From assembly GCA_002269645.1 (NCBI GenBank), contig NIVC01003782.1, positions 1-64,000 of the forward strand: DNA of 64,000 bases. Reading direction: 5' to 3'. Shown here in pieces: positions 1 through 64,000 of the stretch. A program made the translations under genes and the position numbers. Within the stretch, counting starts at the first letter, position 1. Each line of letters begins with the position of its first letter. The stretch comes from Macrostomum lignano (taxonomy: Eukaryota). The notes under the pieces are model-generated. The model ran no database searches, was not told the DNA's origin, and worked only from the letters and a program-made list of their open reading frames with translations.

Positions 1-839
1 TCTTAGGACATCCGACTGTAGGTTGAAAGAGAGGGGTCAGTCTGCGGAGACAGAGGTTTGCTTTAGGACACCCGGCTACTGATATCCGGGGATAGAAATA
101 GCAAAATTTCGAAATCAGTTTTCACAAAGTAGAAAAAACTTTTTGCTACTTTTTCAATTGGCAAACATCTGCGTCATGCTTATTTAACCGAGTGTATTTT
201 CAATCACTATTTTGCATTTCACACACTCCAAACAGAAGTAAAATTAAAGCATTTATACTATACATTGTCAACCAAAAAAACTGTTAATTGATTCACCAAT
301 CTACATGTAATTTGATCAAAAACAGGCGATCCGCTGAATGAAGCGTGAAGTTTTCGCTCTTTTCTCTGATTTTTAGTTTTACGAGCGTAGATTATCTCTC
401 TCTTTCATACTGGAATTTTCTGGCAGCTCAACATACTCGTCCTTCAAAACATAAAAAAACACTTGGTTCAGCGATACTTAAGCCATAGAGAGATAAATTT
501 TCCTAAACGTAGAACTTCGACAAGAAATAAACTCTATATATCTTAAAAGTTACGTGTAAATATACTCGTAATTGCGCAACACTTTCCTTTGTGGGCTATT
601 AGCTCGACACTGATCTTCATTGCACGTACGCTTGTAGTGCTAGCAATGTGACGCTAGTCCATTATCGATTTATTCTTAGATTGCACCTTATCTGCCCCTC
701 CCCTGTCTAAGGGCCCTTCCCGGGCCTCTGAGTCAGCCCCATTCTCTCGAAATGATGTCCTGCTCCATTCACATGCGCTTTATCAGGAAAATAACTTGAC
801 CACCTTGCCACCCAAATCTTTATTCACCCCGGACAATTT

Positions 840-1150
840 AAGACCAGGAGATTTCAAAGCCCGATTTTGTTGTGCCTTGGATTATCCAGGGTAGGTTATC
901 GCAAAGCGACAATAATTTTGCTTTGCGATGTCCCCCGGATAAATTAAGACCCCGAAGAACAGAAAGCCTAACACCGGCGTTGTTCCAGACGGCGATCGAG
1001 ACTGTAGAGGTTTTACAACCACCAGACCTGGACGCTGACAGACACACTCAAACAGCAATTTGAAGAGACGCACACTAGCATGCTGCGCCCCCGCCTTCAA
1101 GATCGGTGACGAGAGAGTAACCAACGCGGCATTGCATCGCCGCATCACCG
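840..1150 (+). mobile_element. Degenerate non-LTR retrotransposon (RTE-like LINE) ORF2 C-terminal fragment
   Basis: Frameshifted translation gives ALFQTAIETV...TWTLTD... and AFKIGDERVTNAALHRR. This matches the better-preserved copy at 44.8-45.4 kb (LLRAAFKIGYERVTNAELY). Confidence 0.7.
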
Positions 1151-2577
1151 ATTGAAACTGCTCGTAGCATATCAAGCTTTTTGAAAGCAATATCGGCCCA
1201 GGCTCGATTCCAAGTTCAACCCAACAAGAACAACCCAACAAGGCACAGTGAAGTCCATTTGCCAAACGTTAATAAACTTATGGCCGCTGTATCCTCCTGT
1301 GTGAGTGTGTGCCTGTGCGTATGACTGCGTACGCATCCGCACGTTTGTGTGCCTGCTCAGGAGAGTTGGTGGAATGGGCAGTAATGGGTGTTAAATGACC
1401 ATGTCGCCTAAAGTGTGCTTGGGAGCACTAGCATCGACTCTAATAAAATCTAAATCTTATAGCTACCTACTTTTAGTAGGATAGAAAACTTTGGTCTAAA
1501 CAGCCATTAGAACAATATTGCCAGTCACGTGCTTGGGTAAGTGGTGAATCGTTTTGTGGTAAGCTCTTTATATGGGGGGGCGAGGTGCAGAGTAGCTCAT
1601 CGGACTCCAGAGCCTCCAATCCGCAGCAACATACTGCAGCAGCTCTTGTGCGTAAGGCATACTTTTAATGTGAGCTCCGGTTGCTGGATTCTCAGCAGTC
1701 ACTCATACAATGCGTATCTGGATGGAGAGATAAGAGGAGAGAGGAGAAATTGGAGATAAGACGATCGAGATGAAAGGAAAGAAGAGGGAGAGAGGAGAGC
1801 AGGAGCGGGCTATTGTGTAATTCATGTCTCACCCAAGTCTTACAAGTCTACTACTAGGTAGGCAGAAAAGTAGAATTTGGAGATTGTAAACTCGGGAAAT
1901 TTTGCTACTTTCTTAAGCTTACGTAAGGCTGATGACGGCTTGAGTAGCGTCACGTGCTACAGATGATGAGCAGTAAACACAGGTGGCCTATCAGACTCTC
2001 CTCTTGTTAGCTACTGATTCTGAAAAGGATGTACTGAACATTAAGTTAGCGCACGAGTGTCTATGGTCCTTGCCGCATGGATTTTCATGGCGTACTTATT
2101 AGCATTGTTTAGTTTATTTAAGAAGCCAATTAGCTCGTAGCAGTGCGTGAGCAGACTCGGTGTGATGACAATTTCCTCTCTGCAAATCCCATAGATTTAT
2201 TTCGTCTGGTGGAATCTCCAGCTCCATTTTCACGGCGGAAGTAACTTTTCTGAGTTTATTTGCTACAAAATGGCTGCAAAAAAAACAAAAACACAAGTAA
2301 GCATTGAACTCCGTTGTCTGAATAATTTTAACATATTTTATATTTGGAATTTGTTCTGAATGACACAGAGGCTGAAAAAAATCTGCCAGAAAACGTTACT
2401 ATTTTTTATATTCTTTTATCAAATCGTGGGAGAAACAGTGGGTTTTGGTTTTACTCGTAAAGCTTTTAAAAATTAGCCTTCAATTTATTGTCAATGTCAA
2501 CTAAGGGCTTAAATTTAATTGGCTAATCTTTAGCTGGTCGAAAAGGCTTCTAGGAACGCCCAAAATCAAAGCGCAAG

Positions 2578-2835
<258 letters not shown>

Positions 2836-2877
2836 ATAGATTTCTATCTAATGCTTGATTCGATACGACAGAGAAAC

Positions 2878-4020
2878 TCAAGTGCAGAATGCCTCCAGCT
2901 GCCGCAGTTCGCTCTCTGTCAGGGCCTCTTTTGCAATCGCGTAGCATATGAAAGTGCCCTTGAATGCGGAGGACTCGTGGCTGTACCCAAGACGCAGGCA
3001 CAGAGGGGGCCCGGAATATGCGCCGGAATCCTTGTTGACTTTTCGTAGAATTTTGCCGTCGTGATACAGCTTGGCTTTACTGCTACCAGTGAACACGGCA
3101 CCAATGGATAGAAATCGGTCGTCTTTGCCAATGACTTCCCTATCTGACTCGATTGTCAATTTAGTTTTAGCGAGACCGGAAACTGCCGGAAATGAGTGCT
3201 CGATTTCAAGATTTTCATGATCGATACCAAACACGCCATGGGCAATTGTGCTTGAGCAGTCGTAGAGATAGTGATATGTCTGCTTATCTTGATGGGGGTC
3301 TCTCTTGAGTCGAGCATAAATAGTAAAGTTGCAGTCCTGTCCGAGAAATTCGGGCCCAAGTGAGTTGGATTCAGTGTCCACTTCGATATAATTAACAGAA
3401 CTATCCGATAAAAACCTGGCGCCCGTGGAGTCGCGGGTTACGGAGCCACTAGGAGAAGCGGAGTATTTTCTTGAGTCGACGAGGTTTGTGTATCCCTGCC
3501 TGAAGTCGAGCAGAATGACCAGCTTCTGAGCCAAAGTGACATTGAGTCCAATAATACTCGTATTCGTTTCAGGAGTAGTATCAGTCTGAGTGGATGTTTC
3601 TGAAGTTGAACTTTCCGGAATTTCTGTAGTGGGTGATTCGGTAGTCGCAGTGGTGGCATCCCCCGCATAGACGAACAGCATTGGCCATTTCACGTGACTC
3701 TCGCACAAGTTGTACTCCGATTCATTCACTGGAGAGAAGAATTCATTGAGCTGATTCGAAGTTCCAAGAAAGCAGCTGGACGAAGAGTTTCGAAACAGCA
3801 CGGTACAGTTGCGCCGAATCGCGCACTCGACGAAGCAGGCCCTGATGTCTGCAGCTCCATCCATTTTGTCCAGCTCATTGAGCTTTGAGGCAATTGGGCA
3901 AAGTGCTGACTTTGTGAAGTTCACTAGCAGAGCTTCGGAGCAGTTGAATAGTTCAAGAGCAAACAAACATAGCAACAGCAAAGTTCTCATATTTGCTACC
4001 TTTGATAGCAAACTTTCCAA
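2878..4020 (-). CDS. Intronless predicted secreted protein: signal peptide, Cys-rich PAN/apple-like module, Thr/Ser/Glu-rich linker, concanavalin-A/LamG-like C-terminal domain
   Basis: Uninterrupted 380-aa ORF. Hydrophobic signal MRTLLLLCLFALELFNCSEA (the second Met near 3990 is a likely start). CFVECAIRRNCTVLF...CFLG pattern, TTATTESPTTE linker, and a beta-rich domain ending FKGTFICYAIAKEALTESELRQL, typical of LamG folds. Confidence 0.75.
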   Translation of the reverse strand: MESLLSKVANMRTLLLLCLFALELFNCSEALLVNFTKSALCPIASKLNELDKMDGAADIRACFVECAIRRNCTVLFRNSSSSCFLGTSNQLNEFFSPVNESEYNLCESHVKWPMLFVYAGDATTATTESPTTEIPESSTSETSTQTDTTPETNTSIIGLNVTLAQKLVILLDFRQGYTNLVDSRKYSASPSGSVTRDSTGARFLSDSSVNYIEVDTESNSLGPEFLGQDCNFTIYARLKRDPHQDKQTYHYLYDCSSTIAHGVFGIDHENLEIEHSFPAVSGLAKTKLTIESDREVIGKDDRFLSIGAVFTGSSKAKLYHDGKILRKVNKDSGAYSGPPLCLRLGYSHESSAFKGTFICYAIAKEALTESELRQLEAFCT

Positions 4021-5099
4021 TGAACAGATTTGCTTATTTGTGTGAGACCTATCTGCTAGAGCAAGCGGCAGTTAAAATACATTCTGAAGTCATGTTGTAT
4101 AGCCCAATCCCCAACTGCCATGTGTCAATTCACCCCGAGATATCCGGTCGATTAGTCCTAACTCTGCCACATACAATGGAACTCGCATCCGGCAGACAGG
4201 ACAGCGGACGTGTGTAATAGCTGAGGGTGTTGGGATAAAACTATAGGCTTTCCCATTTCCTCGCTTGCCTACGGAAAGATGCTTTGGGCCTGGTTTGATC
4301 AGTGTTCAGAATGATGTTTCCTGTGCGGCTATGCAGCGATAGTCTACTGGCGACTTGCTTTAGCATTTCCTGAACTGTTTCCTTGCATGAGCGTTTAGAC
4401 AAACCTATTGTTTGCTGCACGAATCGATATTCTTCCTTAGCTGGCTAAGAAACTGTGAGAGAGGTCCCAAAAATCGCGCGTTTCTTTATGACTGAAATTT
4501 ATGACTTGTCGCTAAAGATGCTGCTATGAAAAAGAAAGTGTGATATTTTAGCATTCTATGGTAAAAGTCCTGTAAAACCTAATGGTACTTTATAACGAGC
4601 AGAATTTCTGATTCAATTAGGATGATGGAAAAAGCTAGGTGGATTCCAATATGGAAGTTTAACAAATAGTTTTGCCAGTTACTCGAATTTTATGAATTAT
4701 TAAACGACTTTGGAAATATAAAAATACCAAATATAAAAATAGCATCAACAACCCTGTTCTATGGCTGATCCTGCTGCAGCGACCATGGGCTCTGATAAAA
4801 GTTCAAGCCCCAAACATATACTTACGTCGAACGCATGCACATTATCTGAAGCTGTGTATGTCCCCTGGCATCGCGAGAAGCGAGGTTCTTCCGCTTGAGA
4901 GTCACTCAAGCGTTCGTCAATATGGGCGACCAACTGATGATGTGAGTAACTGACATTCTGTTCCTCTTAGTGCTTGCTTTAATATTTTAATAATTAATAG
5001 TTATTGAAACAGCTTTTCCTATATTTTTGGAATACGCTCGTACATTTGACTCGGTTTTTGGTAAACAATTCAAAAAATGAGCCCGATAATTTCGGATCT

Positions 5100-6790
5100 T
5101 CTAAGTTCAATAGCATTTGAATGTCACAGTCTAACTTTTAGGGCCTTCTTGAACTTTAGGTAGATAAAATAGTTGCAGTTTCAATAGGATCATAATTTTG
5201 TCTCTATAGGGGTTTTTGATGGTGCTGATTTCAAATTAGAGCTTCATTTTTTGTAGCTTAAAGCCAACCACCGGGATATGGGGAATGGAGGGTTTTAGGG
5301 TAGGGAGAATCTTCATGGGGATTGATTTTATGTACCTAAACTTCAATAGAGGCATAGGGGTCTATTGAAGATTAGGTAGATAAATTCAGAGACTGAGAGG
5401 GATGGGGGGCAAGTCTCGGGGGGGGGGCAAGTCTCAAAGGGGGGCTGACAACTACACAACTACCAACAACTGAGGCATGGGGAATGGGGGTGTTAGGGCG
5501 GGGAGAATCTTCATGGGGATTTATTTTATGTACCTAAACTTCAATAGAGGCATGGAGGTCTATTGAAGATTAGGTAGATAAATTCGGAGACTGAGGGGGT
5601 CCTAGGGGGAAAATTTAAATGAAGCTTAAATTAAAAATTCAACAATTTATCAAAAACACAACCATGGAGAAGAAATGATAATCCTATCAAAACTAATTGA
5701 TATTAGCAGCTGTAGTTACCTTCGGAATGGAGACAACGCAGATTAGTAGAAATTAGTAGAGGTAAACAAGTAAAGAATGTACGGCTAGTAGTAATCAACA
5801 ATGAGAGAACAACAGCGAATCAAAAAGCGGGTGGCAAACCGTGAGTCAGCATTTTTAAAAACAGTAAACTGACATGACACTCTTGCTGCACTATAACAAA
5901 GTGAAGAAAAATTAGAATAGACACTATTTTTTTAGAGATAAAACTCGAACGTTTTAAATGTTTTTTTTAGAATAAATTCATCAAATTTTGGAAAATATTT
6001 ACATTAGAAAGTTATGATTCTAAAAAAGTTCAACTTTCAAACACACAATTCTCCAAAACTGCTTGGATCAAATTAACACTAGTTACATAGGAGATTAACA
6101 AATCGACCTCCTGTTACCTCAGAGGGTAATTTTTTGCAGTTTTTTGCTTTATTATCATTTTGGACAGCCTCTAAGACTCTGGCGAAAGTTTCAGAAAAAT
6201 CGGAAAATTGGAAGTATTTTACGTACCTAAAGTTCAAGAAGGCCACTTTTAGACTCATTGAAGCATGGTTGTGTCGTTTGTTAATAATGGAAGCTTTAAT
6301 CACTTGGCATATTTTGAACGCTAACCTAAAAAATACACTGTCGGTTAATACTTAACGAGAGGCGCGTCACAGGGCGCGCCTCTGTGCTTCTGTTGCGCCT
6401 CCAACCGAATCTTGCGCGCCTATTCTTGATGTTAGGGTGTCTGCAGCGCCATTAGCAATATCTGCACTGGTCCAATTGTGGACGGGATGATGTGACCTAC
6501 CAGCTGTGAGTTTCCGACGGTGGGAATTCTTGAACTGTAAAGATTAGGTAGATAGTTCTTAGACCTTAATTAGGAGGGGTGCCATGACCAAATAGTCAAT
6601 TAGCCAGGACCAATATCTGGGGCACGGGCAATAGGGGTTTGATGAAGAGATTTTTTATGGGGTTCCTAGTGGGCATAGGGACCTATTAAAGATTAGGTAG
6701 AAATATCTCGGACCTTGGAAAGTGCCATGATCAAGAAATCAACGGCCAAAAACCAGTGCATAGGGAATGAGGGATTTAAGGTAGATTTTT
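5100..6790. repeat. Degenerate dispersed/tandem repeat cluster with an aagattaggtaga / tacctaaa(c/g)ttcaa core
   Basis: aagattaggtaga recurs near 5368, 5566, 6540 and 6688. The block at ~5280-5400 recurs at ~5480-5600. The core also occurs inverted near 5140. Confidence 0.6.
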
Positions 6791-6910
6791 TATTCTTTTG
6801 ATCATTCTGGACACTTCCTAAATGCTTGGTGAAAGGTTCAAAAAATGGTTAATCAGAAGTTTTTTACATACCTGAGTTTCAAGAAGGTCAAGAAGAGTCT
6901 TAAGCTACAG

Positions 6911-7353
6911 GATCTGCCTGCTTGCGTCAACGCTTCGGTTCCATGTGGGGTCGTGGGAGCTAAAACTGCTGAGGTACGAGTAGACGAACTGCTGATAACA
7001 GCCTCGATGTCGTCAGGCACAACGCAAAAGCGATTTATCAACTTTCTAAATGCGTATCTAAATTGCTTGTAAGTATTGAGCTAAACAAATATTTGTTTTT
7101 CTACATCTCCTTATTCCACAGAGCGATGATCTGTCTAGGAAGTCTGCTGTTTGTCTGTCTTGTCATCGGTATGGTGCTGGGCATCCTGATCTGCTGCTGT
7201 GGAGTGGAGCTCTGCGTAACCTGCTTTGGTGGCAGGCAGCATGGACCTGTTGGCTACGGGTACAGCCCGAGTCCACACGGCGGTGGTGGCTCCTATCTTT
7301 TCTGCTGTTTGCCCTGCTGCTTTCAGGTCAACTGCACCAGAGGGCGAATGTAG
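6911..7353 (+). CDS. Small single-pass Cys-rich membrane protein, paralog 1 of 3 (probable exons 6911-7068 and 7122-7353; 5' end not defined)
   Basis: Acceptor ctacag|GAT at 6911, donor TT|gtaagt at 7069, acceptor ttccacag|A at 7122. The 53-nt phase-2 intron joins the frames as ...NAYLNCL-AMICLGSLLFVCLVIGMVLGILICCCGVELC...GGGGSYLFCCLPCC. Confidence 0.65.
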
Positions 7354-7675
7354 ATGGCTTTAATATCAGACATATATTATTCCATTTCTATTATTCGCTA
7401 TCGCGAGAGTCCGCAGAGATTTTATTAAACATTTGAAATGTTGTTTTGCTACCAATGCCAATTTATGTACAATGAGTGCTTTCCGCACTTTATTGAAAAA
7501 TAATACACTGGCTTGAAAATACTATTTTTCGTTTTAACTTATCTTAAAGAGAATAGTTGTTTTTATTGGTCAATTCAAATGTGCAAATTATCTAATTTAC
7601 AATATTGGATATTCTGTGTAATTGATTCTTGAATGACTTGTGAAAATTCCACCAAAGTAAGGATTAGTCGTATGG

Positions 7676-8372
7676 CAGGGAGTGAGGTGGCTGCACGAGC
7701 ATGGGGTGTTTGTGCGGCGGGGAGTGAGGTGGCTGCAGGAGCAAGAGGTCTTTGTGCGGCGGGGAGTGAGGTGGCTGCAGGAGCAAGAGGTCTTTGTGCG
7801 GCGGGGAGTGAGGTGGCTGCAGGAGCAAGAGGTCTTTGTGCGGCGGGGAGTGAGGTGGCTGCAGGAGCAAGAGGTCTTTGTGCGGCGGGGAGTGAGGTGG
7901 CTGCAGGAGCAAGAGGTCTTTGTGCGGCGGGGAGTGAGGTGGCTGCAGGAGCAAGAGGTCTTTGTGCGGCGGGGAGTGAGGTGGCTGCAGGAGCAAGAGG
8001 TCTTTGTGCGGCGGGGAGTGAGGTGGCTGCAGGAGCAAGAGGTCTTTGTGCGGCGGGGAGTGAGGTGGCTGCAGGAGCAAGAGGTCTTTGTGCGGCGGGG
8101 AGTGAGGTGGCTGCAGGAGCAAGAGGTCTTTGTGCGGCGGGGAGTGAGGTGGCTGCAGGAGCAAGAGGTCTTTGTGCGGCGGGGAGTGAGGTGGCTGCAG
8201 GAGCAAGAGGTCTTTGTGCGGCGGGGAGTGAGGTGGCTGCAGGAGCAAGAGGTCTTTGTGCGGCGGGGAGTGAGGTGGCTGCAGGAGCAAGAGGTCTTTG
8301 TGCGGCGGGGAGTGAGGTGGCTGCAGGAGCAAGAGGTGCCTGTGCGACACGGAGTGAGGTGGCTGCAGGAGC
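7676..8372. repeat. 42-bp minisatellite, ~16.5 nearly identical copies
   Basis: Unit gggagtgaggtggctgcaggagcaagaggtctttgtgcggcg. It accounts for the four repetitive ORFs at 7575-8419. Confidence 0.97.
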
Positions 8373-8780
8373 ATGGCGTGTCTTCAGCAACAAAAATGAG
8401 CTACTTGTATAAAAAATAAAAAAATCAGAAAACCCGAGTTAACTTTTGCTCGTATTTTAGAAATAGCTCGTATTGATCAAACACGCAAATAATGATGTCA
8501 ACGTATAACATTTCACGGAATTTAATTCTATAAATATATAGAATCTATGGCTGAGAGTTGAAAAAAACTAAGATATTTTTGGCAGAGCATAAAAGCGTTC
8601 AAGCGAAAATGCTTTTAAACAAACAAAAAACACCGCATGTCAGATCTGGCAGGAAGAGCAATTGACGGAACATCAAAATCATTTCCAACTCAAGCATGGG
8701 CGATGGAAATACAATGTGAGCATTCTGATTCTGAAATTGAACATTTCTAGGTTTTTCTAGGTTCTAGGTTGAATTCCAAG

Positions 8781-9075
8781 TTTTTTTTGTTACACCTGTC
8801 CTAATACGCAGATGTGCAACCGACAGCTCAGCCGCAGCTATTGCGCGGCGCATTTAAAGGCTGCGTACGGCCGTTCAGTCCAAGGACTGGTGGTGGGTCG
8901 CCACACAGACCCTCAATTACCCCAGCTAATGCTGGCACCCATTTTACAGCTGGGTGAACTGAAGCAATTCAGAAAGTTAAGTGTCCTGTTCCAAGACACA
9001 AACTGTTCCAAGGGGGTCGAGATTCGAACCCCAGACCTTTCAATCGCGAGTACGACGCTCTGACCACTAGGCTAC
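8781..9075 (-). mobile_element. tRNA-derived SINE with a CORE-like central domain
   Basis: The minus strand starts gtagcctagtggtcagagc (A box) ... ggggttcgaatctc (B box). The central cccattttacagctgggtgaactgaagc...gttaagtgtcctgttccaagacac (8938-9000) resembles the reverse complement of the MIR CORE. Ends in an A8 tail (8781-8788). Confidence 0.75.
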
Positions 9076-9249
9076 AACATACAAGCCCCTATTGAAGGTG
9101 CACTAGTAAAAATATTACATATAAAGTATTGCAATAGATCAAATAGTAGAAACTGGTGTTTTCGCTTGTGCTGATTTTAACTTTAGCTCGTATTATCCGT
9201 TTCTACCCAAGGGGATAGACATGCATTATAAGAGAAGGACTCCAAATGG

Positions 9250-9600
9250 GAGATGCCATTGAGCTTTAGCATCTCAGCAACTCCCCCTTGAGCCATGGCA
9301 TTTCGATCAGCAACTCCCCATTGAGACTTAGCATCTCAGAAACTCCGCACTGGGCCTTGGCATCTCAGCAACTCCCCCTTGAGCCTTGGCATCTCTATCA
9401 GCAACTCCCCCTTGAGACTTAGCATCTCAGCAACTCCCCCATTGAGCCATGGCATCTCGATCAGCAACTCCCCATTGAGACTTAGCATCTCAGCAACTCC
9501 CCCTTGAGCCTTGGTATCTCAGAAACTCCCCATTGAGCCTTGGTATCTCAAAAACTCCCCATTGAGCCTTGGTATCTCAGAAACTCCCCCATTGAAACTT
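9250..9600. repeat. ~29-bp imperfect minisatellite
   Basis: About 12 copies of ccttggcatctcagcaactcccccattgag. Confidence 0.9.
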
Positions 9601-9668
9601 ACTAAGTAAGTAATATAAAATTTATAAGATAAAAATCAGTCCAAGCCGAAAATTTCCCCAATCGTCAG

Positions 9669-10089
9669 AGCAATGATCAGTGTGGCAAGTTTGGCGTTCA
9701 TCTTCTTTGTCATCGGCATGGTGCTGGGCATAATGTGCTGCTGCTGCGGAATGCGGATGGGCTGTCTGGGCCGGCAGCCCGGCAGGGCTGGACCTGGTGT
9801 ACATGTAGTCAGCATTGGACAGTCTGGCCGTAGCGGCGGCTTCCACGCAGTCTGCTGCCTGCCGTTCTGCATCCGATGTACCTGCGTCAGGAAGCCCCAT
9901 CAGATTAGGCAAAGAAGTTTCTATCAACCGCCGCCTCCTCAGCCGCCACCGCCTCCGCCGCCGCCGCCGCCTCAGCAGGTGTACCGACCTCCTCAGCAAC
10001 GAGTCTACTACAACCCCCAGCCGAACTATCCCCAACTGAGCATGCCAATGCCCAATTATCCATCCGCACCGCCACCCTATACACCTTGA
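9669..10089 (+). CDS. Small single-pass Cys-rich membrane protein with a proline-rich tail and PPxY motif, paralog 2 of 3 (terminal exon; in-frame ATG at 9673)
   Basis: Acceptor atcgtcag|A at 9669. TM segment MISVASLAFIFFVIGMVLGIMCCCCG, a second Cys cluster CCLPFCIRCTC, a poly-Pro tract, and C-terminal YPSAPPPYTP. Confidence 0.75.
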
Positions 10090-10371
10090 ACTCCTGCTTA
10101 TTATATTGGCTTCTTATTTTGATTTTATTTCTCGTAAAATATAAACATCTTTTTGACAAATGGTTGCTACAAATTTTTGGCGTGTATTAAGCCGGCTTAT
10201 TTAGCCTTCTTAACGGCCCTTTGATCAAAGGCTTGTCGATAGAAATCAATCACTTTAGCTAAGAGAGGATAGCAATAGATAAAAAAGTAAACTTGGAAAT
10301 GCAGATATTTAGCTAATCCCTTAAAACTGGCTCACAAGGACTACTAAAGTAGAAGGATGCAACACAAAATC

Positions 10372-10786
10372 TATAGGAAATGAATGTTTTGAAGGCCACT
10401 TTTCGCCGAAAAATACACTAAGAAGATAGGAAGTTTTCATTTTTAAGCACAAAAATTGTTATTGCTTTTGATAGGAGGCAGACCCAGTGTTCATCTTTTG
10501 ATGCGTTGTGCCTTGATTCTATAGATATATTTCCTGTACCTAAAAATCCTAAAAATCTCTGTTACACATATTGTTACATGCAGTCAGCTAAGAATAATAA
10601 AATAGATTCATAAAAACAATGAGCTGAGCCGTGCGATTTTAATGGTTTTTAGGCACAGGACATATGCAATTGTACATAGAATCAAATATTAACATAGAAT
10701 CCCAATTTTCTGAACAAAAATGAAAACTTCCTATCTCCGTAGTGTATTTTTGGCGAAAACTGGCCTTCAAAACATTTGCCATAGAT
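10372..10786. mobile_element. Foldback/MITE-like element with long terminal inverted repeats
   Basis: aatgttttgaaggccacttttcgccgaaaaatacactaagaagataggaagttttcattttt (~10383-10443) is inverted at ~10715-10775. There is also an inner inverted pair at ~10516-10556 and ~10640-10684. Confidence 0.65.
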
Positions 10787-11129
10787 TACGAGTGTCGCGT
10801 CTTATATATACGTTGGCTTAGTGGTCCTTGGTGGCTCATCAAACCAGCTCTCTCGAAATCGGGCTTCCGACTAGAAGAGGCCATTGAAAAAACTTTTTGC
10901 AGGTGGTACACATGTAATTGCAATGCGAGACTACATGGTCAAAGGAATGTACTATTACATAATCAAATTTGCCTTCTCACTGAACTTGCAAGCATGAGAA
11001 TATTTGGATTAAAAAATGTACAATTTTTGCGGTAAATCTCGCAGAAGTCAAAATAAGGGAATAAATACATCAAGGGAAGCAGCTCATGCGCCATCACATC
11101 AGTGCTGACTGTACGTCCGTATTAATACT

Positions 11130-11560
11130 CTTAACCAGTACGCATCAGGACACATTAACTCACTGAAAGACACATCAGAACACATTAAGGCACTCTAAGA
11201 CACATCAGGACACATTAGCTCACTGAAAGACACATTAGGGCACATTAAGGCTTTCGAAGACACATCAGGACACACTAAAGCACTTTAAGACACATCAAGC
11301 GGGACACACCAAGGCACTTTAAGACACAACAGGACACAGTAAGAATTCCTAAGACACATCAAGGCACATTAAGACTTTCTAAGACACATCAGGGCACATT
11401 AAGGCTTTCTAAGACACATATAGGCACATTAAGGCTTTCTAAGACACATCAGGGCACATTAAGGCTTTCTAAGACACATCAGGGCACATTAAGGCTTTCT
11501 GAGACACATCAGGGCACATGAAGGCACTCTAAGACACACTTAGAAATATTAAAACACACG
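11130..11560. repeat. 30-bp minisatellite
   Basis: About 14 copies of aagacacatcagggcacattaaggctttct. Confidence 0.92.
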
Positions 11561-11967
11561 AAGACGCATTATATAAACTTTGTATTTGGCCAACGTCAGT
11601 ATAAGAGAGTATACTATAACATACACACACGCATGCACGAGATTAAAATGGCCGAGACATGTTCCTCCACCGATACAAGAAAGTGACTTTGTCTATGGGA
11701 CAACTACTATAATTGTCTAATTTTCATTAAAATAGCCCTCCCGTTTTCTACACCGTTTAAAACGACAAATGCCAAACGGTTTTTTACAATCAACAGGTTA
11801 AAAAATCAAGTTACGCACCGTGTCTCCATATAACGGCATGGTTATTGAGCACGGATCAGTTGACTTTTTCGACGACGATTGGAAAATGTAAGATGTTGAT
11901 TAATTTTTATGGGGGTATAATTTCGATTTATAATTAAAAATAACTGATTACATCTGCCTTAGAGGGT

Positions 11968-12152
11968 AGATGTGCAACCAACAGCTCAGCCGCAGCTATT
12001 GCGCGGCGCATCTAAGGCATCTCAATTACCCCAGCTAATGCTGCTGGCACACATTTTACAGCAGTTGGGTGAACTGAAGCAATGCAGAGTTAAGTGTCTT
12101 GCTTGGGACTAGGTACTCAAATTGTTCCGAGTGGGTCGAGATTCGAACCCCC
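11968..12152 (-). mobile_element. Second, internally deleted and 5'-truncated copy of the CORE-like SINE
   Basis: agatgtgcaacc(a)acagctcagccgcagctattgcgcggcgcat...aattaccccagctaatgctg...cattttacagc...gggtgaactgaagcaat...gtcgagattcgaacccc matches 8810-9032. Confidence 0.75.
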
Positions 12153-12340
12153 GGGGTACAGCCCCTAGAGTTGGTTGCTGTTGTCAAAGTCGTTGCGCCA
12201 AAACCACTTGCATAGCAACGTGAAGTTCGGAGAGTTTGTGAAAGCAGATAGGAAGTTATGGGGGGGGCTTGACTTTACTCCCCTAAACAGTCGAATCTCT
12301 ATAATAAACCACCTCTCTATGTTTAATCATTAACTAACAG

Positions 12341-12671
12341 AGTCCTTCTCGTAGTCGGCTGCGTCATATTCCTATGCGGCATTGTGGCAGCTGTAATAGC
12401 AATCATGGTCTGCTGCTTCGGCATGCAGCTCTGCTTTGATTGTGCCAACAGGCCGCGCGGGCATGGCGGCGGCGGAGGTCTTGGGTTGTTTTCTTGCTGC
12501 AAAGGCGGTGGCTACGGAGGCGGTGTCTACGGAGGCGGTGGCTACGGAGGTTACAGAGGCGGCGGCGCTTACGCTGGAGGTTACGGAGGTAGCCCCGCAC
12601 CCAACTACCCAGCGCCTATGGCCTACGCTCCGCGCCCGTTTCAAGCCCCAATGGGCAATTATCCTGCCTAA
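12341..12671 (+). CDS. Small single-pass Cys-rich membrane protein with a Gly/Tyr/Pro-rich tail, paralog 3 of 3 (terminal exon; candidate first exon 11648-11682, MAETCSSTDTR)
   Basis: Branch point plus acceptor taactaacag|A at 12341, then VLLVVGCVIFLCGIVAAVIAIMVCCFGMQLC...GGGYGGG...PNYPAPMAY. The candidate first exon aaaATGGCC...AGAAA|gtgact ends in the required phase 2. Confidence 0.7.
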
Positions 12672-13139
12672 GACCTGATTGCCTAAAAACCCATCGAACT
12701 TTGACTGTGACCGAAAATTTTTGTACTTTTTAATGTTTCTGTTTTCAAATCGACAGCCGAAATGGCAAAAATTTTTTTGGTTTCCTAATAAGTCTCCAGT
12801 AAACAAATTGATATCAATGATGATATAAACCAAACGGAATATACTGTTATTTCTTTGACTAAACAAGTGTATCGCAATCGCAAGGCTAGAATTGAAAATA
12901 AGTTATAATTAAGACCAAATAAGATTATTTCAAATTTGCAAAAATGTTACTCCAGAGACAAGCAGTAAAACAAGAGATAAATTTGTATTTAAGATACTTT
13001 AAATCAACTGCAGTTTCAAGTTTCACTTAGCGCAGAAAAGTACACACTGTCCTGTTGAAACGCGTATTAGCCAAATTGAATAAGAAATGAGGGATTTAAA
13101 ATAGTGCTAATTCACTTGGATGTTTGTGGAGCTGAGAAT

Positions 13140-13585
13140 GTGGAGGGCCGGGAAGTGCGGTGGCTGCGGAACTGAGGGGTGTGGAGGGCCGGGGAGTGAG
13201 GTGGCTGCGGAACTGAGGGGTGTGGAGGGTCGGGGAGTGAGGTGGCTGCAGAACTGAGGGGTGTGGAGGGTCGGGGAGTGAGGTGGCTGCGGAACTGAGG
13301 GGTGTGGAGGGTCGGGGAGTGAGGTGGCTGCAGAACTGAGGGGTGTGGAGGGTCGGGGAGTGAGGTGGCTGCGGAACTGAGGGGTGTGGAGGGCCGGGGA
13401 GTGAGGTGGCTGCAGAACTGAGGGGTGTGGAGGGCCGGGGAGTGAGGTGGCTGCAGAACTGATGAGTGTGAAGGGTCGGGTAGTGAAATGGCTGCAAAAA
13501 TGAGGGGTGTGGAGGGTCGGGGAGTGAGGTGGGTGCGGAACTGAGGGGTGTGGAGGGTCGGGGAGTGAGGTGGGTGCGGAACTGA
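13140..13585. repeat. 41-bp minisatellite, ~11 copies
   Basis: Unit ggggagtgaggtggctgcagaactgaggggtgtggagggtc. Confidence 0.95.
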
Positions 13586-13633
13586 TTCGGCGTAGCCATG
13601 GAATTCTTTGTTACACTCGTAGAGACAGCTTTT

Positions 13634-14831
13634 TTACTGAGAGTCTAACGGAAGAATCCGAGGATTTTCAGTCCAAAACTTATCCTTAATAATGTCGATA
13701 TGCAGCAGAGTGGAAGCCGACTCCGCCTCAGCCTTGGCCACTTTGGCGGCAATCTCGCTTACTTCTTCCACACTTGCCTCGCCTACATCCGGGACATTGT
13801 CACCCACTGAGGCTTCCTCAGCGACGGCATCAACTTGTGAGTCGAGCAGGCTGGCTCGAACCAGCAGGCTGCCTTTACGATAGACTTCCGGCTCGTTATT
13901 GTAGTTGATGCCGAATTGGGAGAACAACAATTCGTTCTTGTCGGCTGCTAAAGTGCCTTTCAGGCGTTCCTGCGCCTGGTTGGCGCTCAAGCCGCCTCGA
14001 AGCACCAGCGACCAAAAGGCTGTGTTGTACAGATTGTTGATGTGGCAGTCGGCCTGGGAATGTACAGCATTCTCAGTCTCAGCAGATGACCAATCAGATC
14101 CTCACAGCCCGTGTCAAATACTGACCAATCAGAGCCTCACAACAGCCCATGTCAACTACTGACCAATCAGAGCCTCACAACAGCCCATGTCAACTACTGA
14201 CCAATCAGAGCCTCACAACAGCCCATGTCAGCTACTGACCAATCAGAGCCTCACAACAGCCCGTGTCAAATACTGACCAATCAGAGCCTCACAACAGCCC
14301 ATGTCAGCTACTGACCAATCAGAAGCTCTTAGCCCATATCATATACTGACCAACCAGAGCTCCCTACTCATAGCACAGGCAGCTTACCTGCCTCCAAGAC
14401 AGATAGTCCCGCAAAGTTCTCACAGACGGATAAGCCACAGCGCGGGCATCAAAAGCTGGCGGATACAGCAGCCTCCTATCGGGGAAGCAAATCGACCAAT
14501 TAAACACAAAAGCCGACGTGAACAATGAGCCAATTAGAGAAGCCAGCTTGCTGGCTCTCCTATTAAATGCATTCGTGTCTTTGTGCAGGACAAAGCTGTA
14601 CTCGTCGCTCTGACCGTACGCTAGCAGGATGCTGCGATGCTCCATTAGGACTCGCCTGGCTGCCAGCGTCATCAAACGAATACAGCGGGGCTCGTTGGGC
14701 TTAGCAAACTCGTGACGCTCTGAGAATTTGTGAAATCCTCGGCCATCCACTCGGACAACCAGCCAGCATTGCGGCAGCAGCTGGTCGCTCTGCTCGAACT
14801 TGCGCACGTATTCAAATTTGCTTTTGGCCAT
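13634..14831 (-). CDS. THG1L: tRNA(His) guanylyltransferase Thg1, 2 exons (14831-14388, 14053-13634), ~287 aa
   Basis: [13 protein letters not shown]...[13 protein letters not shown]...YGQSDEYSF...FDAR...YLSWRQ|[10 protein letters not shown]...[12 protein letters not shown]...RKG are Thg1 hallmark motifs. Canonical gtaag/cag phase-0 intron. Confidence 0.96.
14088..14360. repeat. 38-bp minisatellite inside the THG1 intron
   Basis: About 7 copies of gaccaatcagagcctcacaacagcccatgtcaactact. Confidence 0.92.
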
Positions 14832-14945
14832 AAAAGTAAAACAAATTATTATGGATTGATTTTTGTGCATAAAGTCAATAAAGTCAAGATTGAGACGCAA
14901 CGATAATCTATCAAAATACAATATTAAAACCCAAAAGCAAAAAAT

Positions 14946-15860
14946 CAGCCAATCAGAGACAACCGGAATTACCCACACCAACTCTTGGCCAATCAGAGAC
15001 AACTGGAATTACCCACACCGACTCTTGGCCAATCAGAGACAACTGGAACTACCCACATCAACTCTCGGCCAATCAGAGACAACTGGAATTACCCACACCG
15101 ACTCTTGGCCAATTAGAGACAACTGGAATTACCCACACCGACTCTTGGCCAATCAGAGACAACTGGAATTACCCACACCGACTCTTGGCCAATCAGAGAC
15201 AACTGAAACTGCCCACACCAACTCTTGGCCAATCAGAGGCAACTGGAATTACCCACACCGACTCTTGGCCAATCAGAGACAACTGAAACTGCCCACACCA
15301 ACTCTTGGCCAATCAGAGGCAACTGGAATTACCCACACCGACTCTTGGCCAATCAGAGACAACGGGAACTGCCCACACCGACTCTTGGCCAATCAGAGAC
15401 AACTGGAATTACCCACACCGACTCTTGGCCAATCAGAGACAACTGGAACTACCCACACCGACTCTTGGCCAATCAGAGACAACTGGAATTACCCACACCG
15501 ACTCTTGGCCAATCAGAGACAACTGGAACTACCCACACCAACTCTTGGCCAATCAGAGACAACTGGAACTACCCACACCAACTCATGGCCAATCAGAGAC
15601 AACTGGAACTACCCACACCGACTCTTGGCCAATCAGAGACAACTGGAACTACCCACACCAACTCTTGGCCAATCAGAGACAACTGGAACTACCCACACCA
15701 ACTCATGGCCAATCAGAGACAACTGGAACTACCCACACCGACTCTTGGCCAATCAGAGACAACTGGAACTACCCACACCAACTCATGGCCAATCAGAGAC
15801 AACTGGAACTACCCACACCGACTCTTGGCCAATCAGAGACAACTGGAACTACCCACACTA
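14946..15860. repeat. 40-bp minisatellite, ~23 copies, directly upstream of the THG1 start
   Basis: Unit ccaatcagagacaactggaa(c/t)tacccacacc(g/a)actcttgg. Confidence 0.97.
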
Positions 15861-16710
15861 AACACTGACCAATTATATAGAACAAATAAACTTCAATTCT
15901 AATAAAATATTAAAGCAAACACTTGAAAAAGTGTGTCTCAAAATTAGGCAATCAACGGTCAAGTTTTAAATAAATCATATTTTATTTCAATATCAATGTA
16001 TTTGTATATCAAAAGTATGCATGCAAAACCAGAGTACACCAAAACCTGCTTCCATATTAAAGGGAAGTAAACCCTGGGTGCCACTGCATTAAACCAAAAG
16101 AGACAAAATCAATCTAAAATCAACAAAGTTCATTGATGATAAAGCTTCAATATGTGAGTATCAATGTTAAACACAAATGGAACTTAAATTATGGAAAAAA
16201 ATTCCGACACAATAAAATACTGAATACAGTACTTATAATACGCATATTGCGATTGACGAGTTTTTCAAGAATCTAGGTAAGAAAATGAGGAATGGAGGAT
16301 AAATATAGACATAAATAAAATACGATAAATTATATATCTTTTAGCACACTAGACACCTTATTTTCGGTCGGAAGGACTGCCTCTACAGTTATGTCTTTCG
16401 ATACATATCGATTGAAAACAGATAAATTGAAAAGAAATATTCAATACATATCGGCAGCACTATAGGTCCCACTAATTCAAGAATGCATTTCAATGCATAT
16501 CGGTATCACTCGGCGTCAGTAAGTTTATTAATGTACATTTCGATACATATCGGTAGCACTCGATCTCTATGGTTGATTACTGCATTTAAAAAAACACGGC
16601 AATTTATGTACTGAAATAGATTTCGATACATATCGGCTGTAGAACAACATATGTAATTTCTTTAACAAAGAAAATTTCGATACATATCGGCAAAGGTATT
16701 AAAATTACAG

Positions 16711-18991
16711 CTATGCTTCCTGCGTATCAGCTACTGATGTCAATCGAACATCGCCTTGACTGACAACTGCAGCCTCAGTTGCATCATCCTCTGGTTCTTC
16801 TGTTGGTAGGCCGGCAGAAATTAGAAGCGGAGCCAATACGGTTCGAATCTCGGCTAATGAGGGCCGCCTGTCAGGATCTGGGTTACCCATAGAGAGAATC
16901 AGCTGCTGTAGCTCTGAAGGGTAGCTGATAGGAGTTTGAGAAGATTGTCATTAGTTATAAGATTGAGCGTAAAATTAAATTTAAAGTGCGAACACTCACT
17001 CGAATTCTGGACTAGTTGGTAGTTTAATCCCCGAGCAAGTGGCTAAAGCGACGCTATCGCCGCGACTATACACCGGATCAAATGGCGACTCGTTGTAGCA
17101 CAGGGCGTAAAGAACGCAGCCAAGGCTCTATAATAAAAGTACATGGTATTAGCATGTTGCAATGCAAAGGATATTTTTGCCTTTAAACAATATAAAGTCT
17201 TGTTCACTTTCTACAATACTAAGCATCGGTGGTTCAGTGGTAGAATGCTCGCCTGCCACGCGGGCGGCCCGGGTTCGATTCCCGGCCGATGCAACATTTT
17301 TTACCAATCTTGGATTCACACTAAACAAGCGCAAAACGTATTTTAATTTAGTAAGAATTTTTTAAAGATTTCGAAAAAATGAAAAAATAACATATAAGTA
17401 TTAAACATTCAGAGTATAGTTTGCTAGCCGATATGTTGCGAAAATAATTTGATTTCATTTATTTCAGCGGATTGGATAGTCCTATATACTAGCTAGACAG
17501 ATACGGAAATCTCTATTTAATTACTAATTTTAAAGTAGATACATCGCTAAGTTTTACTAAATTACTACCAACACTGAAAAAAACTATTTAAACTCATTCC
17601 ATTTTAAAGTTGTTACAAAAAAACAGGGTAAGGATAGCGAAATTAAAAACGACAAAATATTCGTATATTTCTACTTTCAGTAGTTCAAATAGCCATCTCA
17701 CCCAAATATCGGCTTTCTCGCTGATAATGCCAGGACACGGCACGTTGTACAGCTCAGGCGCCCGATATGTCATCGAGCAGTGCTCGGCGGCGAAATCCTG
17801 CCAACGTACAGCCTCCTGACGACTATTAATCCACACCAGTTTATCCGTGACGCTACCAAAATCCATCAGGATTGGTCGTAATGAGTCGTCTAAGAGTACA
17901 TTGCCAGTTTTCAGGTCCCGATGCGCCAAATCGGCCGAGTGCATTGCGGCCAAACCAGAGCAGAGACCGCTAATTGTTGATAGGATTCTATTCAAACCAA
18001 TTGACGATTTGGCAATACGGCAGAGGTCCAATTCTTCGGATAAAGTGCCACGTCGATGGTAGGGAAGCACCAAAATTACCTCGGCAACCACTGTTGCCGC
18101 CACTGAGGTTATTGGCTGGCCGACTGAGTGGCCCAGACAGGTGAGCAGGTTCGGGTGCCGCAGCCTGCGGTGGTACTCAGCCTCTCGAACAGCCCGCTCC
18201 GAGTCCGCGCGGGAGTGACAGAGAATTCGTTTCGCCACGCACAGCCGGTTGGATTTCTCTTCACGGCACAAATCCACCTGGCTGAAGCCGCTGCACAAAT
18301 CGCATTTTGGAGACGCTGCGTTATTTTCTTATTGGCGAATGCTACTTTCGATACATATCGGGTCATGGACTTATCGATTTTTTAATAGACAAACACTACT
18401 TTCGATACATATCGGGTCATGGACTAATCGATTTTTTAATAGACAAACACTACTTTCGATACATATCGGGTCATGGACTAATCGATTTTTTAATAGACAA
18501 ACACTACTTTCGATACAAATTGGGTCTTGGACTTATCTAATTTTGAATAGGCAAACATTACTTTCGATACATATCGGGGCATGAACATACTTTCGATACA
18601 TTCTTGCATATCAGGCCATACCTTAACTGACATAAATACACGAATAAAAGCACGAAACGTCCTGTTTTCAGCTGGACTCTGAATAGAGCTTTGTGGCGCC
18701 TTTAAATACTGCATTAACTAGCAAAGTTTAAATTTATATCTATAAATTGTATGTTTGTGTAGCATGTTACGAATACTACTTTCGATACATATCGGATCGT
18801 GTCTATTCATGCACTTAACCAATATCGTATCAGTTTAATTCCCAATTTCAACTATTACAGACAGGCAAACGAATTAAGCTGCAGGAGTTTATTAAAAATT
18901 AAAACACGACTCACCCTTCGCCAATATTTTCAACAATTCGATACGATCTCCCATCCACAACGAAAGTTGGGCCCGACTGAATGCAGCCCAT
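16711..18991 (-). CDS. STK16: Serine/threonine kinase 16 (NAK family), 4 exons (18991-18915, 18290-17702, 17127-17000, 16924-16711), 335 aa
   Basis: MGCIQSGPTFVVDGRSYRIVENIGEG|GFSQVDL...VAKRILCH...HRDLKTGNVLL...DFGS...YRAPE...ADIW|SLGCVLYALC...RGDSVALA...DPDRRP. All three introns are GT-AG with matching phases. The N-terminal MGC motif fits STK16 myristoylation and palmitoylation. Confidence 0.93.
17223..17293 (+). tRNA. tRNA-Gly(GCC)
   Basis: GCATCGGTGGTTCAGTGGTAGAATGCTCGCCTGCCACGCGGGCGGCCCGGGTTCGATTCCCGGCCGATGCA forms a full cloverleaf. Anticodon GCC at 17255-17257, T6 Pol III terminator at 17297-17302. Confidence 0.98.
18343..18600. repeat. 54-bp minisatellite in STK16 intron 1, ~4.5 copies
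   Basis: Unit tactttcgatacatatcgggtcatggactaatcgattttttaatagacaaacac. Confidence 0.9.
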
Positions 18992-19572
18992 TTGATTTAA
19001 ATAAAACTTGATCACAAGTTTCTATTATACTACTGTTTTTGATTCTGAAAGTAGTGCGAAGTTATTATTATCAACTAGATGTATGTAAATATCGATTAAT
19101 AATTATAATAAGATACTCTTAACAAAAAACCATACTACTAAAAGTAGCTGGCATAAATTTGCATAACAACGAAATCAAAATAAAAAACTTATAACAAGCT
19201 TTAATGATTCAATTATATCATCTACATGGGATGATTAATTAGTTGAATTAACTAACGATAGAAGTGTTTATTTATTAATAAATTTATCGATTTTCTTGCA
19301 GAAAGTTTGAGCCCCAGGCGCTACGGAGAACTGTTATTGCTTGCTTTAATAATTTTAAGCAAACAGATGATGGGCAATGAAGGTGTTGCAACAAGTGGCC
19401 CATGGACGCGTGTTTTTAGCTATACTAGAAGATACACTGAAGGAGAGAGTGAAGCTTTTTTCTAATCAATACAAACGAAAACTCGATGCCCTACTAATAG
19501 TAGTTAAGCTACGTCTTAAATTTAAAGTGTTCCAATTTTCATCAGTTTCCAAAGTCAGCCTATAGTTTTCAA

Positions 19573-19812
19573 TTACTCGGCATCCTCGCCTTCGGTGCGG
19601 TAATTCTTGCAGATTTGCAGGAAAGCGCACAGCGGCAGAAACCAGACCAGGTAGAGGCTGACGCCCATGCCGACTTTGGTGCCAACGGAGACCCGGTTGC
19701 GCGGCGGCGTGGCCCAGTAGAAGTTGGAGTTGGCGCGGACAGCCGGCATTGATGCCTGATGGCCAAGCCGGGTGCCGGCGCGTAGCAAAGCGAGAGAAGT
19801 GCGGCTCAGCAT
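19573..19812 (-). CDS. COX8: Probable cytochrome c oxidase subunit VIII (79 aa)
   Basis: Arg-rich, acid-free mitochondrial presequence MLSRTSLALLRAGTRLG..., then TPPRNRVSVGTKVGMG, one TM helix with an FLP motif, and ending KNYR. This is the COX8 layout (PP..R.S..EK...TM..P.W.L..YK/R). Confidence 0.7.
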   Translation of the reverse strand: MLSRTSLALLRAGTRLGHQASMPAVRANSNFYWATPPRNRVSVGTKVGMGVSLYLVWFLPLCAFLQICKNYRTEGEDAE

Positions 19813-20119
19813 GACTGCTCGGGTGGCGGTTAGAGAGGATTGCGCATGCAATAGACAGCAGGACAAAGTGTTTTACGATACATATCGGCTTTATGAGTTC
19901 AACAATGCATTAATTAATATTAGCTCTCTAACTTCCTTAGACACCTTTGATTTTCTCAGGCATTTTATCACACTATATCCGAACCTGTCTTAAATTAATT
20001 CGGACACGCACAGATTCGAACCCGGGCACTTTGGCACCAAGGACTACTGAAGTAGAAAGACGGGACGCCACGTTTCTAGGAAAACTTTAGGAGACAGGTT
20101 TTACCGAAAAGCACATATT

Positions 20120-20577
20120 AGTTCTCCCTCTTTTCCCGTCTTTGCTCTCCCTTCTTCCCCTGCTCTCCTCTCTCTCATATTCTCCCCCTCTCTTCTCTCT
20201 TGTCTCTCCGCTTTTCTCCCTTCTTTCTCCTCTCCTCTCCCCTCTCTCCCCTTCTCTCTCCTCCTCTCTTCCCTCTTTCCCCTTCTCTTCCTTCTCTCTC
20301 CTCTTCTCTTCCGTCCCTCCCCTTCTCCTCCGTCCCTCCCCTTCTCTTCCCTCTCTCCCCTTCTCTTCCTTTCTCTCTCCTCTTCTCTTCCCTCTCTCCC
20401 CTTCTCTTCCCTCTCTCCCCTTCTCTTCCCTCTCTCCCCTTCTCTTCCCTCTCTCCCATTCTCTTCCCTCTCTCCCCTTCTCTTCCCTCTCTCCCCTTCT
20501 CTTCCCTCTCTCCCCTTCTCTTCCCTCTCTCCCCTTCTCTTCCCTCTCTCCCCTTCTCTCTCCTCTTCTCTCCCCTC
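20120..20577. repeat. Polypyrimidine/polypurine low-complexity repeat (ctcttccctctctccccttct-type)
   Basis: Almost purely C/T on the + strand. The ORFs here are artefacts. Confidence 0.95.
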
Positions 20578-21184
20578 GACGACCCCAGTTATAGCTCTGT
20601 TGATATACATAAAGCCTTTCGTTTAGAAAACTAGGATTCTATATACGTTAATATTATATCATATGTACATGTCACATTCATAAAGCCAATGAGTTCAGCT
20701 GTGCCATTTGTATGATTTACTGCACTTTTTACTAATAATTGAAATAAAAATATGCAATCAAAATTTCGCATGCCAAGTTTTAAGTAGCTGAAAATTCAAA
20801 CTGGCACCTCGTTAAAGATTGCTGCATTTACTGTTAGCTCCGACTGTTCTGTCCGGAAAGCAACTTAAAAGAATCTTAAAAATAAACAGTTGCCGAACTG
20901 AGAACGGAGCACTAGCCTACTTTAAGTAGGGATATAAGTAGGTAGAAATGCTATAGGAAAATTAAAAAAGTAAATTGAACAAACTCTATCAAAAAGTGCA
21001 ACCAATTCATAAACTATTTATTTTTCATTAAATAATTTATACAAACATGATGGTAGAATGAACAAAAGCAATGCAATTCAAGCACAAAAAGTTAATCTGA
21101 TGACCAATTAAAGGAAGACAAATGCAATAACATTGAAGTTGGCTTAACTGTTTTTTAAATAGTGCATTGAAATAGTAAGGAGGG

Positions 21185-21480
21185 CCAGTCTAGCAATCCA
21201 CTGAATGATATCAAAGGGAAGGGTCTAGCAATCCGCTGAATGATATAAAAGGGAAGGGTCTAGCAATTCACTGAATGATATCAAAGGGAAGGGTCTAGCA
21301 ATCCACTGAATGATACCATGGACGGGTCTAGCAATCCACTGAATGATATCAAAGGGAAGGGTCTAGCAATGCACTGAAGGATTACAGAAGGGTTTAGCAA
21401 TCCACTGAATGATACCATGGACGGGTCTAGCAATCCATAGAATAATATCAAGGAAGGTTTACCCAATCCACTGAAGGACA
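21185..21480. repeat. ~35-bp imperfect minisatellite
   Basis: About 8 copies of gggtctagcaatccactgaatgatatcaaagggaa. Confidence 0.88.
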
Positions 21481-21537
21481 CTAGCATCAGGCAGGAAGGA
21501 CCCCACAGGCATTTACACAGAGAACTAAATGAAGATT

Positions 21538-24500
21538 TCACTCGTCGCTAACTTCACCCTCTTCAGTCTCAGAGTTGCCTCCACGGCGGCCACCGCCGGC
21601 ATCTTCGCCGCTGCCATCTTCAGCTTGCGGAGTTGGACGTTCCGACGTGCCCAGAGCTTCAACGAACTGATTCGGCAGCTCCTCCTCGTTGCCTCCACCG
21701 CCATCAGCGTCAATATCTCCCAAAGGCGGCTCGGCAATTTCCATGCTTTCAGTATCTTGACTGTCGCAATCAATACCGTCGTTGCCATCCTGCGAGAGCT
21801 GTCGATGCCGCTGACGCCCATGCCGACTTCGCTGCTGCTCCTGCTGTTGGTGCGGCGGCGGTGTCGGCGCCGGCGAGAACCGCCTGTAGGAGGAATTCCG
21901 AGAGCCGAAACCTGACGGCCCGTTCAAGTTGTCAAATTCCTCCTCGTCTGCGTCCTGAAGCTGGCCAACATCCGGCTGACGGGACCGTCGACGCGAATTC
22001 AAAGACAGATGCGACTGCGACTGCGGCGGTGGCGTCCTCGAATGCCGCGATCGTCGACGCCATCGAGACGAGGACGAAGTCGACGACGACTGCGGAGAAG
22101 GCAACTGCTGACGCTGACGATCCTCGCGGCCGCGGCGGCGATGCTGCTGCTGCTGATGCTCCTGACGATCCTGACGACGTCGGGATGGCGAACGCTGCCC
22201 GCCAGGACGCCGGGGCGGAGGCGTCGGTCGGCGAGGCGGCGACAAATGGCGCCGACGCTCAGCATGTAGGCGCGATCGGCGACCGTCGGGGGACTCAGAG
22301 GACGACGCGTCCTCTCGATTGCGACTGCGGCGATGCCGACTGTGCCGACTGCCGCTTCGGCCGAGATCGTCTCGACGGTGCGGAGGCGAAGATCGACGTC
22401 GATGCGACGGCGAGCGGGAGCGGGACCGACGCCGGGCGGTTGACAGGGCGGCGCCGCGCGGGGATCGAGACCGGGACCTACGCCGATGGCCGCGATCAAC
22501 TCCCTCAGACTCTCGGCGTCGAGATCGGGAACGAGGCTGCTGGCGTTGTTGCTGCTGATGATGACGGCTGGACGACGGTGCCGCAGCAGACTTGTCCTCG
22601 CCTGCGGCCAAGTCGCTACCATTGTCGTCAATTATCCGCTTACGCCGGCGCTCTGTCTCGCTTTCAATTTCGCGCAGTCGGGCTTCAATCTGAGCCTTCT
22701 GTCGTTGCTTCTCCGACTCTTTGGCTGCTGCTGCTGATTTCTTCTTTTTGCTTTTCGATTGCTTCAACTGCTGCTCAGATTGTTGCTGTTGCTGCTGCTG
22801 TTGGGGATCGTCTGCTTCAATATCGGACAGGTCGGACGTATGCACCGAGGACACGGTCACGTCCGATACGTCATTACTGTCAAGTTGAACTCCTTTCCAA
22901 GCAAAGTTATAGTCGGATGAGGCGGCGGCGGCAGCGGCGGAGGAGGCTGGCGCATCCGCTAAGCCTGACGGATCTTCTCCTGGAGGCGTTGGCGGAGTGG
23001 TTGGAAGTCTATCTGTCGTTTCCATCGGTTCTGCTTGGTCATCAAGTGCCAGACTGAGCATCTCGCCCTCAGGAGTCTTTGGAGTCTGATGAAGCGGCTG
23101 AGACGGCTGAGTTCGCTGCTCTTCTGACTCAGACTCGGGCGGAGGAGGGGGAGGAGGCGGCGGAGGTGGCGGCGCCTCATCTTCGTGCTCAGGCGGCGGT
23201 GGAGGCGGCGGCGGAGGTGGCGGCGGGGGCGGAGGAGGAGGCGGCGGCGGGGCGGTGGCGGCGGTATGACGAGGCCGGAGGAGCCAAACGCTGACGGAGG
23301 CATTGGCGGAGGCGGGAACGGGAAGGGGAACATCGGGATTGGGAAAGTTGGCGGCGGAAGCGAAGTTGGCGGCAGTGGGGGCGGCGGGGGCGGCACCGGC
23401 TGCTGCTGCTGTTGCTGTTGCTCATTCGGAGTTGGCAGTAGCGGCAGCTGACGCCGCATCTGTCGAAGCTCCTCAGGGGTGACTCCTGCGTAGTCAGCGA
23501 TAGCCCGGTCCACCCGGGGCTGGATGCTGGTCTGCACAGCGTTGTGGCTGAGCAGCTGGTCAAGGAGGTCGTCCAGCATGGACTGCACAGCCGGGGTGTC
23601 CAACAGGCGGCGCCGGAGTCGCTCCCGGGTGGCCACCTGATGTGGAGACGATTGGGATGGGGAATTGCGTTGGGATTAGGAATTGAGTTGGGATTGGAAT
23701 TGAGTTGGGATTAGGAATTGAGTTGGGATTAGGAATTGAGTTGGGAATTGGGAATTGAGTTGGGAATTGGGAATTGAGTTGGGATTGGAATTGAGTTGGG
23801 ATTAGGAATTGAGTTGGGATTGGAATTGAGTTGGGATTAGGAATTGAGTTGGGATTAGGAATTGAGTTGGGAATTGGGAATTGAGTTGGGAATTGGGAAT
23901 TGAGTTGGGATTGGAATTGAGTTGGGATTAGGAATTGAGTTGGGATTAGGAATTGAGTTGGGATTAGGAATTGAGTTGGGATTAGGAATTGAGTTGGGAA
24001 TTGGGAATTGTCCGAATTGAGTTGGGAATGGGAATTGAGTTGGGAATGGGAATTGTCCGAATTGGGAATGGAAATTGAGTTGGGAATGGGAATTGAGTTG
24101 GGATTGAGAATTGAGTTGGAATTGGGAATTGAGTTGGGAATTGGGAATTGAGTTAGGAATTGGGAATTGAGTTGGGAATTGGGAATTGAGTTGGGAATTG
24201 GGAATTGAGTTGGGAATTGGGAATTGAGTTGGGGATAGGGAATTGAGCTTGGAATTGGGGAGTTGGGAATTGGGAATTGAGTTGGGAATTGGGAATTGAG
24301 TTGGGGATTGGGAATTGAGTTGAGGGAGCAAAACTCACTTTATTCAAGCCGGGCTCCCAGACCACCCTATCTAAGTGCTTCTTAGTCAGAGGCTTCAACT
24401 GGTTAATCAATCGAGAGTAACCAGATCGGGACTCCAGCTTAGCTGCGCAGTCGCGTCTGAGCTCATCAAACAGGCCGCTGGACTTGACAGACTGAATGAT

Positions 24501-24572
24501 TTCTTTAGCTAGCCGCCTGTTAGCACTGCTGCTGCTGTGACTGCCATATCCACTGCTGTCTGCGCTTGGCAT
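21538..24572 (-). CDS. BOD1: BOD1/BOD1L (COMPASS Shg1 domain) family protein with poly-Pro and Arg/Ser-rich C-terminus; exons 24572-24339 and 23636-21538, with one apparent frameshift at ~23250
   Basis: LAKEIIQSVKSSGLFDELRRDC...HLDRVVWEPGLNK|VATRERLRRRLL...QPRVDRAIADY matches the Bod1/Shg1 domain. Phase-0 gtgag...cag intron. Adding one G to the GGGG at 23249-23252 joins the 22959-23636 and 21538-23061 frames. Confidence 0.8.
23655..24325. repeat. Short-period satellite (ggaattgagttgggatta / ggaattgg variants) filling BOD1 intron 1
   Basis: About 670 bp of GGAATTGAGTTG-based units. Confidence 0.95.
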
Positions 24573-24749
24573 TTCAGTGCTTTGTTAAGTTCAATTAATT
24601 AATGATACACTCTGGGAATGTGTTTTTGCGTGTTTGATTTGATTATACCTGCGAAGGATCAATAAGGGACAAGATGTCTGGGCTTTGTTCAAAATGCTAA
24701 ATATGCCAAATATTATTCTTAATCTAAGTGCTCAAACATTCAAGTTTTA

Positions 24750-27700
24750 TTTACTGGCTATTAACTTTACGATTATAGAACCAGCATAAATAAGTAAGAT
24801 TTAGACATCGACCTGACCTAACCTAAAGGACTAGAGACACATAATACACATTTATTTTATGCTAGGATGGCAAGAGAATTACTAGCAATAATGTTTAGGT
24901 GCCAATATGTACAATTGTTTTATGTGGCCTATGTGTTTGTGATAATAGTAATATATTTGCTATTCATTAGCACATAGGGCATAGCCCAGTGGTTTAGCAT
25001 GGCACTCTTATGTGCTACAAGCCTATGCCGAATTCCAAGTGTAGTAATATTAATTTGGGACTTCATTTATCAATGCCCTTAAAGGCCAAACCCCCCAAGG
25101 CACAGTGAAGCATAAATACTTAAATAAAGTTAGGGCTACTATACACTTGTGAATTTGCCTATGCATATGATTGCATACATATTATTGCATTTTGTGTAGA
25201 CCTGCTCAGGGAAGATTTTGAAATTTATAGTATGGTCTATAGCTCCCAATATAAAGTCAAAAGATGCCTCTAGGAAGTAGAATAGGATAAGCAGATATGA
25301 CAGCCTATATAACTTACTCTGCATATGAATCAAGGATCCAAAAATATGAATCTGCATTGTTTAAAAGGGCTTTGACATTAATATCTATGGCATAAGAGTA
25401 GCCAATAGCATTTTTCCTTTAAAACTATATAAAGAAAATCTGTATATCCATTAATTATATCCCTAACAACTGAGCCTGAATTCCAAGTTCTAGCAGTTAT
25501 TTTATCATTTGTTTATTTATTTGAAAATAACTTTATTCTTTAAGGCCAATTGCCAAGCTACAAGAGCAAGATTTTCATTTTCTCAGTTGAGCTTCAACAG
25601 TTTAAAACTATTAAGTTATAACAAGTTATACTAGTACATTTATCCCATTTAGCCAGGACATACAATCTTGTCATTGATATGATGAGTTTATTATTCATGC
25701 ATTGTCATTCTTGCTGAGTTGCATAGAAGTCATATGGAACCATTTATGATAAAGGATGGGTCCATAGATGACTATGGATAATATATGCATAGTATAATGC
25801 TTGCTCTATTCATGATAATGCCATTATAATGCATCTTAAAAGATGTATTCTAGCTTTAAATTTGACAAGATCTGGCAGTGTTTAAAGATACCAAAACCAA
25901 CCAGCAAAAGAAGATGAGCAACAAAGATCAAAAATAATACAACTGATGCTACTATTACTATATTATACCTAAGGTCTATAGCCATGCAGATTATTGTATA
26001 TAATTAACTTATTTTTAGTGGCTGATAGTATTTTGCAACCAACCAATGAAAACTTAAAATCTGCCTTGTTTTTACTCTTAAGCACAAGTGTCAATTCCCA
26101 TTTTAAAAGCTATTTTTCAACTACACTTGTAACTACTCTATTCAGAATATATTCAGAAAATGATTACAACAAAGTTGAAAGCATCTCCTTTCAGAAACCA
26201 TCAATGAGCAAAAGTAGCTATATGCTACTCCTATGTTGCAAGAGTGCAATAAAGATTCAATCAGTTTTTTTAACAATATCAGCTTGGAAGATATAGAGAA
26301 CACTTGTAACCCAGCTTCAGAGTGTAACTGACAATAGTGTTCAAGCTACCTTAATATATCAATGGGCTATCACTTTTGGCATTTCTAAAGCTACTCTCAA
26401 CTGCCTTTTAAAGCTGCTTATAACCTTCTTTCTAGTATTAAAATAATTTTATCCTGCTTGAAAACTATATGCTCTGTGAACAATAGTGGTATATATTAGA
26501 GGTTCATTTTTGTAAAATAAGCAAGGACAAGTGTAATATTCATCTTGAAAAAGACAAAGAACTGCTAACATCAATTGATGACTCACCAATTGTAGGCAAC
26601 ACTAGAGAAGCACCTTGAAACTATAAAGCAGTTATGAATATAAGCTATATGATAGCAGTTAAAGCTAAGTATAAGAAAATATATTCATTTGTATTTGCTC
26701 CTTTTTGCCAATATGACCATTTATTTTTATTTAGTTCTAATGCTGCAAATAGAAAATTGAGCTTGGTTTTGATACTCCAAAAAAAAACAAATAGAAAGAA
26801 CATTGCTTATACACAAAGAAAAAATGTACTAATAAGTGGCAGGAAAAGCACAATGAATTGCTTTGCAGAATGATGCATTTGATATATAAAAAGGAAGGTA
26901 TAAAAAAGCTTTGCAATTTACCTTCTGACTATTGATATTGTGGTTGTGACTTAGAGGGTATATTCTAAATGTCTAACAATCTAGCACTGCTATAGCCTTC
27001 CATATTGTTGAGAGATAGAATATAAATTTTTAGACCAATTATTTGTTTGTTATAGTTTTTTGTTTTTAAAGACTCTTTAACACCTTACAGTCTAATCTTG
27101 AATCTTGAATAATAGTCTATTATTTATACTTTATTGGCTAAAAAAATAAGAAAAATAGTTGACCTATTTTGTATATTATATTAGCTATTGCTACTAAATA
27201 GTATTATTTGTTCTTTTTATTTTAAATTGGTTGCCACTTGCTTAATACTTTTAATATTTTTATGAAAAAAAAACTTTTTTTTCTGCAAAATACTACATGC
27301 CCCAACCCCAGAATTTTTGGTCTCTTTTTTTAACCATTTTCAATGCATCATTTTTCTGGTCATTGTCCTATCTGTGTCCTAGTTTTGGTTTTCTATTTTC
27401 CCACCTATGGTCCATTGTTTCCCCATTTTTGGTCACTTAATTTCTCAAACTTTATTTCTACACAAATTTTGCTCCTGTCCAACATTCTGCCTATCCCTTG
27501 CCTTATGCGCCCATCCAAGCCCTGTCCCATGCGTTGGAGTTTTGTTTTGTCAATATTTATATGTTGCCTCTAATGCTGCCATCTTTAAATTAAAGGCTTG
27601 CCCCTCTCTTGCTCTTTCTCTCACTTTCACTGTTCTGTCTCAATCTATTTTTTGATTTCTTTGCTCCTTGTGTTCTAATTACCATAGCAACCACTTACTT

Positions 27701-28170
27701 TATTCAATCTTAAAGCACTGCGGTACCAGCTGGCTCTATCTATCAATTGTAGTCGGAATATTTATTGTCTGCTAAACAATTACTTGCTCATCTGGTCATC
27801 TAGTTAATAATAAAAAACATCAATAACATTTATTCCTTATTAATTAGTTAGCTCTAAATAGTTTATCCTGAGTCATTTGCCTGTGGGACATAAAACAACC
27901 CTAAAGTTCTTAGCTTTGGGAATTTAATATTCTATAATACATAAATTACTGTGGTGGCAGCTCTACCCTATTTTTAGCAATCAGTTCAAAAAATTGATGC
28001 ATTAAATTATGGTGTCAGAAGCTCCAGTGTATAACATTTTGAACAACCATGCTGCTTAACAACTGCTTGACCACAAATATCCTCCCCCAGAATTGAGGAC
28101 CCAGCACTTAGAATAAAATCAGAGAAAATTTTGTTGCAATTGTTTGCATAATTTTGTAATTTGTGCCCTT
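24750..28170 (-). mobile_element. Heavily degenerate, CpG-erased non-LTR retrotransposon remnant
   Basis: The 27870-28155 end aligns with the 5' region of the LINE-like element at 34335-34640. Weak residual APE/RT-like peptides on the minus strand (e.g. LLIDGF near 26200, LYIGSYRPYYKF near 25240). Many stop codons. Confidence 0.5.
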
Positions 28171-30357
28171 AGCAAAGTACATATATGTTGACTACTATTT
28201 GATATTTAAAGTAAAATTTGACCAGCTCATAGTTTTAATTTATAAACTACTATCAACTTTGCCATTGCTATTTTTCTTAAATGTTGCCTGTTTATATTTA
28301 TCTGTTTATCTAATAAATATATACCTGTTTATCTGTTTATATTTAGTATATTATTTCTATTCCTATTGCTATGCCTAGTACACCAATGGCCAATGACCCA
28401 AGACTATTCCAGGTGATGCCATTACCACTTATTCTAGCTTTGCTAGATCTAATAATGAGCTACTCAATGCCCTAGAGCCCCTAGCCAATGAAGATCTACT
28501 AACTCTGGCTAATAGCCTTAACTAGCTTAGACTTCTTTAACAAGGTAAGAGCTACTTCAATGGCCCTAAAACCCAAGGTGATATAGCTGCTAGAGTCAGA
28601 TTGGTATCTCATGCCTCCAATGCCACTATCAGCTTAGACAAGTGGATCTAGCCAAGAGTCTCAGGATGCTCAAAGACCTAGCAAGCATGCACCAGCCTCT
28701 TAGCTAGCTGTCACAATATCCTAACAACTTATAGAACTCTTGCTAAAGGAGCTTAGAGATTTGAGGAACACTGACTAAGTGAACAATGGCAAACACTAGA
28801 GGTGCCTTGCCAACCAATATGGCCTATTGGCTGCTATGTAGGCAATTGACATTGTTGCTAAAGTTCTTGGCAACTGCATTTAGATTAGCAATAGATGAAG
28901 ACCACACTGTAGCTTGTAGATAGGCCCTGCCACTAATATTAGAATAGCTATTCCAATATGCTTGCATGGCCAACTTAGTCCTAGCCTTTAGCTACCTAGG
29001 ACTATTAGCCTAAGATGCAGTGGCCAAAGATCAATAAGGTGCCTACCTAGCCAGATGCTAAAGATGCATTTGGCTAAAATTAAAGAAGACCTGGCCCCTA
29101 AAGAGTGAGCCTAAAAGGCTATTTTTTCTAAATATGATTTTTTCATGCAATTGCCCTATGCATGTAGCAGTGGGGCTACCACTATTTGATATCATTCTCT
29201 CTTATTTGGATTTTTTTCTTATGTTTGGTCCAGTCTAACTATCCTAAGGTGTACCCCATGATGTGGATTTTGTTATCCTCCTTTTCCCAGTTTCGGTCTT
29301 TGTATTGGTGCTTTTTTGCTCTCTTTTGGTCTTTTTGCCATTTCCATTTTTGTTTTTTAACTTTTTTCTTTTGCTTCTTTGTCATTTTCTAGCCAAACCC
29401 TATGCTAATCTCTTGATTTTTTTACCTATCTACATGTCCATTGCCTGGCCCCATTTGTTAAATACCAAAATTTTTGTTACTATTTAACTTATCTACCTTT
29501 GCTTATCTATGTTTAACTTTCTAGCTAATATAAGAATTACCAAACAATGGCAAACATTGGTTTTATTCCTTGTTATGTGCTCTTATTCTTTTCTTACCTT
29601 TGTTCTTGAGTATTTATATATTTACTACTAACTTTAGTGCTGGAGTCCTAGACTCTGAAAGGTTACATGTATACTAGAAAATTCTGATATACAAATGACC
29701 CCTTCCAAAGCTAGCATACAAATTTTGGTATACAAATTCATGCAATTTTTTGGTATACAAGTATTGGTGAATAAATTCATGCTATGTATGAGTATTAGGG
29801 CCTGTAATGTAAATTAACATAATATAATATAACATAATATAAGGGAAAATTAGATAGTCTAGAAAGTCAATGAAAAACATTTTGCTTCTTTAAAATTAGC
29901 AATAAATAAAATTAGTATAAATTATTGCTAAGAACATAAATTTTACATCATTATTTTTATAAGCAAAATTTAAGTTTGTTTAAAATAAAAAATTGTAATA
30001 TTTTAAAATATTTTTTGTACAAAAGCCTTTTTTTAGGAAACTTTATTTATGAAAACTAAATGACATTTTTAGGAATTTTTGGTATACATTTTAAGGAATT
30101 TTTTAGTTTTTGGCACACACTGGCATACATTCAGCTACTATAAGATTCTTGTTCTAGTGTATATTAGACCTATTATATAATCCAGACCCTGGCTTGAGTT
30201 TTCTTCAAATTAGCCTCTTTCTACCATGGTAACTGCAAATTATCTTGCATAACAGCTTGGCCAAACTGATTATATATCTTTTCCAATAATAAATAGTAGC
30301 AATTTATATATTACTTTTTGAGCAATAAGTCTATAGCTTTAGCCTCTATCTTAAATA

Positions 30358-31531
30358 TTTGGTTGTCAAGAAAGTTCCTGGCTATTCTCAAAAATTTTAC
30401 AGCGTGGTTTAAGTTTAATGGAAAGTTCTAGAAACCTGGGGCATGTGGGTATATAGGGGGTGTGAGTATGCATATTTTCTAGCTTTTCACTTATCTAGCA
30501 ACTATTAACATGGCAGCAAATAAGTCACTGCAAAAATCTTCTATTTGCATTTGCTTATTGTATGACTTTAAATTTGGCCTGAGCGGCTCCAAATCCAGTC
30601 ACCGTATCAATGCTGCATTTGGCAAAGGTACCGTGTCTGTGTCAATAGCCAATGACTGGTTTCAATGATTCCGCACTGGCGACGAATCCATTGAAGATCA
30701 GCCACGATTGGGTAGGCCTTCCGAAGTTGATAACAAAGAAATTGGCTCTATGGTGGAAGCTGACCCACATCTGACAACACATGAAATAGTGGCTAACCTT
30801 TGGTGTTTCATACAACCCTATTTAACAAACTGCATGCCATTGGCAAGGTTTCAAAACTCAACAAGTGGGTGCCCCACCACCTCAGCAACTTTGACCATCA
30901 GTGGCAGGCGGAGGCGGCAACTTTTATTGCTCTTGTTCCGGTGTACCACAGCTTGGCTAGAGTCAATTGTGACTAGAGATAAAAAATGGGTGCTTTATGT
31001 CAACAAGAAGTGCCAACAATCTTGGGTCTCTAAGAATCAACCACCGCAGCAGCATCCAAAACCAGAGTTGCACCCACAAAAGGTCATGCTGTCTATATGG
31101 TAGGACAGCAAAGGTATCCTGTACTATGAGCTGCTTCTTTGCAACACCACTGTCACAGCCAAGGTCTACTGCCAACAACTGCAGAAGGTGGCTGAGAAAA
31201 TTAATAAACTATGTCCAGGGCACGGCAAAGTTTGTTTCCTTCACGACAACACCTGACCACATACGGCTAAGATGATCTACCAGAAATTGCTACAACTAGG
31301 GTGGGAGATTCTCCCATACCCACCATATTCTCCCACACCAATAGCTTAAAAACTTCTTCAAATTGAAGCCAGCTAGTCTCTATAGTGATGGTATCAAAAG
31401 TCTACCAGAAAAATGGCAGAAGGTCATTGACTCAGATGAGGACTATTTTGATATTTGATGCAATTCAGCATCTAAAAAACTTGGGCTGATGGAACATTCT
31501 AGAATTGCCAGGAACTTTCTTGACAACCAAA
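30358..31531 (+). mobile_element. Mariner (Tc1/mariner DD34D) transposon, defective
   Basis: 25-bp TIRs tttggttgtcaagaaagttcctggc (30358-30382) and its reverse complement (31507-31531), with TA on the left. Transposase remnants GRPSEVD, IVTRDKKWVLYVN (from GDEKW), HPQKVMLSIW, HDNT*PH and PYPPYSP, with stops, frameshifts and an internal deletion. Confidence 0.92.
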
Positions 31532-31859
31532 CTTTATTTGCGAGATAAACAATAACAGATTCTCAAATCTAAGCAAGCTCTAAAATTAAGAATCTAATAT
31601 TCTATAATAGGCCCTATATTAGTAATTACTATTAAGCAAATAATAGGAAGTATATAGGCCCAGCTTACTTCAAATAATTATACTTACCTTAGCTAGCTAC
31701 CAGGCTTAGTAAAGAACTTAAAATGTTATAATGTGTAGCGGTTCGGGGCGGGGCGGTGCATGTTTTAGCGAGACCCCGCCTATTAAAATGCCTATTTAAA
31801 AACTAAAAGTAAAACACCGAAATTGAACATTCTAGCTAAAAAAACCTTAAAACAAATAT

Positions 31860-32910
31860 ATATATAACTAAAAAACCTATCACAATTGTTGGTGATGCCA
31901 TAGATACAATATAAATATACCAAAAAACTGTACAAGTAAATGAATTTAAATACCTGGGAATTATTTTTGAACCAAAAAACAGCTTTAAAAATGTATTGAA
32001 CACCAAACTAAGCAGGGATATACAGCCATGTTTTCCCTACTCCATAGGGTAAAGAATACGTCCCTAGACATCACACTCATTCGCAGACTATTTGACGCAC
32101 TTGTTACCCCCGTTATCACTTGCGGTTGTGAGCTCTGGGGCCCTCTGGCTACCATGTCTGATACAAAAGCTATTGATAATATTCAGCTGAAATTCTACAA
32201 ATATCTCCTCAATCTACCAAAATTTGCTAGCAACAGTGTGGTATCATCAGAACTTGAGCTTACTCCAATCTCTCAACGAATCGCTAAAACCTACCTCATC
32301 TACTGGCTGAAGATTAGACACAAAAAACTCTGCCAAACGACTCTAGAAATTTTCTACTCAAACACCGGCCAAAAAAATCCATGGAAAATGAATGTACTAA
32401 AGAAACTAGAAAGTATAGACCTAAAAGCACTAACTGAAGATAAACTTTCCCAAAGCTTTAATAACGAGAAATACCTAGTGAAAAAGCACCTCAAGATACA
32501 CAGAGAAAGAGAACTTAGCCAAAAGCTAGAGAATCAGCAACATATTAAACTCTACAAAAACGCCTATCTCTACAAAAAAATCTGCAGGCCCGACCTTTCA
32601 GATTTCTTTCCATGTACATTTAGAAACAAAAAATTCTTAACAACCCTCCTAAAACTGAAATGCGAGATTACACCCAACTTTTTTTCTCAAGAACCATGTA
32701 AAATGTGTGGAGCGCGAAATGGTTCTGACATTCTACACTACTTGACCGAATGTCCACAAACTGAAGAGATCAGGAAAAAATACTTCTGTCAATACCTCTT
32801 AAATAGCAATCAAATACACAAGATAGGATATGCTACAAATGAAAAAAGAGTCAGAAAAGAGCTCACTGGTGTAGCTAAAATATATGAAGTCATGAATAGC
32901 TAAAACAGTT
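31860..32910 (+). mobile_element. 5'-truncated LINE ORF2 3' end (post-RT region with C-terminal Cys/His motif)
   Basis: FKYLGIIF upstream. ORF 32028-32903 contains LFDALVTPVITCGCELWG, IQLKFYKYLLNL and CKMCGARNGSDILHYLTECP. Confidence 0.85.
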
Positions 32911-33399
32911 AAACAAACTGAATCAGATACATCAGCAGTGTAACAAATCCGCTTTTCAGTTGTTTATTCATTTACTGTCTTTTTTAATTTCCTATATTTA
33001 AATCGTCGTTATTCGTTAAACGTAAAATTCTTTCGAAGTATTGTTTATGTTCGTTTTTCACGCTTTGAAATATCACGCGCTTTCAAAAATACTACATCTT
33101 TTTTTTTTTTACAAACTCGCTTACCAAAGTAATCTCGCAATTAAAGCTATACCTCGTAATTTGTACTCATTTTTGTATTAATATTTATACTCGTTGTTAG
33201 TTGTTAGTCGTCACTTTTCGTCTAAAAATACCGTAAAAATTCTGGCGCGCTTTCAAATACTTTATCTTTTACAATAACTCAGCAAATCGTCGTCAAATCG
33301 TCTTTATAAACTTCTATATTCGAAAATTCCAAATACATAGCTCTATAATATATTGGCCAAACAGGCTAATTGCCTGAGCCAAATTCTCTTACTACTACT

Positions 33400-34690
33400 A
33401 CTACTATGTTCATTTCCTTTAAATTTTTCCACAAAAATTACTTTAGTGTACTTCGGCAGGAACCATTGTAAGTACGAAGCTAAAAAACTGAGATCTGGAA
33501 GAAAACATTATCAATCTAGAAGCCTACAAGACGCCAAGGCTCCATCTGTTCCCTACTCGAACTTACAGACTCACAAGTCCCCCCTGCTCAGTACACTCAG
33601 CTGCAGAAAGTACTTTAGTGTACTTCGGCAGGAACCATTGTGAGTACGAAGCTGAAAACTGAGATCTGGAAGGAAACATTATCAATCTAGAAGCCTACAA
33701 GACGCCAAGGCTCCATCTGTTCCCTACTCGAACTTACAGACTCCTAAGTCCCGGCGGGCTCAGTAAATTGAACTTTTTTCATTTTTAAATTTTGCACGCG
33801 AGTGTCGAAATTTGTGCGTTTTCCGTTACCTGGAGTGAGGTCACTCCCGGCGTTGGCTTTTGCTTGCTCCCCCTCTTCATGCACTTGCTTACCAGACGCG
33901 GGACGTGAGCTGTAAATTTTGTTTTCCCATTGTGAATTTAATGCCGCCCCCGCGTTATGCCCTTTTTCGTGTTTCTGCCTCCATGATCATGCCCCGCCGG
34001 TGTTCCAATGAGTGACCGGTAATTTTTCCTCTTGTAAATAGGTGCGATGCCACGAGACTTTTCTGCATGCCTCCTCCTCCCTCCTTCTGCTTCTCCCTTT
34101 CTCGTTTTGTTGCTCATTTACTTGTTTAGCTCAATTTTCTTGTTTAATTAGCCTTCGCGCACCGGCACCCGCGATCAGTATCGTCGTAAAACATTAACCG
34201 CAATCTTCTGTAATTGTTTTAATTAGTGACAGCATCAGAAATTTTATTATCCAGTCTGCTAAATAACAACTAAACCTAATAAACCTTAATTTGCTAATAT
34301 TTATTCGTTTAAACCAAAGCCATGGTATTTCTTGAGGATCACGCCCGGGGGCGTAAAATAACCTGAAGTTCTCAGCTCAAAGAAAGCTCCGAGACTTATT
34401 CGTTCCGTAATACGTAAATTATGGTGGTGGCAGCAACTACCCACCCACTGAAAGTAATAAGCTCAGCAAATTAACGCATTATTTTATCGGCGCCAAAAGC
34501 TCTGGTGTCTACCATTTGAACGACCGTGCCGCTAACGACCGCTCCGCTACGATTACGACTACCCTCCCCCCGGACTTGAGAACCCGGCAGTCGGAGTAAA
34601 ACAGGAGAAAGATTTCGTTGTGATTCGTCTGCGCGATTTTCCGGTTTTATACGTGCGAACACAACTCCGGCGGCAATTCAAAACGTGGAA
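33400..34690 (-). mobile_element. 5' part of a LINE-like element (GC-rich 5' region, possible APE start near 33790)
   Basis: Homologous to 27870-28155. Minus-strand PGLRS and EPW...VPAE peptides loosely resemble an APE endonuclease N-terminus. Confidence 0.45.
33439..33752. repeat. 172-bp tandem duplication within a LINE remnant
   Basis: tactttagtgtacttcggcaggaaccattg...cgaacttacagactc at 33439 and again at 33611. Confidence 0.9.
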
Positions 34691-34899
34691 TCCGCCATAC
34701 CTCACTGGTGTCAGCAATTAAATTCAAACAGACCAATTTTCCAAGAAACTTTCTCCACCCCCACCTCATAAGTTTAAAAAATATTTTTTTTGTGATTATA
34801 ATAAATTTTACGCGTGTGATTTTTATTCTAAATACTAAAATATGCTAAGAGTAGGTTTATACAGAGCATTAATTCTGTAGCTTCACTATTAAAGCTTAT

Positions 34900-35260
34900 A
34901 ATATAACCGAACAGGTTGGTTTTTTCTTTTAATCACTTGGCATTGGCAGTATTGAGTTGTTGTTCTAATCCACCTAACTTTCGTCTTATTCTCTTAACGG
35001 TGCTAGAGCTAATTTTGAGACCGAATTCTGACCTTACTCTTAGACAGATGTCACCATGCAACTGAGAGATGCGTCCCTCAGATTTCTTAATAAGGGTGTC
35101 AATATAAATCGCATGTTCAAAATCACACTTGGTTTCGTTTTCCCTTCGAGTGATGGTACTTCTTTTAGAAATTAGATAGAGTCGAACAGCAGACTGTGAA
35201 ACCCCAATGGTCCTACTAACGTCATTTACAAATTTATGCTCTTATAAAAACATTCTCCCA
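34900..35260 (-). mobile_element. Tc1-like transposase N-terminal (HTH) fragment
   Basis: Open stretch EHKFVNDVSRTIGVSQSAVRLY...LRVRSEFGLKISSSTVKRIRRKLG, then frameshifted TTQYCQ. Typical paired-HTH region. Confidence 0.55.
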
Positions 35261-35899
35261 ATGTCCATTTTTTGAGAGGATGATAAACGGTAACAAAGAA
35301 AATTCGTATACTCGTCAGACAAATGCTAGGGCTAATACTGCAGTATATATGCTTGGGACACACAGAACATATAAGAATTTTATATGGTCATTCAATACAG
35401 CCAGCCTCGCAATGCAATCTGCTTGAAAAATCAAAAATCAAAAATATAAAAACATAACTAGTTTCTGCACAAGTCACCGACTAGCTCTATCTAAAAATGT
35501 GTTGAAATTTAGGTTTCAGGCTACAGATACAGCTTGGCAATTCCTGATTGATTTTCCTGAATGGCCGCCTTCGAATATCTGGAAAGCGGATTAATCTAGA
35601 GACACGATTCTTTCTGCGGGTGATACCGACTGGCACACTCTAATGATGTGTAGAATCCCATAGCTGAGGCTACTGATACAGCTTGGCAAAAGCTGTACCC
35701 CCACCAACTGTCACCCCACCGAGTCATTCTCTCTCTGTTGCGGTTTGGTGGGGGAGGCTGTCAGTACTCTCCCAATTGGCCGTGCTTCAACCAATAGGAA
35801 CAAATATTCTATAGAATTCTATAGAATTCCAGAACAATTCTATGGAAAAATCATGTCTTTCCGTGAACCCAACTGCATACAATACTATATCTCAGGGAC

Positions 35900-35972
35900 C
35901 AGGGGATCTCCAAACTCCAGCCCGCGGCCACATGCGGCCCGCGAAGCCTCTCTATCCGGCCCCCGGGTCCTC
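35900..35972 (+). mobile_element. hAT (Charlie-like) terminal sequence
   Basis: caggggatctccaaactccagcccgcggccacatgcggcccgcgaag...atccggcccc resembles hAT/Charlie termini with GGCCC-rich subterminal repeats. No partner end found. Confidence 0.55.
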
Positions 35973-36029
35973 TAAAACTTCACAAATGCAATCCAGCCTG
36001 CTCAGGGTTTGTGCCTCTTCTCAGCTCTC

Positions 36030-36905
36030 TTCTCTCTAATCTCCTATATCTTTTCTTCACTCTCTTCTCTTCTCCACCCCGCCTTTTCCCTTTCCCTTCT
36101 CTCTTCTATTCTCTCCCTTCTCTCCTTCCGCTTTTCTTCTCCCCTTATCTTATCTCCCTTCTCTCTTCTCCCTTCTCTCCTTCCGCTTTTCTTCTCCCCT
36201 TATCTTATCTCCCTTCTCTCTTCTCCCTTCTCTCCTTCCGCTTTTCTTCTCCCCTTATCTTATCTCCCTTCTCTCTTCTCCCTTCTCTCCTTCCGCTTTT
36301 CTTCTCCCCTTATCTTATCTCCCTTCTCTCTTCTCCCTTCTCTCCTTCCGCTTTTCTTCTCCCCTTATCTTATCTCCCTTCTCTCTTCTCCCTTCTCTCC
36401 TTCCGCTTTTCTTCTCCCCTTATCTTATCTCCCTTCTCTCTTCTCCCTTCTCTCCTTCCGCTTTTCTTCTCCCCTTATCTTATCTCCCTTCTCTCTTCTC
36501 CCTTCTCTCCTTCCGCTTTTCTTCTCCCCTTATCTTATCTCCCTTCTCTCTTCTCCCTTCTCTCCTTCCGCTTTTCTTCTCCCCTTATCTTATCTCCCTT
36601 CTCTCTTCTCCCTTCTCTCCTTCCGCTTTTCTTCTCCCCTTATCTTATCTCCCTTCTCTCTTCTCCCTTCTCTCCTTCCGCTTTTCTTCTCCCCTTATCT
36701 TATCTCCCTTCTCTCTTCTCCCTTCTCTCCTTCCGCTTTTCTTCTCCCCTTATCTTATCTCCCTTCTCTCTTCTCCCTTCTCTCCTTCCGCTTTTCTTCT
36801 CCCCTTATCTTATCTCCCTTCTCTCTTCTCCCTTCTCTCCTTCCGCTTTTCTTCTACCCTTATCTTATCCGGCCCTTCTCTCTTCTCCTTTCTCTTCTCT
36901 CCCTT
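36030..36905. repeat. 55-bp CT-rich minisatellite, ~14 copies
   Basis: Unit cttttcttctccccttatcttatctcccttctctcttctcccttctctccttccg. Confidence 0.97.
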
Positions 36906-38002
36906 CTCTGTTGACTTTAAAAACTTTGACTTTATTCGGGCCTATCCTTCCGCTATATCATACTTGCAGTTTTATCTAGCTTAGGCCTTTCTTCTTTCTC
37001 CCTTTAGCCTGTGCAAAAAGAGGGCAAGAAAGAAACCATGGGATAAAGCGAATCTTACCCACTTAAACGTATTTCATGCATATCTACAGTTTCTGATCTG
37101 AGATCGAGCTAATGTAAAAAATTAAAATTCCAGTGCAGATTGAGTACGCACCATTAAAGGAATAAAACTATTTTAATCAAGTTTTATCTCTTAAAAGCGT
37201 TTATGCTTTTTGGCTACTGTAAGTAGCTAGCTAAGAACATTTATTTTTGCAGTCAAAAGAATAACTGTCTCATGATCAGCACTCCATCTCTTGTATAGCT
37301 GTGCAATACAGCGGTCTGCCCTTTTCAGCTTTTCATCAAAAGTATTAAGGGCAAAAAACTTTTTTGGATAGCAAAATGGCAATGGAAAGTAATTTTCTAA
37401 GGAGAAACTAATCTAAAAAACTGTGCTAGCAACTGCGGGCGCCCTTAGGCAGCAGGGCGCGGAGTAGGGCGTACTGTGTTTTCTAAAAAAAATATGGATT
37501 GAATAAGACGGTAATTTTAGGGCGAAATTTTATGTTCTTTGTGTGTTTAAATCTCAATAACAGCGAAATAAAGCATAAAGAAGGAAAACTTTTTTTGTGA
37601 AAATTCTGGGGGCGCCTTGTGAGCGTAGGTTGCCCACCGGCGCCCGACATTCTCTCCACCGGGTAGCTCCATCAAAAATGAGTAAGCCATCAGACAAGTA
37701 AACAAGTGATCGACTGCTTGCAGTCTACTGCATGTATGTCGATGTATTGAATTGAACTATAAATCAGTAAACAATCCAAAGAAATGAAAACGACAAATGT
37801 GCTGTACATTCTCTGTTATTTTTCAAAACAAACCCCAGCCAGCTGAGAATAGCGACAAGACAGATCGAAAGATATACATGTAAGGCTGGATTCGACATCT
37901 AAAATGTTCCATGAGTCCTTTTAGGAGGCTCTGGGCAGAGGCGGATGATTCCATGCAAGCATCACGCAGCCATGCAGTGAGGCAAACTTCAGCGCCGCTT
38001 AA

Positions 38003-38618
38003 CAGTAGAAAGACCAGGCTATTTTTCCCCATGGGGAAAGACCATGGGGGTGTATTACAAATACACACAACCAATTTCACCATAGCTCGCAAACCGAATA
38101 ACCGATTTTCGTAAAAGTCCACCATTTGGATCAAAATTTCTGCCCTTTCCAACGAATTAACTTTCATAGTCATCCGACCGACGTCAGCATCGTCGAGATA
38201 TTCAACGATTCTTGTCGAAGACACTGGTGGCAAGGACAACCAATACTACACTGTATAAATATTTATAGTGAATCCATATTGGCTCAATTATCTGGGTTCA
38301 TCTGTTGTGGAGGCTGACCTAGGCTGACCTCTACAACTGATATGCATAGTTTGTTGAGCTGACGTGGTTTCATGATGAGATTTTGTGAGCAGAAAAAATT
38401 TGCCAATGTTGGTGGTTTTTGTCACCAGACACCCCGAGGAGAATCGTTGAATATCTCGACGATGCCGATTTTTCGTGATTCTCAAAGTTGCTTCATCGAA
38501 AAGAGCGGAAAATTTTAGCCCGTGTTCAGGATTTTCATGGCAATTGGTTGAATATTTATGGAGATTCAGGCAAAGGAAAATGTGTGTATTTGAAATACAC
38601 CCCATGGTCTTTCTACTG
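38003..38618. mobile_element. TTAA-flanked foldback MITE (piggyBac-like target site)
   Basis: ttaa|cagtagaaagacca ... tggtctttctactg|ttaa. Internal inverted matches include gtgtatt(a/t)caaatacacaca and gcatcgtcgagatattcaacgattct. Confidence 0.75.
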
Positions 38619-38639
38619 TTAAAGCTCTGCTGGCAGCTG

Positions 38640-39350
38640 AGGCGTGGGCAGGACTGCTCTAAATTTGGCTGGCTATTAAGAAAACAAACAGGCCAATTAT
38701 TTTAAGCAGTAAGCTTTTTGGACAGTACGCTCGTACAACTCAGCTTGGCGTTGCTTCTTTCAGTTAACAAAGTACAAAAGAGAAAGCGTACTTTGAGTAC
38801 TCGTCGAAAGGTTTGTCCCAGTTGCGTCCACAGAATATAGACAGAATACCCGATCAGCCCTCTCGCAGAAAAATCTGCCGTAAAAAGTAACTTGCATCCA
38901 ATATACTAAAAATATTTAGCTACTTTTGTGGTGAAGAAAGATAGTAGTCACTTATACTTACGCGTATGCGGCTTAGAGTGGTTGTGCCATAGACGACTGA
39001 GACTGCGAGTACTGCGAGACAATGCGCTGCATATGGCAGCCTAATGGTGCCCAGTGATGCAGTGGTGGCGTCTGTTGCAGAAATGGAAGCGAGCTTTCAG
39101 GCAGCGCCGTCAGATAAATTCCACAAGCCGCGTGTTGGCGCCAGTGTTAGAGCTTTGTTTCTCAGTTCAGCTCGAAGTCTCATACGAACTCATTTTGATG
39201 AGCACAGCGAACTCTGTACTATTGGTTTAGCAACGCTGTACACCAATCTGAGGCTCCACCATTGGTGTAACAGTCAGCGAATTCTGGCGCAGAAGAGGTA
39301 AAGCGGACTTGTACCAGTGCTATTGAACTGGAGCAGCTAATGCATGTTGG
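38640..39350 (+). mobile_element. Possible degenerate DIRS-type tyrosine recombinase remnant
   Basis: Frameshifted GWLL...IILSSK...TVRSYNSAWRCF...TRSALS resembles the SAM-like N-terminus of the DIRS tyrosine recombinase. No catalytic RHRY motifs confirmed. Confidence 0.4.
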
Positions 39351-40163
39351 AGTAAATTGGTGAATTGTTAATAATAAGAATTAAATTATGTTTCAAATAT
39401 GCTATTTGTGTCACATAAATGACTGGTGACAACACCTGCCGTTTTATTTCAATTTGGGCACTGCCAAACCCGCTAATTTTCAATTATGAAGCAATATCTA
39501 AGCTTATAGAAGCATACACAGAGTCTACATATATATATAGACTCCGCTTCACCACAAAAGTAGTTTGTTTGCATATTAATTTCCAAACATCACGCGACAG
39601 CCGATCGGGCATTCTGTCTATATTCTGTGGTTTCGTCTGCCTTCCCTTGCTGGCACATGCTAAACCCTGTGTGATCAACTGTTTTTACCAGATATTCAGT
39701 TTATCGATAGAATAATTTCATTTTAGCATGAAAAGGGTGCTGCTGATTGGTCAAGCAAGCTACTTTGATCGATGATTTAAAAGACAGGCAGTCCTGAGCT
39801 GCTCTGACGCAGCACATTTAACTTTTATTCCCTAGTTTGACCCAATAGCAAGTTCTCTCCTCCTCTTTCTACGAGTACCATAACTCCTACTGCGCTCTCG
39901 TCCTCATTCAATAGAACTTGCATTGGCTCAATTCTCACCACCATTTAAGCCCGTGTTGCCTGCCTGACCCATAGCAAAGAGACATAGCCACAGCCAGTAG
40001 TTTATTGGCAGCAGTTGCTGTTAGCGTTTTAAGCTGTTAGCGTTACTAATAAAGAAGTCGAAACATTAGCTAGTAGGAAGAAAGTCAGTAAACTTAATAT
40101 GTAGATACATTTTGAAGCAAGATGAAGCAAAATTGAACGATAAAATCGCAGTTCTGCCTCACT

Positions 40164-42691
40164 ATGAATGTTTCAGCACTGCCAACAGCAAAAGCAGAGT
40201 GCAAAAAATGGAAATCAGCGATTTTAATAGTCTTCTTTCTTTTATTTGCCTATGAAAGCTATGTACAGCTTTCGAGTTTGCTCATAAGTACAAATGGTAA
40301 TAGAGCGATTCTCACCTTCCCGATCGACAGGATTTCCGACAAAGCAAGCGATCTGCAACCGTCGCCAACCGTTTGCACCAACCAGAGTTGCCGTCAGGCC
40401 ATTTGCATGGCTTCCCGCGATGGCTTCCCGATACCGAAAGTTCGGCACATTCTCTGGCGCAGTGAGTCCGTGTCGAAATACTTTGCAGAGCACCTGAAAT
40501 CCTGGCAAAGAATTCATCCCGACTGGACCTACGTCCTGTGGCGCGACCAGGACCTGGAGCCATTCGTGGCGGCGAACTTCCCTGAACTGCTGGACAAGTT
40601 CAGGACACTGAAGCTGAAAATCATGCGGGTTGACATGATTCGCTACATGCTTCTGTTCAAGGTTTGACAAATGTTTTGTGATTAAAAACGCTGAGAAAAC
40701 TCTCTCTAACCTCGAGTCTATTCAAAGCATCAAAACTTTGAAAAGATGAAAAATCCTTCAAAAATGCTTCAATGTCGGAGCTGTTATAAATACAATATGA
40801 ATATATATTGCATGCACGATAAGCAATTATTTAGGCCCTAGACAAACCTACTTGGAGCGTTCGGAGATTTTAAAGCTATTGGCCCTAATTGCCTATCGCC
40901 GGTCGGCGAGTCCTACCAGTCTTTCTCCAATAGTCACAGTACGGTACAAGAAAAGGAAGAACACAGGTGAACACGAACCGGAAGATTTAGAGAGTGATAA
41001 TCCTATATCATACAGACTGATAATTGGCTAGACGATTTAATTTGATTACTTCAAGTTACAAACTTCAAAGCAATTCGCGGCGCAGATAATTTTGAACTGA
41101 TAATAGCGGAAAATGATAACGAGACAAACGATTAATAATAATAACTTAGTTACGCAATGGCAAGCAGATCTCAGCTGAGGAAGAAGAGGAACCGAACACA
41201 GGACCACGGAGAAGACTCCTAACCCCTGGCCTAAACCAGAACCTACACTCAAACGAGAGCCCTGCCGAATTTACCGTTCAACGGAGCACTGACTAAGTTC
41301 TATCAGCACTGCCCTTCAGTGTGACACTGAGGCCCTCAGGATCGAGGCCACGTACTTGGTCAAATCCGACAGTCTCTAACTAGACCGCGCTTAATAGCGA
41401 CGACTGCAGACAGAAATTTGCCGTATCGTTACGCTACAAGACTGAAGCGGTCGGGCAGGGGACAAAAAATATGGACCGGGGTGATGAACTCAAGCGCCTC
41501 AAAGTGCGAACCAAAACAGTCGGGCAAACGGCCGGGAAGCTGGACAAAACCAAGAACCGGGGAAAGAAGGCGAGATCCGATTGCCAAACACCCTTTCATA
41601 TACATGTATAGTCAGAGTCAAACCCTCACAACCCCCCTCAAGCCGGGTGGTGGTCGTCTGGCCGGCCGCCCGCTAAGCCGAATTGCACTGTGCCCGCGGC
41701 GCCGGGTAGACTTGGAACTTGCCGCGTGCCAGGGTCCAGGCCGATCTTGATTGGCTGGCCGCGCAAAGCTGGGGTTCGCAGAAAAAACTCAACCCTCCGC
41801 TGAGTCACAAATGGCGTCTGACTTCTAGCCTGTTTACGCAAAATAAACCCTAACTAACAAGAAAAAGTACACCAAAAAACGCATGACTAAACTAAAGCAA
41901 AATAATAATTCAATAACAATATAGAAACTAACACAATCAATTAACTAACAAAATACACGCAAAAGATGCTCACACTACAGAGCAAACAACCTTTCGAATC
42001 CCCGCAGCTCGGCGGCACGTACGCGGACCTGGACTACAGCCTGACTCGAAACCTGGACGAGTTTCGTCGTTTCTACGCGGTGGTCACTCGCGAGCCGGAG
42101 CCGCACTAGCTGCAGCTGTTCGGACCTCACTGGCCCATAAGACCCTTAGCCAGTCCCGCCTTCCTCATGTCTGCACCAGGGCACAAGTTCTACAGATTCG
42201 TGCTCGACCAGCTGTCTCTCATTCGGCCGAACTGGGACATTCTCGGTTTTGCTGGACCAGTTGGACTGACCAGAATCTTGCAGCGGTACGAGGCCAAGCA
42301 TCCGCTGACAAACGACACGATGGAAGCGGTGTACGTGCCGCCATCGTTCAGCTTTTATCCGTACGAGAACAACTCGTTGAGCGGCGTTTCGAAAATGTTT
42401 CAAAACTATCGACTGTCCAAGATGAGCATTAGCTGCAGGAAGCTGAACGACACCAAAGACCCCAACATGCAGCTTCTCAGAACGGTGAAGAACCTGACGC
42501 AGTTGTGCTCAAACATCACTAATTACAACCCGGTCACAGACTCGTCACCAACTGTGTACGCCATTCACGACATGCGGAAGAGCGGCACGAGCTGGGGTGG
42601 AGTTCTGGGACGGGAGTACTTCTCTGAGCAGATCGATTTTGTTCAAGTCGTAAAAGGCATTATACTTGGTGCTAATTTTACGGCAGTTTAA
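40164..42691 (+). CDS. GT32 (DXD sugar-binding; OCH1/SUR1/alpha-1,4-GT-like) type II membrane glycosyltransferase, exons 40164-40661 and 42008-42691, with an in-frame TAG at 42107-42109
   Basis: N-terminal TM helix, IPKVRHILW, SWQRIHPDWTYVLWRD, RVDMIRYMLLFK|LGGTYADLD (DXD motif), MSAPGHKFY, GFAGPVGLT. Phase-0 GT-AG intron. Confidence 0.85.
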
Positions 42692-43964
42692 AAATCCTTG
42701 ATATTCCAACGTATCAGTTTTTTCGTCTAATTGCAATGATTTCATCTGTACTTCATCTGCACCAGAGGATGTATTTCAGGATGAGTTCTTGGACAGAAAG
42801 AAGCAGAAAATTATATTGAATTTTTCTCAGTAGGAAATTTGTACTAGAAGAACTAGGCCTATCAGATAATTTATTGAGAATTCAATAAACGATAAATAAT
42901 AAACAACTCAATACACAAAATTTATGGAAGAACACTTGAACACTCCAGAAAGCAAAATATCAACACAATTATTTATGAGAGCACGAAAGCTTTATTGAAG
43001 TTATTATCAGCAAAAGGAGCTATATATTTTTGTTGCTTTGATCATTGATGGTTTCATCTTTTAAAGCGTCGTTTTCATAAGATAATTGCAATGAATGCAT
43101 AAAAGTTCTAATAAAACGAAAAAATTGCATGTTGAACAAAGACAAGAATTCAGTTTTGATGTGCAGGCAAAAATTCTACTGTAAACAACGGATCGATACA
43201 TTATACGCTCATACATTGGTTACGTACTTACGCATCCTACATGTAGTTGCTATACATGTACTAGGATAACGAGCATACAGAAAGGCCAATGATTTAAAAG
43301 TGAGCGCTTATAGTTAGATGCTTAATATTGACACAATTTCTTGAAGATTAAAGCATTTATAGGTCTGGAGATCTGAAACAAACGTAATAGACTACAGAAT
43401 GCAGTGCAGATTCTGTGCATCGATTAGTGAACGGTTAAATATTTGCGGTTGTGCGAGAGAAAAACTAGCTGTATAGGCTAAGATTAACAAAAATCTAAAT
43501 AGCTGATAAAACCGTAAAAAATTCGAAAAATCTTACGATAGCAGAGTCGTACATGAAAAGTTTCTAACACGGTAGTGTAACGACAAGCACTCCTATAGTT
43601 CTGTATTTTTCGCGTAGGGCCAGCCTTTAAAGTTACTTTACTTTATGAAAGTCGTCTTTGTTGAAACTATATGAGCCTTTTTTGTTGCTGATCGTGTCGC
43701 AAGCATCTATCATCAATGGATCTAATAAAAAAGCTATTAAGAGCCTGTTTCTCTACACGTAACCAAGTTATAAACATTTTTGCCAGAAATATCGATAAAC
43801 TAAGTTGAGAGCTTTATTAAATTGTCCGTTTTGAAACTGAGCAATGTAGTTAAATCGTCCAACAACTCTATCAAAACTTCCCTTTCTGATCGTGAAGCAT
43901 TAAAATATTTGGAAAAGTTTTTCGATCCACTACTGAACACTTTATTGCTTCGATGTGGTTACTT

Positions 43965-44270
43965 TTACCTCACCAAACTCTGAAGCATAGCGTGAATCTC
44001 TCGAGTTTGATCTTCGACAGCTTTAATTCGCTGGCTCGTCAGATCATCCGCCGGCGCTCCTTGACGAGCTTCTTGTAGTTCTGTGCGCACGTCGGCGAGC
44101 TGAGCTCCTGTAGCCTCGGTGGGCTCGGCCAGCTCGTCCTGCTGGTTGTTCGAACCGAAGTTGGACAACAGAAGGCGAGGTCGAATTCGACGTAATTGAT
44201 TAGCCTGGAACTCTAGAAACTTCCTGTAGTTCTCTGGATATTTACTTTCGTCTTGCCACCAGTGCGCTTT
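43965..44270 (-). CDS. Orphan terminal coding exon ending in a coiled coil (loosely like a TRPM C-terminus)
   Basis: Acceptor ttttacag| then 101 open codons: KAHWWQDESKYPENYRKFLEFQANQL...RIKAVEDQTREIHAMLQSLVR*. Confidence 0.5.
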   Translation of the reverse strand, partial: KAHWWQDESKYPENYRKFLEFQANQLRRIRPRLLLSNFGSNNQQDELAEPTEATGAQLADVRTELQEARQGAPADDLTSQRIKAVEDQTREIHAMLQSLVR

Positions 44271-44519
44271 CTGTAAAAATCCCCGCGAAAGTCACTTTTA
44301 TATTATATAATACTTCTTAAAACTAAAAATGCGAAGTTTTTAGAACACGAGAGTTCTTAGTGGTCAGCAACATGAGGGTTCCGTCAATTGTTGAACTAGA
44401 CTCGCTTTTAAGCTCCTGGGCCAAACTTGAGTTTCGATCTTAAAGACTCAACGCTTACTATTGAGGCGACGCATCAAGTTGTCCCTCTGTTGAAATCTCT
44501 GAGTTGGCAAGAATTTAAT

Positions 44520-44780
44520 TCCTGTATTCTTTGACGGCGGAAAAGACATTGCTGCTGCGGAGGACAGAGGCTCTAGTAGAGTGCCATGCTTCTCACTTAA
44601 GTGCCGGTCTGGCCTAAAATTGGTTGAAGAGACTGCAGATAAGCAGAATTACTGCACGACGGATCGAGAGTTCCTTGCCATCGTGAGGGCTGTCAAACCG
44701 TTACGAGTGTACATGTATTTGGCCAGTATACCGTTTGACTTTATCACAGACCACTGACCGCTGCTGACCTACCTGAACAA
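44520..44780 (+). mobile_element. Gypsy LTR retrotransposon RNase H fragment
   Basis: KQNYCTTDREFLAIVRAVKPLRVYMY...FDFITDH*PL matches the Ty3/Gypsy RNase H consensus (NYSTTERELLAIV...TDHKPL). Confidence 0.75.
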
Positions 44781-44789
44781 TTTAGACAT

Positions 44790-45400
44790 ACAATTCAGAT
44801 CCTCGGGGCAGACGCGGTCGCTGGGTAGAACAACAGAATACGCAGTTAGCGTCACACGGCGCGTTTTAGGCCCAGGTCGCGAACGAACACGACGCAGCCG
44901 GCCAAATCTGGGGCGGTCAGCAGGCAGTCGACGAAACGCCGAGTGGGAAACGCCCTCACCGGTAGGGTGCCTGCAGCGTCAGCAACAGCACCTCCTGCAC
45001 CGGTCGTGGACACTCGGCGCGGATGATATGGCCTGCCAGCTGGAGTCGCCGACGGCGAAAAAGGTCGCTTGGACGAACCAGGCCAGCGCGGTAATACAAT
45101 TCCGCGTTGGTCACTCGCTCGTAGCCGATCTTGAAGGCGGCGCGTAGCAGGCCAGCGTGCGCCACGTTAACTTATTGCTCGAGAGAATCCGTCAGCGTCC
45201 AGGTCTCGGCGTTGTACAACAGGATGGTCTCGACCACCGTCTGGAACAATGCCGCCCTCTGGCGGTCATGTGGGCCTCGAACTGCAGGACTGCGCCCTCG
45301 CAGAACGGAAGGCAGCCGGCGCATGGACAAGCCCGGGCGCGACGCCGCGAATCTTCGCGGACTCCGGGAACCAGACCGCTAAGGTTGACGAACTGCTGCG
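44790..45400 (-). mobile_element. RTE-like LINE ORF2 3' fragment
   Basis: RQRAALFQTVVETILLYNAETWTLTDSLEQ*VNVAHAGLLRAAFKIGYERVTNAELYYRAGL...RRRRLQLAGHIIRAE. Confidence 0.85.
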
Positions 45401-46727
45401 CTGGGTACTAGAGCACATTCGTTTTCAAGCTGTGGGCCGTTCCAGTTTTTATATATTTAGAGGGCCCCTCGCCCCAACTTAGCCATACGCGTATGGAGGT
45501 CGTGTGCAGAGGGGAGTGTTAAGAAAGGGTGACTCTTATTATACTGGGTATGCGCTTATTTCTACTTCACTTCGTCATAAAATCAATTAAATCGGAAGAC
45601 GCTTCTTAAAATATTTCTTCGGAATTCACTAATAGATTTCTCAACTAACCGTTAAGGTTGCAGGCTCATTCAAAGCTCGAACGAGCATGCTTCTCCTCGC
45701 CCAAAATCCGCGTCTATTTATACTAAAATTTCAGTTCATTTAAAACAAGAAGTTGAATTGCGAAATGCAAAATATTTTGAGAAATACGAGTATTAAAACA
45801 AATGTTTTCTAACACCAGGAATTTTAAAATGGCATAGAAAGTTAGACTTTCAAGTAAAAATAAAGAATAAAAAGAGGCCTTTTACAGCTGTATCGCACTC
45901 ATGGTGAATCAATAATATTAACATTATTATTGGTTAATCACAATAAATTTGAGGACTGGGGGTTTAGACTTGGTTGCTGGCGGTCGATTTCGTTCGCTTT
46001 TGGGTCGATTCAAACAAACTCGGGCGAAAATCTCTGCTTGCAGATAAATTAGGGGGAGCTCCGGCTGCTGAGTTCCTCAAGCTCCAGGGGGAGGGTAGCT
46101 GTAGTCGCGGCTGAGCGGAGCGTACAGGTAGGGTCCCCTCGTATTTTGCGCTCCAAAAGAGTCTGCTATAGGGTCCTACACGGTTGGGATATACATGTAC
46201 ATGTAGGGTCCAAACAAGAGTCGGGGCTTCCAAGACGTCGAGAGTCTAGCCGAGAGAGGAGGGGCGCAGACTCTAGCTTAAATATAGCTCTCATGAGCCA
46301 GCGGGAGGAAAAGGGGTTACCCCGGGTGGGAAGAGCATTACACGCAAATGAAAAGATCGAGTAGACCGGGTGGTGATCATTAAACACCGGGTGTATCCCT
46401 ATTTAGAGCACATTAAAACAAAAGTTAACGGGGAGTGGTCCAGCCCGAAATACACTAGAAGAAAAAGGATTTCTACACAGGGAAATGACGTAAAACTGCG
46501 CGATCCGCACGGGGAAAAAGAAGCGTTACTCTCAGTGGAAGGAGTGGAGGCCTCGCCTACTACCACAATAATAACACTATTCTTATTGGTCAATAACAAT
46601 CAATAGTTACGCTCGTATTAATTGATCCACATCAGCCGCAGTCGGGTTGCAAAGTTGTAAAGCCGGAGAAAGAATTTCAGCATGCAGTCAGTAGCGATTT
46701 TTGTCATGCTACCGTTAGGCAACCTAC

Positions 46728-46862
46728 CAGAGACCGGCATAAACTGTGCCTCCCAAGAAGCAACGATTGGACTGTACGTGACAGTCGGTCTGTTGCTGAG
46801 GAGCTGCTCGCTGATATCGTCTGCTGACATAATTGCTGGAGTTTTGCAGTTCTGGAGTCTAT
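46728..46862 (-). CDS. Candidate internal exon (phase 0-0) upstream of the 43965-44270 exon
   Basis: cttcag|ATA...CTG|gtaggt encloses 45 open codons, IDSRTAKLQQLC...GRHSLCRSL. Confidence 0.35.
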
Positions 46863-47399
46863 CTGAAGCGCTGATTTAAGATAGATGTCAAAAGATCGAG
46901 CCGCGTGTGGTATATATGGTGTAATGTATATGGTATGTATCTCTGGATTTATTTGAAAAAAATCCAACTCCAAGAAAATAACTTCTGCTTTCTTTCTGTA
47001 TAATTCTGCTTGTTTCCTATCCAATAAGCAGAAATTATTTTTGCTATATTTGCTATATTTGGCTGAGCGATGCTATATTTTCTATTTATGTGTGCATTGA
47101 GCCGGTGCAGTGAGACATTTATGTCCCCGCAGTCGGGTTCCAGAACAATAGATAATAGCATGCTAAGTGTATCACTTACTTCGAACATAAGTGTATCACA
47201 TACTTCGAAAATGTAATGAGCTCTTCATGAGCGAGCAAAGAGGGGAATGCCACGGCTGTTCTGTGGCACAGCGTATGGCTTCTAGCAGTAGTAAAAATAG
47301 AAAATTGTACTGTTTTTCTATTTTCAAATCTTTTACATTGTACTGCTTGCTGTAATTCACTTACTCTAATATTCTATAAGCATTCTGAGTCCGATGTTG

Positions 47400-47600
47400 T
47401 CCGGTGAAATATCGGACAGGTGCTGTAATCTGGGACCAAAGAAACAACAGAAGCAGAACAAACGGCACTTTTCAACATTAGTCGCCACCCTTCTCAATGC
47501 AGCGTTGCCATCTCAACTGCCACTTGTTGAAGGCCTCAGCTTACAGGTTTGCGGACATGGAGTTGGTGACAGTAGAAGGCATGAGGGGGCTTCTGGGACA
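47400..47600 (-). mobile_element. Mariner transposase C-terminal remnant
   Basis: The minus strand reads EAFNKWQLRWQRCIEKGGD*VEK, the typical mariner C-terminus (RW.KCI...G.Y.E). Confidence 0.55.
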
Positions 47601-47617
47601 AAATTTTTCACCTCCTC

Positions 47618-47890
47618 CATAATCCCATTAAATCCATCTATATTATCCCTGACAGAATCAGAAAAAAGGGGGGTCGCACTCGCTCACAAAACGTCCTCCA
47701 TAATCCCATTAAATCCATCCATATTATCCCCGACAGAATCATGAAAAAGTGGAGGGGTCGCACTTGCTCCGAAAACTTCGAACATAATCCCATTAAATCC
47801 ATCCATATTATCCCTGACAGAATCAGAGCGTAACAGGTGTCCACTAACACCTGTTATGCTCACTGACACAGACATAATCCACCAACATCC
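47618..47890. repeat. ~81-90 bp imperfect tandem repeat, 3-4 copies
   Basis: cataatcccattaaatccatc...atattatccctgacagaatca at 47618, 47699 and 47783, with a partial copy at 47873. Confidence 0.85.
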
Positions 47891-48418
47891 ACCCATAGCA
47901 TCTTCGAAACAATCAGAAAATAATCTGCATTCTTCTCCCTACATTCAATTCGCAACACGAAACCAGATCCCTAAAACTTTAAACCCCCTAACCCAGGGTC
48001 CTTACCCTTTGAAAAAAAATCTAAATTCTCAATAAAAATGTTTCCATTTGTCTCTCCAGGTTCTTATTACAAAGCGCACGAGCCCAACTACAAATTCAAG
48101 TTGGTATGATGCAAACTAGAATGCAGCGAGTACATGAGAAAATATTGGCCCGACGTTGATATCAATGTCCCTAATATTAATCTAGCTCTCCAAAGACACT
48201 GGTTTCTTAAATACGGAGTATAGTCATTAATGATTTTAACAGCTATTATAACTTTGCTGAAGTCATAAGACAGTTGTAGTTGGCAACTACGCTCGTACAA
48301 GGTTGTACCCTGTAGAGTGCAGACGCAAGATCTAAAAATAAAACCCACAAGGCATGGGAAACTAAAAGGTTGTACCCTGTAGAGTGTAGACGTAAGATCT
48401 AAAAATAAAACCCATGCC

Positions 48419-49584
48419 ATGCGGGTTTCCCTTCTAGAAGGGAATATTGTGTATTCTGGTATTCTAGAATATTCTGGATATCCGATAGATAATATTCAGG
48501 GATTTCCGAGTACTACCGTATACCACCAAATGTATAAAAACAACCGATTCACACCGCACCTCGCCCCGCAAGTCAAACCGAAACTTTCTTCAATAAAAGG
48601 AATACTTTTTATCATGGCCATGTCAAAAGAGACAAGAATTGCAACGATTACTGAACTGGCGGTCACGCTGTCATCTAAAGAAAGGTCGGCAATGGGAAGC
48701 AGACTGAGCAGCTGGAAAGAAGAAGAGTTGGTAAGGTTTCAGGAGAGATTGGAAAAGCTTGAAGGTATTCCGGATAAGAAGAGGGCGCTTCCCAAGAAAA
48801 AGGAAGAGAGCGAGCGAGAGAGAGTTATTGCGAGGATATACGCGAAGCTGGAAGAGAATGAGAGTCGTGGTGTAATGTTGTCTCTGGGTGCAATTTCCGA
48901 GGTCTCAACTTGGTCGCCATGAATTTGAATGGAACGACAAAGGTAGACTTGGAAGCGAGGTTTAAGAAGCTGACCTATTCTATCGAGAACCTGTCAACTG
49001 CGAAGGCCATGATGCAGTTTGAGCAGGGGCGCTTAATTCAAGTTTTGGTCTACAAGCACAAAATGAATGTGGAAGAGCTCGCCAACACTTTCAACATCAG
49101 CAAGCGAACAGTGGGAGACTACGACAAATTTTACTCTCTCTGTATCATGTACCCAGGTCTAATATTTTCAAGTTACACAATGGGAACCCTGCTTCGCTAC
49201 AAATCGGCGATTGAAGACAAGGCGAAAATCGATGAACGCTTTGCGGGCTTATTGAAGATGCAAATCGAGGGTATTTCCCTGGATGAACAATATGAGAAGG
49301 ATGTCAGGTGTTGGTATGAAGAAAGTAAGTACATAACATTTTTTGTTACAAATTCTGAAAGAATGTTTGTACAAACAAACAATACAAGTCGAATAAACAA
49401 TTTTTTAGGCATAGAAGAAGACGAAGCGGCCGAAGAAGAAGACAAAGATGAAGAGAAGATGAAGAAAGTAAATACATAACATTTTTGTTACAAATTCTGA
49501 AAAAAACAAACAATACAAGTCGAATAAACAATTTTTTTAGGCATAGAAGAAGACGAAGCGACCACAACGGAGGTCTTGAACTGA
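48419..49584 (+). CDS. Unknown helical protein with an HTH-like segment, split over two overlapping ORFs (48419-48922, 48910-49479); likely start MAMSK near 48613, probable 3' intron
   Basis: Non-repetitive protein-like ORFs containing HKMNVEELANTFNISKRTVGDY (HTH-like). gtaagt donor at 49325, tttttag acceptors at 49408 and 49540. Confidence 0.5.
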
Positions 49585-50092
49585 TGAAGACGAAGTACTG
49601 ACTATGAATGATTATTCTCTACGTTAAACAGTGATGGCTTTTACTTCACATTTTTCAGCGTATTCTGTGTGTTAAAATACTCGTAATATACTCTTATTTG
49701 TACTGGCAAGTTTCTTTCGTCTACAGTAGTCCTTTAAGCTGTCTATTGGTTGAAGCAAATATATCTTTTAAAGCGCACGAAAGTGGCTCTTATTGGTTAC
49801 ATTAATTAGACGAACGTTCGTAAAAATCATGTGCAGCATAAAGCGGCTCGTATTTGTAAGCGATAGCTTACTGATAGTAAAGCTATTTGAACATGGCGCG
49901 AATTCCTCACATGGTGGACTAGAAAATGTCGCCATGTGCAAGGCAAGGACTTGGTGCAAGGGCGTATAAATAGCAGTTCCACTCAGCTGGCTAGAGGTGG
50001 AGCCGACCTCGTGTGGCTATGACTGACTGACGAGGGCAAACAAGCCCGAAACCGGTCTCAGTCTGCCCCGCATTGTTCGATTCCCACTGATA

Positions 50093-50400
50093 ACATGATT
50101 TTCACGAACGTTCGTAAAAATCATGTGCAGCATAAAGCGGCTCTCAGTGGTTACATGATTTTTACGAACTTTCGTAAAAATCATGTGCAGCATAAAGCGG
50201 CTCTCAGTGGTTACATGATTTTTACGAACGTTCGTAAAAATCATGTGCATAACAGGAATTCGCACGAATTCAACTGTGCAAAATAGCATTTTTCTGAGAA
50301 AGACTAGTGCGCAGTTGGATTCGCGCCATTTCCTGTCTTAACAGGAATTCGCACGAATTCAACTGTGCAAAAAAAAGCTTTTTTTCTGAGAAAGACTAAT
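50093..50400. repeat. Array of long palindromes: three 60-bp units each with a 34-bp palindrome, then two ~89-bp units with gaattcgcacgaattc
   Basis: acatgatttttacgaacgttcgtaaaaatcatgt is perfect at 50213-50246, with one-mismatch copies at 50093 and 50153 and a partial copy at ~49811. Confidence 0.93.
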
Positions 50401-50579
50401 GACAGACTTGTGTTTTTTATGTGCGAATACTTGCGAAGTTAACCAACTTTTGGCATAATAAAACAATAGACTGAGCACAGACTAGCAATCTACGCCCCCC
50501 GTTGGGGAGCCAAATAAATGCAATACACGTTTTTTTAATAAGCTACATGTATCCTTGAAATCTTAAAAAATCTCCTGTC

Positions 50580-53500
50580 AAACCTTGTAAGCCTTGACAT
50601 GTCAGTAATTCCCCCCCCCCACAAGCTTTGACATATCAACTTCCCCCCTTGACATCTCAGCAATGCCCCCAATAAGCCTTGGAAATCTAAAAATATCTGT
50701 CAACCTTCTAACCCTAGCCTAACCCTAACCCTAACCCTAGCCCTAACCCTAACCCTAACCCTAACCTAGCATTGAAATTTCAGTAATTCTCTCTAAGAGT
50801 CACTATAGCACTACTACAGCATTATAGCGATTTCCTGCAAGCCTCGACATCGTAGGGATTCCCAAATGAATCTCTTAACTTCGACATGAAGCTTCTTTTA
50901 TTTTTTACATTACGCTTTTTTTATCAGCGATCCCTCCCCTGAGGAGGCATCAAATAATGTAATAAAAAGTTTTCAATAAACTACATGTAGCTTCTGACTT
51001 TAGCCTTGAAATCTCATTTATACCCCCGTGAGCCTTGACATCTCAGCTATTCCCCCCGTAAGCCTTAACATGTCAGCGATGGCGCCCATAAACCTTGAAA
51101 TCTAAAAAATCCCCTGTTATTCTGTTAACCTTGAAACCCGATAAAATATAACCCTCAACCCACACCTGACCTAAACCTAACTTTAACCCAACCTAAAGCC
51201 TTGAAATCTCAGCAATTCTTCTCCCCTAAGCCTTGACATTTTAGTGATTCCTTCTTTAAGAATCACAGCACTATAACGATTTCCACCAAGCTTTGACATC
51301 GTAGCAATTCCCAAATGAATCTTTTAACTTGAACATGACTTTTCTTTTATGTATAGCTCGTACATACGCTCGTAGTGCTACTTTTATTTTTTACATGACT
51401 CTTCTTCTATAAGCGCCTCCCGTGGCGAGCCAACAAAGAATGCAATAAAAAAATTGAGTAAAGTACATGAACTTTGAAGTAGCTTCTGACTTTTGCTTTG
51501 ACATCTCAGAAACCCCCCCCCCCGTAATCTCAGCAGTTATTCTCTGAGAGCCTTTACGTCTCAGTTTTTCTCCCCAGCACAGCATTATAGCTGCATTTAA
51601 TTTTTGATTTTTATGATTTTCTATGATTTTTAAATGACGCTTCTACGATTTTTACATGACGCTTCTATGATTTTTTACATGACGCTTCTATGATTTTTTA
51701 CATGACGCTTCTATGATTGTTTACATGACGCTTCTATGATTTTTTAAATGACGCTTCTATGATTGTTTACATGACGCTTCTATGATTTTTTACATGACGC
51801 TTCTATGATTGTTTACATGACGCTTCTATGATTGTTTACATGACGCTTCTATGATTGTTTACATGACGCTTCTATGATTCTTTACGTGACGCTTTTATGA
51901 TTTTCACATGACGCTTCTATGATTTTTTAAATGACGCATCTATGATTTTTATATGACGCTTCTATGATTTTTTTAAATGACGCTTCTATGATTGTTTACA
52001 TGATGCTTCTATGATTTTTTAAATGACGCATCTATGATTTTTTTACATGACGCTTCTATGATTCTTTACATGACGCTTCTATGATTGTTTACATGACGCT
52101 ACTATGATTTTTTTACATGATGCTTCTATGATTGTTTACATGACGCTTCTATGATTGTTTACATGACGCTTCTATGATTTTTTTCATGACGCTTCTGTGA
52201 TTGTTTACATGACGCTTCTATGATTGTTTACATGATGCTTTTATGATTGCTTACATGACGCTTCTATGATTGTTTACATGACGCTTCTATGATTGTTTAC
52301 ATGACGCTTCTATGATTGTTTACATGACGCTTCTATGATTGTTTACATGACTCTTCTATGATTTTTTACATGACGCTTCTATGGTTGTTTACATGACGCT
52401 TCTATGATTTTTACATGACGCTTCTATGATTTTTTTAAATGATGCATCTATGATTTTTATATGACGCTTCTATGATTTTTTACATGACGCTTCTATGATT
52501 GTTTACATGACGCTTCCATGATTTTTTAAATGACGCATCTATGATTTTTGCATGACGCTTCTATGATTTTTTAAATGACGCTTCTACGATTTTTTACATG
52601 ACGCTTCTATGATTGTTTACATGACGCTTCTATGATTGTTTACATGACGCTTCTATGATTGTTTACATGACGCTTCTATGATTTTTTTACATGACGCTTC
52701 TATAATTGTTTACATGACGCTTCTATGATTTTTTACATGACGCTTCTATGATTGTTTACATGACGCTTCTATGATTGTTTACATGACGCTTCTATGATTC
52801 TTTACGTGACGCTTCTATGATTTTCACATGACGCTTCTATGATTGTTTACATGACGCTTCCATGATTTTTTAAATGACGCATCTATGATTTTTATATGAC
52901 GCTTCTATGATTTTTTTAAATGACGCTTCTATGATTGTTTACATGATGCTTCTATGATTTTTAAAATGACGCATCTATGATTTTTATATGATGCTTCTAT
53001 GATTTTTTAAATGACGCTTCTATGATTGTTTACATGATGCTTCTATGGTTTTTTAAATGACGCATCTATGATTTTTATATGATGCTTCTATGATTTTTTA
53101 AATGACGCATCTATGATTTTTATATGACGCTTCTATAATTTTTTATATGACGCTTCTACGATTTTTTACATGACGCTACTATGATTTTTACATGACGCTT
53201 CTTTTTAAAAAGTCTTTTAGTTTTCCTGACGTTGAAAAGCTTTAATTAAAAAAATTATACTCTATGAAAATTCGAACCATCGTCGCTGCATTTAGCAGTT
53301 CAGTCTGTTCACCTCTAGGCATCTATGATGCATCTATGATTTTTATATGACGCTTCTATGATTTTTTACATGACGCTTCTACGATTGTTTACATGACGCT
53401 TCCATGATTTTTTAAATGACGCATCTATGATTTTTGCATGACGCTTCTATGATTTTTTAAATGACGCTTCTACGATTTTTTACATGACGCTTCTATGATT

Positions 53501-54214
53501 GTTTACATGACGCTTCTATGATTGTTTACATGACGCTTCTATGATTGTTTACATGACGCTTCTATGATTTTTTTACATGACGCTTCTATAATTGTTTACA
53601 TGACGCTTCTATGATTTTTTACATGACGCTTCTATGATTGTTTACATGACGCTTCTATGATTGTTTACATGACGCTTCTATGATTTTTTACGTGACGCTT
53701 CTATGATTTTCACATGACGCTTCTATGATTGTTTACATGACGCTTCCATGATTTTTTAAATGACGCATCTATGATTTTTATATGACGCTTCTATGATTTT
53801 TTTAAATGACGCTTCTATGATTGTTTACATGATGCTTCTATGATTTTTTAAATGACGCATCTATGATTTTTATATGATGCTTCTATGATTTTTTCATGGC
53901 GCTTCTATGATTGTTTACATGATGCTTCTATGGTTTTTTAAATGACGCATCTATGATTTTTATATGATGCTTCTATGATTTTTTAAATGACGCATCTATG
54001 ATTTTTATATGACGCTTCTATAATTTTTTATATGACGCTTCTACGATTTTTTACATGACGCTACTATGATTTTTACATGACGCTTCTTTTTAAAAAGTCT
54101 TTTAGTTTTCCTGACGTTGAAAAGCTTTAATTAAAAAAATTATACTCTATGAAAATTCGAACCATCGTCGCTGCATTTAGCAGTTCAGTCTGTTCACCTC
54201 TAGGCTAGTTCTCA
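50580..54214. repeat. Composite repeat, copy 1: ccttgacatctcagcaat-type degenerate repeats with a (TAACCC)n tract, a ~23-bp satellite (51620-54085) and a tRNA-like end (internal ~880-bp duplication)
   Basis: Satellite unit atgacgcttctatgatt(g/t)tttac. The terminal block appears at 53200-53320 and 54085-54210. Confidence 0.9.
50708..50768. repeat. Interstitial telomere-type (TAACCC)n tract
   Basis: taaccctagcctaaccctaaccctaaccctagccctaaccctaaccctaaccctaacc. Confidence 0.9.
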
Positions 54215-54670
54215 TCTTTTTGATAACATCAAATTTTGCACTTATATATATATATAATTCAACAGTTTAAAATCCAAGCATAGAGTAAATCACACGAAGC
54301 AGTTATGACATAATCAATATCCAGTCAGTCAGTATCAGTTAACAATATGGTTACGCAATTTAAATCAAGTCTGGTGCTACGCTTCCACACTGCATTTTCA
54401 ATTCAAGTCGGAGTTACAATTCAGTTATGATGCAATCTATTTCAGAATCAGAATTCAACCAGTCAGTTTTTTCTCTAGCATTCTTACAATGCATCTCAAG
54501 TCGAAAAGTTTGCTTGACCTTTGCAAAAAAGCATGTTTTTCGAATATTTAATGCCTTTAGCATCGAGCAATTTCTTAGCCACGATGCATGTACAGTCACG
54601 GGAAAATTTCTGATCGAACAGTGCAAGTTCGAACAAAATCGGTCCAGCCATTTTTTCTCTAATCGATCAC

Positions 54671-54706
<36 letters not shown>
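54671..54706. repeat. (GATA)n microsatellite
   Basis: atagatagatagat... about 9 copies. Confidence 0.95.
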
Positions 54707-54707
<1 letters not shown>

Positions 54708-55199
54708 CACAGACAGACCATTTTTAGTATATTGGACTAGCTAAAGTTTTGCCCCCCTTCGGGGAGCAGAAATAATTAATATTCGTCTAATATAATATAC
54801 CTTTTAGCAGGAGTACTTTAAGTGTTTTTCTTAAGCTTAAGCTTAAAATAGGAATTTTTGGAGATCGTTAATAACGCATTTTAGGTAAAACAAAACTATC
54901 AACTTTTTACAGTTTTTAGTTTAGAGCCCTGTATATGTCAACGTGTTTGATAAAAATTATTTTTATCATTTTTGATAAAAAATGGCCTTCGGGGTGGCCA
55001 ATAAGCAAGGGACGAATCCTTTTAAATGAAAAAAAATTCTTAGGGAGGGGGGCTAGGAATCGAATTCTCATTTTAATTCCAGGCTTATGTACCAATAAAA
55101 CATGTTTGTGCAGAATTTTATAACAGACATTGAAATTCAACCATACTTGCCTTCTTTCAGAGCTACTTCTACCAGTATGCTTCAGTACGCTACCAGTAC

Positions 55200-57987
55200 C
55201 CTTGTAAGCCTTGACATGTCAGCAATCCCCCCCCCCACAAGCCTTAACATATCAACTCCCCCTTGACATCTCAGCAATGCTCCCACAAGCCTTGAAATCT
55301 TAAAAAATCTGTCTATTTTCTAACCCTAACCCTAACCCTAACCCTAACCCTAAAGCATTGAAATTTCAGTAATTCTCTCTAAGAGTCTATAGCACTACTA
55401 CAGCATTATAGCGATTCCCTGCAAGCCTCGACATCGTAGGGATTCCCAAATGAATCTCTTAACTTTGACATGAAGCTTCTTTTTTTTTTACATTACGCTT
55501 TTTCTATCAGCGATCCCTCCCGTGAGGAGCCAACAAATAATGTAATAACTTTTTTCCAATAAACTACATGTAGCTTCTGACATTAGCCTTGACATCTCAT
55601 TTATTCCCCCGTGAGCCTTGACATCTCAGCTATAGATAGATAGATAGATTCCCCTCGTAAGCCTTGACATGTCAGCGATGCCCCCATAAACCTTGAAATC
55701 TAAAAAATCTCCTGTTAACCTTGAAACGCGCTAAAATCTAACCCTCAACCCAAACCTGACGTAAACCTAACTTTCACCCAACCTAAAGCCTTGAAATCTC
55801 AGCAATTCTTCTTCCCTAAGCCTTGGCATTTAAGTGATTCCTTCTTTAAGAATCACAGCACTATAACGATTCCCTCCAAGCTTTGACATCGTAGCAATTC
55901 CCAAATGAATCTTTTAACTTTGACATGACTTTTATTTTATGTATACATAGTGCTCCTTTTATTTTTACATGACTCTTCTTCTATCAGCGCCCCCCCCCAC
56001 CGTGGCAAGCCAACAAAGAATGCAATAAAAAACTTAAGTAAAGTACATGTACTTTGAAGTAGCTTCTGACTTTTGCTTTAACATCTCAGAAACCCCCTGT
56101 AATCTCAGTTATTCTCTGTGAGCCTTGACGTCTCAGTAATTCTCCCCAGCACAGCACTGTACTATAGCTTCATTTAATTTTTATATGACATTTCTTTCAT
56201 GTCTGACATGACGCTTCTTTTGATTTTTACGTTACGCTTCTTTTATTCTTCCATGATGCTTCTTAATTTTTTAAATGACACACTTTCATTAGTTTTTATA
56301 TGAGGCTTCTATAATTTTTTCATGACGCTTCTATGCTTGTTTACATGACGCTTGTATGATTTTTACATGACGCTTCTATGATTGTTTACATGACGCTTGT
56401 ATGATTGTTTACATGACGCTTCTATGATTTTTTACATGACGCTTTTATGATTTTTACATGACGCTTCTATGATTTTTTACATGACGCTTCTATGATTTTT
56501 ACATGACGCTTCTATGATTTTTACATGACGCTTCTATGATTTTTACATGACGCTTCTATGATTTTTACCTGACGCTTCTATGATTTTTTACATGACGCTT
56601 CTATGATTGTTTACATGACGCTTCTATGATTGTATACATGACGCTTCTATGATTGTTTACATGACGCTTTTATGATTGTTTACATGACGCTTCTATGATT
56701 TTTACATGACGCTTCTATGATTTTTACATGACGCTTCTATGATTGTTTACATGACGCTTCTATGATTTTTACATGACGCTTCTATGATTTTTTACATGAC
56801 GCTTCTATGATTTTTACATGACGCTTCTATGATTTTTACATGACGCTTCTATGATTTTTACATGACGCTTCTATGATTTTTACATGACGCTTCTATGATT
56901 TTTACCTGACGCTTCTATGATTTTTTACATGACGCTTCTATGATTGTTTACATGACGCTTCTATGATTGTATACATGACGCTTCTATGATTGTTTACATG
57001 ACGCTTTTATGATTGTTTACATGACGCTTCTATGATTTTTACATGACGCTTCTATGATTTTTACATGACGCTTCTATGATTGTTTACATGACGCTTCTAT
57101 GATTTTTACATGACGCTTCTATGATTTTTTACATGACGCTTCTATGATTTTTACATGACGCTTCTATGATTTTTACATGACGCTTCTATGATTTTTACAT
57201 GACGCTTCTATGATTTTTACATGACGCTTCTATGATTTTTTACATGACGCTTCTATGATTGTTTACATGACGCTTCTATGATTGTATACATGACGCTTCT
57301 ATGATTGTTTACATGACGCTTTTATGATTGTTTACATGACGCTTCTATGATTTTTACATGACGCTTCTATGATTTTTACATGACGCTTCTATGATTGTTT
57401 ACATGACGCTTCTATGATTGTTTACATGACGCTTCTATGATTTTAACATGACGCTTCTATGATTTTTTTACATGACGCTTCTATGATTGTTTACATGACG
57501 CTTGTATGATTGTTTACATGACGCTTGTATGATTTTAACATGACGCTTCTATGATTGTTTACATTACGCTTCTATGATTGCTTGCATGACGCTTCTATGA
57601 TTTTTTATGACGTTTTTATGATTTTAACATGACGCTTCTATGATTTTTTTACATGACGCTTCTATGATTGTTTACATGACGCTTGTATGATTGTTTACAT
57701 GACGCTTTTATGATTTTAACATGACGCTTCTATGATTGTTTACATTACGCTTCTATGATTTTTACATGACGCTTCTATGATTTTTACATGACGCTTCTAT
57801 GATTGTTTACATGACGCTTCTATGATTGTTTACATGACGCTTGTATGATTGTTTACATGACGCTTCCATAATTTTTTTTGTCTTGGCGTTAAAAGGCTTT
57901 AATTAAAAAAACTCTACTCTCTAAAAATTCGAACCATCGTCCCTGCATTTAGCAGTTTAGTCTGTTTACCTCTAGGCTAGCTCTCAT
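55200..57987. repeat. Composite repeat, copy 2 (same order: degenerate repeats with (TAACCC)n at 55320-55353, ~22-23-bp satellite at 56320-57870, tRNA-like end at 57925-57980)
   Basis: 55200-56200 is colinear and highly similar to 50580-51600, and the terminal block is the same. Confidence 0.9.
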
Positions 57988-58024
57988 GAATTTTAGTCAT
58001 TACCCCTAAATAGAAAATATTCCC

Positions 58025-58265
58025 AAGACAGCAAGCATCCCCCCAGTAGCAAGCATCCCCTAATACTCCTAGCAAGCATCCACCCAGATAGCAAGCATCT
58101 GCAGATAGCAAGCATCTTGCAGATAGCAAGCATCTTGCAGATAGCAAGCATACCCCAAATAATGTAGAAGCATCCTTCCAGATAGCAAGCATCCTGCACA
58201 TAGCAAGAATCCCTAAATAGCAAGCATCCCTGGATAGAAATAATCCTATACATGTAGCCAAGCTT
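58025..58265. repeat. ~20-bp degenerate tandem repeat (tagcaagcatc core)
   Basis: About 10 agcaagcatc/agcaagaatc cores. Confidence 0.8.
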
Positions 58266-58271
58266 ATCAAG

Positions 58272-61200
58272 CGCAGTAATCCTTGGCTATCGAGTGCAGT
58301 AATCCTTGGTTTATTAATAGCAATAATCCATGGCTTATCGAGTGCAGTAATCCTTGGTTTATTAATAGCAATAATCCTTGGCTTATCGAGTGCAGTAATT
58401 CATGGTTTATTAATAGCAATAATCCTTGGCTTATCGAGTGCAGTAATCCTTGGTTTATTAATAGCAATAATCCATGCCTTATCGAGTGCAGTAATCCTTG
58501 GTTTATTAATAGCAATAATCCTTGGCTTATCGAGTGCAGTAATCCTTGGTTTATTAATAGCAATAATCCATGGCTTATCGAGTGCAGTAATCCTTGGTTT
58601 GCCAAGAGCAATAGTCCTTGGCTTATCGAGTGCAGTAATCCTTGGTTTGCCAAGAGCAATAGTCCTTGGTTTATTGAGTGCAGTAATCCTTGGTTTATTA
58701 ATAGCAATAGTCCTTGGTTTATTGAGTGCAGTAATCCTTGGTTTATTAATAGCAATAATCCTTGGCTTATCGAGTGCAGTAATCCTTGGTTTGCCAAGTG
58801 CATAATCCTTGGTTTATCGAGTGCAGTAATCCTTGGTTTATTAATAGCAATAATCCTTGGCTTATCGAGTGCAGTAATCCTTGGTTTATTAATAGCAATA
58901 ATCCATGGCTTATCGAGTGCAGTAATCCTTGGTTTGCCAAGAGCAATAGTCCTTGGCTTATCGAGTGCAGTAATCCTTGGTTTGCCAAGAGCAATAGTCC
59001 TTGGTTTATTGAGTGCAGTAATCCTTGGTTTATTAATAGCAATAGTCCTTGGTTTATTGAGTGCAGTAATCCTTGGTTTATTAATAGCAATAATCCTTGG
59101 CTTATCGAGTGCAGTAATCCTTGGTTTGCCAAGTGCATAATCCTTGGTTTATTAATAGCAATAATCCTTGGCTTATCGAGTGCAGTAATCCTTGGTTTAT
59201 TAATAGCAATAATCCTTGGTTTATCGAGTGCATTAATCCTTGGTTTATTAATAGCAATAATCCTTGGCTTATCGAGTGCAGTAATCCTTGGTTTATTAAT
59301 AGCAATAATCCTTGGCTTATCGAGTGCAGTAATCCTTGGTTTGCCAAGAGCAATAGTCCTTGGTTTTTTGAGTGCAGTAATCCTTGGTTTATTAATAGCA
59401 ATAGTCCTTGGTTTATTGAGTGCAGTAATGCTTGGTTTATTAATAGCAATAATCCTTGGCTTATCGATTGCAGTAATCCTTGGTTTGCCAAGTGCATAAT
59501 CCTTGGTTTATTAATAGCAATAATCCTTGGTTTATCGAGTGCAGTAATCCTTAGTTTATTAATAGCAATAATCCTTGGCTTATCGAGTGCAGTAATCCTT
59601 GGTTTATTAATAGCAATAATCCATGGCTTATCGAGTGCAGTAATCCTTGGTTTGCCAAGAGCAATAGTCCTTGGCTTATCGAGTGCAGTAATCCTTGGTT
59701 TGCCAAGAGCAATAGTCCTTGGTTTATTGAGTGCAGTAATCCTTGGTTTATTAATAGCAATAGTCCTTGGCTTATCGAGTGCAGTAATCCTTGGTTTATT
59801 AATAGCAATAATCCTTGGTTTATCGAGTGCAGTAATCCTTGGTTTATTAATAGCAATAATCCTTGGCTTATCGAGTGCAGTAATCCTTGGTTTATTAATA
59901 GCAATAATCCATGGCTTATGAGTGCAGTAATCCTTGGTTTATTAATAGCAATAATCCTTGGCTTATCGAGTGCAGTAATTCATGGTTTATTAATAGCAAT
60001 AGTCCTTGGTTTATTGAGTGCAGTAATCCTTGGTTTATTAATAGCAATAATCCTTGGCTTATCGAGTGCAGTAATCCTTGGTTTGCCAAGTGCATAATCC
60101 TTGGTTTATTAATAGCAATAATCCTTGGCTTATCGAGTGCAGTAATCCTTGGTTTATTAATAGCAATAATCCTTGGTTTATCGAGTGCATTAATCCTTGG
60201 TTTATTAATAGCAATAATCCTTGGCTTATCGAGTGCAGTAATCCTTGGTTTATTAATAGCAATAATCCTTGGCTTATCGAGTGCAGTAATCCTTGGTTTG
60301 CCAAGAGCAATAGTCCTTGGTTTTTTGAGTGCAGTAATCCTTGGTTTATTAATAGCAATAGTCCTTGGTTTATTGAGTGCAGTAATGCTTGGTTTATTAA
60401 TAGCAATAATCCTTGGCTTATCGATTGCAGTAATCCTTGGTTTGCCAAGTGCATAATCCTTGGTTTATTAATAGCAATAATCCTTGGTTTATCGAGTGCA
60501 GTAATCCTTAGTTTATTAATAGCAATAATCCTTGGCTTATCGAGTGCAGTAATCCTTGGTTTATTAATAGCAATAATCCATGGCTTATCGAGTGCAGTAA
60601 TCCTTGGTTTGCCAAGAGCAATAGTCCTTGGCTTATCGAGTGCAGTAATCCTTGGTTTGCCAAGAGCAATAGTCCTTGGTTTATTGAGTGCAGTAATCCT
60701 TGGTTTATTAATAGCAATAGTCCTTGGCTTATCGAGTGCAGTAATCCTTGGTTTATTAATAGCAATAATCCTTGGTTTATCGAGTGCAGTAATCCTTGGT
60801 TTATTAATAGCAATAATCCTTGGCTTATCGAGTGCAGTAATCCTTGGTTTATTAATAGCAATAATCCATGGCTTATGAGTGCAGTAATCCTTGGTTTATT
60901 AATAGCAATAATCCTTGGCTTATCGAGTGCAGTAATTCATGGTTTATTAATAGCAATAATCCTTGGCTTATCGAGTGCAGTAATCCTTGGTTTATTAATA
61001 GCAATAATCCATGGCTTATCGAGTGCAGTAATCCTTGGTTTGCCAAGAGCAATAATCCTTGCTTATCGAGTGCAGTATTCCTTGGTTTGCCAAGAGCAAT
61101 AATCCTTAGCTTATCGAGTGCAGTATTCCTTGGTTTGCCAAGAGCAATAGTCCTTGGTTTATTGAGTGCAGTAATCCTTGGTTTATTAATAGCAATAGTC

Positions 61201-64000
61201 CTTGGCTTATCGAGTGCAGTAATCCTTGGTTTATTAATAGCAATAATCCTTGGTTTATCGAGTGCAGTAATCCTTGGTTTATTAATAGCAATAATCCTTG
61301 GCTTATCGAGTGCAGTAATCCTTGGTTTATTAATAGCAATAATCCATGGCTTATGAGTGCAGTAATCCTTGGTTTATTAATAGCAATAATCCTTGGCTTA
61401 TCGAGTGCAGTAATCCTTGGTTTAAAGCAATAATCCATGGCTTATCGAGTGCAGTAATCCTTGGTTTGCCAAGAGCAATAGTCCTTGGCTTATCGAGTGC
61501 AGTAATCCTTGGTTTGCCAAGAGCAATAGTCCTTGGTTTATTGAGTGCAGTAATCCTTGGTTTATTAATAGCAATAGTCCTTGGTTTATTGAGTGCAGTA
61601 ATCCTTGGTTTATTAATAGCAATAATCCTTGGTTATCGAGTGCAGTAATCCTTGGCTTATCGAGTGCAGTAATCCTTGGTTTATTAATAGCAATAATCCT
61701 TGGCTTATCGAGTGCATTAATCCTTGGTTTATTAATAGCAATAATCCTTGGCTTATCGAGTGCAGTAATCCTTGGTTTATTAATAGCAATAATCCTTGGC
61801 TTATCGAGTGCAGTAATCCTTGGTTTAAGAGCAATAGTCCTTGGCTTTCGAGTGCAGTAATCCTTGGTTTATTAATAGCAATAGTCCTTGGTTTATTGAG
61901 TGCAGTAATGCTTGGTTTATTAATAGCAATAATCCTTGGCTTATCGATTGCAGTAATCCTTGGTTTAAGTGCATAATCCTTGGTTATTAATAGCAATAAT
62001 CCTTGGTTTATCGAGTGCAGTAATCCTTAGTTTATTAATAGCAATAATCCTTGGCTTATCGAGTGCAGTAATCCTTGTTTATTAATAGCAATAATCCATG
62101 GCTTATCGAGTGCAGTAATCCTTGGTTTATTAGCAATAGTCCTTGGCTTATCGAGTGCAGTAATCCTTGGTTTGCCAAGAGCAATAGTCCTTGGCTTATC
62201 GAGTGCAGTAATCCTTGGTTTATTAATAGCAATAGTCCTTGGTTATCGAGTGCAGTAATCCTTGGTTTATTAATAGCAATAATCCTTGGTTTATCGAGTG
62301 CAGTAATCCTTGGTTTATTAATAGCAATAATCCTTGGCTTATCGAGTGCAGTAATCCTTGGTTTATTAATAGCAATAATCCATGGCTTATGAGTGCAGTA
62401 ATCCTTGGTTTATTAATAGCAATAATCCTTGGCTTATGAGTGCAGTAATTCATGGTTTATTAATAGCAATAGTCCTTGGTTTATTGAGTGCAGTAATCCT
62501 TGGTTTATTAATAGCAATAATCCTTGGCTTATCGAGTGCAGTAATCCTTGGTTTAAGTGCATAATCCTTGGTTTATTAATGCAATAATCCTTGGCTTATC
62601 GAGTGCAGTAATCCTTGGTTTATTAATAGCAATAATCCTTGGTTTATCGAGTGCATTAATCCTTGGTTTATTAATAGCAATAATCCTTGGCTTATCGAGT
62701 GCAGTAATCCTTGGTTTATTAATAGCAATAATCCTTGGCTTATCGAGTGCAGTAATCCTTGGTTTGCCAAGAGCAATAGTCCTTGGTTTCGAGTGCAGTA
62801 ATCCTTGGTTTATTAATAGCAATAGTCCTTGGTTTATTGAGTGCAGTAATGCTTGGTTTATTAATAGCAATAATCCTTGGCTTATCGATTGCAGTAATCT
62901 TGGTTTGCCAAGTGCATAATCCTTGGCTTTATTAATAGCAATAATCCTTGGTTTATCGAGTGCAGTAATCCTTAGTTTATTAATAGCAATAATCCTTGGC
63001 TTATCGAGTGCAGTAATCCTTGTTTATTAATAGCAATAATCCATGGCTTATCGAGTGCAGTAATCCTTGGTTTGCCAAGAGCAATAGTCCTTGGTTTATT
63101 GAGTGCAGTAATCCTTGGTTTATTAATAGCAATAGTCCTTGGCTTATCGAGTGCAGTAATCCTTGGTTTATTAATAGCAATAATCCTTGGTTTATCGAGT
63201 GCAGTAATCCTTGGTTTATTAATAGCAATAATCCTTGGCTTATCGAGTGCAGTAATCCTTGGTTTATTAATAGCAATAATCCATGGCTTATGAGTGCAGT
63301 AATCCTTGGTTTATTAATAGCAATAATCCTTGGCTTATCGAGTGCAGTAATTCATGGTTTATTAATAGCAATAATCCTTGGCTTATCGAGTGCAGTAATC
63401 CTTGGTTTATTAATAGCAATAATCCATGGCTTATCGAGTGCAGTAATCCTTGGTTTGCCAAGAGCAATAATCCTTGGCTTATCGAGTGCAGTATTCCTTG
63501 GTTTGCCAAGAGCAATAATCCTTAGCTTATCGAGTGCAGTATTCCTTGGTTTGCCAAGAGCAATAATCCTTAGCTTATCGAGTGCAGTATTCCTTGGTTT
63601 GCCAAGAGCAATAGTCCTTGGTTATTGAGTGCAGTAATCCTTGGTTTATTAATAGCAATAGTCCTTGGCTTATCGAGTGCAGTAATCCTTGGTTTATTAA
63701 TAGCAATAATCCTTGGTTTATCGAGTGCAGTAATCCTTGGTTTATTAATAGCAATAATCCTTGGCTTATCGAGTGCAGTAATCCTTGGTTTATTAATAGC
63801 AATAATCCATGGCTTATGAGTGCAGTAATCCTTGGTTTATTAATAGCAATAATCCTTGGCTTATCGAGTGCAGTAATTCATGGTTTATTAATAGCAATAA
63901 TCCTTGGCTTATCGAGTGCAGTAATCCTTGGTTTATTAATAGCAATAATCCATGGCTTATCGAGTGCAGTAATCCTTGGTTTGCCAAGAGCAATAATCCT
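58272..64000. repeat. 24-bp satellite array (>5.7 kb, runs off the window) with three main monomer types and a 957-bp higher-order repeat
   Basis: Monomers ttatcgagtgcagtaatccttgg(t/c), ttattaatagcaataatccttggc and ttgccaagagcaatagtccttggc. Identical ORFs are offset by 957 bp (59121/60078, 59102/60059, 59551/60508). Confidence 0.97.

Follow-up and report, generated by a model that had tools for sequence, protein, structure and literature searches.

A narrow CpG-depleted intergenic island in Macrostomum lignano, probably a germ-line-methylated domain in deamination decay

Some 6 kb of old, non-coding intergenic DNA in the flatworm Macrostomum lignano, with at least two repeat fossils in it, has been stripped of almost all its CpG dinucleotides, and CpG loss there continues. 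We consider it likely that this island—at about 24.7 to 31.7 kb in the window, a young mariner element not counted—is a domain that is methylated at CpG in the germ line and has decayed by deamination. The window is the whole stretch of DNA analysed, 64,000 nt of contig NIVC01003782.1 from assembly GCA_002269645.1; paralogous stretches lie on contigs NIVC01003854.1 and NIVC01000221.1.

The locus is present in at least three copies (the window, L002 and L004), roughly equidistant and 3.0–4.0% diverged, values that fit the recent whole-genome duplication of M. lignano. Another stretch, L003, is 100% identical to window positions 6711–29018; this match, and one of 99% to the protein PAA87686.1, identify the species as M. 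lignano. Because the island copies of L002 and L004 are CpG-free as well, the depletion predates the split of the copies. A chimeric join or a contaminant, either of which an earlier note on this DNA had named as grounds for dismissing the block, is hard to reconcile with its presence in three contigs that were assembled independently and in which it is collinear with the same genes on its flanks.

The island, its edges and its neighbours

The earlier note had put the number of CpG in 25030–30400 at about five, with none in 25030–27500; there are exactly five, at 27508, 27532, 27721, 27754 and 29294, and zero across 25030–27507. In the core of the island (25030–30357; non-coding, assigned to no strand, GC 32%, and CpG-free in character in all three copies), 5 CpG are observed against 136.4 expected from the C and G content. 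The observed/expected (o/e) ratio, which the note had proposed computing, is thus 0.04, compared with 0.85 for the remaining window outside the island, and taking an o/e of 0.8 the Poisson probability of the deficit is ~5e-40. All other non-overlapping 5.3-kb intervals have a CpG o/e of at least 0.44. Ranked by length, the top three stretches of the window without a CpG, of 2479, 1540 and 1109 bp, all fall within 25030–30400, and the next is 345 bp. Flanks that are just as AT-rich do have CpG, as had been claimed: 32904–33431, at GC 30%, has an o/e of 2.11. The accompanying excess of TpG and CpA is present and modest (1.26 and 1.06 in the island; 1.06 for the two combined in the whole window); an excess of TpA, for which the note had also proposed looking, is not seen, the island o/e being 0.96.

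The left edge is sharp, and can be placed at 24653–24770. On its far side lies the first coding exon (24340–24572, minus strand) of a BOD1/SHG1-domain gene, PAA49812.1 (BOX15_Mlig004892g2), which matches Pfam COMPASS-Shg1 (E 6e-7) and whose spliced 303-aa product was recovered by exact look-up. Eight of the nine CpG at 24350–24563 in this exon are identical in the three copies, and such stable CpG may mark the unmethylated side of the boundary. More broadly, conservation of CpG among the three copies extends as far as 24652: the window has 11 at 24350–24652, and all but the one at 24446 are CpG in both other copies. From 24770 onward every window CpG is private or variable among copies. The transition zone between exon and core (24653–25029, no strand) starts ~80 bp upstream of the start codon, and its window CpG, at 24770, 24809 and 25029, read CT or CA in both other copies; these three window-private CpG are left unpolarised since L002 and L004 are possibly sisters. 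CpG o/e for the segment 24573–25029 is 0.30. The island begins, then, roughly 80–200 bp upstream of the gene's start codon.

Of the limits first proposed, 25030 to 30400 and sharp at both ends, the left one stands as sharp and shifts to 24653–24770. The right one does not survive: the boundary near 30400 arises where a recent mariner insertion starts, and the island resumes beyond that element at 31532. That continuation (31532–31723, no strand) has one CpG, at 31541, which is TG in L004. Copy-specific blocks interrupt the island here, and so its right limit, at about 31723, is only approximate. Within the island, a segment at 25924–26460 (no strand) is shared by the window and L004 and missing from L002.

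The block had been described as a transposable-element domain, a description that its contents do not bear out. A six-frame scan of the island finds no Pfam family at E<=1, and an Rfam scan finds no Rfam family. The longest stop-free stretch, of 104 codons, is within random expectation for shuffled sequence, and there is no coding signal; a search for terminal direct or inverted repeats gave just chance-level short matches; and the annotations of the three contigs place no gene in the island. Two short repeat fossils are all that was found. (The sole match of the Rfam and tRNA scans is a tRNA-Gly at 17223, outside the island.) We also considered, and set aside as improbable, the idea that the island is a nuclear copy of mitochondrial DNA: it has no consistent strand skew, and the fossils inside it are of nuclear repeats.

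Repeat fossils, insertions and continuing CpG loss

The first of the fossils, 'X', lies at 27885–28162 on the plus strand, and is related to 34348–34647 and, in part, to 46059–46118 (minus strand). The homology claimed between 27870–28155 and 34335–34640 is thus real (27885–28162 versus 34348–34647, BLASTN E 6e-17, with the alignment then extended), and so is the claim that nearly every CG of the second is TG, CA or TA in the first. Fossil 'X' keeps 0 of the 24 CpG of its relative—9 are CA, 6 TG and 4 TA, and the others are gaps—at 80% identity in the remaining, non-CpG sites. The third copy of 'X' polarises three sites, and at all three the island has the derived state. The second fossil, 'Z' (25089–25214, plus strand), is related to 1232–1365 by a weak alignment (BLASTN E 0.008) and keeps 0 of 7 CpG. 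Together the island fossils retain 0/31 CpG, compared with 15/22 for repeat pairs outside the island (Fisher P 2.7e-8), at much the same non-CpG identity (80–84% in the island fossils, 75–86% in the outside pairs).

The CpG-rich copy of 'X' was thought to be a related element that had escaped the process nearby. It sits, however, in a block (31724–34768, plus strand) that is not shared with L004, the only other copy compared that reaches this far, where 747 bp of different sequence stand instead; a recent arrival is the simpler account, and the block has probably not escaped the process but is young. Besides the 'X' copy at 34348–34647, it contains the AT-rich stretch 32904–33431 and an intact ORF of 291 codons (32028–32903), for which we found no homologue among 5.8 billion proteins and no Pfam family. 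Exact-protein look-ups of three window ORFs gave no match. The block adjoins the island edge without visible decay and must, for that reason, be either very young or outside the presumed methylated zone.

Comparison of the copies shows that CpG are disappearing still. We polarised substitutions over 25030–29169 by a three-way comparison of window, L002 and L004, taking the majority state as ancestral; this assumes a star tree, an assumption affected by an insertion that L002 and L004 share and that may make them sisters. Transitions occurred at 7 of 30 CpG site-branches and at 59 of 3636 other C/G site-branches (odds ratio 18, P 6.5e-7), and the enrichment of substitutions at CpG thus persists after polarisation. 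These counts rest on few CpG: five ancestral sites in the island, which account for 7 losses on 15 CpG-branches, and 21 in the 764-bp insertion described below. The losses involve both strands in similar numbers, 4 being C>T and 3 G>A, as had been proposed, and two of the sites changed independently in two copies, to TG in one and to CA in the other. Per site-branch, C>T amounts to 23% in CG and to 1.8%, 1.6% and 1.2% in CA, CT and CC, so that CpG transitions run ~14–15 times faster than those at other cytosines. New CpG fare no better: given 472 TG/CA sites, ~10 would be expected, and only 2 survive (P 0.003). With the third copy of 'X', this comparison bears out the view that the desert is a derived state.

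The flank behaves differently. Over 7850–24339, transitions at CpG (24/3018) do not significantly exceed those at other sites (54/8760; P 0.30), and island CpG compared with flank CpG give an odds ratio of 38 (P 9e-9). C/G sites outside CpG, too, undergo transitions ~2.6 times as often in the island (1.6%) as in the flank (0.62%), an elevation that is not explained by pure CpG methylation.

DNA that has inserted into the island bears on the same point. At 29159–29169 (no strand) the window has an empty site and L004 an insertion of 764 bp, with a CpG o/e of 0.99, flanked by an 11-bp overlap that is likely to be a target-site duplication. L002 leaves the window alignment at the same point, and matches ~340 bp of the insertion, to the end of the stretch compared. 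Over those ~340 bp, L004 and L002 differ in 10 of 42 CpG-site columns and in 9 of 298 others (P 1.2e-5). This young insertion and the three-way polarisation alone carry the claim of continuing loss. We withdraw as proof of ongoing hypermutation the pairwise result for window and L002, in which 3 of 9 CpG sites differ, because most CpG in a CpG-poor region are recent gains. Tandem arrays, the copies of which are not independent, show per-position CpG transitions that are raised in some arrays and not in others.

The mariner (30358–31531, plus strand) is specific to the window, and L004 has the empty site. The element is of Mos1 type, with terminal inverted repeats of 31 nt that match at 30 of 31 positions and a transposase recognizable by Pfam Transposase_1 (9e-26), HTH_48 (9e-11) and PDB 3hos (7e-37). 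The transposase frame is broken by three in-frame stops in the part alignable with Mos1 and, apparently, by at least two frameshifts. A TA is present on the left side only, and the empty site in L004 indicates a clean insertion without the second TA. CpG o/e for the element is 0.30. An arginine-codon decay test of the mariner against Mos1 was dropped, Mos1 being too distant.

Explanations for the CpG loss

The best explanation, we think, is that CpG were methylated in the germ line and then lost by deamination, and we hold it with fair confidence; of the two causes first suggested, this one stands, as a reading of the mutation pattern that the polarised CpG excess favors, and the RIP-like one falls. 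The DNMT1/DNMT3 system of M. lignano would densely methylate island CpG in the germ line, and the 5-methylcytosine (5mC) so formed would deaminate spontaneously to thymine, turning CpG into TpG or CpA according to the strand. Faster loss of CpG would drive the island toward a nearly CpG-free equilibrium, reached before the three copies separated and maintained by continuing loss in each of them; DNA newly inserted into the island would undergo the same CpG-specific loss. Both the identity of the agent as 5mC and its action in germ cells are what we infer from the DNA, and the old repeat fossils are a plausible trigger for its recruitment. The earlier note considered such methylation out of keeping with flatworms. 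It is not paradoxical here: M. lignano is reported to have DNMT1, DNMT3 and low-level 5mC (PMC11292947, PMC10658182, PMC9246332), and to be among the few flatworms that still retain the two enzymes.

The strongest competitor, although an unlikely one, is methylation of the body of an unannotated transcript. The DNA would then be taken up by a long intron at the 5' end of a gene, by exons further upstream or by a long non-coding RNA, and would not be a silenced island of intergenic or repeat origin. An o/e of 0.04 is far below that usual for methylated invertebrate gene bodies, and none of the three annotated contigs offers a gene call here to go with it. The neighboring BOD1-like, STK16-like kinase and THG1 genes show no excess of CpG transitions and have normal CpG o/e; there is thus no sign of canonical gene-body methylation at this locus, and the genes would appear to be unmethylated in the germ line. 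What keeps the idea in play is that the island adjoins the 5' end of the BOD1-like gene, and that gene-body methylation is the commonest invertebrate pattern (PMC11292947).

A little less probable again is CpG-specific hypermutation without 5mC. A deaminase that prefers CpG could bring it about, for instance, as could a chromatin state in which G:T mismatches go locally unrepaired. The data are of mutational outcome alone, and the island also shows a mild rise in C>T outside CpG, as such a process might have it. We know of no 5mC-independent, CpG-specific process in animals, however, and the symmetry between strands and strict preference for CpG (23% versus 1.2–1.8%) match what deamination of 5mC produces, in an animal that has the DNMT1/DNMT3 machinery to make it (PMC11292947).

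A genome defence of RIP type, in which duplicated DNA is mutated, we regard as very improbable. The locus does exist in at least three copies, and C>T is found on both strands, but flanks duplicated at the same identity are spared (24/3018 versus 54/8760), the depletion was complete before the copies diverged, and C>T shows no preference for CpA, being similar in CA, CT and CC, with TpA o/e at 0.96. Least probable of all is a foreign or artefactual block—contaminant, chimeric join, horizontal transfer from a CpG-poor genome, or sequencing or base-calling error—for which the abrupt change in composition might speak. Against it stands collinearity in three contigs that differ by 3–4% and have insertions of their own. 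The block also harbours decayed relatives of repeats from other parts of the window, and its copies differ by genuine substitutions whose spectrum is coherent. Nanopore base-calling error at 5mC was set aside in particular: the assembly is, we take it, PacBio-based, and three separate contigs agree.

If germ-line methylation is indeed responsible, the locus is a readout, from sequence only, of past methylation confined to a narrow intergenic island and apparently withheld from neighboring housekeeping genes, and the signal is both still active and conserved across duplicated subgenomes. The process is of a known kind, in an under-described lineage. More speculatively, M. lignano might have dropped gene-body methylation and retargeted DNMT1 and DNMT3 to intergenic islands of old repeat fossils, each of them small, heritable and sharply bounded, that persist through whole-genome duplication and methylate what inserts into them. 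We float this as a possibility, and a doubtful one; were it true, M. lignano would represent a fourth animal lineage with such a pattern, again one with trans-splicing. Were the phenomenon general, M. lignano would join the small set of animals in which methylation targets repeats and not gene bodies; a scan for CpG deserts, together with polarised comparison between subgenome copies, would provide a simple computational map of methylated islands; and this transgenic, regenerative species would offer a tractable model for how islands are targeted and bounded.

Comparison with known systems

RIP classically converts CpA to TpA. The island resembles the products of fungal RIP in that C>T on both strands has made an AT-rich, sharply limited block in a duplicated genome. 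It differs in not being triggered by duplication, since the duplicated flanks are spared; in being specific to CpG, without a bias to CpA or an excess of TpA; and in losing CpG gradually and continuingly rather than in a burst.

Closer to the island in kind are the chaetognath Paraspadella gotoi, the early-branching nematodes and the ctenophores, in which methylation is aimed at transposons and repeats, and not at gene bodies (PMC12460157). Common to these animals and to our locus is that discrete non-genic, repeat-bearing DNA behaves as methylated and neighboring expressed genes do not, and that mobile DNA newly inserted in the island is affected, too. In M. lignano, though, methylation is deduced from mutation alone, at one locus rather than as a genome-wide pattern; the island has no intact transposon or coding domain, and the young CpG-rich block at its edge is undecayed. 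All of these lineages, M. lignano included, presumably use trans-splicing.

The decay itself is that of vertebrate genomes, and of the mosaic methylation of invertebrates with its bimodal CpG o/e: CpG becomes TpG or CpA on both strands, at a rate about an order of magnitude above that of other transitions, and unmethylated regions keep their CpG. Bulk vertebrate DNA has a CpG o/e of ~0.2, and the island, at 0.04, is more extreme. It is distinguished from both by its confinement to ~6 kb, one edge of which can be placed within ~120 bp, and by a methylated compartment that would seem to be intergenic DNA, rather than the bodies of genes.

The CpG-free island and its repeat fossils

Between 25030 and 30400 the window contains five CpG dinucleotides, at 27508, 27532, 27721, 27754 and 29294, and none at all across 25030–27507. 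In the core of the island, 25030–30357, these 5 compare with 136.4 expected from C + G content—an observed/expected ratio (o/e) of 0.04, versus 0.85 in the remainder of the window—and even with an o/e of 0.8 assumed the Poisson probability of the deficit is ~5e-40. The lowest CpG o/e otherwise is 0.44 (non-overlapping 5.3-kb windows). Ranked by length, the top three CpG-free gaps in the 64 kb (2479, 1540 and 1109 bp) are all within the island, and the fourth is 345 bp; the CpG desert described in the earlier note is thus real. An AT-rich neighbor, 32904–33431 (GC 30%), is not depleted (o/e 2.11). GpC is not depleted in the island (o/e 1.76), and TpG (1.26) and CpA (1.06) are slightly elevated.

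Two repeat fossils inside the island have relatives elsewhere in the window. The first, X, matches by BLASTN at 27935–28155 versus 34408–34640 (70% identity, E 6e-17), a pair that transition-tolerant local alignment lengthened to 27885–28162 versus 34348–34647. The CpG-intact homolog that had been claimed nearby is therefore genuine: the desert copy keeps 0 of its 24 CpGs, with 9 read as CA, 6 as TG, 4 as TA and the remainder as gaps. These changes fall on both strands; identity at non-CpG sites is 80%, and non-CpG C>T/G>A changes are only slightly above the reverse. The second and weaker pair, Z (25089–25214 versus 1232–1365, BLASTN E 0.008), keeps none of 7 CpGs, with 84% non-CpG identity. 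Two repeat pairs with both members outside the desert served as controls: 12 of 15 CpGs are kept between 975–1143 and 45254–45088, and 3 of 7 between 34539–34596 and 46118–46059, at 75–86% non-CpG identity (desert 0/31 versus controls 15/22, Fisher P 2.7e-8). Because a third copy of X shares with 34539–34596 CGs that are TG, CA or TA in the desert, the desert state is derived.

The block yields no Pfam family at E<=1 in six-frame scans of 24900–30420 and no Rfam match; terminal direct or inverted repeats were looked for in it and none were found. Its longest stop-free stretch, 104 codons, resembles that of shuffled sequence (mean 92, 95th percentile 121). Since all of these searches were empty, the block, judged by its sequence, is non-coding DNA with at least two repeat fossils and not a recognizable transposon, and its earlier description as a ‘TE domain’ is not borne out.

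Locus copies, boundaries and neighbors

The locus is present in at least three copies—the window, L002 (NIVC01003854.1, spanning window 7850–29169) and L004, which spans the whole island and further—that are collinear and carry the same genes. L004 and a further fetched stretch, L001, come from NIVC01000221.1; L004 was located by exact-sequence look-up of the derived spliced products of two annotated genes. Over 3606 three-way aligned columns in 25030–29169 the copies are roughly equidistant, with 3.0–4.0% divergence and 63, 46 and 80 private changes. At that divergence all three are CpG-free in the island, and so the depletion is older than their split.

The block's left-hand neighbor is a BOD1/SHG1-domain gene (Pfam COMPASS-Shg1; minus strand), whose first coding exon has its ATG at 24572. 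Of the eleven window CpGs at 24350–24652, all but the one at 24446 are shared by the three copies, whereas the next three, at 24770, 24809 and 25029, are CG in the window only, which places the left switch within ~120 bp, some 80–200 bp upstream of the start codon. To the right, copy-specific blocks follow after 31723. The right boundary drawn in the earlier note is instead the edge of a young Mos1-type mariner at 30358–31531 (31-nt inverted ends; Pfam Transposase_1, 9e-26, and HTH_48; PDB 3hos, 7e-37), since L004 lacks the element and has a clean empty site; old CpG-poor sequence picks up again at 31532 and runs to 31723, with one CpG that is TG in L004. Three stops in the Mos1-alignable part and at least two inferred frameshifts interrupt the mariner reading frame. 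Only its left side is flanked by a TA, and the empty site reads ...AAATA directly followed by CTTTATTT..., without a second TA. Its CpG o/e is 0.30, with TpG and CpA at ~1.4, and as only the window copy carries the insertion, this depletion must come from the source copy.

The block 31724–34768, absent from L004, shows no visible CpG decay despite adjoining the island; it includes the CpG-rich X copy, a 291-codon ORF and the AT-rich stretch (o/e 2.1). The ORF (32028–32903) is intact, with no Pfam family and no homolog among 5.8 billion proteins; just downstream, nearly every CpG of 32904–33431 is preceded by T or A (TCG or ACG). L004 has a 764-bp insertion at window 29169 (11-bp overlap, CpG o/e 0.99) and two further insertions; L002 departs from the window at 29169, too, and from there ~340 bp, as far as the fetched stretch reaches, align with the L004 insertion. 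L002 also lacks 25924–26460. These copy-specific insertions show the island to be a stable, old substrate that is still receiving young DNA.

Several other features of the region were noted. The BOD1-like intron, 23637–24339, is almost entirely an 18-bp tandem array (TTGGGATTGGGAATTGAG, ~37 copies), and its length varies between copies (702 bp in the window, 500 bp in L001). In NIVC01000221.1 (L001 211–5582, equal to L004 10001–15372) a ~4.4-kb non-LTR retrotransposon with Exo_endo_phos, RVT_1 and RNase_H domains sits inside the BOD1-like gene and is annotated in frame with it, the two together forming a single 1623-aa protein (PAA87688.1); this insertion is missing from the window copy. The STK16-like kinase exon is a 99% match to PAA87686.1 (Macrostomum lignano). 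The contig encoding the cluster member PAA49810.1 matches window 6711–29018 exactly, coordinates included, which identifies the window as NIVC01003782.1:1–64000 of GCA_002269645.1. For the THG1 exon, the best named animal matches were trematodes and cestodes at ~60%, in a word-indexed protein search that missed M. lignano's own Thg1; Thg1 genes are annotated in all three contigs. Between the THG1 and kinase genes is a tRNA-Gly (GCC) gene, 17223–17293. Arrays of a 23-bp unit with well-conserved CpG (o/e 1.3–1.7) occupy 51619–54087 (~108 copies) and 56177–57876 (~75 copies), each preceded by short telomere-type (CTAACC)n runs (50708–50766 and 55320–55353). The last 5.7 kb, 58264–64000, is a satellite of 24/48-bp units that continues past the window end, and 16% of the units carry C>T at the one CpG position they contain.

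Continuing loss of CpG

With three roughly equidistant copies, private differences can be placed on single branches. The five ancestral CpGs in 25030–29169 sustained 7 losses on 15 CpG-branches. Per site-branch, transitions number 7/30 at island CpGs (4 C>T, 3 G>A) versus 59/3636 at other C/G (odds ratio 18, P 6.5e-7), and 27532 and 29148 were each hit independently in two copies, giving TG in one and CA in the other. New CpGs number 2, versus ~10 expected from the observed T>C/A>G rate at 472 ancestral TG/CA sites (P 0.003). The equally duplicated flank 7850–24339, with tandem arrays masked, has no CpG excess across the three copies (24/3018 versus 54/8760 at other C/G, P 0.30; island CpG versus flank CpG, odds ratio 38, P 9e-9). 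In the young insertion, L002 and L004 differ at 10 of 42 CpG-site columns versus 9 of 298 elsewhere (P 1.2e-5), and 9 of those 10 are CG versus TG or CA. Given the polarized excess in the island, the null flank and the excess in the young insertion, CpG-specific hypermutation is, on the substitution record, continuing after duplication, restricted to the island, and reaching recently landed DNA as well. The pairwise window–L002 CpG difference was discarded as a standalone proof, because CpGs in so depleted a region will mostly be recent gains.

Non-CpG C/G-to-T/A transitions occur at 1.6% per site-branch in the island and 0.62% in the flank, a ~2.6-fold increase for which CpG methylation alone would not account. 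This excess is uniform across CA, CT and CC contexts, in which C>T is 1.2–1.8%; A/T transitions are equal, and transversions similar, between 25030–29169 and 7850–24339. Within the flank, 7850–12000 (CpG o/e 0.6–0.7) has a smaller CpG transition excess, 8/414 versus 5/1896 at other C/G, and could mark a second patch of hypermutability, weaker than the island.

A probable methylated island and its alternatives

According to published work, M. lignano still has DNMT1 and DNMT3, along with low-level 5mC (PMC11292947, PMC9246332). Both enzymes are reported lost in parasitic flatworms and Schmidtea. Because the pattern is that of 5mC deamination and the species has the enzymes, the block is probably a germ-line CpG-methylated island beside unmethylated genes. 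The loss is CpG-specific and strand-symmetric, as spontaneous deamination of 5-methylcytosine would make it; its rate is ~14 times that of non-CpG C>T in the island and ~29 times that of CpG in the flank. It has persisted over time and has brought the sequence, whose background is AT-biased, to an equilibrium nearly devoid of CpG.

That an unannotated transcript here carries gene-body methylation strikes us as unlikely: the annotation places no gene in the island, and three adjoining housekeeping-type genes have no CpG excess. A CpG mutator acting independently of 5mC we think improbable. The earlier note had offered methylation or a RIP-like process; CpG-specific, strand-symmetric decay fits the former, but the latter is very hard to credit, for the duplicated flanks are spared, there is no CpA bias, and the depletion predates the duplication. 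Least credible of all is a contaminant, chimera or artefact, given three collinear, diverged copies assembled separately and native repeat fossils inside the block.

If the island is methylated as proposed, its chemistry matches CpG decay in vertebrates and mosaic methylation in invertebrates. It differs from repeat-directed systems in having no intact transposon, in being seen so far at one locus, and in that its methylation is read from a mutation pattern. Its targeting, nevertheless, resembles the transposon- and repeat-directed methylation without gene-body methylation, a pattern described in a chaetognath, with reports also for early-branching nematodes and ctenophores (PMC12460157).
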